From positions 128,001 through 192,000 of the forward strand of contig CAWEJX010000008.1 of the NCBI GenBank assembly GCA_963809485.1: a stretch of DNA of 64,000 nt, given 5' to 3'. The notes beneath the pieces are model-generated. The model saw nothing but the letters and a program-made list of their open reading frames with translations. It was not told where the DNA came from and did no database searches. Numbering within the stretch: position 1 is the stretch's first letter; each line of letters opens with the position of its first letter. Origin of the DNA: an uncultured Acidobacteriota bacterium. GTDB taxonomy: Bacteria > Acidobacteriota > UBA6911. The position numbers and the translations under genes were made by a program. This document shows positions 1 to 64,000 of this stretch, in pieces.

Positions 1-2
1 TT

Positions 3-737
3 CTGAGCGTCGACCCATCGAGCCCGATTTCGGGCGGCAGCATCCTTGGCGACAAGACACGCATGGAGCGTCTTGCGGTCGAGGAGCGGGCCTTCATCCG
101 TCCGTCGCCCTCCCGCGGCCATCTCGGCGGCGTGGCGCGGCGCACGCGGGAAACCATTCTGCTATGCGAGGCGGCCGGCTACCGCAACATTCTCGTGGAA
201 ACCGTGGGAGTCGGGCAGTCGGAAACCGCCGTCCGATCGATGACAGATTTTTTTCTGCTTCTGATGCTGGCAGGGGCGGGGGACGAGCTTCAGGGCATGA
301 AGCGTGGAATCATCGAGATGCTGGACGGCATGGCGATCAACAAGGCCGACGGCGACAACAAGCCAAAGGCCGAGCGCGCGCGCATCGAGTATTCTCATGC
401 GCTGCACCTGTTCCCTGCTTCCACCGACGGGTGGACACCTTCCGTGGTGACCTGCTCCTCGCTTACCGGCGAGGGGATCCCGGAACTCTGGCAGAGGGTG
501 CTTGATCACCGGCGGCTTCTGGAAAGCAACGGCTTTCTGGACGCGCGACGAAGCCTGCAGGCACTGGAGTGGATGAATGAACTGCTGAAGCTTGGGCTCG
601 AGGAATCGTTCCGGGCCGATCGTACGGTGGCCGCACGCCTTCCGGTGCTGCAGGACGAGGTCCGCCGCGGCCGGATGACCCCGTTCGCGGCCAGCCGCGA
701 CCTGCTGCGCATGTTCCGGTCCCACCCGCCAACATAG
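3..737 (+). CDS. meaB: Methylmalonyl-CoA mutase-associated GTPase MeaB/ArgK (5'-partial)
   Basis: Frame is open from the window start and reads [21 protein letters not shown]; also contains [19 protein letters not shown] and INKAD motifs. Confidence 0.93.
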
Positions 738-760
738 GACATCAATGTTGCCTGGCCTGA

Positions 761-845
761 ACCGCTGATATACGCCGACCTGTGCCTTATTGGTCAGCGT
801 ATGTCGGCGTTACCTCATTTCATAGCTGTTTGACCCTGTGACTCC
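761..845 (-). repeat. Degenerate remnant of the intergenic IS200-end/CGCTGA repeat family
   Basis: ggtcagcgtatgtcggcgtt...agctgtttgaccctgtgactcc resembles the consensus gtcagcgtatctcagcgttt...agctgtcaaactctatgagtcc. Confidence 0.45.
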
Positions 846-856
846 TTCATCTCATT

Positions 857-3010
857 CTACTCCACCCAGTGAAGCACATTGCGGATTACGGACCAGCGCG
901 GTTCTTTGGGAGCCGCGTTACGGCCGAGGATCCAGTAATCGTAGAGAGCTGCAATCGTTCCGTCCCGCTTTTTCAGCTCGATCCATGTATTTACCAGGTT
1001 GGCAAGCGGCTGGTCATGACGGGCTATCAAATAGGCCAGCGGCATTTTGCTGACTCCCGGTTGCGGCACGACCACACAGTACTGCGGATAAAGAAGAGTC
1101 CAGACCGATCCCCGCTCCGCCGGAAGCATTATGCCATCGAATTTCCCGGACTGGTCGCCGAACAAATCGGGAGCTTTGCGAAATGTGACTATCTCCGCGT
1201 CCGGGAGCATTGCTTTGAGTTTCTCGACGAAGGACGAAACCGCCGGGACAGCAATCCTGACATTCTTCAGGCTGCGGATCTTTTCCCATTGCTCGAAATC
1301 CCGGCGACGGTAGTCGGGAACGATAAAAGCCATGGTTTCATCAAGGTAGGAAGTTGAAAATACAGCCTCGCTTGCACGCGCAGCCGTAATCACGACACCC
1401 GACATGATCAGATCGCAGTACGTGCCATCAATTTGCCCATAAATTTTCACAGGATCCCGGCTCACCGGGACAAACTCGAGCCGTACACCCAGTTCGCGTG
1501 CCAAGGCATGGGCCATTTCCACATCGAAGCCGACCAGGTCGCCCGACCCGTTGAAGTAAGCATAGGGCAGACTATCTTCCAGGTAGCCTACACGCAGGAC
1601 TTTGCTTTCGCGGATCAGATCGAGCTGGGATTTCGCGGGATCGAAGCCTGGCCTGCTTGTTGTTGGTTCCTGGTACACAACCGCCGGTCCGCTTTCCCGC
1701 AGCAGCTGCATGGATGCCACGACGCGGTCCTTGTCGTATTTCTGCGCCGTTGTTGCGCTGAAGAAAATCCGCATGCCTCCGAGCACCAGGAGGGTGAGCA
1801 AAACGGAAACCACCGCATATCGAATGATTCTTCGTGCGTTAAAGGCCAGGGTTCCCATGACTGCGCAGGCGCCAAGCAGGCTGAGGACGACCGTATGAAC
1901 GGCCGCGACCAGTGTGCCGAACCGGGAATTGATCACGCCGGTGGCAAGAAACAGCTGAAAAGTGTCTGCCGGTATGCGGAAAAGATCCAGGAGATAGGGC
2001 ACGGCGGCATTCAGGCTGCCGAAGAAGCTTAGGAGCCCCACAAGCGCCAGCTTGGGGTATTCGCCAATTCCCAAATCCGCATTTGCGAACCATCCGGCAA
2101 AAAGGATGAAACTGATGCTGAGGAGTTTGCCGGAATGAGGGAAATTAAACGACGCCGGGACAATAATGTCGGGCAGGGACGCAGCATCGGGCCTCCCGGC
2201 AAAATGGTCCTCGAGAAGCTTGCGGCTGTTCTCTATGAGCATGGGCAGCACAATAAAAAGATCGCCGATGAAAAACGCCGTAATCAATGCATCCCGCGTG
2301 GCAGACAAAACCTGCCTGTATCCGATCGGCGTGAAAGCTGCGACGAGCCCCGGCAGAATCCATAAGGAAAGCAGCAATCCCATGGCCGCATAGGCTATGA
2401 AGTAGACCTGAAGCCGCTGAACCTGCCCAACATCCAGGGTCCCTGCGGCTGAGGCGGAAATCGCAAACAGGCCGATCGGGGTCAGCTTTGATATGAGACG
2501 GGCCACGCGTCCGAGAGCGTCGCCCGCCACGGTCAGGACTTCAATCAGGCGCTGCTTCTGTCCCATGCCGATCAGGGCGATCCCGAGGATTATGCTGAAC
2601 AGCACAACGGCCGGCACGACGCTATTGGCCAACGAGTGAAAGGGATTCGAAGGGATGTAGAGCCCGATGAAGTCAAATTGCGGCTCCGGCTCCACCATCG
2701 AAGTGCTGAAAAACGACGCGGTCTGAAACGAAGGGAAGGCCAGAGGTATGAGAAGCGCCATTACCAGCGCGATCGTCCACAGCAAGGCGAGGATCAGGCC
2801 GATCTTGAGCCCGAGAGTTTTGGCCTGATCGAGCCGAAGGCTCCCGATCCCCGTAATCAGCGACACGGTGACGTAAGGCAGGACCGTCATCTGCAAAAGC
2901 CGGACATAGCCGTCGGCTATGTAACGCAGGAAGGATGCGCGCTCGCCCAGGAAAATGCCCAGCAGGATGCCCAGACCAATTGCAACCAGGATCTTTCGGG
3001 AACTGCTCAT
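857..3010 (-). CDS. Dicarboxylate/amino acid:cation symporter (DAACS) fused to a C-terminal family-3 substrate-binding domain
   Basis: About 420 aa multi-TM N-terminus (IPSNPFHSLA, KLTPIGLFA), then SBP_bac_3-like sequence (LRVGY..PYAY..LVGFDVEMA..LGV.LEFV). Confidence 0.85.
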   Translation of the reverse strand: MSSSRKILVAIGLGILLGIFLGERASFLRYIADGYVRLLQMTVLPYVTVSLITGIGSLRLDQAKTLGLKIGLILALLWTIALVMALLIPLAFPSFQTASFFSTSMVEPEPQFDFIGLYIPSNPFHSLANSVVPAVVLFSIILGIALIGMGQKQRLIEVLTVAGDALGRVARLISKLTPIGLFAISASAAGTLDVGQVQRLQVYFIAYAAMGLLLSLWILPGLVAAFTPIGYRQVLSATRDALITAFFIGDLFIVLPMLIENSRKLLEDHFAGRPDAASLPDIIVPASFNFPHSGKLLSISFILFAGWFANADLGIGEYPKLALVGLLSFFGSLNAAVPYLLDLFRIPADTFQLFLATGVINSRFGTLVAAVHTVVLSLLGACAVMGTLAFNARRIIRYAVVSVLLTLLVLGGMRIFFSATTAQKYDKDRVVASMQLLRESGPAVVYQEPTTSRPGFDPAKSQLDLIRESKVLRVGYLEDSLPYAYFNGSGDLVGFDVEMAHALARELGVRLEFVPVSRDPVKIYGQIDGTYCDLIMSGVVITAARASEAVFSTSYLDETMAFIVPDYRRRDFEQWEKIRSLKNVRIAVPAVSSFVEKLKAMLPDAEIVTFRKAPDLFGDQSGKFDGIMLPAERGSVWTLLYPQYCVVVPQPGVSKMPLAYLIARHDQPLANLVNTWIELKKRDGTIAALYDYWILGRNAAPKEPRWSVIRNVLHWVE

Positions 3011-3230
3011 TCAGCCTCGATTATTTAGGACTAATAGCCCTCGCCCCAAAGGAACAACAATTCGCAAGAGAATCTAATTGAGCCCTTCAGTTTGGGACAT
3101 CATCAACCAGCGCCCGCGCTTCATCATCAACGCATTCCTGCAAGGAGAAATTGCCCGAGTAGAGCATTGTAAACCGAAAAGGCTGCAATCCGTATTGATT
3201 TGCTGCAAACAAAAACGGGGCACGGACATT

Positions 3231-3395
3231 CGCTCAAAGCGGCAGGACGAGCTTCACGGACTTTTGTACGCTGATCCTCACCTTAGTGGTTAGCGTTCGT
3301 CTGTTTCTTTTTCAGCGTGTGTCCGCGTTATCTTATCTTGGATTTGTCAAACCTTGTGAGTCGCCCATCCGAGCTGGGGATTACCGATGAATTCA
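3231..3395 (-). mobile_element. Degenerate copy of the non-autonomous IS200/IS605-end element
   Basis: cgctcaaagcgg subterminal hairpin, tcagcgt repeats and a decayed left end (tgtcaaaccttgtgagtc...ttaccgatgaatt). Confidence 0.55.
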
Positions 3396-3476
3396 ATCCT
3401 GACAGACGCGGGAAGCCCTGCCTCTTCAGCTATTGTTTCATACATCCGCAAAGATCCCGGCTGCTTTCGCAGGCCT

Positions 3477-5690
3477 TCAGACGGATTCCTCCCGCCAGGC
3501 TTTAAGGGAAAACGAAAATGTTGCGCCCTCACCCGGATTGTTGTCTCCCCGGATATGGCCCCCATGTTCCCTGATGATCGATTGGCAAATGGGCAAACCG
3601 AAGCCCAAACCGTCCTTTTTCGTCGTGAAAAATTGATCGAACAACTTCGACTGTGAAGCCGCGGGGATGCCCGGTCCTGTATCGCTAATGCATACAGTGA
3701 CCAGGTCAGGACCATTCATTGTGGTTTGGATCGTCAATATTCTGAAGGGTGACTCTTTCATTGCGTCCAGGGCGTTCGTCACCAGGTTGAGCAGGACCTG
3801 CTGCAAACGAATGCGGTCCCCCTTTACGAGCGCGCGGTCCGGCATGAGGTCCAGGCGAAGCGTAACGTCGTTCAAAACGAAATTGTTGCGCAGGATCTGC
3901 AGGGATTCGTCAATCAGTGAGTTGATGGACAGGTCTTCAAACTGTGCATCGCCTTTGGTCAGGACGCTTCGGACTTTGCGGACAACCTCGCCCGCCCTCC
4001 TGGCATCCTGGATGATATCATCGATGATCTCAGGAATGGATTCCTGATTGTCCCGGGTCTGGGATAGCAGGATTCTGGCTGCTTCGGCATTGTTCAGGAT
4101 CGCCCCCAGAGGCTGGTTCATCTCGTGGGCCAGTGAGGCGGAGATCTCGTTCACTGTCAGGACGCGCGCCAGATGGTTCAATTCGAGGCGCAATTCGGCC
4201 ATCTCGCGTTCCTTCTGTTTGAGCGCGCTGATGTCCTGGATAAAGCCATAGATTCTGCGGCCGTCAAAATCGGCTACCCCAATGGTCCGGACTTGCCTGT
4301 GATTCCCCTTTGCGGTGATCAGCTCAAGCTCCAGATCAAAGGACTCGCCATGTTCGACGGCCTGCCGCACAGCCTTTTCAATGACCGACTTGCAGGCTGG
4401 TGTATAGAAATCGATCCCTTTTTCCACGGACGGTTCATATGCGGAATCCACTTCGTGGATGGAATAGGTCTCTTCCGTCCATATCATTTTCCCCGTATTG
4501 AGGTCCACTTCCCAGCCGCCGACCTTCCCGATCCTTGCGGTTTCAGCCAGAAACCGCGCACTTTTCTTCAGGACCTCCTGAGCCCGGAGGCGTTCATCGA
4601 TATCCTCCACGAAACCATCGAAGTAAAGAACCTGTTCATCCCGGCCTCGCACGGGACTGGTTTTAAGAGACACCCAGACGAGTGTTCCGTCCTTTCGTCT
4701 GAATTGGCATTCATGTCCCCGGACCAACTCCCCCTTTTCAATCTGCCCGATCAGGTACGGGCGTTCCTCCGGATTCGCCCAGACCTGCCGCCTCGTGTCC
4801 GTAATGGACCGCATGACGTCCTCCGCCGAATCGTATCCCAGAATCCGTGCAAGGGCGGGATTGGCATACAGCACTTTTCCATCAAATGAAACCCTGTAAA
4901 TGCCTTCAAGGGCCCCTTCGAAGATATTTCGATAGCGGGCCTCGCTCTCGAGCAGGTCTTTTGCCAATTGTCCGGCCCGCAACACATCGCGGGTAACTTC
5001 GTACCCCATGATTGCGACGACGCCCGTATAAAAGATGCTATTCATCACAGGTGCAGCGATAATTTGCCAAAAGACCAGTGCCGAATGAATAAGCGAGGCA
5101 AGCACAAAAAACAACACGCTACCGCCCACTGTAACTGCCGATCTCTTGTCTCCGCGCCGCCATGCACACGCCGCGGTGTCCGCTATGAAAAGCACCAATA
5201 GAGCTGTGCTAAGCTGAGCGCAAAGCATCAACGGATTCGGCACACCCTCCGCGATGGAAACAGATTCACCAAGAAATGGCATATGCCACAAACCGGTGAT
5301 TTCGCGATAATTGAGGTTAGGTGCAACCAGAAAGTTGAGGATGAGGGCCAATGCTCTCAACAGGCAGAGTGTCCAGGCAAGCCATGTCCGTTGCGCCTGC
5401 AGTCGGAGACGCATGAAAATCACAATCGCCACAATTGCAGTAAAAACCGGAACATGGGCCCAGCGGAGTGCCGTCGCAAATTGCTCGGGCGTTCCGGATC
5501 GCATCATCCACAGCTCGCTCCCCGCCATGAAAGCCGTGGATACGGCCATTAGGGAAAAGGCCAGGCTGGCCCATGCAGTTCTCTCCCTTAACCAGACCAC
5601 AAAATGTATCGCCGCCAGCGTCAGGCACGCGGAGGCGAACATGGACCAGAGTATGTTGACCCAGCTCATATCGGGACAGACCCTCCCCAT
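3477..5690 (-). CDS. Membrane-bound PAS-domain sensor histidine kinase (FixL/NtrB-like)
   Basis: Multi-TM N-terminus, two PAS-like domains, H-box LAHEMNQPL, N-box LLNLVTNALDAM, G-boxes DTGPG and GLGFGL. Confidence 0.9.
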   Translation of the reverse strand: MGRVCPDMSWVNILWSMFASACLTLAAIHFVVWLRERTAWASLAFSLMAVSTAFMAGSELWMMRSGTPEQFATALRWAHVPVFTAIVAIVIFMRLRLQAQRTWLAWTLCLLRALALILNFLVAPNLNYREITGLWHMPFLGESVSIAEGVPNPLMLCAQLSTALLVLFIADTAACAWRRGDKRSAVTVGGSVLFFVLASLIHSALVFWQIIAAPVMNSIFYTGVVAIMGYEVTRDVLRAGQLAKDLLESEARYRNIFEGALEGIYRVSFDGKVLYANPALARILGYDSAEDVMRSITDTRRQVWANPEERPYLIGQIEKGELVRGHECQFRRKDGTLVWVSLKTSPVRGRDEQVLYFDGFVEDIDERLRAQEVLKKSARFLAETARIGKVGGWEVDLNTGKMIWTEETYSIHEVDSAYEPSVEKGIDFYTPACKSVIEKAVRQAVEHGESFDLELELITAKGNHRQVRTIGVADFDGRRIYGFIQDISALKQKEREMAELRLELNHLARVLTVNEISASLAHEMNQPLGAILNNAEAARILLSQTRDNQESIPEIIDDIIQDARRAGEVVRKVRSVLTKGDAQFEDLSINSLIDESLQILRNNFVLNDVTLRLDLMPDRALVKGDRIRLQQVLLNLVTNALDAMKESPFRILTIQTTMNGPDLVTVCISDTGPGIPAASQSKLFDQFFTTKKDGLGFGLPICQSIIREHGGHIRGDNNPGEGATFSFSLKAWREESV

Positions 5691-5865
5691 AGAAGAAGAG
5701 TGACCGGGATTTTTGTCATTGGGAGCCTATGCATGCAAAAAATGATGTCCGCACTTTTCCGCCGGATCAGTGACCATGAGTCAAATCCGGCTGGAAACAA
5801 AACCTAAAGTATATATGAAACCGCCCAATTTGGAATCAAATTGCCTGACTTTGCCACATGAAGAG

Positions 5866-6069
5866 GTTAACATCATCCGGCAGAGCCGGAGGCTTGATGG
5901 CAGGCCGCTCAAAGCGGTTGGATGAGCTCCAGTCGCCTCAGCCTCTGACATAACTTTCACCCTATTTTTCAGCGTTGGTCAGCGCTCTTGTCCGCGTATA
6001 TCAGCGTTACCTCATCCTGGATCCGTCAAAATCAATGGGTCCCCTGCAAAGCTGGGGGATTACCGATTT
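5866..6069 (-). mobile_element. Diverged copy of the non-autonomous IS200/IS605-end element
   Basis: tccggcagagccggagg hairpin, gccgctcaaagcggt hairpin, tcagcgt repeats and a cccctgcaaagctggggg-attacc left end. Confidence 0.7.
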
Positions 6070-6162
6070 AAGGTCTGGCTGGTAGAATATTTAAGTCTAC
6101 GGTTTGCGTCTGGGGCGGCCTGGCGCGAAAGCCTTTTAATCATATTCCATGGGAACACCGAG

Positions 6163-7254
6163 ATGAACTCACAGAACTCTGTCAAACAGGATATTACCCG
6201 CATAACGCTTGCGGTTCTGTTCATCGGGATGCTTATCACAGCGAGCTTTTGGATCCTCCGGCCATTCCTCACATCGATTATCTGGGCCACGATCATCGTG
6301 GTGGCGACCTGGCCCATCCTCCTCAAGCTTCAGAAAGTTTTCCGGGGCAGGCGCGGGTATGCTGTGACGGTCATGACCGGGGTGCTGTTTATAATCATAG
6401 TGCTTCCCATATTTGTGGCCGTAACCGCCATCGCCGTGAAATCCGATGACATAGCATCCTGGGTCCGGTCGCTGGCCGGACTCAGCATTCCCCAACCGCC
6501 CGAGTGGGTGAAGAGCATCCCCTTCGCGGGAAGCAAACTGGCTGAGCAATGGATGCATTACGCATCCCTTACCCCGGAAGAGCTTGCGTCTCAGCTCACC
6601 CCCTATGCCAGCGCTATCCTTCTCTGGTTCATGAGCCACGCCGGTAGTATGGCCGGAGTTCTGTTCCAGTTCCTTCTGACGGTCATCCTTTCGGCCATCC
6701 TCTACTGTTCCGGCGAAGGCGCTGCCGCCGGCGTGCTCGCCTTCGGGAAGCGCCTGGCCGGAAAGCGGGGAGAAGAGGTGATGATTCTGGCCGCCAAGGC
6801 AACGCGGAGCGTCGCCCTTGGAATTGTGGTGACGGCCTTGATCCAGACAGCCCTGAGCGGCGTCGGGCTTTTAATATCAGGCATCCCCGCAGCGCCTGTT
6901 TTGACGGCGGTGGTTTTCGTGCTCTGTCTTGCGCAGCTGGGACCCGTTCTGGTGATGCTGCCATCGGTCGTGTGGCTTTACTGGAAAGGCGACCCGCTTT
7001 GGGGAACCATCCTGCTAATCTTCGCGGTCTTAGCCATGACCTGCGACAATTTCCTCCGCCCCATCTTCATCAAAAAAGGGGTGGACCTTCCCCTGATCAT
7101 GATTTTCGCCGGGGTCATCGGTGGTTTGGTCGCCCTGGGTGTCGTCGGGCTCTTCATCGGCCCTGTAATTCTTGCGGTCACACAGACGCTTCTCAAATCC
7201 TGGGTATACTCTGACGGCGATTCAGAGCCGCAGCCCGAGGCCGATTGGGCATAG
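6163..7254 (+). CDS. ydiK: AI-2E family transporter (YdiK-like)
   Basis: DITRITLAVLFI N-terminus, ATWP, DNFLRP and GLFIGPVILAV motifs. Confidence 0.88.
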   Translation: MNSQNSVKQDITRITLAVLFIGMLITASFWILRPFLTSIIWATIIVVATWPILLKLQKVFRGRRGYAVTVMTGVLFIIIVLPIFVAVTAIAVKSDDIASWVRSLAGLSIPQPPEWVKSIPFAGSKLAEQWMHYASLTPEELASQLTPYASAILLWFMSHAGSMAGVLFQFLLTVILSAILYCSGEGAAAGVLAFGKRLAGKRGEEVMILAAKATRSVALGIVVTALIQTALSGVGLLISGIPAAPVLTAVVFVLCLAQLGPVLVMLPSVVWLYWKGDPLWGTILLIFAVLAMTCDNFLRPIFIKKGVDLPLIMIFAGVIGGLVALGVVGLFIGPVILAVTQTLLKSWVYSDGDSEPQPEADWA

Positions 7255-7400
7255 GACACAGGTTCTCACGGTTGAGCGAATGCGCTTCAGGTATTATCTG
7301 CGGGCATCAGTTTCAGCAAGCCCAAAAAACATTCCGTTTCCGATTTATGAAAAGCTTGCTGTAAAATATCGCCAAAGGCTTGTAAATCTCACTGTAAGAA

Positions 7401-7429
7401 TTGACAGTTCTAAAATTGCGGCATAGTTA
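7401..7429 (+). promoter_or_regulatory. Possible sigma70-type promoter for the RND operon
   Basis: Perfect TTGACA at 7401, 17 nt spacer, weak -10 (TAGTTA); preceded by three TGTAA motifs at 7360, 7381 and 7393. Confidence 0.3.
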
Positions 7430-7545
7430 CTAGCCTATTTCATGCATCAGACCGGGGCAGCGGTTTTGCGGGAGGTAAAAGGCAGGGATTGCTGGAGATA
7501 AAGCGAGTCAGTCCCTGGTATAGATGCATGAAAGAGTGGGAAAAA

Positions 7546-7689
7546 ATGAAGACGCGATTTTTGATCCTATTTGCACTGCTTATCCTTTGCGGCTTGTATG
7601 GATGCCAGGGGATATTCAGTGAAGCAAGGGATGCCCGCCCCAGTCGAACTCTGATGATTGATCGCGACCAAACAAACCGGTCCGGCTAG
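7546..7689 (+). CDS. Putative small lipoprotein (47 aa)
   Basis: MKTRFLILFALLILCGLYG-C: basic n-region, hydrophobic core and lipobox-like LYGC. Confidence 0.4.
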   Translation: MKTRFLILFALLILCGLYGCQGIFSEARDARPSRTLMIDRDQTNRSG

Positions 7690-7734
7690 GCAGCCTGCGA
7701 TGGATAAGGACTCTATTGACATACTGGAGGTAGC

Positions 7735-9055
7735 ATGAAAATCAAGAACGCTTTTGCTGATTCGAGCACGCCGGCCCGGCGCGTTGCAATAATGTGCTTT
7801 TTGCTCATCATTTCGCTGGTTCTTGCGAGTTGCGGCGGGACCAAGGAGGAAAAAGCGGGTGCCGGCGCCGCGGCGCCGGTCCCTGTGATCGTTGCCCCTG
7901 TCATTCAGAAAACGGTTCCGATCATCACCGAATTCGCGGCGCGAGCCGACGCCAGGGACACCGTTGAGCTTCGGGCCCGTGTTGAAGCTTTCCTGGAGGG
8001 AATCCACTTCGAGGAAGGCCGTCCGGTAAAAAAGGGGCAGGTGTTGTTCACGCTCGACAAGCGCAAGTATGAAGCCGAACTCCAGACTGCCAATGCACAA
8101 CTCGCCAAAGCAAAGGCGGACCTCGAATTTGCCAAGGAAAAAGTGACGGTCGAATCAGCACGGGCTACCCTGGAGCAGGCCAAAGGCAGAGCTGGGCAAA
8201 GCCGATCTGGACGTGAACCGTCTTGCGCCGCTGGCAAAGGAAAATGCCGTTCCTCAACAGGACCTGGATAATGCCCTGGTCCAGCAGAGGGTGGCAAAAT
8301 CCAATGTCGATGCCAGCCAAGGCCAATTATGAAACTGTTGTTCTCAATCAGAAGGTGACCATCGACCAGGCAACGGCAGCTGTTCAGGCCGGCGAAGCCG
8401 CGAGTCAAGAATGCGGAACTCGATCTGAGCTATTGCACGATCACGGCCCCCATGGACGGACTGATTGGTCAACGACTGGTTTCTCCCGGGAACCTGGTCG
8501 GCCGGGGCGAACCGACATTACTGGCCACGATTTCTGCCCTGGATCCTCTTCGCGTGTCTTTCGCCTTGAGCGAAGCCGAATATCTCAAGCTAGCCGAACG
8601 GATGGGCTAGCGCAGTCAAAAGGCCACTGGCTCTTGATTTGATCCTGGCGGATGGGAGCGTGTTCCCTCACAAAGGAAGGGCTGTGATCGCGGAGCGGGC
8701 CGTAGATGAGAAAACGGGGACGTTGACAATTGTTGCCGAGTTCGCCAATCCGGAGGGGTTGATACGACCGGGACAATTCGGAAGGATCCGCGGGGCCATC
8801 GATACCGTCCAAAATGCGGTTCTTATCCCGCAGCAGGCTGTGATGGAGGAACAGAGCTCCAGGACGGTTTATGTCGTGGATGCCGACAACAAAGTGGCTC
8901 TCCGCACCGTGGTTCTCGGGGAACGCTATGAGGATCTGGTCATCGTCAAAGAGGGAGTCAAGCCTGGTGAACGCGTTATTATCGAAGGGTTGCAGAAAGT
9001 GCGGCCTGGAATGGTTGTGGCCCCTGCCGAGAAACCTCTCGCGGCGGAAAAATAA
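7735..9055 (+). CDS. RND efflux periplasmic adaptor (AcrA/MexA-like), split by several frameshifts
   Basis: Lipobox LASC, VELRARVEAFL..F.EG..VKKGQVLF, ITAP(M)DG, and IIEGLQKVRPG in the fragment 8639-9055. Confidence 0.85.
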
Positions 9056-9073
9056 AACAGGAAAGGATCCCAT

Positions 9074-12000
9074 ATGGCACAATTTTTTATCCAGCGACCA
9101 ATCGTCGCAATCGTCATATCCATCCTGACCGTCTTGTTCGGGACCATAATCATCAGCAGGCTGTCGATTGAGCAGTACCCCTTTCTCGCCCCCCCGAACA
9201 TCCGTGTGACCGCCACCTATCCCGGCGCATCCGCCGAGGCAGTCGAACAGTCGGTGGCAACCCCGATCGAGCAGGAGGTCAACGGCGTCGATCGACTCAT
9301 TTACATGAAGTCCTCGAACACGAGCGACGGCCGAATGCTCCTGGACGTCAACTTTGAGGTGGGCACCGACCAGGATATGGCGAATGTCCTCACCCAGAAC
9401 CGCGTTTCGGCAGCACAGGCACGCCTGCCCCAGGAGGTTACTCAGCAGGGGGTTACGGTCAAGAAGCAGAGCCCCAGTATCCTGATGGTTGTCTCGCTCT
9501 TTTCGCCCAATGACTCCTACGACGCCAACTTTCTCATTAACTACTGCGGCATCAACCTGCGCGACCAGTTGCTCCGGATTCCCGGAATTGCTCAGGTGGA
9601 TCTTTTCGGCGGGACCGACTATGGCATGCGGATCTGGATCCGGCCGGACAGGTTGGCCAAGCTCGGCTTGACCCCGTCGGACGTCATTTCGGCCATCAAA
9701 GAGCAGAATCTGCAGGCGCCCACCGGAAAGGTCGGCGCAGCGCCGACGCCCAAGGACCAGATGTTCACCCAAACCGTCAGCGCTCCGGGCCGCCTCGTCA
9801 CCACCGAGGAGTTCGAGAACATCATCGTGCGCCAGAGTCCGGATGGCGAAGTCGTCCGGATCAGGGATGTCGGACGGGCCGAACTCGGCTCGCAGGACTA
9901 CAACTCTTTCGGGCGTCTGAATGGCAAGCCGGGCGGCGCGATGGCCGTCTACCTCTTGCCCGGCGCTGACCAGCTCAAAGCCGCCGAAACGATATACAAG
10001 ACGATGGAGGATGCGAAAGCACTCTTCCCGCAGGACATGGATTACAAGATTGTTTACGACACCACGCCGGCGGTTGAGGCATCGATCCACGAAATCCTGA
10101 AGACGTTTGTCGAGGCTCTGATTCTTGTGACGCTGGTGGTATTCATCTTCCTGCAGAATATCCGGGCGACCATCATCCCACTGCTCACTATTCCGGTTTC
10201 GCTCGTCGGCACTTTCATTTTTTTCCCCGTGCTCGGCTTTTCAGTCAACACCCTTTCGATGTTCGGCTTGGTACTGGCCATCGGCATTGTGGTGGATGAC
10301 GCCATTGTGGTCGTGGAGGCGGTCATCCACCATATTGAGCACGGAAAGTCACCCAAGGAGGCAACCGTTAAGGCCATGGAGGAAGTTTCGGGCCCGGTCA
10401 TCGGGATTGCCCTGATCCTCTCGGCTGTGTTTGTCCCCGTCGCCCTCCTTGGCGGGCTGGTCGGCAGCATGTACAAGCAGTTCGCTCTGACCATCGCGAT
10501 CTCGGTGCTGCTCTCGGCCTTCAACGCGCTGTCGCTGACGCCCGCGCTCTGCTGCATGCTTCTCAAAAAGCCGCGTCCCATGCGCGGGCCGCTGGGCGTT
10601 TTCTTCCGTGGCTTCAACAAGGTCTTTGATGTCACCACCAACGGCTATGTGAGTATGTCTCGCCTGCTTGTGCGCCGGGGGATTCTCACGATCGGGATCG
10701 TCGCCGTCGTAATCGTCGGCGCCGGTCTTCTTTGCGGGCAAGCTCCCGGCCGGATTTATCCCGGATGAGGACCAGGGGATTTTCGGAGTCAATGTCCAGC
10801 TTCCGCCCGGTGCTTCGCTCGAGCGCACCAGCTTGACGCTGAAGAAGGTCGAGGACATCCTCTCGAAAATACGAAGAGATCGACTCCTTCCAGACTATCG
10901 GCGGGTACGGAGTGGTCACCAATACCTATCAACCGAACTACGGCTCCATTTTTGCGCGGCTGAAGCCATGGGAGGAAAGGCAGGAAGAGGCGCAGAAAGT
11001 GAAAGGAATCATGGCGCAGCTGCAGCGGGAATTCGCGCCCATCCCGGAGGCGACCATCTTCCCATTTAACATCCCGACCCTCTCCGGTTTTGGCGCCGCC
11101 TCAGGATTCAACTTCCTCATCCAGGATCGCAGCGGCTCCATGAGCATCCAGGAGATGGGCCAGGCCACGCAGAAGTTCCTCGCGGCAGGAAGGCAGCGGC
11201 CGGAACTGGGGAACCTCTTCACCTCCTTTGACCCAAGGTACCCCCAGGTCAAGGTGGAGCTGGATCGGGAAAAGGCGCGCACGGTAGGCGTCCCGATCAA
11301 CGAGGTTTTTCAGGCCATGGCCACCGTCATGGGAGGAAGCTACGTCAACGACTTCAACCGTTTCGGACGGCTCTATCGGGTTTACGTGCAGGCTGACGCG
11401 TCGGCCCGATTGAAGGCCGAGGATATCGGCAAGGTCTATGTCCGGTCGAAGTCAACCGAACAGATGATCCCTCTCTCCACGCTGGTCACCGTCAAGGATA
11501 TCTCGGGAACTGAGTTGACAACCCGGTTCAACCTGCTGCGTTCCGTGGAAATCCAGGGGGCGCCCGCCCGCGGTTACACCTCCGGACAGGCTTTGGCTGC
11601 GCTGGAGCAAGTCTTCGCAGAGACCTTGCCCAAAGGAAATGAGCTTTGCCTATTCCTCGTTGTCCTACCAGGAGAAGGTAGCCCCGCCTGCCGCGCCCAC
11701 TTTCATCATGGCCATCCTGTGTGTGTTTCTGCTGCTGGCCGCGATGTACGAAAGCTGGCGGCTGCCCTGGGCAGTGCTCCTGGGATCGCCGCTGGTGGCG
11801 TTGGGCGCCTTCCTCGGCGTCTGGCTGATGGGGTATGACAACAACGTTTACGTGCAGGTCGGACTGGTCATGCTGATCGGCCTGGCGGCCAAAAACGCTA
11901 TCCTGATCGTGGAGTTCGCCAAGGCAAAGCATGAGCAAGGTTCTTCCCTCGAAGAGTCGGCGCTCGAATCGGCGCGCTTGCGTTTCCGCCCGATTCTGAT

Positions 12001-12241
12001 GACGGCCTTCGCCTTCATCCTTGGGGTCGTGCCGCTGATGCTTGCGAACGGCGCCGGGTCGGGCGCTCAGAATGTGATGGGCACTGCGGTGTTTTGGGGC
12101 ATGCTGATCGCAACGGCGCTTGGCGTTTTCATCATTCCCGGCAACTTCACCTTCGTTGAGGGGCTTGGCCGGAAACGATCCGGGACCGCAGATACGGTGG
12201 ATATGCCGGGAAAGCAGCCCGTGGAGGAGACACACTTATGA
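9074..12241 (+). CDS. RND efflux permease (HAE1, AcrB/MexB-like), split by frameshifts
   Basis: FFIQRPIVAIVI, GIVVDDAIVVVE, GLAAKNAILIVEFAK and LRFRPILMT across ORFs 9074-10768, 10912-11838 and 11639-12241. Confidence 0.92.
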
Positions 12242-13639
12242 ACTGGAAAGCATATAGAGCATTTCTCGCTTCGCTAGGCTTGTTACTGCTCTTCGCGGGC
12301 TGCGCGGTTGGGCCCAAATATACGCGGCCGGAATATCCCGTCCCGGCTGAACATCGCTCCGAGACGGCTTTGCCTGCAGCCGCTCCTGCGGCCGCAGCGC
12401 CGACTCTTGGGGATGTGAAATGGTTTGATCTGTTTCGCGATGAAAAGCTGCAGGAATTGATCCGGACAGCCCTGAAGGATAACTACGACATTCGGATCGC
12501 CGCACAGCGGGTTCTTGCCGCCCAGGCTTTCATCACGGTTGAGAAGTCTGCGCTGTATCCTTCTTTAAACGCAGAAGTCAGTGCGGACCAGCAACGAGGC
12601 GTCAACAGGGGCCTAAGCTCAGTGTTCGGCGGCGGAACGGGTCTTTTGGGAGCTGGACATATGGGGCAAAATTCGCCGCCAGACCGAGGCGGCCCGGGCG
12701 CAGTATCTGGCACAGGAGGCCGTTCAGCAGGCCGTGATTCAGAGCCTGGTGACCGGAGTGGCCAGCAGTTACTTTCAATTGCTGGAGTTGGATCAGGAAC
12801 TGGAAGTTGCGCAGCGGTCTCTCGCTTCCCGCCGTGGTTCCCTTCGGTTGGTGCAGGCGCGAATGACAGGGCGGAATCGCAAACCAGTTGGAGGTCGATC
12901 AAGCCATGAGCCTGGTGGCATCCGCAGCGGCAACGATTGCCGATGTGGAACGCAGGCGCGAGCAGGCGGAAAATTTCCTCAGCACCCTGCTAGGCAGCAA
13001 TCCGGGACCCGTGGAGCGCACCAAAAAGCTGGGTGATCAGAAGCTGGCGCCGGAAGTGCCCGCCGGATTGCCTTCGGCGTTGCTGGATCGGAGACCTGAT
13101 ATTCGCCAGGCTGAGCAGTTGCTCGTGGCCGCCAATGCCCGCGTCGGAGTGGCTAAATCCCTGTTCTTCCCGTCCATCAGCCTCACCGGGTCAGGAGGCT
13201 ATCAGAACTTTGACATCCGCAATCTGTTCTACACCAGATGGACTGGCATATAGCTACGGCGGCAGCATCACACTGCCCCTTTTTAACGCAGGCAAGCTTT
13301 GGGCAAACTATAAAGCATCGAAAGCCCAGCGTGAAGCGGCGATCCTGAGCTACCAGAAGAGCATCCAGGAGGCGTTCAGGGACGTGGCCGACTCGCTGGT
13401 CGGTTATCAGAAAGCCAAGGAATATCGAGCTCAGCGCGAACTTTTCGCTCACCACGCTGCGAGACCAATTGCGCCTCGCGGATATGCGCTATCGCGGGGG
13501 CGTCTCCAGCTATCTGGAAGTGCTGGATACCGAGCGGCAGGCATTGGATGCAGAACTGTCGTATGCCCAGGCTTATCTGGGCGAGTTGAATTCAGTCATC
13601 TACGTGTACAAAGCGCTGGGAGGCGGCTGGATGCCATAA
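12238..13639 (+). CDS. RND outer-membrane lipoprotein (OprM/NodT family), split by frameshifts
   Basis: LFAG-C-AVGPKY lipobox, PAGLPSALLDRRPDIRQAE, and terminal YKALGGGW. Confidence 0.88.
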
Positions 13640-13762
13640 ATAGCAGTTGCCCGGCTTTTCACTCCGCAGCAAAGGAAGCGGGCACCGGTTTTCGACGGAT
13701 TTCGCACGCGATGAGATCTTTTGTAGCAGAGCAGCCTGAAAATCCTGCGAGGGGATTTCGCA

Positions 13763-14470
13763 ATGAGCAATATTGTAACCAGTCTGGCGGCCAGGACCGA
13801 TGCGGTTGCGGATGCCTATATCCGGAAACGGTATGCTGTCCTTTTCTACTCGCTTCTGCTTTACCTTTGCAGCTTCTCCGCTGCTGGCGGCTCTGCAATG
13901 GAAATCAACCTTCATCGAGTTGCTGCTGGCTGCGACCCTTCTGATAGCCGTGCTTCCGCTCCGAACCGTCAGCGTGCGGTGGACTCTCTGGATCTTGTGG
14001 CGCTGGCCGTGGCCGGACGGCTGTTCTCTGCATCCTTTGGCCTAAACTTCTCATCGTTGAATCTGGGAATATTCACGCTGGTGGGTTTGCTGGCCGCGGT
14101 CAATGCGCTGCGTTTCACCTTGCGGGCCACCTCTATCGATAGTGCACACATTTACGCCGCGCTCAGCGCGTATCTGCTGGCCGGCATTTCCTTTGGCATC
14201 CTGTATTGGGTGGTGGAGCACGCCTGGCCGGGTTCTATGTATTATGGAGGTGCAAATGTTGGCGGCTTCACCACAGCGGACGGCCTCTATTTCAGTTTTG
14301 TGACTCTGGCGACGCTCGGCTACGGAGACTTCGTGCCTAAAACCGAAGTAGCGCGGGGTCTTGCGATCCTCGAGGCGGTTGCAGGACAGTTATATCTTGC
14401 GGTGATGGTGGCGCGGCTTGTCAGCCTTTATGTATCGGGAAGCTCCTCTAAAAAAGAATCTGAATCCTGA
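13763..14470 (+). CDS. Two-TM potassium channel (Ion_trans_2) protein, probably with one frameshift near the 5' end
   Basis: LYFSFVTLATLGYGDFVP selectivity filter and GQLYLAVMVARLVS inner helix. Confidence 0.85.
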   Translation: MSNIVTSLAARTDAVADAYIRKRYAVLFYSLLLYLCSFSAAGGSAMEINLHRVAAGCDPSDSRASAPNRQRAVDSLDLVALAVAGRLFSASFGLNFSSLNLGIFTLVGLLAAVNALRFTLRATSIDSAHIYAALSAYLLAGISFGILYWVVEHAWPGSMYYGGANVGGFTTADGLYFSFVTLATLGYGDFVPKTEVARGLAILEAVAGQLYLAVMVARLVSLYVSGSSSKKESES

Positions 14471-14604
14471 GGCATGGCGGGCCGAAACCGGAAATGCACA
14501 ACCGCCGCGGAATCCAAACGCCAACGGCAAAAACATATCCGTTCTGATACAAAAACGCTACGATCTCGCTGGAGACGTCAAGGTCCGGCTGCCTCACGCC
14601 TATT

Positions 14605-14670
14605 TACCTTTCAGCGTTCATCCGCGCAGTTGTCAGCGCATGTCAGCATTGGAAACCCCCTGTCAGACTT
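14605..14670 (-). repeat. Degenerate remnant of the CGCTGA repeat family
   Basis: ttcagcgttcatccgcgcagttgtcagcgcatgtcagcatt...ctgtcagact. Confidence 0.45.
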
Positions 14671-14727
14671 GACAGGTGCTCGTTTCAATTCTGCGCATCA
14701 TATTCTTCCGAGGAAAAGGAGGCATTC

Positions 14728-15831
14728 ATGCTCCATCCCAAAAACCTGCGTATTTTCGCAGTTCTGGCGAGTGCCTTGGTTTTCGCATGGGCCGGGTTTG
14801 CCCCCCCGACTGCGCAAACGGCTGCCATCGGGGAAGATGGCTATCTGGTCCACGATGGCCACGTCCATCTGACCAACTACATCCAGGAAGGTCCGAGTGT
14901 CAGCGACTTTCTAAAAGTCATGGGCACGAAGGTGGGGCGCGCGGTGCTGTTCGGCCTTCCCTTGCAGCAGATGTGGTCGTATGCCAACACGGGCGACTAT
15001 GCGCCGACCTATTACCTGCAGACGGACGCCCCGCTCTATTACTATTCCTTTACCGATGCTTTCATCGCCATGGCGTACAAATCGCTGCCCCGGGAACAGC
15101 AGGAGCGTCTGGACCCGATGATCACCGGCTTCAATCCTGCGGACATGTATGCGGTGGACCACATCCGGCGGGTGCTGAAGACTTTCCCCGGCGTTTTCTC
15201 GGGGATCGGCGAGTTCACAATCCATAAGGAGTTCGTATCCGCCAAGATCGCCGGTGAGACGGCCAGTCTGAAGAATCCCGCCCTCGACAGAGTGTTTGAA
15301 TTCGCCGGCGAGGCGGGACTTGTGGTAATATTGCACAACGATGCGGACGTGCCATTTCCGAAGCCGGACCAGGAGCCGTATCAGATCCTGCAGCTGAGGG
15401 ACTTATTCCAGCGGCACCCGAAAACCACAATTATCTGGGCGCACATCGGATTGGGGCGCATCGTCCGTCCAATGAAGGATCAGCTCTCCATTGTTGAGCG
15501 GGCGCTTAAAAATCCCGCGTTGAGTCATGTATACTTCGATATCTCGTGGGATGAAACGGCGAAGTACCTGGTCGCGACCCCCGAGACGACCCGGGCAGTA
15601 GCCGACCTCATCAACCGCTTCCCGGACCGTTTCCTTTTCGGAACGGACGAAGTCGGCCCGACCGATCAGGCCAAGTACTTGAAGGTTTACGATCTGTACG
15701 CTCCTCTCTTCGCCAGGCTCATCCCCGAGGCGAGCGAGAAGGTCAGGAAAGGCAATTATGAGCGCATCTTCGACGAGGCTCGCCGCCGGGTCCGAGCCTG
15801 GGAGCAAACCAATCTCAAAAGTGCAGAGTAA
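14728..15831 (+). CDS. Secreted amidohydrolase-superfamily protein (Amidohydro_2-like)
   Basis: Signal peptide, DGHVH metal motif, GIGEF, LHND, WAH.G and RFLFGTD. Confidence 0.8.
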   Translation: MLHPKNLRIFAVLASALVFAWAGFAPPTAQTAAIGEDGYLVHDGHVHLTNYIQEGPSVSDFLKVMGTKVGRAVLFGLPLQQMWSYANTGDYAPTYYLQTDAPLYYYSFTDAFIAMAYKSLPREQQERLDPMITGFNPADMYAVDHIRRVLKTFPGVFSGIGEFTIHKEFVSAKIAGETASLKNPALDRVFEFAGEAGLVVILHNDADVPFPKPDQEPYQILQLRDLFQRHPKTTIIWAHIGLGRIVRPMKDQLSIVERALKNPALSHVYFDISWDETAKYLVATPETTRAVADLINRFPDRFLFGTDEVGPTDQAKYLKVYDLYAPLFARLIPEASEKVRKGNYERIFDEARRRVRAWEQTNLKSAE

Positions 15832-16134
15832 GTATCCTCCGGCAGAGCCGGAGGCTTTACGGATGCTGGCCCCTCAAAGGGGCCTGATCGCAACCGATAA
15901 AAGATGCAACCGGTTTCATGCGCAATAAACATCTTTAAAGCTTTTTGAACCGCAGAATGCCGAATAAAGAATGATGAATTTCGAGGTCTTAACTTCTGCG
16001 GTTCGACATTCGATATTCAGTATTTCGCGGGGCTTATGCTCTTGGTTGCTGTCAGAAAACCGGGGAAAAGGCATGCTTCAGCATTTGTCAAACTGATGCT
16101 GCCCCATCGGCAGAGCCGGGGGATCTCCCAATGG
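15828..16134 (-). mobile_element. Second subfamily of non-autonomous IS200/IS605-end element
   Basis: gtaagtat-cctccggcagagccggagg-cttt, a ggcccctcaaaggggcc hairpin, and tgtcaaact...cggcagagccgggggatctcccaatgg at the other end; no ORF. Confidence 0.75.
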
Positions 16135-16323
16135 ATGAGGGCTTTTGAGTTGTATACACGAACGCTGAAAGGCTCCAAGCACCGAAGGATCCTTCGCTGT
16201 CAAAACTGACAGTGGCAGAGAAAATGAGGGCAACCCATCATATCGATGTCAGGAACTGTCCACGAAGTGTCAAGCCATCATCTATTATCGGATCTTTATG
16301 ACGGGGGAAGGATTGGAGGAACC

Positions 16324-19065
16324 ATGGCTAAACAGGAAATTATCGACGTAACGGAACAAAAGCGGTTGAATGAGGCACGAGAAAAGGGGATCCCGTGGAA
16401 AAAATGGGGGCCCTACCTCAGCGAGAGGCAGTGGGGCACGGTCCGCGAGGATTATAGCGAGGACGGCAACGCGTGGGATTATTTCACCCATGACCAGTCG
16501 CGCTCCCGGGCTTACCGGTGGGGCGAGGACGGGCTCGGGGGGATCTGCGACGACAGGCAGCGGCTGTGCTTCGCGCTTGCGTTGTGGAACGAGCGCGACC
16601 CCATCCTGAAAGAGCGCATGTACGGACTCACAAACAGCGAGGCAAACCATGGGGAGGACGTGAAGGAGTACTACTTCTACATCGACAGCACTCCCACGCA
16701 CTCCTATATGAAGTATCTGTATAAGTATCCGCAGCGCGAGTATCCCTACCGGGATCTTATCGAGACGAACCGGAGACGGTCGCGGGAGGAATTCGAGTAC
16801 GAACTGCTCGATACGGGCGTGTTTGACGACGACCGGTACTTTGACGTGTTTGTGGAGTACGCCAAGGAAGGTCCGGAAGACGTTCTCGTCCGCATCACCG
16901 TTCACAATCGGGGGCCGGAAGCGGCCCGGCTTCGGCTTTTACCGACGCTGTGGTTCCGAAACACATGGTCCTGGGGCGAGGATAATCGAAAGCCTTCTCT
17001 GCGCCAGGCTGCGCCCGGCGCCATTCAAGTCTCCCATCATGAATTGGGCGAGTACTGGCTCTATTGCGATGGCGCGCCGGAGCTGCTCTTTACGGAAAAT
17101 GAGAGCAATGCCGACCGTCTCTGGGGCCAGCCCAATGCTTCTCCCTACGTCAAGGATGGGTTTCACTCATATCTCATATCGGGACAGGGCGAGGCGGTGA
17201 ATCCTGCCAAGGCGGGGACCAAGGCCGCAGCCCACTACGCGCTCGAAGTGCCTGCGGGTGGCAGCAAAACGGTCCGCCTGCGGCTGGCAGCCGCCCCTTC
17301 GAAGGACGCCTTCCGCAGTTTCGATGGGACGTTTAAGAGCCGCATCGGAGACGCGGACGAATTCTACCAGAGGATCACGCCGCGTTCGCTCAGCGAAGAT
17401 GAGCGCCGGGTGCACCGACAGGCGCTGGCCGGAATGCTATGGAGCAAGCAGTTCTATCACTTCGACCTGGCGACATGGCTGCGCGAGCACAACAGTCATC
17501 CGCTGCTTGAATCCACCCGCCAAAATGTACGTAACACGGAATGGTTCCATATGCTGAATGCCGACGTGATTTCGATGCCGGACAAGTGGGAGTATCCGTG
17601 GTATGCGGCCTGGGACCTGGCGTTCCACACGATCGCCCTCTCGCTGGTGGATTTCGATTTTGCCAAAGAGCAGTTGCTGCTGATGCTTCGCAACCTGTAC
17701 TTCCACCCGAGCGGCCAGATTCCTGCCTACGAGTGGAACTTCAGCGACGTGAATCCCCCGGTGCACGCCTGGGCTACGCTCTGGCTGTATAAATACGAGA
17801 AGCAGCTGGGCCGGGCGGACCTGCGGTTTCTGGAACGGTCGTTCCAGGGCTTGATGCAGAATTTTAACTGGTGGGTGAACCGCAAGGACCCGTCCGGGCG
17901 CAACGTGTTCGCGGGAGGATTTCTGGGATTGGACAACATCGGCATATTCGACCGGAGCGCGCAGCTTCCAACGGGCGGATCGCTGGAACAGGCCGACGGC
18001 ACCGCCTGGATGGCGTTCTACAGCCAGTGCATGGCGGAAATGGCCCTGATTCTGTGCGATTACGACTCGATGTATGAAGAGGTCGCCTTCAAGTTCTTCC
18101 AGCATTTTATGCAGATTTCCTATGCCATGGACCGCATCGGCGTTCACCACGACGAGATGTGGGATGAGGAAGAAGGATTCTTCTATGATCTGCTGCGGCT
18201 CCCCAACGGCCAAGCCACGCGTTTGAAGGTGCGGTCTCTGGTTGGACTGCTGCCGTTGTGCTCCTCAACCGTGCTCGAGGCGGATGACTTGACGCGACAT
18301 CCGAAACTCATGGAGATGATCGCCCTGTACCGGAAACGTCATCCGGAACTGGTTTCGCAGGTCGCCCCGACTGACGAGGGTTTCATCGGCTACAAAGGAC
18401 GCCGTCTGATGTCGATTCTCAACAAGAAGAAGTTGGAGCGGGTGCTCGGTTACATGCTCGACGAAAACGAGTTTCTCGGGCCGCACGGAATCCGTTCTGT
18501 TTCGCGCTACCATCTGGATCACCCGTTCTCCTTCTGGGTGGGTCACGAGGAGTACAAGGTCCAGTACCTGCCGGCTGAATCAAATACGGGAATGTTCGGC
18601 GGCAACTCAAACTGGCGCGGTCCGGTGTGGATGCCCGTCAACGCGCTGATTGTCCGGGCGCTGGCGAACCTGTACACCTTTTATGGCGACGAATTCAAGG
18701 TTCAATGCCCGACCGGTTCAGGACAGTACAAGACGCTGTTCGAAGTGGCGCAGGAGCTTGTCCGCCGGCTGGCGGGCACATTCCTGCGTGACACCAACGG
18801 AAAGCGGCCGGTCCATGGTGGAACGGCCAAGTTCCAGGAGGATCCGCATTGGCGCGATCTGATCCTTTTTTATGAATATTTCCATGGCGACAACGGAGCG
18901 GGTCTCGGGGCCAGCCACCAGACGGGGTGGACCGGCGTGATCGCCCCCCTGATAGACCTGTTCGGGCGTATCGATGCTAAGACCTTGCTCGAGACCGAAC
19001 GCGGGCGCGTGTTTGCCAGGGTTATATCGGAGCAGGTGGGCGGTGAACGGATGAGCGGGAAATAG
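16324..19065 (+). CDS. MGH1-like/GH63 glucosidase
   Basis: [40 protein letters not shown] and [20 protein letters not shown]; GGAGGA RBS before ATG 16324. Confidence 0.9.
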
Positions 19066-19074
19066 GGAGGGAAT

Positions 19075-20557
19075 ATGCCGGATCTTCGCTATCCTTCACT
19101 GTATCAAATCAACACGCGCGTCCTGCTGACGGAACTATCCCGGAAGTTGGGCCGGGCAGCGACACTGGATGACGTTCCCGATACCGAATTGGATCGTCTG
19201 GCGGAGGCAGGATTTGACTGGGTCTGGTTCCTGAGCGTTTGGCAGACGGGTCCCGCCGGACAGCAGGTTTCGCGCGCCAACACCGAGTGGCGCAAGGAAT
19301 TTCAGGAGACGCTGCCGGACTTGCGGGAAGAGGACATCGCCGGTTCCGGTTTTGCGATCACTGCCTATGCCGTCCCGGCTGAACTCGGAGGCGATGGCGC
19401 CCTGGCTCGCTTGCGCCACCGGCTTGCGAATCGCCATTTAAAGTTGATGCTCGATTTTGTCCCGAATCACATGGCGCTGGATCACCCGTGGGTTGAGAAT
19501 CACCCGGAGTATTTTGTCGCGGGGACAGAGGACCTGCTGGCGCGGGAGCCGCAGAACTATATCCGGGTCAAACGGAAAAAGGGAGACTTGATCCTGGCTT
19601 ATGGCAGGGATCCATATTTTTCCGGCTGGCCCGATACCCTGCAGCTCAATTACGCCAATCCACAGCTGCAGGAGGCGATGATCCATGAATTGCTGAAAAT
19701 CTCCGGCCAATGCGACGGCGTCCGATGCGATATGGCGATGCTCCTTTTGCCCGAGGTTTTTGAGCGGACGTGGGGGCGCCGGCCGGAGCTATTCTGGCCG
19801 AAAGCCACACAAAAAATACGGGACCAGCACCCGGATTTTTGCTTTATGGCCGAGGTCTATTGGGATTTGGAATGGACCCTCCAGCAGCAGGGATTCGACT
19901 ACACCTATGACAAGCGCCTCTATGACCGCCTGCGCGAGGGTCACGCCCGGCCGGTGCGCGAGCATCTTCACGCGGAGCTTGATTATCAGACGAAGCTCGC
20001 GCGTTTTCTGGAAAATCACGACGAACCTCGCGCCTCTGCCACTTTTGATCCCCTCGTTCACCGGGCCGCCGCCGTGATCACCTATTTCATACCCGGCCTG
20101 CGTTTCTTCCATCAGGGGCAGTTCGAAGGCCGGAAGAAACGCATTTCACCGCATCTCGTTCGGGCACCCCAGGAATCTCTGGACAAGGAGCTTGAGGAAT
20201 TCTATGACCATTTGCTCGCCATCCTGCGGAAGCCTGTCGTGAAAAGCGGGCGAATGGCAGCCGCTGCCTTGTCTGGCGGCCTGGGACGGAAACGGATCAT
20301 GGGATGCATTCGTCGCCCATTCCTGGCTGGGATCCGGCGGGGAACGGATGCTGATCGCTGTGAATTACGCGCCCCATCCCAGTCAGTGCTATCTCAACCT
20401 GCCGTTTTCTGAAATCAAGAACCGTTCGGTCCGGCTGAAGGATTCACTCGGCTCCGCATGCTATATCCGTGATGGGAATGAATTGCTCGAGCACGGACTT
20501 TACCTCGATCTGCAGCCCTGGTCGTATCATGTTTTTGACGTGGAGACTATCCAGTAA
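19075..20557 (+). CDS. GH13 alpha-amylase family protein, frameshift near 20255
   Basis: LDFVPNH, DGVRCDMA, AEVY and ENHDE catalytic motifs; the C-terminus lies in ORF 20348-20557. Confidence 0.88.
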
Positions 20558-20603
20558 GAGCGGTTGCACTGGAAACAATGAAGCAATGATTCGTCGTGAA
20601 GTC

Positions 20604-20791
20604 AGGCTTGAAAGATTGGAACCGCTCAAAGCGGTTGGAGGAGTTACGCTGGTCTTGAACGCTGACTTACGCCGACCCTCGCCGAACAAATCTGCGTTTG
20701 TCAGCGCTTGGTCAGCGTATCTCAGCGTTTCAAAATACGGAGCTGTCAAACTCTCTGAGTCCCCCGGCAGAGCCGGGGATTTACCAATGGA
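20604..20791 (-). mobile_element. IS200/IS605-end element, short form lacking the right-end hairpin
   Basis: Near-identical to the reverse complement of 53872-54060. Confidence 0.85.
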
Positions 20792-20826
20792 ATAAGTGTT
20801 TTAACCGCTTTTAAAGCTGGTGTAGA

Positions 20827-21357
20827 GTGGCTAAAACATCCTTCATAAAAAGTCGCCGCACCACCCTCGTTCTCGCGGGCCTCACTCTGCTCGCGCTCCT
20901 GCTGTCGGTGCCCGGTTCCCTGCGTGATGCCTTCAACAGGGGCGGGATTTACCTGTTTTCCAGTGCGTTCTTCGAGGACATTCCAAAGCGGCTCGCCGGC
21001 CCGGGCCGATTCCGCTTTATTCTGCAACCTTTGATGGCTATCATTCTCGGGGTTCTCAATGGATTAGAAGATGCGCGCGCAGGGAGACCGCCGTATCTTT
21101 ACGGAATGCTTTTCCGCCGGGGCCTTCGGCGCGATCTGGTGAAGACGGGCTTTTTGACGATTGTAAATCTTCTGCTGATGGGCATCCTTTTGGACGCTGT
21201 TTTTCAGCGTATCATTCTGGGAACCGCGCATCCTTTCGCCGCGCTAATTATAGGACCGGTTCTGATTGTCACGCCTTACGCGATTGCGCGCGCTCTGGCG
21301 AATCGCGTGGCGCGGCGGTCGAAGAAACAAGCCACAAAGAACCGGGAGAACCAGTGA
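20827..21357 (+). CDS. Hypothetical membrane protein
   Basis: 176 aa ORF with several hydrophobic segments (GPGRFRFILQPLMAIILG...), co-oriented with mscS. Confidence 0.7.
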   Translation: MAKTSFIKSRRTTLVLAGLTLLALLLSVPGSLRDAFNRGGIYLFSSAFFEDIPKRLAGPGRFRFILQPLMAIILGVLNGLEDARAGRPPYLYGMLFRRGLRRDLVKTGFLTIVNLLLMGILLDAVFQRIILGTAHPFAALIIGPVLIVTPYAIARALANRVARRSKKQATKNRENQ

Positions 21358-21390
21358 CCTCCGTGGCTGCTTTACTTTGGAGAACACCCG

Positions 21391-22917
21391 ATGCCGACCG
21401 ATAACAAGTTGCTCTCGGATTCCGCCTTTCTGGCCTTGCGGTTCACCCTGGCCATGCTCTTAATGTCGGGTCTTCTGCTCGCCATCCGGCAGGCAATCCT
21501 GGTGTTCACAGGCCAGCGCAGCCGGCGCCTGGGTCGAAAGAAGTATGCCTTGATGGCGGGCAACGCACTCATTCTTGCGCTTTCTCTTCTGCTGCGCGAA
21601 CCCATCGCCAGTTTGCTTGGAAAGCTGGGATGGGAAATCGGCCGGATTGTGCCTGTAATCACGGACGTTTGGGTGAGCGGCGTATTGGTCGCAATATTCT
21701 ATACGCTTGCTTCTCTGCTTTCTCTGGTACTGCTGATCCAGATCGTCGGCATGGTGTATTGGTTCTTCGAGGGACGTATGGCAGCTCATGCCGCCGGCGA
21801 GGGCCTTGCCCATAAAACAGGATTAGCGCTAAGCACCTACGTTCTTAAAATACTTTCCTATGCAAATCGGGCTTTCCGTGCGACTGCTCTCGCGCTCTTG
21901 ATTGGTGCCTTTGTTTTCCAGGTCTTTCACCTTTTTAAGGGCACGAAGCCTGTGGTGGATGCGTTCATGGAAAGCCTCGGCACACCCGGCCGAACCGTAA
22001 TCCAGGCAATCCTGAACTATCTTCCCGAACTCGGCTATCTGGCTGTGATAGGCTTTCTGGGATGGGTTTTGCTGAAAATCATCCGGTATACCCTTTATGC
22101 GATCCGTGACGGAACGCTCAGCGTTCCCGGGTTCCAGCCGGAATGGGCTTCGCCGACCTACAAGCTGATTCGAGTCGTGGTTCTGCTGTTTCTCTTGATG
22201 GTAAGCTTTCCCTATCTGCCGGGCGCAGGCTCGCAGTTCTTCCAGGGCTTTTCGGTCTTCGTCGGCGCGCTTGTCACCTTCGGCTCGTCGGGCGCAATCA
22301 ACAACATCATGTCAGGCATTACGCTGACCTATACCAGCGCGTTCCGGCCCGGGGATTTCGTTCGTATCGGCGATACCGTCGGCTTTGTGCGCGAGAGAAG
22401 CCTTTTGGTGACCCGAATCGTCACCGTGCAGAACGAGGCGGTCACGATTCCCAACAGCGCCATCCTTTCGACATCCATTCTCAACTATACGTATCTCGCC
22501 GCTTCGAAGGGACTCGTGCTTGCCGTGAACGCGGGGATCGGTTACGACGTGGACTGGCGCACCGTCCACCGCCTCATGATCGAGGGCGCCCGCAGAACCG
22601 AACACATACTGTCGGATCCGCCCCCATGTGTGTGGCAGACCGAGCTGGGAGATTATGCAGTCTCCTATCAATTGCGCGCCTGGAGCGACAGGGCGGATTT
22701 GATGTTCGAAACCCACTCCGACCTTCGGGCGAATGTGCTGGATGAGTTTAACCGCGCGGGCGTTGAAATCATGACTCCCAGCATTTTTGCCCACCGCGAC
22801 GCCAGCGGCCTTGCAATTCCTCAGCAGCAGTTCCCGGATCGCCCGACACCGCGCGGCATAGCTGTGGATGTCCAAACGATCCCGCCAGAAGGCGATTCTT
22901 CGATCCAACGCTCCTAA
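21391..22917 (+). CDS. mscS: Mechanosensitive channel, MscS family, with extended TM N-terminus
   Basis: NNIMSG...FRPGDFVRIG..G.V, IPNS.I, I.NY, IGYDV and F...GVEI motifs. Confidence 0.87.
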   Translation: MPTDNKLLSDSAFLALRFTLAMLLMSGLLLAIRQAILVFTGQRSRRLGRKKYALMAGNALILALSLLLREPIASLLGKLGWEIGRIVPVITDVWVSGVLVAIFYTLASLLSLVLLIQIVGMVYWFFEGRMAAHAAGEGLAHKTGLALSTYVLKILSYANRAFRATALALLIGAFVFQVFHLFKGTKPVVDAFMESLGTPGRTVIQAILNYLPELGYLAVIGFLGWVLLKIIRYTLYAIRDGTLSVPGFQPEWASPTYKLIRVVVLLFLLMVSFPYLPGAGSQFFQGFSVFVGALVTFGSSGAINNIMSGITLTYTSAFRPGDFVRIGDTVGFVRERSLLVTRIVTVQNEAVTIPNSAILSTSILNYTYLAASKGLVLAVNAGIGYDVDWRTVHRLMIEGARRTEHILSDPPPCVWQTELGDYAVSYQLRAWSDRADLMFETHSDLRANVLDEFNRAGVEIMTPSIFAHRDASGLAIPQQQFPDRPTPRGIAVDVQTIPPEGDSSIQRS

Positions 22918-23046
22918 TTTTGAAACGCTGAAATACGCTGACAAAAGCGCTGACAAACGCCGATTTGTTCGGCGAGGGTCGGCGTAAGTCAGCGTTCAAG
23001 ACCGGCGTAACTCCTCCAACCGCTTTGACCGGTTCACAACTTCAAG
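22911..23046 (+). mobile_element. Internal part of the IS200/IS605-end element, both terminal hairpins lost
   Basis: ttttgaaacgctgaaatacgctgacaaaagcgctgacaaacgccgatttgttcggcgagggtcggcgtaagtcagcg...ccaaccgctttgaccggtt. Confidence 0.85.
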
Positions 23047-23102
23047 TTTACGGATCTGCCAAAGGTCGCCGATTCTCTGTGTATGCACGAGAATTCTCTT
23101 CC

Positions 23103-23502
23103 CTATTTTCCAAATCGCTGTTTTCGGGAATGGGTCCTGGATGAAATATATTGTTTTCCTATGGCAACCATTTCAATTGCGGGCACAAGTTCAAAATAAA
23201 GATCCAATTTGTCAATGAATGACAATGTATTTTGCTCGATGAGTGCGGGTTCCGAGGTAACAAAAAGAAATGGGATCCTGCATCCTCGCGCGCTTAATTC
23301 CTGCATAGCCTGCAGCCCCGTAAGCCGCGGCATCGATATATCGCTGACAATCACATCCGGAAGCAGCGAGACTCGCTTCGTCGACAAGATCTTTGCCGTC
23401 ATGCACGGCCCCGATGATTTCAAAATATCTGCTCAGAAAGGAAATTATCGCCTGGCGCATGAATGGATGGTCTTCCGCAACCATCACCCGCAATTTGTCC
23501 AC
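23103..23502 (-). CDS. Single-domain response regulator (NarL-like receiver), frameshifted
   Basis: RVMVAEDHPFMR in one frame; PDVIVSDISMPRLTGL..FVT..FIDK in the next. Confidence 0.75.
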
Positions 23503-23766
23503 TCCTGTTCACCTCCGGATGTGAAAATCGTTGTCCACCATAGACTATCCGATGGTTCGATCGTCGTCGTTGCGCTGGAGCAATAAAACGGAGGCAAACA
23601 GCAAGAACAAATCGCCGAGGCCTTAGTCTCCGGCAAAACGCTTCCGTAATGCGCAGTTCGCATCCGCTACGGCACCGTTGGACCGGGTGAGTAACGGCCT
23701 GTCAATATTGTCAGTATCCATTGCCGTTCTGATAATGTTACATGTGAGGAACCGGAGGAATTCTTC

Positions 23767-24465
23767 ATGATCGATATCGCCTCGGTGCGACTCTTTGCGG
23801 GGCTGGGAAAGGATGAGGTCAAACTGATTCTGGCCGCCGCAACGAAACGAATCTTCAAAGCGTCCGAAACAATTGTAAGAGCGGAAGAACCTGCGACCTG
23901 CTTGGTGCTGGTGAGGACAGGCTTTGTGAATTTTTACGTCGTCACTGAAAGGGGACAACAGATCCTGGTGCGCCGGTTCGGCCCGGGGAATGCCTTCGGG
24001 ATAGCCTCCTTCCTATCCGAACCTATCGGATATCTGGGGACTGCCTCAGCGGTTCATGAGGTGGATGTCTTCACATGGGGGCACCGGAGCGTCCTTCAAC
24101 TCGCCCGCGCATACCCGCGTTTTCCACAAAACGCTTTCCGGCTTGCGTTGCACTATCTTGCGATATACGCGCAACGCCATGTAAGGCTTGTGTCGGATAC
24201 GGCCCAGGAACGGCTGGCCTATGCACTGACGGATGTGGCCTCCCGGACCGGACAAGTGCTTACGGCCGGGGTGAAAGTTGACATCAGAAACGAAGATCTG
24301 GCCTCCCTTGCCGATGTGAGCTTTTTTACTGTCAGCAGGCTGCTGAAAAAGTGGGATCGCGCCGGAGCCGTCGAGAAAAGCCGCGGCAGAGTTGTCATCC
24401 GGTGTCCTGAAAAGCTGCTTGCCGAAGAGAGTCGAGCTTTTTCAAATGAGCGCGTTGCGGTATAG
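23767..24465 (+). CDS. Crp/Fnr-family regulator (NnrR/DNR-like, no Fe-S cysteine cluster)
   Basis: cNMP-binding-like domain, AQERLA, and HTH EDLASLADVSFFTVSRLLKKW. Confidence 0.88.
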   Translation: MIDIASVRLFAGLGKDEVKLILAAATKRIFKASETIVRAEEPATCLVLVRTGFVNFYVVTERGQQILVRRFGPGNAFGIASFLSEPIGYLGTASAVHEVDVFTWGHRSVLQLARAYPRFPQNAFRLALHYLAIYAQRHVRLVSDTAQERLAYALTDVASRTGQVLTAGVKVDIRNEDLASLADVSFFTVSRLLKKWDRAGAVEKSRGRVVIRCPEKLLAEESRAFSNERVAV

Positions 24466-24577
24466 GTCTATCAACACATACAACCGCGAATCTGCACGAA
24501 TCTATGGGTAACAACGCGCGGGCCGGAAGCCCGAAAATTGCTCGTGCGCAAATCACAGGCTGGCCCGAATAAGTGTA

Positions 24578-25981
24578 ATGATGGGGGGGGAAACTATGAA
24601 TGAAGTGGATTTAGGCTCATCCGAGGCTCTCAGGCAGGCGCGGCTTCAAAGCGACCGGACCCGTATCACTGCAATACTCACGGTCCTTTGTTTGTTGTTC
24701 GTGAGCACACTGTTGCGCGGAATGATCTTTGAGGGCAAGACGGGCAAAGGCATTCTGCCGGTTTTAATAGCTTATTTCGGCATCATGATCGGGTTTGAGT
24801 TCATTATGCTCGGCTGGGTGGGGCGGGTGATGCGGCGGAAAACCGATCTGAGCCGCGCCGATCTTATTCTCAGTGCTTTCGTGGAGACGCTGTTCCCGAC
24901 CGCCGGCGTTATCCTGTTGATCTTGACGGGTATTACCAATCCCTACACAGCCTTGGTTGCGCCGATCGTCCTGACCTATTTTCTGTTCATTGTCTTGTCG
25001 ACGTTGCGACTCAGCCCTATGCTGGCGCGCCTTTCAGGAGTTTTCTGCGCAGCAGAGTACGCGCTGGTCTGTGCCTATGTCTTTATCTGGTATCCGGCCC
25101 CGGTTGTTCGCCAGACAATGCAGCCGGTCGAATATTACGTCGGCAACGCCATCATTATGCTCGCGGCCGGATTCCTTGCGGGCGAAATCGCGCGCCAGAT
25201 CCGATCCCATGTGGGAGCCACCTTGCGCGAAGCACGAACGGTGGAACGCCTCAACGGAGAACTGGAAAGCGCGCGCTTCGTGCAGCAGTCCCTGCTGCCC
25301 CGTGAAACGCCCGAATTGGGCGACTACGACCTCGCCGGGTGGAACAAGCCCGCCGATCAGACAGGCGGCGACTACTACGGCTGGCGCCAACTGGCCGACG
25401 GGAAAACCGTTTTTATGCTCGCGGATGTAACGGGGCACGGGATCAGTTCGGCGCTGATGGCCTCGGCATGCCACGCCTATGTGCAGGCGAGCATCGCGCA
25501 GGATTCCGACCTGGATGCGATCGTCACCCGCATCAACAGGCTGCTCTGCGCCGACCTATCTCCAGGAAAACTCATCACCTTCGTTGCCGGAGTCCTGGAT
25601 CCCGGCACGGGCTCCGTCGATCTCCTCTCCGCGGGACACGCCCCACTGCTCCTCTATTCCGCCGCCGAGGATAAGGTACACAGTTTTGAGGCGCACGGCG
25701 TGCCCTTTGGCATTTTCCGTTCTATGGCCTATGGCCCGGCTCAGAAAATCCGTCTCGCTCCTGGAGACATGCTGGTACTGATCACGGATGGTTTTTTTGA
25801 GTGGACGAATGCAGCGGAAGAAGACTTCGGATTCGAGCGTCTGCACGCCGCAATTAGGAATGCCCGGGGCTTCCGCGCGGCCGACGTCATTTCCGCGCTC
25901 CATTCGGCGGCTGCCGGTTTCGCAAACGGCACTGCGCAACAGGACGATTTGACCGCCGTCGTGCTCAAGCGATTACGATAA
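24578..25981 (+). CDS. Membrane-anchored PP2C/SpoIIE (RsbU-like) phosphatase
   Basis: About 6 TM helices, then GGDYY, ADVTGHG, AGH, TDG..E and DDLT. Confidence 0.88.
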   Translation: MMGGETMNEVDLGSSEALRQARLQSDRTRITAILTVLCLLFVSTLLRGMIFEGKTGKGILPVLIAYFGIMIGFEFIMLGWVGRVMRRKTDLSRADLILSAFVETLFPTAGVILLILTGITNPYTALVAPIVLTYFLFIVLSTLRLSPMLARLSGVFCAAEYALVCAYVFIWYPAPVVRQTMQPVEYYVGNAIIMLAAGFLAGEIARQIRSHVGATLREARTVERLNGELESARFVQQSLLPRETPELGDYDLAGWNKPADQTGGDYYGWRQLADGKTVFMLADVTGHGISSALMASACHAYVQASIAQDSDLDAIVTRINRLLCADLSPGKLITFVAGVLDPGTGSVDLLSAGHAPLLLYSAAEDKVHSFEAHGVPFGIFRSMAYGPAQKIRLAPGDMLVLITDGFFEWTNAAEEDFGFERLHAAIRNARGFRAADVISALHSAAAGFANGTAQQDDLTAVVLKRLR

Positions 25982-26017
25982 GGCGATTTCCTGCAGCCTG
26001 ACCCTCACACTTTGAAT

Positions 26018-26062
26018 GTCTGCGTTTATCAGCGCTTTTGTCAGCGTATGTCAGCGTTACGA
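26018..26062 (-). repeat. Stand-alone CGCTGA repeat tract between convergent genes
   Basis: tctgcgtttatcagcgcttttgtcagcgtatgtcagcgtt matches the element core. Confidence 0.65.
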
Positions 26063-26064
26063 AA

Positions 26065-26475
26065 TCAGGCGTGGCGACGCCGCTTTACGCGCAACTGAAC
26101 CAGGGATCGAACCAGAGACGCGTTGACCGAGGCAACTTCTTCGTCGGATATTTTGTCCAGCAGCCGTGCTGCGGCCCGTTGACGCGCCTCTTCCACCTTG
26201 GCTTCGTCGATTTTGTCAGCGGCAATCGCCATGTCGGTGATAACCGATACATGCGTGCCGGTAACGACCACGAGCCCCTCTCCGACAGCCAGAAGCTCTT
26301 CCTTACCCCCCCGAGTCACGATCATTTCACCCGGAACGAGTTGCGTCATAAGCCGGGTGTGAAAAGGAAGAATCCCAATCTGGCCCTCCACCGCCTCCAT
26401 GGTGACCATCTCCACATCCTGGGAATAAGCTGTTCCGTCCGGAGTAACGATTTCCAATTTTAGCGTATCTGCCAT
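26065..26475 (-). CDS. atpC: F1 ATP synthase epsilon
   Basis: LKLEIVTPDG and GQIGILPFH; last gene of the operon. Confidence 0.93.
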   Translation of the reverse strand: MADTLKLEIVTPDGTAYSQDVEMVTMEAVEGQIGILPFHTRLMTQLVPGEMIVTRGGKEELLAVGEGLVVVTGTHVSVITDMAIAADKIDEAKVEEARQRAAARLLDKISDEEVASVNASLVRSLVQLRVKRRRHA

Positions 26476-26538
26476 GTTTGCCTGCGCGCTGCGCGCCGAA
26501 TGAGAGCCTTCCGGCCTTAGTCCATCGACGCTCGATTT

Positions 26539-28852
<2,314 letters not shown>

Positions 28853-28856
28853 ACGA

Positions 28857-30389
28857 TCACTTCCAGGTCTGTTTGAACTGATCCGTCGCAGCCTTCAACT
28901 CGTCCTTCAAGGCGTCGCTGATTGCTTTTTCATGGGCGATTTTCCGAAGCAACTCGGATTTACGTGTGCTCATGAAATCGGTCAGCTGAGACTGAAACTC
29001 TTTGATCCGGTCCACGGGGACATCGTCCACATAGCCGTTCTGGACTGCCCAGATCACCGCTACCTGTACCTCGACGGGAATCGGGCTATACTGCGGCTGC
29101 TTGAAAAGCTCGATAATACGCTTGCCCCGGTCAATCTGCGCCTGTGTTTTGGAATCAAGCTCCGAGCCGAACTGCGCAAACGCCGCCAGTTCCCGAAATT
29201 GGGCAAGGTCACCCTTGAGCTGCCCGGCAACCTGCTTCATCGCTTTGAGCTGTGCCGCCGATCCGACACGGGAAACCGAGAGGCCGACCGAAATGGCTGG
29301 ACGGATTCCCTGGTAGAACAAGTCCGTTTCCAGATAAATCTGTCCGTCCGTGATCGAAATAACATTTGTGGGGATGTAAGCGGAAACGTCGCCGGCCTGC
29401 GTTTCAATGATGGGTAAAGCCGTGAGCGAACCATTGCCGTACTGCTCCCCGACGCGTGCCGCCCGTTCGAGCAACCGGCTGTGCAGGTAAAATACGTCAC
29501 CGGGATACGCTTCACGGCCCGACGGCCGCTTCAGCACGAGCGAGATCTGCCGGTAGGCGACCGCGTGTTTGGAAAGATCGTCATAGATGATCAGGGCATC
29601 CATCCCGTGGTCCATAAACCATTCGCCCATGGCCGCCCCGGCAAAGGGCGCCAGGTACTGGTTGGCAGCGGAATCGGCAGCAGGAGATGCAAGGATGATG
29701 GTATAAGGCATTGCACCGGCTGCTTCGAGAACGGAAATGATACGGGCGACGGTTGATTGCTTCTGTCCGATGGCAACGTAAATACAGTATAGCGGCCGGA
29801 AATCCTTGTCGCCGGCACCTTCGGCCTCTTTGTTGATACGTGCCTGGTTGATGATGGTGTCGATGCAAATGGTCGTCTTGCCGGTTGCACGGTCCCCGAT
29901 GATCAATTCACGCTGTCCGCGGCCGATAGGAATCATTGCGTCAATGGGCATGATGCCGGTCTGTACCGGCTGGCGGACGGGATTGCGCCGGATGATGCCG
30001 GGAGCGATTTTCTCGACGGGATAGGCAACGTCGCTCTGGATGGGGCCCTTCCCGTCCACCGGATCCCCGAGGGTGTTTACCACGCGCCCCAGCAATCCCA
30101 TGCCAACAGGAACCTGAAGCAGCTTACCCGTCGTGCGCGCTTCATCCCCTTCGTGGAGCTTTGTGTAGTCGCCAAGGATGATCACTCCGACTTCCGTCTC
30201 GTCGAGGTTCAACGCCAGCCCCGTAATTCCATGGCCGAGATCGATCATCTCGTTGAGCATCGCGTCGTCGAGCCCTTCAATCTTAGCCACGCCGTCTGCG
30301 AGCTCGCGGATAATACCGACATTCTGTCTGGCTGTGGTTGCCCTCGCTCCCGTTATCTGAGCCTCGATTTCCTGCAGTAAGTCAGCCAT
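28857..30389 (-). CDS. atpA: F1 ATP synthase alpha
   Basis: [17 protein letters not shown] and [18 protein letters not shown]. Confidence 0.97.
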
Positions 30390-30474
30390 GTGTCTTTCAC
30401 CTCGATTTATTTGCCGCCAGGACTAAAGTCCAATCCGTATGGAAACTCTGCCGATTCCAGTGGCGAAACTGGAA

Positions 30475-30869
30475 CTAAAAACTTTTTTCCAGCTCGTCCA
30501 ATCCGGCTCTCACGCTGCGGTCATACACATCACTGCCGACTTTGATGCGCATTCCCCCGATCAGCGCCGGGTTGAGTGCGAAGGACGCGCTTATTCCCGG
30601 ACCGTATCGCCGCGCCAGGTCGGCCTGGATTCTTGCACGCAATTCGTCCGGCAATGCGTGTGACGCTCTCGACTTCGGCGGAGTGCCGGACCAGGTCCAG
30701 TTTCACCAGGTAGAGAAAGTGATGCAGGAGTGCCTGGCTGCCTCGCCGCCTGGCCTCCAATAATTCTATGGGCCACCTGCCGGACACGGGACGCATCCAA
30801 CAATCCGTCTACGAAGCACAAACGGAACAGCCGCTTGGCATCACGCTTTGTTTGCTTGGCAGTTTTCAT
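30475..30869 (-). CDS. atpH: F1 ATP synthase delta (short, about 130 aa), two frameshifts
   Basis: MKTAKQTKRDAKRLFR..., ...AEVESV..., ...NPALIGGMRIKVGSDVYD.SV; lies between atpF and atpA. Confidence 0.8.
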
Positions 30870-30881
30870 ACTGTATTACTT

Positions 30882-31463
30882 TCACATTGTCACTGAACCG
30901 TCAGCTGCTCTGGCTGTTTCTTCAGCGAGCCTTTTTTGGTCTTCCGGAGTCAGTATCTTGCCGGTGACCCTGGTGGTGGTTTGCACAACCAACCGCCCAA
31001 TCTCACGCTTGAGGTCCGCGAGCATCTGTGCGTAATCCTGCGCCGCCGCCTCGCGCGCTTTCGCCAGGATTTGCTCGGCGGCCGCAATGGCCTTTTGGGA
31101 TTCCTGTTCCTGGAGGCGCACAGCCACAGCGCGAGCTTCCTCGATGAGCCGGGTTGCCTCGGCATTGGCCTGCATCATCAATTCCCGCCGTTGGGCTTCG
31201 GTCCGCGCCAGCTCGACTTTGATTTTCTCAGTGTCGGCCAGGCTTTGCGCAATCTGCCGACGCCTCTCGTCCAGCATTTTGAGGATTGGCCGATAGGCAA
31301 ACCGGTAAAGGATAAAGCAAACAATACAGAAACTGATGATCTGAGCGATCAAATTGGGCCAGTCCACCCCGAAAGTCGTAACAATCCGCTCGGGGCGTTC
31401 GGTGCTAATTTGCGCCGCCAACAATAGAACGTTCATGCTCATACACTCGCATTCTGCGGGCAC
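30882..31463 (-). CDS. atpF: Fo subunit b
   Basis: One TM helix, PILKMLDERR, then a coiled coil; true start is probably near 31442. Confidence 0.92.
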   Translation of the reverse strand: MPAECECMSMNVLLLAAQISTERPERIVTTFGVDWPNLIAQIISFCIVCFILYRFAYRPILKMLDERRRQIAQSLADTEKIKVELARTEAQRRELMMQANAEATRLIEEARAVAVRLQEQESQKAIAAAEQILAKAREAAAQDYAQMLADLKREIGRLVVQTTTRVTGKILTPEDQKRLAEETARAADGSVTM

Positions 31464-31499
31464 TGCATCATCAACAGCTGCGCCCAGCGAAGTTCCACT

Positions 31500-31688
31500 T
31501 TATCGAACCAGGAACAATGCATAAAACACGATCGCTTCAGCGAAGGCAATGGCCAGAATCGACTGGATCAGAATCTTTGTTGAGGCGCTGGGATTGCGTC
31601 CCACCGCTTCCGAAGCCTTCATACCGATCAGACCAACCGCCAAAGCCGCGCCTAGTGCTGCCAAAGCAATGTGTAAGCTTCCGCTCAT
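31500..31688 (-). CDS. atpE: Fo subunit c (62 aa)
   Basis: Helical hairpin with GRNP loop and conserved Glu in AFAEAI; GAAAGG RBS before ATG 31688. Confidence 0.88.
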   Translation of the reverse strand: MSGSLHIALAALGAALAVGLIGMKASEAVGRNPSASTKILIQSILAIAFAEAIVFYALFLVR

Positions 31689-31750
31689 AGAATCACCTTT
31701 CTTTCCCGCCGGCTCCCGCGACTGAACACGGTCAAGCCGCTGAAAAATCC

Positions 31751-32729
31751 TCATTCAACGTGTGCGGTCGTGTGTCCTTCTCCTTCATGCTGGCAAATCA
31801 GCAGAGTGAAGACGGCCGTTAACAACATAAAAACCATCGCCTGAACCAAACCCATCAGCAATTCCAGGAAATAAAAAGGAATCGGCACCAACCATCCCAA
31901 TCCGGGAACGAGCCTGGCCATGGCTTCCAACATGTTCTCGCCGGCAAAGATGTTGCCATAGAGACGAAAACTGAGGGAGATGGGCCGGAACAAAATCGAA
32001 ACCAATTCCAATAGGCCGGCCGCGAAGAAAACGACCACCAGAAGCACTTTTAGCAGTCCTTCCGATTCCCCCTTTGGGCGCAAACAGCTCTTTTACAAAG
32101 CCGATCGGGCCAATTTCCTGGAGAGCCCAGACGATCCAGCAGGCAAAAAATACCAAAGCCATGGCAAAAGTCAGATTCACATCGGCGTTGGCCCCACGGA
32201 AAAATGGCTGGTCGATCTTGAAACCATGAGCGGTTTGATGCCCCCACCCGATGGTTCCCACTCCGGGAATTAGGCCCGCCCAATTAGTCGCAAGAATAAA
32301 AATGAAAATAGTCGCAAAAAACCAGAAGGTCTTCCGGACCAGATGCGGTCCGAGGATTCCCTCCAGAAAACCGTAGAGGCCTTCCACAAGCCATTCCAGG
32401 AAATTCTGCGCTCCTTCGGGAACCTGCTTCATCTTCCGCGTAGCGTACTGGGCAAAAAGGATCAGGAACAAAGCCACGATCCATGAAACGACCATGGAAT
32501 TTGTAATAGGAAAGCCCAAAGGGCGCGCAATCTCCACCGCCGCTTGCGGCAGGCCATGCTCCTCCTCCGCCGCGGCACTCGCGGATGTTTCGGATCCAGC
32601 CTCCGTGGCCGCACTCGCTGCGAACATCGAGCCGGCGCTCAGTCCTATAAAAAAGAGGATGGCAAGGAGCAGTAGCGCCAGCCCGGGGCTCACGCTGAGC
32701 CGTATCCCGCAGCCGGCTATTTTCGGCAA
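31751..32729 (-). CDS. atpB: Fo subunit a, frameshift near 32075
   Basis: ITNSM, P.GAQN..E, FI...NW.GLIPG; then RPISLSFRLYGNIFAGE and QA.VF.LLT. Confidence 0.92.
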
Positions 32730-32959
32730 AGCTCGTCGCAGACCAATCCCGCAATCCCGGATTTCCAGAGCATCGCCCGCGATGGCGGTTACGGCTGGTG
32801 CCGCACACCCGCTCGCGCAATCGCGTCAGCATCAGGTTATCATCTGACTTCGCCCTTCCATCTGCCCTGAATCCTTGAATTGTCACTGCGGTTGGTTTCA
32901 TCTTCGTTTCTCAGGCTGTAAAGAAAAGACCGGTTTTCTTCAAGTTATCGATTTTTGAC

Positions 32960-32973
32960 TTGAACGGCATCAA
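32960..32973. promoter_or_regulatory. FNR/DNR-like box in the divergent atp/DUF3300 promoter region
   Basis: TTGAAcggcATCAA is one mismatch from TTGAT-N4-ATCAA; a second palindrome TGAC-N6-GTCA lies at 32987-33000. Confidence 0.4.
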
Positions 32974-33115
32974 GAATTACATTCGCTGACGATCAAGTCA
33001 CCTGTCATTTTTAACAGTCCAACACCCGGCGCCGAGAAGATACAATTTTCAGGCGGTGCACCGGAAGGCATACATTATTTATATAGATGGGATCTGCGCA
33101 TCAGGAGGTGGCAGC

Positions 33116-35023
33116 ATGAAAGTCAAACAAATAGTGTCGTCAGGGCTACGGATGATCCTTGCGGCTTTATTGCTGTTTCCGCCGGGTTCCCTTCAAGCGC
33201 AGCAGGACAAAATCGCTGCCTTCAAACAAGAGTTGGCCCAGAACAAGAAGCGGCTGGCCCAGTACGAATGGACTGAAACCACGATTATCAGTATGAAGGG
33301 TGAAGAAAAGTCCCGGGTTCAGAAACATTGCTACTATGGTCCGGACGGGAAAATTCAGAAACAGCAGATCAGCGCACCCGCTCAGCAAAAATCTCCGGGC
33401 GGACTCAAAGGAAAGGCTGCCGCCAAAAAGAAGGGGGAGATCACTGAGTATATGCAACAGGCAGCCGCCCTGATCCATAGCTATGTGCCGCCGGAGGCCG
33501 ACCGCGTTCAGGCTGCCCGGGATTCGGGAAAGCTCTCTTTCGTTCCGATGGGCCAGGGTTCGGTCCGGCTGGATTTTCATGATTTTATGAAGCCGGGCGA
33601 CAGCATGGCCTTCACTATCGATAAGCAAAAGTATGCAATCCAGAACATCAATGTGAAATCCTACCTGGATGACAAGGAGGACGCGGTCACTTTGGATGTC
33701 GGTTTCGCGGCCCTCAATGATGGCACCAGCTATGTGTCGAAGGCTGTGGTCAACGCGCCAGCAAAAAAAATCCAGGTTGTGGTCCAGAACTCCAATTACC
33801 AGAGGATGGCTGCCGTTGAAGTGGGGCAGCCACCACCCCAGCAACCGCAAGTCCAAGCAGGCGCGCCGCAGCAGGGGCAGACACTGACGCCGCAACAGAT
33901 CGACACTTTGACGGCACCCATTGCCCTTTACCCGGATGCACTCCTGGCTCAGATCTTTACCGCATCGGTCAACTTTATCGAGCTGCAATCGTTCGCGGAT
34001 TGGATGGGGAAGAACTCCAATCTGACCGGCAGCTCGCTTCAGGACGCTGCGCAGAAAGCGGGGTACGATGCTTGTCTCGTGGCGCTCGCCCCATTCCCCC
34101 AGGTTGTCCAGATGATGATTCAGAAGCCGGACTGGACCCAGCAGATCGGCAAGGCATTTGCGGCAAACCGCAGCGCCGTCTTCGATTCCATTCAGCGGCT
34201 GCGGGCACAAGCGCAAGCCAAGGGCAATTTGCAAACCACGGAACAGCAGGAAGTCAAGACTCAAACGACTTCCGGCGGGCAGGAGGTAATCGTTATTCAA
34301 CCTGCGAATCCCCAGGTGATTTATGTGCCCCAATACAATCCGCAGGTCGTATATGTCCAGTCTGCTCCCCCTCCTTCTGCCGCTTCATCGGCGGCCGGCG
34401 CAGCCCTGGTAGGATTCACCGCCGGCATCATCATTGGGGCTGCAGCCAGCAATAACTATTATCACGGACCCTATGGCTGGCATGGCGCTTCCATGTACAA
34501 CGAATTTTGGGAAGATCGTTATGATGCTGCGGAAGATCTCCAGGAGAACCGGCAGGAGTATATGAATGAGCGCCAGGAGAATTACCAGCAGAATTCAGCC
34601 GATCGACAGTCCTCGGCGCAAGCCAATCAGGCTAACCGGCAGGCCGGCGCCCAAAGTGCCCAGCCCAGTGCGCAAGCCGGCCAGGCGCAGCGCCAGTCCT
34701 CGGCTCAAGCCACCCAGACCAGCCAGGCTAATCGTCAGACCAGCGCGCAAACGGGTCAGACGCAGCGACAGACCGGCGCCGGCGCAACACAGAGCAGCCG
34801 ACAGGCACAGGCAGTTCAATCTCAGAGCGCCGCAAGCGCTTCGAGCCGGACCAGCGGACAATCTGCATCGCAGCGAAGCGGCATGAGCTCGGGTGGCTTT
34901 TCAGGCTATCAAAGCGGCTCAGCCACGGCATCGCAAAGCAAACGAGGAAACAGCAGCCTTTCCTCCAGCCGGAGCAGCCGAAGCAGCGGAGGCGGCCGCA
35001 GTCGGGGCAGTCGCAATAGATGA
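33116..35023 (+). CDS. Secreted DUF3300 protein with extra N-terminal domain and Q/S/R-rich tail
   Basis: AGGAGG RBS, signal peptide, L.APIALYPDALLAQI and I.IQPANPQVIYVPQYNP motifs. Confidence 0.85.
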   Translation: MKVKQIVSSGLRMILAALLLFPPGSLQAQQDKIAAFKQELAQNKKRLAQYEWTETTIISMKGEEKSRVQKHCYYGPDGKIQKQQISAPAQQKSPGGLKGKAAAKKKGEITEYMQQAAALIHSYVPPEADRVQAARDSGKLSFVPMGQGSVRLDFHDFMKPGDSMAFTIDKQKYAIQNINVKSYLDDKEDAVTLDVGFAALNDGTSYVSKAVVNAPAKKIQVVVQNSNYQRMAAVEVGQPPPQQPQVQAGAPQQGQTLTPQQIDTLTAPIALYPDALLAQIFTASVNFIELQSFADWMGKNSNLTGSSLQDAAQKAGYDACLVALAPFPQVVQMMIQKPDWTQQIGKAFAANRSAVFDSIQRLRAQAQAKGNLQTTEQQEVKTQTTSGGQEVIVIQPANPQVIYVPQYNPQVVYVQSAPPPSAASSAAGAALVGFTAGIIIGAAASNNYYHGPYGWHGASMYNEFWEDRYDAAEDLQENRQEYMNERQENYQQNSADRQSSAQANQANRQAGAQSAQPSAQAGQAQRQSSAQATQTSQANRQTSAQTGQTQRQTGAGATQSSRQAQAVQSQSAASASSRTSGQSASQRSGMSSGGFSGYQSGSATASQSKRGNSSLSSSRSSRSSGGGRSRGSRNR

Positions 35024-35046
35024 GATCAGATAGGTCCGTAAATAAT

Positions 35047-35440
35047 TCTATTGGTAAACCCCCGGCTGTGCCGGGGGACTCATATAGTTTGACAGCTCCG
35101 TATTTTGAAACGCTGAGATACGCTGACAAAAGCGCTGACAAACGCCGATTTGTTCGGCGAGGGTCGGCGAGCAAAAGCCGATGAGGCGCTTCCGATGGAG
35201 TTTTCTGCGGCGGCACTGTGGCAAGCGCCGTGCGGCAAGGAGATGGGGATTATGAGAAACCGGGCGTTTGCCACAGTGCCGCCGCAGAAAACTGTCCAGC
35301 GCAGAGCGCTGGCCCCTGCGGGGATCGGAAGCGCCTCATCGGCTTTTGCCCGCGTATGTCAGCGTTCAAGACCGGCGTATCTTGTCCAACCGCTTTGAGC
35401 GGTTCGAATCTTGCCTCCGGCTTTGCCGGAGGTATCTGAC
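35047..35440 (+). mobile_element. IS200/IS605-end element, long form with 182-bp internal inverted-repeat insert
   Basis: Follows TAAT; both terminal hairpins present; ends TGAC; near-identical to 62995-63392. Confidence 0.88.
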
Positions 35441-35469
35441 TCAGACTTTTGACAGATCGGAGAACCGAT

Positions 35470-36402
35470 ATGCGCATTCTATTCTGTCGTACCCTTGCAT
35501 TGTTCCTGGGACTGACCCTTTTGGGGTGGAAGGCAAATGCACAGGTTCCGGAACAGACAGCTTTCGCCACTCCGGACGAGGCTGCAACCGCGCTTCTCGA
35601 AGCGCTGAAATCAGACGACCTCGACAAACTACGGTCGATCTTTGGTCCTGATGCGCAACAGGCCCTTTCGTCGGGTGACCTGCTATTGGACCGTCATGAC
35701 CGTACCGTCATCGCCCTCGCAATACAGCAGTCCTGGCAGTGGGTGAAGCGCGATTCCAAGAACAGGACGCTCGTGATTGGAGAGGAACGCTGGCCGTTTC
35801 CGGTTCCGCTTGCGAAGAAAGCCAATGGCTGGCAATTTGACACCCAAGCCGGAAAAGACGAGGTTTTGGCACGGCGCATTGGGCGAAATGAGATCTTTAT
35901 TATCGACCTGTGCAGGGCTTATGCCAATATGCAGCAGAGGTACTCAAGTCAACCGCACGACGGTAAGCCGGCTGGATTGTATGCGCAAAAGATTCGGAGC
36001 ACTCCCGGCCGTCAGGACGGCCTGTATTGGAGTGTGAAGCCGGGAGAGCGGCCTAGTCCCTTGGGCGATCTCGCGGCCGAGGCGGCCGCGGAAGGATACA
36101 ATCCTGAGAATAATCAGCCCACCCCGTTTTGGGGCTATTACTTCCGAATTCTCACTGCCCAGGGGAAGTCGGCGCCTGGAGGCCCCAAGAGCTATATCGT
36201 CGACGGCAACATGTCGGAAGGATTCGCTCTTATCGCCTATCCTGCCAGGTACGGGTACAGCGGAGTCATGACCTTCATCGTCAACCAAAGCGGTGTTGTA
36301 TACGAGAAGGATCTGGGTCCGGAGACGCCCAAAATCGCGGGCAGCCTGAATGAGTACGATCCTGACAGGTCATGGAAAGTTGTGAGAGAGATCGTCCCGT
36401 AG
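35470..36402 (+). CDS. Secreted DUF2950 family protein
   Basis: F.TPDEAA.AL, WPFPVPL, RRIGRNE, DGLYW, GYYFRIL and YG.SGVMTF. Confidence 0.88.
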   Translation: MRILFCRTLALFLGLTLLGWKANAQVPEQTAFATPDEAATALLEALKSDDLDKLRSIFGPDAQQALSSGDLLLDRHDRTVIALAIQQSWQWVKRDSKNRTLVIGEERWPFPVPLAKKANGWQFDTQAGKDEVLARRIGRNEIFIIDLCRAYANMQQRYSSQPHDGKPAGLYAQKIRSTPGRQDGLYWSVKPGERPSPLGDLAAEAAAEGYNPENNQPTPFWGYYFRILTAQGKSAPGGPKSYIVDGNMSEGFALIAYPARYGYSGVMTFIVNQSGVVYEKDLGPETPKIAGSLNEYDPDRSWKVVREIVP

Positions 36403-36430
36403 ACGTCTCAATTCATAAGGAGGCAGCAGC

Positions 36431-37056
36431 ATGACAAGCCATGATCCGCACATACCGGTCAGCGCGCAGGAAGGCTCTCAGACGCCTGATCGACGGAAAT
36501 GAGCGGTTCCTGAACGGACAGCGCCCGCTTCCCCACCCATCAGAAAGAAGTCCTGGCCTCCCTGGTACGCGAACAGCGCCCCTACGCAACCATTCTCGGT
36601 TGCAGTGACTCACGCGTGCCACCGGAGCTCATCTTCGACGCCAATTTTGGGGAATTGTTCGTCATCCGTGTCGCCGGCAACGTGCTATCGCCCGAAGTAG
36701 CCGGCTCGATGCAATACGCGGGGATGCATCTGAAGACGCCCTTGTTCGTTGTGCTCGGCCACGAAAACTGCGGCGCTGTCCACGCGGCGCTCGACATGAA
36801 GTTCCGCAATGCCGTACAACCGTCACGCATAGAACTTCTCATTCGAAATATCCTGCCCTCGCTGGAAAATATCGACGAGCATGCCGATCCGGCGGCTCAG
36901 ATGGCGTCTGCGGTAGAAGCCAATGTCCGCTGGAGCATGCGGCAGATAGCCGAATCGCCTGAGGGACGCGCTCGAGCGGCGGAAGGAACTTATATGCTCG
37001 TGGGGGCCATCTTCGAAATTGCGACCGGCCGGGTGAGGTTTCTGGAGCCGGTCTGA
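36431..37056 (+). CDS. Beta-class carbonic anhydrase, frameshifts in the 5' part
   Basis: AL.RL.DGNERF, GCSDSRVPPE, FVIRVAGN and LGHENCGAV; AAGGAGG RBS. Confidence 0.88.
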
Positions 37057-37066
37057 ATCAGTCTGA

Positions 37067-37266
37067 CTCAATCGGCAAGCCGCCGGCTCTGCCGGGTGAC
37101 TGATGGAGTATGGCAGTCGCGGATTTTGAAACGCTGACATACGCTGACAAAAACGCTGATACACGCCGATGCATTTGGCGAGGATCCGCGTTATGGCTAT
37201 GGAACTCGTCCAGCCGCTTTGAGCGGTCACAACTGAAAGCCGCCGGCTTTGCCGGAGGTAAATGCC
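37067..37266 (+). mobile_element. Diverged copy of the IS200/IS605-end element
   Basis: ccggctctgccgg left hairpin, CGCTGA repeats, gccgctttgagcggt, and ccggctttgccggagg right hairpin. Confidence 0.8.
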
Positions 37267-37497
37267 TGTTTTAATAATCGCGCACGGATGCCCACGGAAA
37301 TTAATCCACGAAAATCCCTCAAATCCGTGTCCTCTTCTTTGGGTTGGGCCGAGTGGCTGTCAGCCCAGTCCCTCCCCGGACTGGTAAAATTGACAGTTTA
37401 TCGCCGGCAGGCAACTGAATAACCTTCCCTCGAATCTCCAAAATATGCCCCATACCAGACAGGAGGCAGAGTCCGTCGCGATTCGGAGAAAGACACA

Positions 37498-38832
37498 ATG
37501 CTCATTTGGATGGAATTGGCAGTATTGCTGGCTGCAATCGTTCTGGGAGCCCGAATGGGCGGGATCGGCCTCGGGCCGATGGGCGGCCTTGGGCTACTGG
37601 TGTTCGTTTTTGTATTCCACCTGCCCCCGGGCAGCCCGCCCGGCAACGTCCTGGGGATGATCCTGGCTGTGATTACGGCCCTGTCGCTCATGCAGGCAGC
37701 GGGAGGATTGGACTACGTCATTCAGCTCGCCGAGAAAGTCCTGCGCCGGAACCCTCGCCGCATCACGATCCTTGCCCCGCTGGTCACCTATCTTCTGATC
37801 CTGGCCTCCGGCACGCAGCATGTGATTTATGCCCTGCTTCCAGTGATCGCGGAGGTGGCGCGCAAAGCCGGGATCCGGCCTGAGCGTCCGCTATCGATGA
37901 GCGTGATCGCTTCGCAGCATGGGCTCGTGGCCTCGCCTGTCTCCGCGGCAACGGTCGCACTCATCGCGGGATTGACAGCGTCGGGTGTGGGATTGCCTCA
38001 GGTCATGATGATCACAATCCCGGCCACCCTGCTCGGCGTAATCGCCGGCATTTTCTCGGTTGCCTTCCGAGGGCGCGAACTGGCGGAGGATCCCGAATAT
38101 AAGCTGCGGCTCGCTCAGGGGAAAGTGACGCCTCCCGCAGAACGGACCGAACTTGCCGGCGCCGAACGAAAAAAAGCCATGGGATCCTGCATGGTTTTCC
38201 TGGCTGCAATTCTCGCAGTGGTCTTAATCGGACTTTTTCCGGCGCTTCGGCCGGTTTATGAAAAAGTCGCAGAAGGTGTGACCGAAACGGGGCAGGTGGA
38301 AATGGGCCGTGCCGTGATGATTGTCATGTTGGCGGCAGCTGCCCTGTTGCTGCTGGTCTTCCGGGCTGATCCCGAGAAGGCCGTGAAGGGGAGCATCATG
38401 AAGGGCGGCCTCACCGCCATCATCTGCATCCTGGGAGTTTCATGGATGGGATCATCCTTTTTCGAGGGAAACCAGCCCGCGATCGTGGGCGCCATCTCGT
38501 CCGTGATTCAGACACAGCCCTGGATTTTCGCCGCAGGCCTTTTTGTTCTTTCGATTCTGCTTTTCAGTCAGGCCGCAACGGTCACAATCCTTGTCCCTGT
38601 GGCTCTGGCCCTGGGCTTGCCCGTCCCGCTTATCGTCGGCGCCTATCCGGCCGTAAATGGCAACTTCTTCCTTCCCACTTACGGTACTGTGCTGGCCGCC
38701 GTTTCCTTTGATCAAACCGGTACAACACGCATCGGGAGGTATTTGCTCAATCACAGTTTCATGCTGCCGGGGCTGGTGACGACAGTGACTGCCGCAATAG
38801 CGGCTTCCATCCTGGCCCAGTGGCTTCTTTAG
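37498..38832 (+). CDS. Anaerobic C4-dicarboxylate transporter (DcuA/DcuB family)
   Basis: LGARMGGIGLG, AAGGLDY, RPERPLS, ASPVSAA and GTTRIGRYLLNHSFMLPG. Confidence 0.93.
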   Translation: MLIWMELAVLLAAIVLGARMGGIGLGPMGGLGLLVFVFVFHLPPGSPPGNVLGMILAVITALSLMQAAGGLDYVIQLAEKVLRRNPRRITILAPLVTYLLILASGTQHVIYALLPVIAEVARKAGIRPERPLSMSVIASQHGLVASPVSAATVALIAGLTASGVGLPQVMMITIPATLLGVIAGIFSVAFRGRELAEDPEYKLRLAQGKVTPPAERTELAGAERKKAMGSCMVFLAAILAVVLIGLFPALRPVYEKVAEGVTETGQVEMGRAVMIVMLAAAALLLLVFRADPEKAVKGSIMKGGLTAIICILGVSWMGSSFFEGNQPAIVGAISSVIQTQPWIFAAGLFVLSILLFSQAATVTILVPVALALGLPVPLIVGAYPAVNGNFFLPTYGTVLAAVSFDQTGTTRIGRYLLNHSFMLPGLVTTVTAAIAASILAQWLL

Positions 38833-38848
38833 CAACCTGGAGGTATTT

Positions 38849-40333
38849 ATGAGACGCCTTATTCCTGTATTTCTTTCCTTACTTATTGTCCTGACTGCAA
38901 TCCAGGGCGCTTCTGCTCAGCAGAAGTTCCGTTTGGAAAAGGATCTGCTGGGTGAAAAACAGATCCCTGCGGACGCCTACTACGGTGTTCAGACCGCCCG
39001 GGCCCTCGAAAATTTTCCTATCTCTGGATTTTTGATCAATCACTATCCCGGTTTCGTTGAGGCGAATGCAATGGTCAAGCTGGCTGCAGCGAGAGCCAAC
39101 ACGGATGTCGGCGCCATGAAACCGGAGACATTGGCCGCTATCGAAAAGGCCTGCCAGGCTGTGATCGACGGCAAGTATCACGACCAGTTTTTGGTTGACT
39201 GGTACCAGGGCGGCGCCGGCACGTCCACCAACATGAACGTTAACGAAGTGCTTGCCAATATCGCGCTTGAACTGACCGGACACAAAAAGGGCGAGTACCA
39301 GTTCGTCGATCCACATGACCATCTGAACATGTCACAATCAACCAACGATACCTACCCGACCGCGATCAAGGTTGCCTTTCTCCTGCGAAATGAATACCTG
39401 ATCAAAGAAATGGAGAGTCTCGCAACTTCCTTTAGGTTCAAGGGGAATGCTTTTCTGAAAATGGTCAAGATGGGGCGAACTGAGATGCAGGATGCCGTGC
39501 CCATGACCGTTGGTCAGGAATTCCATGCCTTTGCGGCTGCGCTGGAAGTCGAAATCCAGTTGCTGCGGGACGCCGAGAAGTATTTATACCCCGTCAACAT
39601 GGGCGCGACCGCAATCGGCACCGGAATTAACGTGCCCAAAGGCTACCCGGAAAAATGCGCGGCGCATCTGGCCAAGTTGACCGGCAAGCCTATTGTTCCG
39701 GCCTCGGACATGCTGGCAGCAACCTGGGATCAGCAGGGATTTGTCGCCTATTCCGCGGCGCTCAAAAGCCTGGCCATAAAGCTGTCGAAGATCGCGAGCG
39801 ACTTGATCCTGCTCGCCTCCGGACCGCGCGCGGGACTGTTCGAGATCAACCTGCCGCCGCTTCAACCCGGCTCCTCCATAATGCCCGGCAAAGTTAATCC
39901 GGTCATGCCGGAAGTGATGAATATTGTCGCTTTTCGCGTTATGGGCAACGATCAAAGCGTAGGCCTTGCGGCGCACCATGGGCAGCTGCAGCTTAATGCC
40001 TATGAACCGCTCGCCGGTCTGGCCGTGATTGAGTCTCAGGCCCTGCTATTCCGCACCTCCAATCTCTTTCGCACAAAGTGTATCGACGGCATCACAGTGA
40101 ACGAGAAGACCCTGCAACGATACATGGAAACCACCGTCGGAATCGTCACGGCGCTCAATCCGGTTCTCGGCTATGAAAAGGCAACCGAGCTGGCCGCTGA
40201 AGCTTACAAGAGCGGCAAAGGAATTATTGAAATCATCCGGGAAAAGAAAGTCCTTACCGAACAGCAGATTCAGGAGTTGCTGGACCCGGCCAAGCTGACC
40301 GGGCTCGATATATCCAAGTATGCGGATAAATAA
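38849..40333 (+). CDS. aspA: Aspartate ammonia-lyase with N-terminal Sec signal peptide
   Basis: R.EKDLLG..PADAYYGVQT.RA, QGGAGTS.NMN, GSSIMPGKVNP; preceded by MRRLIPVFLSLLIVLTAIQGASA. Confidence 0.92.
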   Translation: MRRLIPVFLSLLIVLTAIQGASAQQKFRLEKDLLGEKQIPADAYYGVQTARALENFPISGFLINHYPGFVEANAMVKLAAARANTDVGAMKPETLAAIEKACQAVIDGKYHDQFLVDWYQGGAGTSTNMNVNEVLANIALELTGHKKGEYQFVDPHDHLNMSQSTNDTYPTAIKVAFLLRNEYLIKEMESLATSFRFKGNAFLKMVKMGRTEMQDAVPMTVGQEFHAFAAALEVEIQLLRDAEKYLYPVNMGATAIGTGINVPKGYPEKCAAHLAKLTGKPIVPASDMLAATWDQQGFVAYSAALKSLAIKLSKIASDLILLASGPRAGLFEINLPPLQPGSSIMPGKVNPVMPEVMNIVAFRVMGNDQSVGLAAHHGQLQLNAYEPLAGLAVIESQALLFRTSNLFRTKCIDGITVNEKTLQRYMETTVGIVTALNPVLGYEKATELAAEAYKSGKGIIEIIREKKVLTEQQIQELLDPAKLTGLDISKYADK

Positions 40334-40359
40334 ACTCAATGATCCAGGAGGTAACTGTC

Positions 40360-41427
40360 ATGAAGTGCAAGATCCAGGTTTTGTGGTTGGGGATTCTGGT
40401 CGCCGCCTTTTTGGCCGTCTCTATGGCCATGGCCGCCGATCTCCCGAACATCGTGGTTCTCGCAACAGGTGGCACCATTGCCGGTGCGGCAGCCAGCGAT
40501 GTTCAGGCCGGCTACACATCCGGCCAGGTAGGAGTCGATCAGCTCCTCGCCGCCGTGCCCCAGGCTAAGAAGCTGGCAGTTTTGCGCGGCGAACAGATCT
40601 CGAACATCGGCTCGCAGGATATGAACGATGAGGTCTGGCTGAAGCTGGCCCGCCGCATCAACGAGCTGACGGCGATGTCGAACGTTGATGGCGTGGTCAT
40701 CACCCATGGCACGGACACTATCGAGGAAACGGGATATTTCCTGAACCTGGTTGTCAAATCAAAGAAACCTGTCGTGCTGACAGCCGCCATGCGCCCGTCG
40801 ACGGCGCTTTCCGCCGACGGCCCGCTCAACTTTTTCAATGCAGTGGCGGTGGCGGCCAACAAGGACGCCGCTGGCCGCGGAGTGCTGGTTGTCGTTAACG
40901 ACTGGATCCACGGGGCATCCTCACTAACCAAAGCCAGCACTACGGCGGTGCAGACCTTTCTTTCGCCATTGCGCGGTTTGATCGGCACAGTCGCCTACGG
41001 TGAAGCCGAATTCTATCGCGGGCCCGTTGGCCGAAACACAACCGAATCGGAGTTTTTTTTGGACGGTGTCACACTCCTGCCCCGCGTGGACATAATCATG
41101 GCTCACGAGAACATGGACGGGAAACTCATTGATGCGGCAGTAGCGGCAGGTGCAAAGGGCATTGTGATCGCCGGAGTCGGAAACGGCAATATGACAAAGG
41201 ACGCCCTCGACGCTCTTGCAGCACAAGCCAAGAAGGGCATTATTTGTGTCCGTTCTTCGCGTGTAGCCACGGGCCTGGTGGGCCGCAATGTTGAAGTGGA
41301 CGACGACAAATTGAGTCTGGTCGCCTCACTTGGATTGAATCCCCAGAAATCGCGTGTGCTCCTCCGGCTGGCCCTGTTGAAGTCGCGCACCCTGGCGGAT
41401 ATCCAGCGAATTTTCGAGGAGTACTGA
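40360..41427 (+). CDS. ansB: Type II (periplasmic) L-asparaginase
   Basis: Signal peptide, ATGGTIAG, HGTDT, NIGSQDM and LNPQK.R.LL. Confidence 0.93.
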   Translation: MKCKIQVLWLGILVAAFLAVSMAMAADLPNIVVLATGGTIAGAAASDVQAGYTSGQVGVDQLLAAVPQAKKLAVLRGEQISNIGSQDMNDEVWLKLARRINELTAMSNVDGVVITHGTDTIEETGYFLNLVVKSKKPVVLTAAMRPSTALSADGPLNFFNAVAVAANKDAAGRGVLVVVNDWIHGASSLTKASTTAVQTFLSPLRGLIGTVAYGEAEFYRGPVGRNTTESEFFLDGVTLLPRVDIIMAHENMDGKLIDAAVAAGAKGIVIAGVGNGNMTKDALDALAAQAKKGIICVRSSRVATGLVGRNVEVDDDKLSLVASLGLNPQKSRVLLRLALLKSRTLADIQRIFEEY

Positions 41428-41553
41428 GAGGCTAACAAATAAAGGACACGGGTTTTCCCGGATCTTCACTGATGTAAATCCGTAAAACCAGCGTAGATTC
41501 ATGTCCTTTTCTTCAGCACGAAATCAGTCCAATTCATATGGAGGTCATGCCTC

Positions 41554-42777
41554 ATGAACAGAACCGTTGAGAACATACTGAAAAGCCTGTTCTTGTTTTT
41601 ATTTATTGCAGCCGGCAGCCAGCTGGTTTGCGCGCAGACAGGCGAGCAAGCCAAGCCTTTCTTGGACATTTATGGCTTTGCCATGATGGATGCCGGATAC
41701 GATTTTAAGCAGGTGCACCCCGACTGGTTTGACGTCGTGCGGCCAACCAAGCTTCCCTCCTTTGAAAATGAGTTTGGCGCCGACGGCAATACCTACTTCA
41801 GCGCCCGCCAGACCCGGTTCGGCGTCAAATCCGAAGTGCCAACAAGCATGGGCACCCTCAAGACCATCTTCGAATTTGAACTGTTCGGAACAGGCGTGGA
41901 CGCTGGTCAGACCACATTCCGTTTGCGCCACGCCTATGGCGAACTGGGGCAGGTCGGAGCGGGTCAATACTGGAGCCCATTCATGGATATCGATGTATTC
42001 CCCAACACGGTGGAGTATTGGGGTCCGACTGGAATGGTGTTCTTCCGCAATGTGCAGTTCCGCTGGATGCCTCTTAAGGGCGACTCCCGCATCACGATTG
42101 CCTTGGAGCGGCCGGGCGCCAGTGCAGACCAGGGAGTGTACAGCAATAGGATCGAATTGGAGGATGTCCATGCACATTTCCCGATGCCGGACATCTCGGG
42201 AGAAGCGCGCCTTGGCCGCAAGTGGGGCTATGTGGAGGCCGCCGGGATCCTGCGCCGCATCGAATGGGAGGATTTAGGCACCGACCAGTACGATCTCACC
42301 GGAGAAGCCTGGGGATGGGGCGTCAACCTCAGTTCCAACCTGAAAGTCGGAAAGAAGGACGTGATCAAACTTCAGTTCGTTTACGGCGAAGGGATCCAGA
42401 ACTACATGAACGACGCGCCGCAGGATGTCGGGATAGCGTCCAATCCAGGCAACACCACTGCTCCCGTTAAAGGTGAAGCGCTGCCCCTGATCGGCATTGT
42501 CGCATTTTACGACCACTATTGGAGCGACAAGTTCAGCAGCAGCTTCGGGTATTCCCGCCTGGACATTGATAACAGTGCCGGGCAGGCTGACGATGCCTTT
42601 AAGACCGGTCAATACGCTGTTGCCAACCTTCTCTACTACCCGGTGAAGGATGCCATGGTAGGTGGCGAGTTCCAATGGGGTCATCGTGAAAATTTCCGGG
42701 ATGGATGGAGCGTACCGGACTACAGGATTCAGTTTTCATTCAAATACAACTTTTCGTTCCGAGTTTTGGGGAACTAA
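41554..42777 (+). CDS. DcaP-family outer membrane porin
   Basis: Signal peptide, ARQTRFG, RLRHAYG, GQ.WS.FMD and C-terminal QFSFKYNF beta strand. Confidence 0.8.
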   Translation: MNRTVENILKSLFLFLFIAAGSQLVCAQTGEQAKPFLDIYGFAMMDAGYDFKQVHPDWFDVVRPTKLPSFENEFGADGNTYFSARQTRFGVKSEVPTSMGTLKTIFEFELFGTGVDAGQTTFRLRHAYGELGQVGAGQYWSPFMDIDVFPNTVEYWGPTGMVFFRNVQFRWMPLKGDSRITIALERPGASADQGVYSNRIELEDVHAHFPMPDISGEARLGRKWGYVEAAGILRRIEWEDLGTDQYDLTGEAWGWGVNLSSNLKVGKKDVIKLQFVYGEGIQNYMNDAPQDVGIASNPGNTTAPVKGEALPLIGIVAFYDHYWSDKFSSSFGYSRLDIDNSAGQADDAFKTGQYAVANLLYYPVKDAMVGGEFQWGHRENFRDGWSVPDYRIQFSFKYNFSFRVLGN

Positions 42778-42810
42778 CGCAATCAACCGGATTTGAAAGG
42801 AGAAGGCATA

Positions 42811-44424
42811 ATGGAGAAGTCATTAAAGGATTTTCAGAGCATACCGGGCGCCTGTGGCAGCGGCGAATGCGGGAGCTGTGGATCGGAGACAAAAAATGGC
42901 GGTCTTAGCCGCCGCGACTTTGGATGTGCTGCTCTTACTGCCGTCGCAGCATCGGTCCTCACCGGCTGTTCCACCGCACAGAAACAGACCGTGCAGAAAG
43001 CTGAGCCTGCAGCGCCGGCCCTGCCTGCCATGTCTCAGGACCTGGAAGTGGTCAAGAAATCCAAAGGGCCGATTATGACGACCCTCGAGGAGTTCTATAA
43101 GATGGGCCCGGGTCCCTCGAGCTCCCACACCATGGGAGTTATGCGGTGTACCTATGATTTCTTCCAGAGGGTCAGCAAGCTTCCCGAGGATCAGCTGAAG
43201 AGAGCCACGGCGCTCCAGGTTCATCTGTTTGGAAGTCTCAGCGCGACCGGGAAAGGTCACGGCACGGAACGGGCTGCGCTGGCGGGCCTGCTCGGCAAGG
43301 CTCCTGCCGATTGTCCTCCTCAATTCCTGGACGGCATGGCGGCCAAACCGGAGGAAGTGCATAAGGTCGCCATAGGCCCCGCCACTTTCAGCTTGACCTT
43401 GAAAAACATCATTTACGATGCTACCAAGGGAGACTTTCCGCATCCCAACACGTTGATCGCCAAACTCCTTGCCGGCAATGAAACCATTCTCGAGCAGGAA
43501 TATTATTCGGTCGGCGGAGGCTTCATCGAATGGAAAGGCTACAAGCCGCCGGATAAGGGCCAACCCAAATATCCATTCTCCTGGGCGAAGGATCTAAAGA
43601 AATTCCTCCTCGATGACAAGATTCCGCTGGCGAGGGTACTGCTTGAAAATGAAATGGCCATCTCAGGCAGGAGTGAGAAGCAGATCTGGGAATTCCTCGA
43701 CCAGGTGGCGAGTGTCATGGCTCGAGGGGTGGAGACGGGATTGTCTGTGGAAGGCGTTCTTCCGGGCCCCATCCAATTGCACAGCAAGGCGGCTGCCATT
43801 TATCGCAGTCTGAAGGACACAAACAAAGGACCGGGCGGCCGGGCTATAAGCACGGTGGCGGCTTATGCTTTCGCCATGGGTGAGGAAAACGCCCGCGGAC
43901 ATGTTATCGTGACTGCGCCCACAGGAGGGTCCGCAGGTATTATGCCGGCTGTGCTCCGGTCGCTGCGCGACATTAACACACCTGCCCAAAAAATCCGGGA
44001 AGGATTCCTGGCAGCGGCGGCTATCGGCTACATCTGCAAACACAATGCCACGCTGGCGGGCGCCGAAGGAGGTTGCCAAGCGGAGGTCGGAGTTGGTTCT
44101 TCGATGGCTGCCGCGATGATTGCCCAGGCTTTAGGTGCTCCCCCCAAAGTTGTCTCCAATGCCGCCGAATCAGCTCTCGAACACCACCTTGGCATGACCT
44201 GCGATCCGGTGGCCGGTTTTGTTCAGATCCCTTGTATCGAGCGGTGCGCCTATGGGGCAGTGAAGGCCTGGACGGGCTATTGCATTGCCAGTGAAGAGAT
44301 TCCGGAACAGCGCCGGGTAGATCTCGATACGACAATCGCGGCGATGGCCATGACGGCCAAGGACATGAACGCCAAATATAAGGAGACGTCTGAAGCAGGT
44401 TTGGCCGCTCTTGTGCTCTGTTAG
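42811..44424 (+). CDS. sdaA: Fe-S L-serine ammonia-lyase (single chain) with Tat/lipoprotein leader
   Basis: GPGPSSSHTMG, GSLSATGKGHGT, VTAPT.G.AG, GGCQAEVG and CDPVAG.VQIPCIER; leader SRRDF...VLTG-C. Confidence 0.92.
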   Translation: MEKSLKDFQSIPGACGSGECGSCGSETKNGGLSRRDFGCAALTAVAASVLTGCSTAQKQTVQKAEPAAPALPAMSQDLEVVKKSKGPIMTTLEEFYKMGPGPSSSHTMGVMRCTYDFFQRVSKLPEDQLKRATALQVHLFGSLSATGKGHGTERAALAGLLGKAPADCPPQFLDGMAAKPEEVHKVAIGPATFSLTLKNIIYDATKGDFPHPNTLIAKLLAGNETILEQEYYSVGGGFIEWKGYKPPDKGQPKYPFSWAKDLKKFLLDDKIPLARVLLENEMAISGRSEKQIWEFLDQVASVMARGVETGLSVEGVLPGPIQLHSKAAAIYRSLKDTNKGPGGRAISTVAAYAFAMGEENARGHVIVTAPTGGSAGIMPAVLRSLRDINTPAQKIREGFLAAAAIGYICKHNATLAGAEGGCQAEVGVGSSMAAAMIAQALGAPPKVVSNAAESALEHHLGMTCDPVAGFVQIPCIERCAYGAVKAWTGYCIASEEIPEQRRVDLDTTIAAMAMTAKDMNAKYKETSEAGLAALVLC

Positions 44425-44463
44425 GATCGCGAATGGATAAAAGCCACGGATTTCAGGCTTTGT

Positions 44464-44686
44464 GTCAAGTGCCTCCGGCTTTGCCGGAGGCTTGAAAGAT
44501 TTGAACCACTCAAAGCGCTTGGAGGAGTTACGCCGGTCTTGAACGCTGACTTACGCGGGCAAAAGCCGATCCTCGACGAACAAATCGGCGTTTGTCAGCG
44601 CTTTTGTCAGCGTATCTCAGCGTTTCAAAATACGGAGCTGTCAAACTCTATGAGTCCCCCGGCAGCGCCGGGGGTTTACCAATGGA
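44464..44686 (-). mobile_element. IS200/IS605-end element, complete ends, carrying a scar of the internal insert
   Basis: On the minus strand: TAAT|tccattggtaaa-hairpin ... caag-hairpin-cact-TGAC; contains gggcaaaagccgat at 44557-44570. Confidence 0.88.
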
Positions 44687-44730
44687 ATTAATCAATGAAA
44701 TCCATGGCGTTTTTTGTCCGGGGTGCCCTT

Positions 44731-46401
44731 ATGCGGATGCCGGATTGGATGATCCAGTATCGGAAAGAGTGGCTGCGCCCTGATGTGGTTGCCGGGGTGA
44801 CGGCTGCGGCCGTAGTTATTCCGAAGGCAATGGCCTACGCCACGATTGCCGGATTGCCCGTGCAGGTCGGGCTTTACACCATATTCCTCCCCATGCTGAT
44901 CTACGCCGTGATGGGGACCTCCCGGCCGCTCAGCGTCAGCACCACAACCACGCTGGCCATTCTGACCGGTGCGGAGTTCGCCGAGGTCGCCGTGAAAGGC
45001 GATCCCGCATCCTTGTTGCCCGCCTCGGCTATGCTAACGCTGCTGGTGGGAGGCATTCTTGTCCTGGCAGGAATTCTGCGCCTGGGCTTTGTCGCCAACT
45101 TCATCTCCGAACCCGTATTGATCGGGTTCAAGGCAGGAATCGGGATCGTCATCGTCGTGGATCAGATTCCGAAGCTCCTGGGCGTTCACTTTGACAAAGG
45201 ACCATTTTTCTTCCGAAACCTGGTTGCGCTGGCCAAAAGCATCCCTGAAACGTCGATGATCACTTTGGCGGTCTCGGTCGTCATGATCGCGGTACTTGTG
45301 GCGATGGAGCACTATACTCCACGAGCACCCGCGCCGCTGATCGCGGTGGCCATCGGCATCATCGGCGTAAGCGTGCTGGGATTGCAGGGCTTTGGGGTGC
45401 AAACGGTGGGTCACGTTCCAAAGGGGCTGCCTTCCTTCGCTCAGCCGGACTTCGCCCTTGCAATGCAGCTCTGGCCGGGAGCTTTGGGAATTGCGCTGAT
45501 GAGTTTTACCGAAACGATTGCGGCCGGGCGCGCCTTCGCCGTGAGCGGCGAGCCGTCGCCTCGTCCCAATCAGGAGCTGCTGGCGACAGGGCTCGCCAAT
45601 GCGGGCGGAGCTTTCCTGGGAGCAATGCCGGCGGGCGGAGGCACTACTCAGACCGCGGTGAACCGCCTCGCGGGCGCGCGCACTCAAATGGCGGAGTTGA
45701 CAACGGCCGGTGCAGCGCTTATTACGATGCTTTTCCTTGCCCCGCTCATTGCCCTGATGCCGCAGGCCACGCTGGCGGCGATAGTCATTGTATACTCGAT
45801 CGGATTGATCAAGCCGGCGGAGTTTCGCGCCGTTCGAAAGGTCAGACGGATGGAATTCCGCTGGGCGGTGGCTGCCCTTCTGGGGGTTGTCCTCCTGGGA
45901 ACGCTGAAGGGGATTCTGGTTGCGATCATCGTATCGCTGGCGGGCCTTGCCTACCAGGTTGCGGACCCGCCCGTGCAAGTATTAGGGCGCAAGCGGGGGA
46001 CCAACGTCTTCAGGTCCCTGTCGAAGGATCATCCGGATGATGAGACATTTCCTGGTCTGCTGCTGATGCGGCTGGAGGGAAGGATTTTCTTTGCCAATGC
46101 CGCGCGTATCGGACAAAAAATTAGGGGCTTCATCGATGCCGAGAAGCCGAGGGTTATTGCAGTGGACCTCAGCGGCGTCATAGATCTCGAATACACCGCA
46201 CTCAAGAATTTGATCGAGGCCGAGCGCAAGGAACGCGAGCATGGTGTTCTGATGTGGCTGGTGGGGCTCAACCAGGAGGTGTTGGATATGGTGATGCGTT
46301 CGGAACTGGGAAAAACCCTTGGGCGCGAAAGAATGTTTTTCAATCTGGAATTGGCAGTCGCAAAGTACCTCTCATTACCGGCAACCGACCGTCAGCTCTG
46401 A
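44731..46401 (+). CDS. SulP/SLC26 anion permease with STAS domain
   Basis: D.VAGVT...V.IP.AMAYA.IAGLP..GLY, NQEL.A.GLAN and IFFANA; the ORF can extend upstream to 44695. Confidence 0.92.
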   Translation: MRMPDWMIQYRKEWLRPDVVAGVTAAAVVIPKAMAYATIAGLPVQVGLYTIFLPMLIYAVMGTSRPLSVSTTTTLAILTGAEFAEVAVKGDPASLLPASAMLTLLVGGILVLAGILRLGFVANFISEPVLIGFKAGIGIVIVVDQIPKLLGVHFDKGPFFFRNLVALAKSIPETSMITLAVSVVMIAVLVAMEHYTPRAPAPLIAVAIGIIGVSVLGLQGFGVQTVGHVPKGLPSFAQPDFALAMQLWPGALGIALMSFTETIAAGRAFAVSGEPSPRPNQELLATGLANAGGAFLGAMPAGGGTTQTAVNRLAGARTQMAELTTAGAALITMLFLAPLIALMPQATLAAIVIVYSIGLIKPAEFRAVRKVRRMEFRWAVAALLGVVLLGTLKGILVAIIVSLAGLAYQVADPPVQVLGRKRGTNVFRSLSKDHPDDETFPGLLLMRLEGRIFFANAARIGQKIRGFIDAEKPRVIAVDLSGVIDLEYTALKNLIEAERKEREHGVLMWLVGLNQEVLDMVMRSELGKTLGRERMFFNLELAVAKYLSLPATDRQL

Positions 46402-46404
46402 TTT

Positions 46405-46604
46405 TAACTTTTAGACCCACGGCCCTGCCGGGGAACTCAAAGAGTTTGACAGCCCCGTATTTTGAAACGCTGACATACGCTGACAAAAGCGCTGACCTAC
46501 GCCGAACAAATCGGCGTAGGTCAGCGCTTAAAACTATGGAACTCATCCAACCGCCTTGGGCGGTTTACAACGGCAAGCCTCCGGCAAAGCCGGAGGTAAT
46601 TGAT
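46405..46604 (+). mobile_element. IS200/IS605-end element variant with perfect 19-bp internal hairpin
   Basis: aagcgctgacctacgccga-acaaa-tcggcgtaggtcagcgctt; aaccgcc-ttg-ggcggtt; cctccggcaaagccggagg. Confidence 0.85.
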
Positions 46605-46662
46605 TGTTAGATTCAGGAAAGGACCGACCGGGATCCGGCTTTCATAATGAAAGGGAAATGGT

Positions 46663-47604
46663 ATGGAACCAAAACACGTAAGATACGAGCAGCTGATTAA
46701 GCGCTGCAAGAAGCTGCCCGCAGCATCGACAGCTGTGGCACATCCGTGTGACGAGAGTTCGCTGCAGGGAGCTGTTGATGCGGCCAGGGCCGGTCTGATT
46801 GCGCCCATTCTGGTCGGCCCGGCAGCCCGCATCCGGGAAATCGCATCGAAAGCCGGCATCAATATAGCCGGCTACCCGATCGTGGAGGCCGCATTCAGCC
46901 AGGAATCGGCCGAGATAGCCGTAAAGCAGGTACGCGACGGCAAGGCGGAGGCTTTGATGAAAGGCAGCCTGCACACCGACGAGCTGATGGGTGCAGTAGT
47001 GAAACGTGATACGGGACTGCGCACGGCCCGGCGCATCAGTCACTGCTTCGTCATGGACGTGCCCGGCTATCCCTATGCCCTCATCATCACGGACGCTGCT
47101 GTGAATATCGCGCCTTCGCTCAAGGAGAAAGTCGATATCGTGCAGAATGCGATCGATCTCGCGCACGACCTCGGCGCCGCCGAGGTTCGCGTGGCCATAC
47201 TCTCCGCGATGGAAACGGTCAACCCGGACGTGCCCTCGACGCTGGAAGCGGCCGCCCTTTGCAAGATGGCGGACCGTAAACAAATCACCGGCGCCCTGAT
47301 CGACGGCCCGCTCGCGCTCGACAACGCGATCAGCCCCGAAGCCGCCAAGATTAAGAAGATCGACTCGCCGGTCGCCGGGCGAGCCAACGTGCTGATAGTG
47401 CCAGACCTCGAGGCGGGAAATATGCTTGCCAAGAGCCTGAGCTTCCTCGCCGGGGCGGACGCTGCGGGCATAGTGCTTGGCGCGCGCGTGCCGATCATAT
47501 TGACCAGCCGCGCGGATTCCCTGATCGCGCGGCTCGCTTCGTGCGCAGTGGCTTCTCTCGTGGCCGCCGCGCGCCGCGCGAGCGCCGGTAAGGCTGTGAG
47601 GTGA
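46663..47604 (+). CDS. Phosphate acetyl/butyryltransferase (PTA_PTB)
   Basis: LMKGSLHT, TDAAVNIAP, DGPLALDNA, PDLEAGNML.K and LTSRAD. Confidence 0.9.
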   Translation: MEPKHVRYEQLIKRCKKLPAASTAVAHPCDESSLQGAVDAARAGLIAPILVGPAARIREIASKAGINIAGYPIVEAAFSQESAEIAVKQVRDGKAEALMKGSLHTDELMGAVVKRDTGLRTARRISHCFVMDVPGYPYALIITDAAVNIAPSLKEKVDIVQNAIDLAHDLGAAEVRVAILSAMETVNPDVPSTLEAAALCKMADRKQITGALIDGPLALDNAISPEAAKIKKIDSPVAGRANVLIVPDLEAGNMLAKSLSFLAGADAAGIVLGARVPIILTSRADSLIARLASCAVASLVAAARRASAGKAVR

Positions 47605-47608
47605 TGCC

Positions 47609-48796
47609 ATGACCGACGCCATTCTGGTACTCAACGCCGGCTCGTCCAGCATCAAGTTCTCCCTTTTCCTTGCGCAGACGGATCAGCTTCAGCTCAGGCT
47701 GCGCGGACAGATCGAGGGGCTTTACACCGCGCCACGCTTCATCGCCAAGGACGTGGCGGGGGCCACCCTTAGGGAATACAGGTGGAATGAAGGCACGCGC
47801 CTTGGCCATGACGGCGCGATCGACTATCTGATCGCCTTTCTGATGGAATATCGCCAGGAACTCCGACTGATCGCCGTCGGCCACCGGGTCGTGCACGGCG
47901 GGATCAAGTTTTCGGAGCCCACTCTGGTCAACGCGGAGGTGTTGGACAGCCTCGAGAAGCTGATTCCGCTTGCCCCGCTGCACCAGCCGCACAACCTGGC
48001 ACCCATCCGGGTGGTTGCCCAGCGAAGGCCGGAATTGCCGCAGGTAGCCTGTTTTGACACGGCCTTCCACCGGGCGCAACCGGAACTTGCGCAGGTATTT
48101 GCCTTGCCGTATGCCGTCACGGAACGCGGCGTGCGGCGATACGGATTTCACGGCCTGTCGTACGAATATATCGCCGGTGTATTGGCGCGCTACGATGCCA
48201 GGGCTGCCGCTGGACGCGTTGTCGTCGCGCATCTCGGCAATGGGGCCAGCATGTGCGCCATCCATGCCGGCCGGAGCGTGGCGACCACGATGGGATTTAC
48301 GGCTGTGGATGGTCTGCCAATGGGCACGCGCTGCGGCTCCATCGATCCGGGCGTCATGCTGTACCTGATGGACGAGCTGAAGATGGATGCGCGCGCCATC
48401 GAGAAGCTCATTTACCAGCAATCGGGGCTGCTCGGTGTTTCAGGGATTTCAAGCGACATGCGCGCGCTATTGGAAAGCAGCGAACCAAGAGCCCGTCTCG
48501 CAGTGGATCTATTCACCTATCGCATCGGGCGCGAGCTTGGCTCCCTTTCGGCGGCCCTCGGCGGGCTTGACGCCCTGGTTTTCACAGGCGGAATCGGTGA
48601 GCACGCCGTGGCGATCCGGGAGCGCGTGTGCCGCGAAGCATCCTGGCTGGGGATTGAACTCGATCTCGCCGCCAACAGCGCAGGAGGCCCGCGCATCAGC
48701 AAGGAAGGCTGTCCTGCATCGGCGTGGACCATCCCGACAGATGAAGAGCTGATGATCGCCCGGCATACGCGGCGCCTGATTGGCAAGATCACCTAG
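47609..48796 (+). CDS. ackA: Acetate/propionate kinase
   Basis: LNAGSSSIKF, GHRVVHGG, FDTAFH, RRYGFHG, HLGNGAS and TDEELMIA. Confidence 0.95.
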   Translation: MTDAILVLNAGSSSIKFSLFLAQTDQLQLRLRGQIEGLYTAPRFIAKDVAGATLREYRWNEGTRLGHDGAIDYLIAFLMEYRQELRLIAVGHRVVHGGIKFSEPTLVNAEVLDSLEKLIPLAPLHQPHNLAPIRVVAQRRPELPQVACFDTAFHRAQPELAQVFALPYAVTERGVRRYGFHGLSYEYIAGVLARYDARAAAGRVVVAHLGNGASMCAIHAGRSVATTMGFTAVDGLPMGTRCGSIDPGVMLYLMDELKMDARAIEKLIYQQSGLLGVSGISSDMRALLESSEPRARLAVDLFTYRIGRELGSLSAALGGLDALVFTGGIGEHAVAIRERVCREASWLGIELDLAANSAGGPRISKEGCPASAWTIPTDEELMIARHTRRLIGKIT

Positions 48797-48931
48797 GGCT
48801 CAAGGGAATGGGTTTTTGCAGAGGCGAGCGGCAGCTCGCCCTTATCGGACATATAAATTTGGATCAGCGGGCGGCCTTCCGGCTGCCCGTGGCGCTTTAT
48901 ATTTTTGGCAAAATGAAAGAGAGAAGGAAAC

Positions 48932-51187
48932 ATGGCAGCCCAATCGAAAACTGGTGATGAACAGCATGAAATCGCGTGGCATGGATTCGCGCCCGGCAAG
49001 TGGCAAAGCCAAGTCAACGTCCGTGAATTCATCCAGCGCAATTACACGCCCTATGAAGGCGACAGCTCCTTTCTCCAGGGCGCTACCCAGCGAACGCTGG
49101 ACGTCTGGGAGAAACTGCAGCCGCTGCTCGCGGAAGAACGCGAAAAAGGAATCCTGGACGTGTCGCAGATTCCTTCCAGCATTGTCTCGCACGAGCCGGG
49201 CTACATCGACAAGGAGCACGAGATCATCGTGGGCCTGCAGACCGATGCGCCGCTCAAACGAGCGATTATGCCGTTCGGCGGCTGGCGCGTGGTTGAGGCG
49301 AGCCTCAAGTCCTACGGCTACGAACCGGATGAGCGCGTCGGCGAAATCTTCACAAAGTACCGCAAAACGCACAATGACGGTGTTTTCGATGCCTATACGT
49401 CCGAGATCCGGAAAGCACGGTCCGCGCACCTGATCACCGGCCTGCCGGATGGATACGGCCGGGGTCGCATCATTGGCGACTATCGCCGGGTAGCGCTCTA
49501 CGGGGTGGATTTTCTCATCACCGACAAAGAACGCGAAAAGAACGAACTGGATGACCGGTATTCAACGGAGGACGTCATACGCCTGCGGGAAGAGCTTGCC
49601 GAACAGATCCGTTCGCTTATAGAACTGAAGCAAATGGCGTCGATGTATGGTTATGACATATCCAGGCCGGCCGTCAACGCGCGGGAGGCGGTGCAGTGGA
49701 CTTACTTCGGCTATCTCGCCGCTCTCAAGCAGCAGAACGGGGCGGCGATGTCTGCCGGGCGTTTATCTACGTTCTGGGATATATACTTTGAGCGCGACCT
49801 GCGCGAGGGCTTGCTGACAGAGTCGCAAGCCCAGGAAATCATCGACGACCTGGTGATCAAGTGGCGTCTCGTTCGCTTTTTGCGCGCGCCCGAGTATACC
49901 CAGCTTTTTTCCGGCGACCCGGTCTGGGTCACGGAATCGGTAGGCGGGATGGGCGAAGACGGGCGCACGCTGGTAACCAAAACCGCGTTCCGCATGCTGC
50001 ATACGCTCAACAACCTCGGACCGGCGCCGGAGCCCAATCTCACCGTATTCTGGTCCCCGAGGCTGCCTGAGGGCTTCAAACGCTTTGCCATCAAGGCTTC
50101 GATCGACACCAGCTCGATTCAGTACGAGTCCGACGATCTCATGCGGCCGAAGTGGGGGGACGACTGCGCGATTGCCTGCTGCGTTTCGGCGATGCGGGTC
50201 GGCAAACAGATGCAGTTCTTCGGTGCGCGCGTAAATCTGGCTAAGACGCTGCTGTATGCGTTGAATGGAGGTCGCGACGAGCTGAGCGGCAAGCAGGTCG
50301 GGCCGAAACTGGCGCCGATCACGTCGGAGGTGCTGGATTTCGACGAAGTCATGGGCCGGTTCGACCCGATGATGGACTGGCTTGCGAAGACCTATGTCAA
50401 CGCGCTCAATATCATCCACTTCATGCATGACAAATATTGCTACGAGTCGATCGAGATGGCGTTGCACGACCGCGACGTTTTGCGCACGCTCGCCTGCGGA
50501 ATCGCGGGCCTTTCGCACACGGCCGACAGCCTTTCCGCGATCAAGTACGCCAGGGTGAGACCGGTGCGCGATGAGCGCGGCATCATGGTCGACTTTGAGA
50601 CGGAGGGGGAATTTCCCTTTTATGGCAACAACGACGATCGCGCGGACGACATTGCCCGGATGCTGGTGTCCATGATTATGAACAAGATCCGGATGTACCC
50701 AAGTTACCGCAACGCTGTTCACACCCAGGGAGTACTCACCATCACCTCCAACATCGTTTACGGCAGGGCGACAGGCACCACGCCCGACGGTCGCAAAAAG
50801 GGCGAGGCTTTTGCGCCCGGCGGGAATCCGTCGAACGGACGCGATACCCACGGTGCACTGGCGGCCCTGATGTCGGTAGCCAAAATTCCCTATGACGACG
50901 CCGAGGACGGCATCTCGCTCACTTTAACAGTTGTGCCCTCCGCACTCGGAAGCGAAAACGACCGGCTCACGCGCGGGGTTGGTGCACTGGACGCTTACTT
51001 TGCAAGCGGCGGCTTCCACGTCAATATCAACGTGTTGAACCGCGAGACGCTTCATGACGCAATGAAGCATCCGGAGAAATATCCGCAGCTCACGGTCCGC
51101 GTATCCGGGTACGCAGTGAACTTTGTCAAGCTGACCAGGGAACAACAGCTCGACATAATCAACCGCACGTTCCACGGCGCTATGTAG
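48932..51187 (+). CDS. pflB: Pyruvate formate-lyase
   Basis: IACCVS active-site Cys pair and RVSGYAV glycyl-radical motif. Confidence 0.96.
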
Positions 51188-51199
51188 GAGGGGAAACCT

Positions 51200-52057
51200 A
51201 TGAGTCAGCCACTTATCGGGAGCCGTTATGACATCCATGTCGCCCGCACAGGGGCTCAGGAAAGTCAGGCGGAGCACGACTACAAGGCAATATATCCGAG
51301 TGATATAGAGGAAGTCGAGGGAATAGAAGATCTCATCGGCTACGTACACTCGTATGAGGTGGGCAGTACGGTGGATGGTCCCGGCATTCGCTTTGTGGCT
51401 TTTCTGACGGGCTGCCCGCTTCGCTGCCAGTACTGTCATAACCCGGATACCTGGCACAAGCACAACGGCCAGCCCGTGTCCGTTTCGCGCTCGATGCGGC
51501 AGATCGGGAAGTATGCGCAAGTTCTCAAGATCAGCAAAGGAGGCATCACGCTCTCAGGGGGTGAGCCTGTGCTGCAGCGGAAGTACATGACCCGGATCTT
51601 CCGCCGCTGCAAGGAACTTGGCCTGCATACCTGTCTGGACACCTGCGGCCGCCTCGGCGACCTGCTAACCGACCAGGATTTGATGGACATCGACCTCAAC
51701 CTGCTTGATATCAAGTCGGGGGATCCGGTCATTTATGAGAAAGTGACGCACCAGCCCCTGCAGCCGACGCTCGATTACGCGCGCCGGCTATCGGCGCTGG
51801 GGCGGCCGATGTGGGTACGGTTTGTTCTTGTGCCAGGCCTGACCGACGGCTACGACAATGTGGAAAAAGTCGCCAACATCTGTGCGGAACTCAAGTCCCT
51901 GGAGCGGGTGGAAATTTTGCGTTTTCATCAAATGGGCCGGGATAAGTGGAGCAAGCTCGGACTCGAGTACACGCTGGCAGATGTCGAACCTCCAAGCGCA
52001 GAGCTGGCGGAGCGCGTTCGCGGCCAGTTCCGAAGCCGCGGCTTGATGGTCTACTAA
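51200..52057 (+). CDS. pflA: PFL activating enzyme (radical SAM)
   Basis: VDGPGIR, GCPLRCQYCHNPDTW and SGGEP. Confidence 0.95.
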   Translation: MSQPLIGSRYDIHVARTGAQESQAEHDYKAIYPSDIEEVEGIEDLIGYVHSYEVGSTVDGPGIRFVAFLTGCPLRCQYCHNPDTWHKHNGQPVSVSRSMRQIGKYAQVLKISKGGITLSGGEPVLQRKYMTRIFRRCKELGLHTCLDTCGRLGDLLTDQDLMDIDLNLLDIKSGDPVIYEKVTHQPLQPTLDYARRLSALGRPMWVRFVLVPGLTDGYDNVEKVANICAELKSLERVEILRFHQMGRDKWSKLGLEYTLADVEPPSAELAERVRGQFRSRGLMVY

Positions 52058-52237
52058 CATATGCTGCAACCCGATAGGCGAGTGGCTTCGAAATGCCCGA
52101 AGAGGAGGACGCCGGGAATTGGCCTGCGAAAACATCACAGCCCGTACTCCTCAGCGACACAGGTCGGAACGGCAGAGTTTTTTTGGAATTCGCGGCTGGA
52201 GGCGGTGACTTATCATAAGGAGAGTTAGGGAGAACAC

Positions 52238-53830
52238 ATGGAGGCAATTAGGACACTGCTCGAACAGCAGCAGATGTTGGCGCTGTTTCTCACGGTCGCA
52301 ATCGGGTACCTGGTCGGAGAGATCAACCTCAAAGGATTTTCGCTTGGCGTAGGGGCGGTTCTTTTCGTCGCACTGGCTGCCGGTTGGTTCGCCCCGGGGT
52401 CGGCGCCGGCCCCGATGCTTGGGACACTGGGCTTGGCGCTCTTCCTCTATGCCGTGGGTATTCAATATGGCAGGCAGTTTTTCACCGGCTTGAAAAGCGC
52501 CGGCGGCCGCAGAGCAAATCTGATGGCCCTAACCGGCGTCCTGCTGGCAGGCGCTGTTAGCATTGTGTTCGTCAAGACCATGGGCATCAATCTCGGTTAC
52601 GCTTTCGGATTATTTGCAGGATCCGGGACCAGCACGCCGACGCTCCAGGCAGCCATCACGGCGCTCGGCAATGACGATGCCGCGATAGGCTATTCGGTTT
52701 CTTATCCGTTCGGCGTGGCCGGACCCATCCTGATCCTGTACTTCACCTTTTTGGTCCTCAAACCCAGGATCGAGTTGCCCAAAGGAACCGGGCTCGAAAT
52801 GCTCGAAATCTCGGTGCATAACCCGGAAATGTGCGGCAAAACGATCGGCGAGTTGATGACGGTACTGCCCACCGGGGTGCAGATCGTTGCCGTGCGCAGA
52901 ACGCAGCGCAACGAGCCGGCTTCTCCCAATTTCATGATCGCCGAGAATGATGCCCTGCTCGCCGTCGCCCCCACTAAAGCGGTTCTCGATCAGGCCGGCG
53001 AGATTATCGGCCAGGCGGCACATGGCCGGATCATCAAGGATCGCCGGGATATCGATTATGTCCGTGTGTTTGCTTCACGCCCCGCCGTCGTGGGCAGAGC
53101 GGTTGGCGATCTCGATCTGCCGGGCGAGAAGGGCTCGGTCGTCATGCAGGTTCGCCGCGGCGATACGGACCTCCTGGCGCAACCGGACCTCGTGCTCGAG
53201 TTCGGTGACCGTATCGGGATTCTCGCCAATCGAGGAGATTTCCCGGCGTTGCGCAAATACTTCGGCGATTCGATCAAAGGCACAGCCGAGTTCAGCTACA
53301 TCTCCGTCGGTCTCGGCATGGCGCTCGGCTTTCTGCTTGGTGTGATCCAGATCCCTCTTCCCGGCATCGGGAAACTCGCGCTGGGACTGGCGGGCGTGCT
53401 GATCGTGGCGTTGGTTCTTGGCAACCTGCGCCGCACGGGCGGGCTGAATTGGACCATCCCGTTGTCGGCCAACCTTGTCCTCCGTAACCTCGGGCTCACA
53501 ATCTTTCTTGCTCAGGTCGGGATGGCTTCAGGCCCCAAGTTCGCCGCAACCGTTTCCGAAACCGGCTTTCTGATGCTGGGCTTGGGGGCGCTCGTCCTGA
53601 TCGCGCTCGTCCTCCCGATCGTGATCCTCGGATTCGGGATATACCGGATGCCGTACGACGAAGTGGCAGGCATCGTTGCGGGGGCTTGCGGCAATCCGGC
53701 GATCCTGGCCTTTTCAACCAAACTCGCACCAACGGACAAGCCCGATCTCGGCTATGCGATGATCCAACCGAGCATGACCATCGTTAAGATTCTTTTTGTG
53801 AACATCGCGGCGTCGCTCCTGCAAAGCTGA
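52238..53830 (+). CDS. AspT/YidE/YbjL (aspartate:alanine exchanger family) transporter with TrkA-C domains
   Basis: LG.GAVLFVAL, GL.LFLYAVG, AGSGTSTP.L, SYPFG, a duplicated TM domain and central RCK_C domains. Confidence 0.87.
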   Translation: MEAIRTLLEQQQMLALFLTVAIGYLVGEINLKGFSLGVGAVLFVALAAGWFAPGSAPAPMLGTLGLALFLYAVGIQYGRQFFTGLKSAGGRRANLMALTGVLLAGAVSIVFVKTMGINLGYAFGLFAGSGTSTPTLQAAITALGNDDAAIGYSVSYPFGVAGPILILYFTFLVLKPRIELPKGTGLEMLEISVHNPEMCGKTIGELMTVLPTGVQIVAVRRTQRNEPASPNFMIAENDALLAVAPTKAVLDQAGEIIGQAAHGRIIKDRRDIDYVRVFASRPAVVGRAVGDLDLPGEKGSVVMQVRRGDTDLLAQPDLVLEFGDRIGILANRGDFPALRKYFGDSIKGTAEFSYISVGLGMALGFLLGVIQIPLPGIGKLALGLAGVLIVALVLGNLRRTGGLNWTIPLSANLVLRNLGLTIFLAQVGMASGPKFAATVSETGFLMLGLGALVLIALVLPIVILGFGIYRMPYDEVAGIVAGACGNPAILAFSTKLAPTDKPDLGYAMIQPSMTIVKILFVNIAASLLQS

Positions 53831-53871
53831 TCCCCGATGGAGACATAATCCAAAAACACCACGGGCATAAT

Positions 53872-54084
53872 TCTATTGGTAAATCCCCGGCTCTGCCGGG
53901 GGACTCATAGCGTTTGACAGTTCCGTATTTTGAAACGCTGAGATACGCTGACAAAGGCGCTGACAAACGCCGATTTGTTCGGCGAGGGTCGGCGTAAGTC
54001 AGCGGTTAAGACCGGTGAAACTCCTCCAACCGCTTTGATCGGTTCAAATCTTTCAAGCCTCCGGCTTTGCCGGAGGTGCCTGAC
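53872..54084 (+). mobile_element. IS200/IS605-end element, complete short form (213 bp)
   Basis: TAAT|tctattggTAAA-tccccggctctgccggggg ... CAAG-cctccggctttgccggagg-tgcc-TGAC. Confidence 0.9.
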
Positions 54085-54136
54085 ATATCTTTGAAATCCG
54101 TGGCTGTTTTGTCGCAATGGGGGGCCAGACCATGAT

Positions 54137-56527
54137 TTGGCTCGAATTGCTTGTCGTTCCGGCGTGCACATTTCTTGCGGGTATATGGGCAAAGGAATCT
54201 CAGGTTTGATTCAGGGGAAGGCGGCTAAAACCGGGATCGGTTTGTGCTTCCTGAGCGCCTGCATTGCTGCGTCGTCAATGCAGAGGTTCGGCCGCGAATC
54301 GATTTCGTTGCCGACCGACTCTGAGCTTCTTGCCAAGCCCGGCGTGGTTCAAATCTGGGCAGAGCGCCTGCTGGCGGACAGCCAGAAGGTCCGGGCACAA
54401 GCCGCTTCGGAGTTGATACAGGGCGGCGCAAAATCCCTGCCTCTTCTTCGTCGCTTTCTGTTCGGCAGCAATGCAGCGTTGCGCCGCGAATCTTTCGAGA
54501 TCACCCGCCGCATCGGCGCGGATGCCATTCCCCTGCTTACCGGGTTGCTGGAATCGAATGAGATACCCACCAGGAGGCAGGCCATAAGCGTGTTGGTCGA
54601 TCTTGCGCCCGATACTCAAACGGTACAACCCGCGCTGATCCGCGCGCTTTATGACGCAGACCTGCCGGTGGCGCGCGATGCAGCCCGGGCATTAGGTGCG
54701 TTGGGCGTACGGGCCAGCCCGTCGCTCCCACACCTGGTGAAGTCGCTTTCTCACCAGGATCCGCAGGTACGCCTTTATGCCGCGGAGGCACTGGCGTCTA
54801 TTGGCCCCTATGCGGCCGCAGCGACACCCGATTTGGCACAGGCCCTTCGCGACCCCATTCCCGGCGTGCGCTGGGCCGCATGCGAAGCCCTGGCAGCCAT
54901 CGGGCCGCCCGCAGCCTCCTCGGTGCCGGCCTTGATAGAAGCCCTGAAGGATGAGTTTCTTTACGTACGCATTTGCGCAGCCGGCGCCCTGGGTAGCATT
55001 GGATCGAAAACGGAAAGGGTGCTTGCGGCGCTGAAACATGCTGCAAACGATCCGGCGATGCATGCAGAAGTGGAGTGGGCGCTGCATCAAATTTCGGAAA
55101 CATCGCCAGGCGCGAGTCCAGCTCCTTCCGATCAGCCTGTGGAAGGTGCCGTGCAGGAAGCAGCGGCTTTACCGGGACAGTCAAGGGGTGCTTCGGAGGC
55201 GGTTGCTGATGACCGAGGGTATCCGCCGGACATTTGGAACATAGAAAGCGGCCGGAATATCGTCTGGACTGTTCCCTTGGGAGATCAGACGTTTGGCCGG
55301 CCTGTGGTGGCCGGCGATGTGGTTTACGTGGGAACCGACAACGGGCGGAAGATGAACCGGGCCGGTCCAGAAGAGTGCGGCGTGCTTCTTGCGTTCAGGG
55401 CAAAAGACGGTGCTTTTCTCTGGCAGGATGCGGCACCGCAAGTAAAGCAGAGAGGACTGGATGGATTCCTGCTTTCCTCGACCACCAGCACTCCGCATGT
55501 TGAGGGGGATCGCTTGTATTATGTCACTGCCGAGTGCCAGCTCCGCTGTCTGGACACCCAGGGCTTCCGGGATGGCAAGAACGACGGTCCTTTTCAAAAT
55601 GAGACTATCCGGGACGAAAATGCCGCTGATATCGTCTGGGAACTGGACATGTGCGAAAAGCTGGGTGTCTTCCCCCATGAAGCTACCAACAGCGATGTGA
55701 CAGCATCGGGCAATATGCTGTTCGTCTCAACATCCAACGGTCGAAACGAAGGACACACGCGTGTGCCGTCCCCGCGAGCGCCGAGTCTGATCGCGGTCGA
55801 CAAGCGTTCCGGCGAAGTGGTTTGGAGGGCGGTCGGGGCCGGCGCAGACGTGCTGCACGGGCAGTGGTGCAGTCCTTCGGTTGCGAATGTAAACGCGCGC
55901 GTTCAGGTGCTTTTTGGAGGAGGAGATGGATGGCTTCGTGCCTACGATGCGGATTCGGGGAGTGAGCTCTGGCGGTTTGCAGGGAATCCTCCGGAGGCAT
56001 ATTGGCGACCGCGGCCCGGGGCTTTTTCACGCAGCTCGATCATCGCTGCTCCGGTTTACAGTGATGGCCGCGTTTTTATCGCCATGGGCCAGGATCCTTC
56101 GCATGGAAACGGACCTTCCCTGCTTCATGCGGTCAGTCCCAATGGGCATGGAGACGTTACGAACAGCAGAGGCCTCTGGACCTGTTCCAAGGTCGGCCGC
56201 GTGCTGGGGACGCCGATAGTAAAGGAGGGGCTGCTTTATGTGGGAGATCTGGGCGGCGTGGTGCACTGCCTGGATGCCGCGACGGGTGCTGTCGTCTGGA
56301 CACACGACACAATGGCCCCCATCTGGGGCTGCCTGATGACGGCCAAAGACCGGCTGTATGTGGGCAACACCGACGGGGTCATGACCATCCTGCGGACAGG
56401 ACGCCGGAGGAAGGAACTGGCACGGATTGAAATGGACGCACCGCTCTATTCGCGCCCGGCGCTGGTATACGGAACCCTTTATCTTGCCACCGCAAAGCAT
56501 TTGTACCGTATCGGGGAAAAGCCGTGA
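54137..56527 (+). CDS. HEAT-repeat protein fused to a PQQ-like/BamB beta-propeller
   Basis: Repeats of L..AL.D....VR..AA.AL..IG followed by W...G...PVV..D.VY blades; start uncertain (perhaps 54185). Confidence 0.8.
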   Translation: MARIACRSGVHISCGYMGKGISGLIQGKAAKTGIGLCFLSACIAASSMQRFGRESISLPTDSELLAKPGVVQIWAERLLADSQKVRAQAASELIQGGAKSLPLLRRFLFGSNAALRRESFEITRRIGADAIPLLTGLLESNEIPTRRQAISVLVDLAPDTQTVQPALIRALYDADLPVARDAARALGALGVRASPSLPHLVKSLSHQDPQVRLYAAEALASIGPYAAAATPDLAQALRDPIPGVRWAACEALAAIGPPAASSVPALIEALKDEFLYVRICAAGALGSIGSKTERVLAALKHAANDPAMHAEVEWALHQISETSPGASPAPSDQPVEGAVQEAAALPGQSRGASEAVADDRGYPPDIWNIESGRNIVWTVPLGDQTFGRPVVAGDVVYVGTDNGRKMNRAGPEECGVLLAFRAKDGAFLWQDAAPQVKQRGLDGFLLSSTTSTPHVEGDRLYYVTAECQLRCLDTQGFRDGKNDGPFQNETIRDENAADIVWELDMCEKLGVFPHEATNSDVTASGNMLFVSTSNGRNEGHTRVPSPRAPSLIAVDKRSGEVVWRAVGAGADVLHGQWCSPSVANVNARVQVLFGGGDGWLRAYDADSGSELWRFAGNPPEAYWRPRPGAFSRSSIIAAPVYSDGRVFIAMGQDPSHGNGPSLLHAVSPNGHGDVTNSRGLWTCSKVGRVLGTPIVKEGLLYVGDLGGVVHCLDAATGAVVWTHDTMAPIWGCLMTAKDRLYVGNTDGVMTILRTGRRRKELARIEMDAPLYSRPALVYGTLYLATAKHLYRIGEKP

Positions 56528-56544
56528 TGCGGGTGCGCCATGTT

Positions 56545-57975
56545 TTATATGCCTGGAGCGCCGCGGAGGATAACCGGTTTTTGACGGGCATATTCAAGCA
56601 GGTGGCGCGCCTGCGCAACCTTTTCAGCCAGAGGGCCTGATTCGGAATAGCCGGCGGCGAAGATGATGATCGAGCTTTCGGTTTCCTCTACCTTTAGGGA
56701 GGGGATGGTTTGTGTGCTGTCGCGGGAAAGGACACGCGCCAACCGCAGGATGCCGCACAACTCTATCGCATGCTGCCTCTGTCCTTCGGACAGACCGGAA
56801 TAGGGCTCCCCATCGGGGCCCCGAAACATTCCGCGTTGGCCCTGAACAATCATCGCGACGACGGCTAAAGACTCGGGCGGGAAACCCAGCGTGCAGGGGA
56901 GTCCGAAATGCAGGGCAGCGGATTCCGCATCGAGGTCTTCCCTGCTCATTTTGCGCCTGAATTCCTGAAGGATTGCCGCAAGGCGCAAAATATTCCGCTC
57001 GCCGGCAATTTCCGAGCGCCTTCCAGACCGCAAGCCATTCAGCATCTGCAGCGCCAGGTGCCGGATATGGCGCGCGCGGCTTAGACTGATTCCCCGATAA
57101 AAAGCCCATTTATCGATCATTTTCATGGTTGCAGAAGGCAGCTGGTTCTGCGCCGGGAGGGCGAGCCGCCAGGCTCTCCAAAGTGAATCCCTTCCCGCCA
57201 TTTTTGCCCGGTAGCGCCCGATGCGCTCTGCTTTCTCTCCGGCCAGCAGAGCCCGCCATCGTTCCTTGCTCTCCTTATCAGGAAATACGCCAAACCGGAG
57301 TGCAGTCTGCCAGAATAGGGAGAGGTCGTGCGCCTCCCCGAGACAGTCCTGTATCTCCCGGAGATCCTTGGCCCATGCATCGTGCAATAGCGGGAGGAAA
57401 TTTTCGACCGTGTATCGGAATCTCTTGATGCCGATGCGAAGCCTGTGATAGGCCGCATCGCTCCGGTTGCGCAATGCCTGCTTATGGAGTGCATGGGCCT
57501 CATTCCATGCCTGCAGGGCGCTCAGCTGGAATATCGTGCCTCCGGACGGCAGATGGCGGGCTCGGGTCTGCAGCCGGCCGATCAAACTGCGCCACCGGTC
57601 CCGTTTGAAGGTATGCAAAGCATCCATGGCGGCATGTTTTAGCTTCCTCTCCCTTTGAGCGAGATGAAACAACATTGCCATCGACACTATATCTTCCGGC
57701 ACACCGAGACGGCCTACCCACTCCTCCATGATTTGTGTATCCCTCAGTGCGCCAAGCCGCCTGAATAGCTGTCTCCCTTCCTTGAGCAGGCTCTTCCATC
57801 TTTTGTCGGGATCGGTCGCCATGATCCCCTCAGCCATGGACCTGCAGCGGCGCAGGGCGACCCGCAGATCATGAACCCGGTCCGGATCCAAATCACGGCT
57901 TGCGCCGTCGAGCTCGGCTAAAACTCGCTCCATCCAATAAGACAATCCGAATGGCGTGCTCTTTTCAGCGTTCAT
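56545..57975 (-). CDS. CHAD-domain protein with degenerate Ppx/GppA-like C-terminal domain
   Basis: VHDLRVALRR.R, LG.LRD, HRLRI..KRFRY..E and QD.LG..HD. Confidence 0.85.
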   Translation of the reverse strand: MNAEKSTPFGLSYWMERVLAELDGASRDLDPDRVHDLRVALRRCRSMAEGIMATDPDKRWKSLLKEGRQLFRRLGALRDTQIMEEWVGRLGVPEDIVSMAMLFHLAQRERKLKHAAMDALHTFKRDRWRSLIGRLQTRARHLPSGGTIFQLSALQAWNEAHALHKQALRNRSDAAYHRLRIGIKRFRYTVENFLPLLHDAWAKDLREIQDCLGEAHDLSLFWQTALRFGVFPDKESKERWRALLAGEKAERIGRYRAKMAGRDSLWRAWRLALPAQNQLPSATMKMIDKWAFYRGISLSRARHIRHLALQMLNGLRSGRRSEIAGERNILRLAAILQEFRRKMSREDLDAESAALHFGLPCTLGFPPESLAVVAMIVQGQRGMFRGPDGEPYSGLSEGQRQHAIELCGILRLARVLSRDSTQTIPSLKVEETESSIIIFAAGYSESGPLAEKVAQARHLLEYARQKPVILRGAPGI

Positions 57976-58003
57976 CAGCGGTTTTTTCAGCGTCTGTCAG
58001 CGT
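57964..58003 (-). repeat. Stand-alone TCAGCG repeat tract
   Basis: ttcagcgttcatcagcggttttttcagcgtctgtcagcgt: four units spaced 10-12 bp. Confidence 0.6.
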
Positions 58004-58029
58004 CACCTGATCCTGGTGCTGTCCGGGGA

Positions 58030-58841
58030 TCAGTATTTCGCCGGCACCATGCGTCTGCCTTTGAGCGCCACGCTGTCGTCGTATTTCCCCTTGTTGGACC
58101 GGTCCCCCAGTTTCACCTTCTGCTTGGGAACTTTCTCATAGGGGATCAGACGCAGAATATGTTCAATGCAATTCAGCCGGGCCTTTTTCTTGTCGTTGGA
58201 ATCCAGAATATACCAGGGGCACTGCTTTGTGTCGGTTGCTTCCAGCATCAGGTCCCGTGCGCGGGAATAGTCATACCATCGGCGGTACGATTCCAGTGTC
58301 CATAGGGCTGAGCTTCCATTGGCGCAGCGGATCGACTATACGCGCTTCAAACCGGCGTTGCTGTTCCTTCATGCCGACCTCAAGCCAGATCTTGATGAGG
58401 ATAATGCCGCCAGTCCACATATATTTCTCAAATACAGGGCAGTGCTTGAGGAAACCATCATGCTGCGCCTTCGTGCAAAATCCCATGACGTATTCCACGC
58501 CCGCGCGGTTGTACCAGCTGCGGTCAAAAATCACCATTTCGCCCGCGGCGGGGAAATGTTGAAGATAGCGTTGCATATACATCTGAGTTTTCTCACGGTC
58601 GGATGGGGCGGGCAAGGCGACGGACCGGAAGACCCTGGGACTCGTGCGCTCCGTGATCGCGCGAATGGTGCCGCCCTTGCCCTGCCGCATCGCGCCCTTC
58701 AAAAACGACGATCACTCTCAAACCCTTGTACTTAATCCAGTCCTGCAGTTTGCAGAGCTCGGCCTGGAGCCGGCGCAGTTCCTTCATGTATTTCTTGCCC
58801 TTCAATTTTCCCTGCTCTTCTTCCTTCTCTTTTTTAGCCAT
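58030..58841 (-). CDS. ppk2: Polyphosphate kinase 2, split by two frameshifts
   Basis: FEGRDAAG(K)GG, FDRSWYNRAGVE, WKLSPMD and KKARLNCI.H. Confidence 0.9.
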
Positions 58842-59007
58842 GATTCCATTGCTCCCCTATTTGACAATCGGCCCCGTTTCAAATCCACGAAATGCAGCAC
58901 ATCGCTTTGCCAGGCGATAAACTGAATCTTAGGTCTTACAGTCAGATTGATACACTGGCATTTTTACCAGGGTATAGCGGAGATTGACGGAGCCTGTTTT
59001 TGTTTCA

Positions 59008-59788
59008 CTATTTCATGCTATTCCTCAAATCGACCAGTACCTGATCCATGTAGTCCACCCGGATAAATCCAAGGCGCGGATACTCGAGGTCGAGAACGAC
59101 GTAAATCGCTGCAGCCATGGCGAGCGAAAAACACAGCATGTGAATCCACGTGCGCCCTTTCCCCTCCGCCATGGCGTGGCCGGCCAGCAGGGAACTGGCC
59201 AACGCGAGAACAAAAAGCAAAATGAAGATGATGCGTGGCGGATGCATCTGACTCGCCATCGTTCGCGTTGTCGTGATATCGATCATCGCATTCAGAGCCG
59301 GAAGAAGCAGTTTGGCCGCATCAGGGTGGGCATCGGGCAGACGGGATGCCGCTATAGACTGCCGCCAGATCTCGCCCTGGAGTTTTGCCGATCGCGCCAA
59401 TTCCTTGTTGACTGCCGCCATGTCCGGCACGAGCCGATAGGTCTCCAAACGGGAATCCAGGTACTGGCGGAACAACTCCCGCAGCTGCCGGCTGAGAGGC
59501 GCCTGGCAGCAGGTCAACCCGCAAATATGCGGTTCCGATATCGTTGCTCTCCTCCACAATCAATTGCCGCCTGCCATCGAATCTCGACATTGCACCGGAA
59601 AATGTGAATGCGATGAGCAACCCCAACAGAGCAAGCACTGCGCCCTCCAGTGTGCTGACTCCGGTCTTGCGGACTTCCGGATTCTGAGCCAGGCGATGCA
59701 CGCCGACGCGCCGGCCTATTTCCAGAAATACCATCATCGCAACCAGCATTCCACCTGTGATCAGCAAAATAGTAAAAACGAAATTCAT
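59008..59788 (-). CDS. DUF4239/bestrophin-like membrane protein, frameshifted
   Basis: GAVLALLGLLIAFTFS.A..RFD.RR..EE.N.IGTAYLR and LDLEYPR.G.I. Confidence 0.75.
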
Positions 59789-59901
59789 ATCAGGTTCTCC
59801 AATGAAGGAAACGGTCTCCCGGCAAAAGCGGTCTCCTCGCGGATGCTCACGAGTCTCTTTTCGCTTGTCCATTTCCAGCAAAGCTCTTCTGCACCATAGT
59901 T

Positions 59902-61206
59902 TTATTTTATCCATAATACTACTTGCTTGTATCCTGTTTTCTCGCTTGGCGGGATCACTAATGGACGGCCGATCGCCCGCATGATATATGCCGGCTCAAG
60001 ATCTAACTCGATCAGTTTCCGGAAGGCGATCATGTACTTGGAGGAGTGCCTGAAAAACTTTTTATATCCGGCGCAAAGGTAATGAAGCCCCGGCTCCGCG
60101 TGTGGAGATTGGATAAAACGGTGCTTCGGACAGCCTCCCCAGCAGGCCTGCAACACGTCACATTCCCGGCAGCAGCGCGGCAGGGTGTGCTCCTTATGCG
60201 GGCCAAAACCGCCGGTCTACTGAGGACTGAACCATGCTGCGCGAGATTCATCGTTTCGAAGATTGCCCAGGAGGTATTCCGGATAGACATAATGATCGCA
60301 GGCGTATACGTCGCCATTGTGCTCGACCGCCACCGCGCGGCCGCACTGCCGTGCGAAAACACAGATCGGAGAGCCATTGCCGACTGCGGCATTAAGCGCC
60401 CATTCAAAATTCATGACAAACACCTTGCCTACATCCTGACGCACCCATTCATCAAAAATGGCAATCAAAAAATCGCCGTATTTTTCCGGTTCTACCGTCC
60501 AGGATGTAACTTGGGTATTCGTCTCTTTGGTGTCGAGGGCTGCAGGCATGGCAAGCCGCAATCCGTATCCTGCCGCTTTCTGATCCGCAATTCGTTCGAC
60601 GACAGGTGTAAATTGGATAAAGGCAGCGCCCTGCTCCTTGAAAAAATGATAGACGTCAAGCGGCCGATAAGCCGTCTCCCTGGCCACGGAGGCAAGCACA
60701 TTGAATTCCACTCCCCACTTCTTTAACAATCTCATGCCCCGCATCACTTCATTAAAGGTGGGTTGACCTGCGCGATTGCGCCGGTACCGGTCGTGGATAT
60801 CCGCCGGCCCGTCCAAACTCAATCCGACCAGGAAGCCGTTTTGCTTAAAAAATTCACACCATTCGTCCGTTAAAAGCGTCCCATTGGTCTGAATGGAGTT
60901 TCTAATCGTTTTGGAAGCCAGGTATGGTTTCTGGCACATCACTACTCTTCGATAGAAATCGATCCCGCGCAATGTCGGTTCCCCCCCCTGCCAGACAAAC
61001 TCTACTTCCGGCGTCGGTTGGGACTGAACATAGCTTTTGATGTATGCCTTCATCACCCCATCCGGCATTCCAAGATTTTCTTTTGCGGGGTAGAGATTCT
61101 CCTTTTCCAGATAAAAACAATAATCACATTTGAGATTGCAGGTAGAACCCATGGGCTTAGCGAGCGCATGAATCCCTTGAGGAATTTCCAGTTGAGGTTT
61201 ATCCAT
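59902..61206 (-). CDS. Anaerobic sulfatase maturase (radical SAM-SPASM), frameshifts in the 3' part
   Basis: KP.G..CNLKCDYCFY, WQGGEPTL, QTNG, ACDHYV, C.GGCPKHR and YLC.GYK. Confidence 0.9.
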
Positions 61207-61219
61207 CGTATACCCAGAA

Positions 61220-61318
61220 GGGGACAGTCACCAGTGTCCCCGTTTCCCGACCTGGAACTATGAGCAGCCGGCGCATCGGTGCCAGGTTCCTACCACAGGG
61301 ACACTGGTGACTGTCCCC
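61220..61318. repeat. Inverted doublet of a 22-bp REP-like palindrome
   Basis: ggggaca-gtcaccag-tgtcccc at 61220-61241 and its reverse complement at 61298-61318. Confidence 0.8.
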
Positions 61319-61434
61319 CTTTTCTCCTCGCAGACATTAGAATCCTCTTCTCCGAAAATCCTATCGGTGTGTCCCTCACACGCTCTTCAGTAGTGCCGAT
61401 TCGCAGCAAGCTATACGGGCGCGCGTGAAAAAGC

Positions 61435-62925
61435 TCAGAAACGATACAGCAAAGTTGCCGAGTAGAAGCCAAATCCACCGGCAACGAACGTTTTTTCAAG
61501 AAAGGCGCCTGCAATAAATCGAGTGATGGCGCCCTGGAACATCACATGTCTTGTAACCTGCCAGACGCCGACAACGCCGGGATTGGTGCCCACGTATCTT
61601 CCCTGGCCGACGGCGGCACGCAAAAGAAGTTTCAGGTCCGTAGTGTACACCCCGTCGGCCGTCGAGGTGCGCCAATAGCTGGGAGCCTCGAAACTCATAA
61701 AAGCGTTCTCCTTCAGGATGAATGTGACCGCAGGAGTAAAGTCGATGAGATTTGTCGGCCCGAAGAATCCCACTTGTCCGGAGTAGCTGTTGCCGGGAAA
61801 TAGCGGATTGAATGATTGAAGTCTCGGATCGTTGCGGTCTTGATCTCCAGATGCAATATCGGTGCGGACCGAAAGCCGCGGTTTGCCGGGAGCCCGGGCG
61901 AAGCGGTATCCGGTCTCGGTGGAGAATGCCCAAGCCCGCACAGCCGATCCCTCAAAAGATCCCCACTGCCAGATCAGATCGTAGTTCAGGTCCAGCCGGG
62001 TTCCCGTTCCGGTCCATTTCACCCCTATGGTATGACGCAGATCGCGCCCCTGACCCTGGTCGTAGACAGCATGAGCGCGATCGACATTCAAGTAATAGAA
62101 ACCCAATTCCCCCTTTTCGAATCGTGGTGACTTTCTGCTGACTGAAACGCCCCAGAATGTCTGTTCGTGATCCGGCCGGTCATCAAACGCGCCCGGATCG
62201 ACGGAAACAAGCTTCGCAAAGGTGCCGGCAATGCGCCATGCGTCGCTGCGGTAGTAGAAAAGAGCCCCATCGAAGCTTCTCTTCACGTTCAGCCCGGGGC
62301 TGGCTGAGATCAGCCGACTGCTTCCGATCGACATCTCCTGGCGCCCGGCCTTCAACCCGAAAACGCTGTTTCCCTTAAGCGGCTGTTGCCACTCCAAAAA
62401 AGCCTGGTGAAAGTCTGCAATATTCTGATCCTTCGGTCGGGGCGACCTCAACTGTCCGTTGACGATGCCGCTCTGGAATTCGGCAAACAGCCGGAAACGA
62501 GGTCCCAGATGCAGATCAGCCCCGACAAGATAGCGCTGGAGCAAATAATTGTCCTGCGTCGACAGAGTCGAGGTGTCGCCTCGAAGATGAAATCCTTCCG
62601 CCCGGTACCGGATTTCGCTGCTCAGTGTCAGATAACGGCCCTCCCGGCCCAGGGAGATGTATTTTAGCGGATCCCAGAAATCATTTCTCTTGGAGCGCTC
62701 GATGAGGAAACTCCAGTCCTCATCGGCCGCATTGGGAGCATAACTCCGGACGACCGGTTGCTGCGCGTGGAGGTTTCCGGCCAGGCAAGTGAATAAAATC
62801 AGTCGGGCAGTGAACAAGATCCGTGCGGTGACCCACGTTCCCTTTTTCGGACACCGCTCCATCTCCACTGCGCGCTCCTGATTCTCAATTGATTGGTCCC
62901 ATAAAAGTTGGAAGCAGTTATTCAT
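61435..62925 (-). CDS. Alginate-export-family outer membrane beta-barrel
   Basis: EDWSFL, DPLKYI.L, GRQE...GS.RL, N..RSFDG, ASGD, FNPLFP and terminal YRF; start perhaps 62862. Confidence 0.78.
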   Translation of the reverse strand: MNNCFQLLWDQSIENQERAVEMERCPKKGTWVTARILFTARLILFTCLAGNLHAQQPVVRSYAPNAADEDWSFLIERSKRNDFWDPLKYISLGREGRYLTLSSEIRYRAEGFHLRGDTSTLSTQDNYLLQRYLVGADLHLGPRFRLFAEFQSGIVNGQLRSPRPKDQNIADFHQAFLEWQQPLKGNSVFGLKAGRQEMSIGSSRLISASPGLNVKRSFDGALFYYRSDAWRIAGTFAKLVSVDPGAFDDRPDHEQTFWGVSVSRKSPRFEKGELGFYYLNVDRAHAVYDQGQGRDLRHTIGVKWTGTGTRLDLNYDLIWQWGSFEGSAVRAWAFSTETGYRFARAPGKPRLSVRTDIASGDQDRNDPRLQSFNPLFPGNSYSGQVGFFGPTNLIDFTPAVTFILKENAFMSFEAPSYWRTSTADGVYTTDLKLLLRAAVGQGRYVGTNPGVVGVWQVTRHVMFQGAITRFIAGAFLEKTFVAGGFGFYSATLLYRF

Positions 62926-62955
62926 ACAACTCGTGGCCTACCTAGAGACGCAGAG

Positions 62956-62977
62956 GGGGACAGTCACCAGTGTCCCC
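62956..62977. repeat. Third copy of the 22-bp REP-like palindrome
   Basis: Identical ggggacagtcaccagtgtcccc. Confidence 0.8.
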
Positions 62978-62994
62978 GTCTTTTAGCCGGTAAT

Positions 62995-63392
62995 TCTATT
63001 GGTAAACCCTCGGCTCTGCCGGGAGACTCATAGAGTTTGACAGCTCCGTATTTTAAAACGCTGAGATACGCTGACAAAAGCGCTGACAAGCGCCGATTTG
63101 TTCGGCGAGGGTTGGCGAGCAAAAGCCGATGAGGCGCTTTCGATGGAGTTTTCTGCGGCGGCACTGTGGCAAGCGCCGTGCGGCAAGGAGATGGGGGTTA
63201 TGAGAAACATGGCGTTTGCCACAGTGCCGCCGCAGAAAACTTTCCAGCGCGGAGCGCTGGCCCCTGCGGGGATCGGAAGCGCCTCATCGGCTTTTGCCCG
63301 CGTAAGTCAGCGTTCAAGACCAGCATAACTCCTCCAACCGCTTTGAGCGGTTCCAATCTTTCAAGCCTCCGGCTTTGCCGGAGGTTTCTAAC
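62995..63392 (+). mobile_element. IS200/IS605-end element, long form with internal insert
   Basis: Follows TAAT; near-identical to 35047-35440. Confidence 0.88.
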
Positions 63393-63674
63393 TGTGTCAA
63401 ACTGCTCAAGCAAAGCCGGAGGGCGCCAACAATAGCAGTATTGGCGAGTCACGGCTGGAGCTCAACGGCCGCATTTCGCAAAATCAACATCCTCATTCCA
63501 TCTCTCCTGCTTTCTTGGTGCTGATAGTTTCTTTTATTCCAGTAGCCTCGGCGTGAACTCAGCCAACGGCGCCAGACGACATAAACCTCTGGGGCCAGTA
63601 TCATCAAAGCGTCACATAGCAACCAGGAAGGAAAGGGCGCGAGGCTCTTTCCTTCCGATGCGCGTGCATATCGC

Positions 63675-63998
63675 TCAATCTGCCATCGCCTTCTTATGGG
63701 CGACTTCCGCGCGGAGTTTGTTCTCCTGCGCTTTTTCGGCCGTTTTTGTTTCTTTCAGGTCGATGGTGACCTTGACGATCTTGCCGTTGAACTTATTGTC
63801 GTACGCCTTGTAGTCTTCCGTTACGGGCGTCGCGTCGTCCTCCCCGACGTCAGCTGTTTCGTCGGCGGAGAAAATTATCGACTGCGTGCGCTCGATCCGT
63901 CCCTCGGCAACTTTCTTGTCGTTCACGTAGATCGTGCCCACGCCGCCTTTGCCTAGGCCGCCTCCGTCATAGGCGAATTCGAAGCGGATCGTCGCCTT
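63675..63998 (-). CDS. Arylsulfatase C-terminal part (runs off the window end)
   Basis: FEFAYDGGGLGKGG.GT.YVN..KVAEGRIE.T....FSADET.DVG.D..TPV; the maturase lies downstream. Confidence 0.8.
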   Translation of the reverse strand, partial: KATIRFEFAYDGGGLGKGGVGTIYVNDKKVAEGRIERTQSIIFSADETADVGEDDATPVTEDYKAYDNKFNGKIVKVTIDLKETKTAEKAQENKLRAEVAHKKAMAD

Positions 63999-64000
63999 GC

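Follow-up and report, generated by a model that had tools for sequence, protein, structure and literature searches.

We confirmed, in a window of 64,000 nucleotides from a soil acidobacterium (the whole stretch of DNA analysed here), an operon of five genes whose three enzymes, an aspartase, a type II asparaginase and a [4Fe-4S] L-serine dehydratase, all bear N-terminal leaders of the export type. Judging from these leaders, the removal of nitrogen from asparagine, aspartate and serine probably takes place outside the cytoplasm, and we consider it likely that the operon serves to deaminate amino acids in the periplasm and to harvest their carbon skeletons. Aspartase and the Fe-S serine dehydratase are textbook cytoplasmic enzymes, and the window unites leader-bearing AspA and SdaA in one operon with a porin and transporters, as follows.

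37498..38832, + strand: dcu, DcuA/DcuB-family C4-dicarboxylate transporter, 444 aa
38849..40333, + strand: aspA, aspartate ammonia-lyase of 494 aa that opens with a Sec-type leader
38849..38917, + strand: AspA leader, residues 1-23, with two Arg, 15 hydrophobic residues and A-S-A, then QQ
40360..41427, + strand: ansB, type II L-asparaginase, 355 aa counted from the revised start, residues 1-25 being the leader
41554..42777, + strand: DcaP-like porin of the outer membrane, 407 aa, of which residues 1-27 are the leader
42811..44424, + strand: sdaA, [4Fe-4S] L-serine dehydratase of the single-chain type, 537 aa counted from the revised start, bearing a Tat/lipoprotein leader
42811..42969, + strand: SdaA leader, with Cys-rich n-region, SRRDFG, h-region and lipobox LTGC (Cys53)

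The five genes are co-oriented and tightly spaced just as the initial annotation had described them, with gaps of 16 nt (dcu-aspA), 26 nt (aspA-ansB), 126 nt (ansB-dcaP) and 33 nt (dcaP-sdaA), and a Shine-Dalgarno site is found ahead of every one of them. In the four gaps from dcu to sdaA, a sequence scan found no terminator-like site on the + strand; a promoter and terminator scan of the region gave counts no different from those of shuffled sequence, and zero Rfam families matched over 36000-47000. Upstream of dcu no copy of the FNR/CRP-type box TTGAT-N4-ATCAA was found, and with one mismatch the window has 5 matches against 2.0 expected. No RNA sequencing run is listed as containing the organism; in the DNA runs listed its share is at most 0.13. 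The flanking repeats were considered as the sign of a mobile cassette and rejected, as they belong to a genome-wide element with 344 matches. As for the gene starts, GGAGG lies 5 nt upstream of the ATG of aspA; ansB likely starts at ATG 40360, with AGGAGG upstream, and not at the longest-ORF start 40339; and sdaA likely starts at ATG 42811, with AAGGAGAAGG upstream (Shine-Dalgarno core AAGGAG) and in agreement with the N-termini of its homologues, and not at the longest-ORF start 42793. True starts lying downstream of the leaders, the case that the initial annotation had named against itself, are thus not what we find, since the Shine-Dalgarno sites precede the leader ATGs.

The families proposed for the five genes are likewise upheld by Pfam and NCBIfam profile scores, that of the porin by a partial match to Pfam. 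Dcu matches Pfam DcuA_DcuB (E 3.5e-133) and TIGR00770 (460.8 bits, cut-off 331). AspA has the Pfam domains Lyase_1 and FumaraseC_C and reaches 659.8 bits with the NCBIfam aspartate ammonia-lyase model PRK12273 (cut-off 510), with 618 for the aspA equivalog TIGR00839, under its cut-off of 681.2, and 445.5 for fumC_II; against PDB it scores 450-510 bits with aspartases and about 350 with fumarases, the best match being 6wng (509.8 bits, query 26-483), and the catalytic SS-loop GSSxMPxKxNP is present as GSSIMPGKVNP, aligned to 6wng and 1jsw. AnsB comprises the N and C domains of asparaginase and has the marks of the periplasmic type II L-asparaginase, namely the profile (TIGR00520, 429.9 bits, cut-off 314.3), the TGGTIAG threonine motif and an N-terminal signal whose residues 1-25 end in AMA; with the E. 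coli AnsB equivalog NF008304 it scores 429.7, under the cut-off of 506. The porin matches DcaP (PF19577) at 69.5 bits (cut-off 27) over profile positions 69-410 only, the N-terminal part, which is the coiled coil of Acinetobacter DcaP, being absent; its leader residues 1-27 end in VCA, and zero NCBIfam models match it. In SdaA we find SDH_beta (PF03315) and SDH_alpha (PF03313), 396.8 bits with TIGR00720 (cut-off 345.1), and a match to the Legionella SdaA structure 4rqo (E 1.9e-81, query 90-533). C422, C464, C475 and C537, which sit in GCQ, TCDP, PCIER and at the C-terminus, are invariant in 24 sequences and align to Cys in 4rqo; in this enzyme type the first three are the cluster ligands, and the terminal one belongs to the inhibitory tail.

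That all three enzymes carry export leaders, as was first noticed from the letters of the DNA alone, is borne out by conservation in homologues and by our own rules, which stand behind every leader call in this work. All characterised aspartases are, to our knowledge, cytoplasmic and leaderless, and AspA departs from them in location, not catalysis, by its 23-residue Sec-type leader. Residues 1-23 (MRRLIPVFLSLLIVLTAIQGASA, then QQ) have the RR, the 15-residue core and the A-S-A that correspond to the basic n-region, h-region and small -3/-1 residues of a Sec/SPase I signal, and they lie outside the solved fold, the structure of E. coli AspA (1jsw) being aligned from residue 26 onwards, at its chain residue 4. 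An extension of at least 15 residues is present in 116 of the 120 closest homologues, 114 of these 116 with a hydrophobic core and basic n-region; ungapped identity to these homologues is 24% over the leader versus 88% over the mature protein. A leader is also found on AspA in 79/80 metagenome loci. When 300 Acidobacteriota genomes were drawn evenly, all 6 AspA matches at 75-83% identity had a leader, against 0/9 at 58-61% identity. The leader-bearing AspA form one clade (SH-aLRT 100) whose sister is the leaderless AspA of Terriglobia; the leaderless rows for this tree and for the Cys count below came from a representative search of 150 rows clustered at 50% identity, and these rows are silent on leaders themselves because such clustering merges leader-bearing and leaderless aspartases. 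The median number of Cys is 3 in mature exported AspA and 5.5 in 60 leaderless class II lyases, which is weak support for export since the ranges overlap.

At the end of the AspA leader, a small residue followed by Gln is seen in 110/116 of the extended homologues. A genome-wide Q-rule behind this A/G/S-Q junction was tried and dropped, so that the junction is kept as an observation only: by a crude cleavage rule, Gln stands at the predicted +1 in 7.5% of 414 signal-like N-termini versus 3.1% of controls, and a Glu_cyclase_2 gene was not found in the genome.

The presence of the leader on AspA tracks the gene neighbourhood, just as had been proposed. Among genome loci with leader-bearing AspA, AnsB is present in 7/8 and DcaP in 8/8, whereas the 5 leaderless AspA of the same set (59-60% identity) adjoin only a divergent dcu, with AnsB in 0/5. 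Over 80 AspA loci the neighbours are AnsB (42), Dcu (30), MFS (21), DcaP (18) and SdaA (16).

The SdaA leader had been called simply an export leader; its export type stands, and by its motifs it is specifically a Tat/lipoprotein signal, suited to an Fe-S enzyme. Residues 1-52 comprise an n-region with cysteines C15, C20 and C23, the motif SRRDFG at 33-38 and an uncharged stretch, followed by LTGC with Cys53, and by our rules SRRDFG, the h-region (mean hydropathy 2.17) and LTGC mark it as a class II Tat signal. In alignment A1, R34, R35 and C53 hardly vary; among the closest 120 homologues, RR with an h-region occurs in 116 and a lipobox-like Cys in 108, and across Acidobacteriota, Bacteroidota, Binatia, Alpha- and Gammaproteobacteria the leader is found in 68/73 readable genome loci. 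Two leader types sit on orthologous catalytic domains, one plain Tat (DRRAFLMRSA...AQQ) and the other with the Cys motif and lipobox. In a tree with 4 leaderless outgroups the exported SdaA split from them as a clade (SH-aLRT 98), and the closest leaderless SdaA in relatives show only 36-42% identity. AlphaFold2 on full-length SdaA with alignment A1 was too poor for use (mean pLDDT 53.4, pTM 0.58, residues 1-75 below 50). TatC is present in the genome together with 88 ORFs with RR-type leaders; tatC is split by an apparent 1-nt frameshift, and if this break were real, Tat export would fail. As the assembly has other such breaks, in the carbonic anhydrase gene and in a paralogous lyase, we read it as an assembly error.

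It is also conceivable, though in our judgement unlikely, that SdaA has a dual localisation, the full-length protein being exported as a secondary form while an internal start at Met89 yields a cytoplasmic SdaA that lacks the leader and supplies PflB directly. Met89 lines up with the first residue of leaderless SdaA, is kept in 112/119 homologues and 56/74 loci, and has AAAGGG 7 nt upstream of its codon in the window; sdaA is the sole copy in the genome, and two database entries (458 and 449 aa) are called from about this residue. However, Leu, Ile or Thr takes the position in 18/74 loci, the third base of Gly86 shows no purine enrichment (GGA+GGG in 21/68 versus 39% of Gly codons gene-wide), and K-G-P-I-M may be kept simply as the start of the fold. 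Moreover, the leader and lipobox would not persist across phyla were export unimportant.

To understand what the exported enzymes may serve, the flanking genes merit attention.

36432..37056, + strand: beta-carbonic anhydrase, upstream of the operon, frame broken near 36530
44695..46401, + strand: SulP/STAS anion transporter (Pfam Sulfate_transp and STAS)
46663-47604, + strand: pta (Pfam)
47609-48796, + strand: ackA (Pfam)
48932-51187, + strand: pflB (Pfam)
51200-52057, + strand: pflA (Pfam)
52238-53830, + strand: Asp-Al_Ex/TrkA_C transporter, putative exporter (Pfam)

Here pta-ackA-pflBA are the cytoplasmic genes of pyruvate-to-acetate fermentation. Across 80 exported-SdaA loci, an MFS gene directly downstream is found in 48, PflB in 43 and Pta/AckA in 42, and a DcaP-like porin gene lies directly upstream in 24. 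The SulP transporter of the window, which scores 378.8 with TIGR00815 (cut-off 380.45) and 171 with DauA (614), occupies the slot taken in most related loci by an ACS-like (organic-anion) MFS transporter; the best NCBIfam matches of the MFS and SulP transporters are far under their cut-offs. The initial annotation had held that both flanks would fit either carbon harvest or pH buffering. The recurrent pta-ackA-pflBA fit carbon harvest. A carbonic anhydrase gene lies 3' of sdaA in only 5/80 loci, all of one subclade, and the copy here is apparently frameshifted, the Pro_CA domain (E 9.7e-31) covering 36616-37056 with the N-terminal part carried on in another frame.

From these data we infer the export itself, what the porin and transporters carry, and how the cell benefits. 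The DcaP-like porin would let Asn, Asp and Ser across the outer membrane; Sec-exported AnsB would turn Asn into Asp, and the Sec-exported aspartase Asp into fumarate, while SdaA, with its cluster loaded in the cytoplasm, would be exported folded via Tat, tethered as a lipoprotein and convert Ser into pyruvate. Outside the cytoplasm, its labile 4Fe-4S cluster would need anoxic conditions. NH4+ would remain outside the cytoplasm, and fumarate would be taken up by Dcu. A pyruvate importer must be assumed because the pyruvate-using enzymes are cytoplasmic, and it may be the anion transporter adjoining sdaA, which is a SulP in the window and an MFS of the ACS type in most related loci, after which PflBA-Pta-AckA would ferment pyruvate to acetate, formate and ATP. 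Such a purpose fits the observation that an anion transporter and then pta-ackA-pflBA follow exported sdaA. Of the two functions first put forward, the harvest of carbon with ammonia left outside is therefore the one consistent with the conserved context, and buffering of the periplasmic pH is weakly supported.

According to that second function, the exported enzymes would chiefly protect the cell from acid by releasing ammonia into the periplasm, with carbonic anhydrase contributing to the buffering as it does in Helicobacter; we hold this to be rather improbable. Three ammonia-releasing enzymes exported together, the beta-carbonic anhydrase upstream with its counterparts 3' of sdaA in a few relatives, and the many carriers that are Acidobacteriota by their record titles would all suit it. 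By general chemistry, however, the reactions Asn to Asp + NH4+, Asp to fumarate + NH4+ and Ser to pyruvate + NH4+ use no net proton at about pH 5-9, since the amino group is already protonated, and near pH 4 the same deaminations take up only a fraction of a proton. Moreover, the genes conserved beside sdaA code for anion transporters and fermentation enzymes rather than for acid resistance, the carbonic anhydrase adjacency is confined to one subclade with a broken frame in the window, and some carriers are Bacteroidota and Proteobacteria whose labels name sediments and lakes.

Finally, that the leaders are an annotation artefact, open but untranslated upstream sequence before two cytoplasmic enzymes, is scarcely credible and already contradicted by the comparative data: an in-frame TTG at AspA residue 28, an ATG at SdaA residue 89 and a few database entries called short would allow it, but the Shine-Dalgarno sites stand before the leader ATGs and not before these internal codons, the AspA frames remain open in 116 homologues and keep the traits of signal peptides even though their leaders are only 24% identical, RR, h-region and lipobox of SdaA are nearly invariant, extension-free sister clades exist for both enzymes, and hundreds of homologues keep the leaders as leaders, so that chance extension of an ORF does not account for them.

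The proposed carbon-harvest operon can be compared with several known systems. In H. pylori and C. jejuni only the deamidases are known to be periplasmic, and aspartase and serine dehydratase are cytoplasmic. Their deamidase-transport systems (AnsB with DcuA, gamma-GT with GltS) share with the window the periplasmic removal of amide nitrogen and Dcu-type uptake of the product, but here AspA and SdaA of the later steps carry export leaders as well. The E. coli tdcABCDEFG operon serves anaerobic Ser/Thr degradation with a cytoplasmic dehydratase and an amino-acid permease; its dehydratase, PFL-type enzyme and acyl-kinase ATP step parallel the order sdaA-transporter-pta-ackA-pflBA, whereas in the window the dehydratase is of the Tat/lipobox kind and is accompanied by a porin and by a transporter of the organic-anion type. 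As for SdaA itself, the Legionella pneumophila protein of 4rqo and E. coli SdaA/SdaB/TdcG share its single-chain beta-plus-alpha architecture, to which the window SdaA adds an N-terminal extension of about 89 residues with the Cys-rich n-region, twin-arginine motif, lipobox and a Pro/Ala-rich tether. With E. coli aspA-dcuA/ansB the window shares the families of type II asparaginase, aspartase and Dcu carrier and the aspA-dcu adjacency, and AnsB is periplasmic there and, by its leader, here. In E. coli the aspartase is a cytosolic enzyme with a reported interaction with DcuA/DcuB (bioRxiv 10.1101/2021.03.01.433382), and DcuA exchanges L-aspartate for C4-dicarboxylates (PMC10634366). The window AspA, in contrast, bears a Sec leader of the cleavable type, and the cargo of Dcu would accordingly be fumarate rather than aspartate. 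Class II Tat substrates, that is Tat-exported lipoproteins, have an RR motif at the n/h boundary and a lipobox for type II signal peptidase according to a review (PMC13673990), in which serine dehydratase and aspartase occur 0 times; the SdaA leader shares this RR and lipobox layout.

On a wider scale, the comparative sequence data leave about even chances that these genes represent an undescribed extracytoplasmic ammonification route of soil and sediment bacteria, with a Sec-exported aspartase and a Tat-exported [4Fe-4S] serine dehydratase, usually a lipoprotein, from which fumarate and pyruvate alone would be imported. No exported aspartase or exported serine dehydratase was found in the literature searched. 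The carriers would be Acidobacteriota, Bacteroidota, Binatia and Proteobacteria, with amino acids entering by a dedicated porin and the imported fumarate and pyruvate serving fermentation or fumarate respiration. If this is true, part of the amino-acid mineralisation in soil and sediment frees ammonium outside the cell, models of Dcu aspartate/fumarate exchange do not apply to the carriers, a new class of cofactor enzyme joins the list of Tat substrates, and a natural periplasmic aspartase would be of interest for whole-cell aspartate production. A cultured carrier, Algoriphagus sp. A40 (locus L051), provides a tractable test case. The conserved CxxC-x4-CxxC n-region of the SdaA leader would stay on the cytoplasmic side and be cut off, and it could act as a metal-binding checkpoint, tying export to the loading of the cluster; in our genome scan of RR leaders, that of SdaA is the only one with a Cys-rich n-region.

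The five-gene plus-strand operon that the initial annotation had placed at 37498-44424 was confirmed, with the starts of ansB and sdaA corrected. Its genes, together with the next one downstream, are as follows.

dcu, + strand: DcuA_DcuB family, E 3.5e-133
aspA, start 38849, + strand (Shine-Dalgarno GGAGG, spacer 5 nt): Lyase_1 and FumaraseC_C; NCBIfam PRK12273 aspartate ammonia-lyase, 659.8 bits against a cut-off of 510
ansB, start 40360, not 40339, + strand (Shine-Dalgarno site): TIGR00520 type II asparaginase, 429.9 bits against 314.3
dcaP, start 41554, + strand (Shine-Dalgarno site): PF19577 DcaP porin, 69.5 bits against 27, the match being limited to profile positions 69-410
sdaA, start 42811, not 42793, + strand (Shine-Dalgarno site): TIGR00720, 396.8 bits against 345.1
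44695-46401, + strand: SulP/STAS anion transporter, in the slot after sdaA where most related loci have an MFS transporter

The gaps between the five genes measure 16, 26, 126 and 33 nt in this order, and no plus-strand terminator-like site was found in any of the four. AspA scores 618 with the aspA equivalog TIGR00839, below its cut-off of 681.2, and 445.5 with fumC_II, while the SulP/STAS transporter scores 378.8 with TIGR00815 (cut-off 380.45) and 171 with DauA (614). Downstream of the latter follow pta, ackA, pflB, pflA and a transporter of the Asp-Al_Ex family. Families, order, starts and conservation are direct observations, and on sequence comparison the operon is a real and well supported feature.

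All three enzymes carry N-terminal leaders, as does the porin. Those of AnsB (25 residues, ending AMA) and of the porin (27 residues, ending VCA) are ordinary signals. In AspA, residues 1-23 form a classical Sec-type signal with two Arg, a 15-residue hydrophobic core and A-S-A, followed by QQ, and the fold match to solved aspartases starts at residue 26, which corresponds to residue 4 of E. coli AspA (1jsw). Among the best 120 homologues (82-100% identical), 116 are extended at the N-terminus by 15 residues or more, 114 of them with a basic n-region ahead of a hydrophobic core; the other four of the 120 entries are short or have a first residue other than Met, which suggests truncated gene calls. 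Mean identity is 24% in the leader against 88% in the mature part, a pattern that would be expected of signal peptides. Moreover, 76 of 80 metagenome loci (78-93% identity) pass the leader rule, three further ones show a leader when translation is begun at the next Met upstream, and the last ends at a contig edge. In a tree of 83 rows every leader-bearing AspA falls in one clade (SH-aLRT 100), sister to leaderless Terriglobia AspA; four rows in this clade scripted as leaderless are GTG-start, over-long or truncated calls.

At the end of 110 of the 116 AspA leaders (homologues P0121-P0240; window 38915-38923), A, G or S is followed by Gln, like the 'Q-rule' of Bacteroidetes. By a crude test Gln at +1 is in modest excess genome-wide (7.5% vs 3.1%), and a search of the window's genome for a Glu_cyclase_2 gene found none.

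SdaA has 89 residues ahead of its fold, which begins at residue 90 as compared with the Legionella structure 4rqo. This extension opens with a conserved N-terminus and a Cys-rich stretch, followed in turn by SRRDFG, a moderately hydrophobic stretch free of charges, LTGC (Cys53) and a Pro/Ala-rich linker, which is how lipoproteins exported by Tat are laid out. In an alignment of 24 sequences (A1), R34, R35 and C53 are nearly invariant; the catalytic and C-terminal cysteines, whose roles we take to be those in 4rqo, are conserved as well. The Tat route suits SdaA because the [4Fe-4S] cluster must be received before export, and such lipoproteins appear as 'class II Tat substrates' in a 2026 Tat review (PMC13673990). 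Identity of the best 120 homologues is 72-91%, and almost all have 541-550 residues; 116 pass a rule of RR plus h-region, two of the remainder being full-length and off-pattern and two called short (458 and 449 aa), and 108 have a lipobox-like Cys.

A scan of genomes, taking one per species, gave 80 SdaA loci which by record title span Acidobacteriota (Terriglobia, Blastocatellia, Bryobacterales), Bacteroidota (including the isolate Algoriphagus sp. A40), Binatia, Alpha- and Gammaproteobacteria and others. Of the 79 at 50% identity or more, four are N-terminally unreadable and two lie at a contig edge, and RR plus h-region is found in 68 of the remaining 73; the exceptions are two loci with leader remnants interrupted by frame shifts (L070, L079), one with the leader deleted (L050), one leaderless (L054) and one with no clear call (L087). 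Two leader designs occur on these orthologous enzymes, namely a plain Tat signal (DRRAFLMRSALIGATA...AQQ) in Bryobacterales and Proteobacteria versus a Cys motif with lipobox in the rest. In a tree of 67 rows, from which about 17 broken or partial loci were excluded, the exported enzymes stand apart from four leaderless outgroups (SH-aLRT 98), and the Cys-motif forms make one clade (SH-aLRT 95) nested among plain-Tat forms.

The Cys motif is a conserved CGxC-x4-CGxC in the n-region, at residues 15-24 (window 42853-42882; A1 columns about 33-46). At least four Cys precede the RR in 107 of the 116 homologues and three in six, and the window's SdaA and its closest relatives have only three. Lying upstream of the RR, the motif would be left on the cytoplasmic side and removed by cleavage; among the RR leaders of the window's genome it is unique to SdaA. 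Because a Met is conserved at the ancestral start of SdaA, a cytoplasmic isoform may also exist, but a codon test gave no support for it; sdaA is single-copy in this genome.

The genome (6.0 Mb, 21 contigs) encodes TatC and has, by a crude rule, 88 ORFs with RR-type leaders. Its sole tatC (L093, G000:C7:391769-392402) is in two overlapping frames with an apparent 1-nt indel, and the beta-carbonic anhydrase gene upstream of dcu (36432-37056) shows an apparent 1-nt frame change near 36530, beside a C-run. We read both breaks as assembly errors, though this is not proven, because the 88 ORFs depend on Tat and a third gene, for an aspartase-like paralogue (L004/L005), has the same kind of break; for the carbonic anhydrase a single-base assembly error is most likely, rather than a pseudogene.

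The expectation that leader presence tracks the gene neighbourhood was borne out, since the partners differ between the two kinds of AspA loci: in genome loci, leader-bearing AspA has DcaP alongside in 8/8 and AnsB in 7/8, whereas leaderless AspA (n=5) adjoins a divergent dcu, with AnsB in 0/5. Same-strand partners in the 80 AspA loci are AnsB (42), Dcu (30), MFS (21), DcaP (18), SdaA (16) and Pfl/Pta/Ack (11); eleven loci have no partner, ten of them on contigs shorter than 3.3 kb. Around the 80 SdaA loci, an MFS transporter of about 430 residues lies directly 3' of sdaA in 48, PflB in the flank in 43, Pta or AckA in 42, and a DcaP-like porin anywhere in 36 and directly 5' of sdaA in 24, the last count taking in Bryobacterales loci whose porin is just 28-34% identical to the window's. 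This transporter belongs to MFS_1, its nearest NCBIfam subfamily being the D-galactonate transporter group (78.7 bits, far below cut-off), and it was not found in the window's genome, where the best match, located elsewhere, is 25% identical.

To gauge distribution, 300 other genomes of Acidobacteriota, with completeness of 85% or more, were drawn evenly. Exported-type SdaA occurs in nine of them (one being the unpublished G185), exported-type AspA in six and both in two (G083, G282). The six have AspA at 75-83% identity, all with leaders; nine matches at 58-61%, one again in G185, are leaderless, and a further four, at 50-52%, are fusions to a cNMP-binding-like domain (L190-L193). Among congeners, AspA above 61% identity is present in 2/29 and exported-type SdaA in 0/24; any SdaA match occurs in 1/24 of them and in 3/40 relatives, the nearest being 36-42% identical and leaderless. 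Leaderless lyase paralogues are retained in the window's genome. The trait is accessory and patchy, with modules joined in various orders; the window's arrangement, five genes in a tight operon directly upstream of fermentation genes, is among the fullest, and L052, L055, L070, L077 and L078 resemble it.

Three loci, L049, L052 and L070, come from records labelled Limnohabitans and Acidimicrobiia. The SdaA of L049 groups with Algoriphagus, and L052 and L070 hold the entire operon at 84-91% identity to the acidobacterial version; the mismatch reflects mis-binning of the contigs or else a very recent transfer.

Concerning actual export, transporter substrates and benefit, we infer that periplasmic deamination with carbon import is most likely. 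The porin would let amino acids in; AnsB, AspA and SdaA would convert Asn, Asp and Ser into fumarate and pyruvate in the periplasm, leaving NH4+ there; Dcu and the sdaA-linked anion transporter would import the acids; and PflBA-Pta-AckA would yield acetate, formate and ATP, while fumarate may also serve as electron acceptor. The cell, fermenting and short of energy, may benefit because a few anion carriers take the place of amino-acid permeases and because surplus nitrogen never enters it. Acid buffering is the weaker explanation: none of the three reactions takes up a net proton at pH 5-9, and carbonic anhydrase, which might speak for it, is adjacent in just 5/80 SdaA loci.

The enzymes and the theme of periplasmic deamidase and transport are already known, and the operon is a new variant of both. 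A full-text search of one literature collection found, among the matches listed, no paper on exported aspartase or serine dehydratase, and neither name occurs in the Tat review PMC13673990; in the available excerpts of 10.1101/2021.03.01.433382 and PMC10634366, the canonical picture is of a cytosolic AspA working with DcuA/DcuB. For those who study amino-acid catabolism, Tat export or the turnover of nitrogen in soil, the operon is clearly of interest.

Several further features were observed. The Asp-Al_Ex transporter after pflA (52238-53830) has two TrkA_C domains and may export a fermentation product; homologues of 70-73% identity adjoin pflA in L020, L022, L023, L027 and L067. In a 650-residue paralogue (L002, G000:C20:1073265-1074656, - strand), an aspartase-like lyase that is 48% identical to AspA is preceded by a region resembling a cNMP-binding domain. 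On either side of the operon and of sulP lies an intergenic repeat, some 130 nt long and containing hairpins (35043-35176, 37068-37197, 44562-44690, 46412-46533); it was rejected as a cassette boundary because its 344 blastn matches (274 of at least 90 nt) spread over the 21 contigs, as a REP/MITE-like element. Just upstream of the operon lie genes for a DUF3300 protein whose long tail is rich in Gln, Ser and Ala (33056-35023) and a DUF2950 protein (35449-36402), both with signal-like N-termini.
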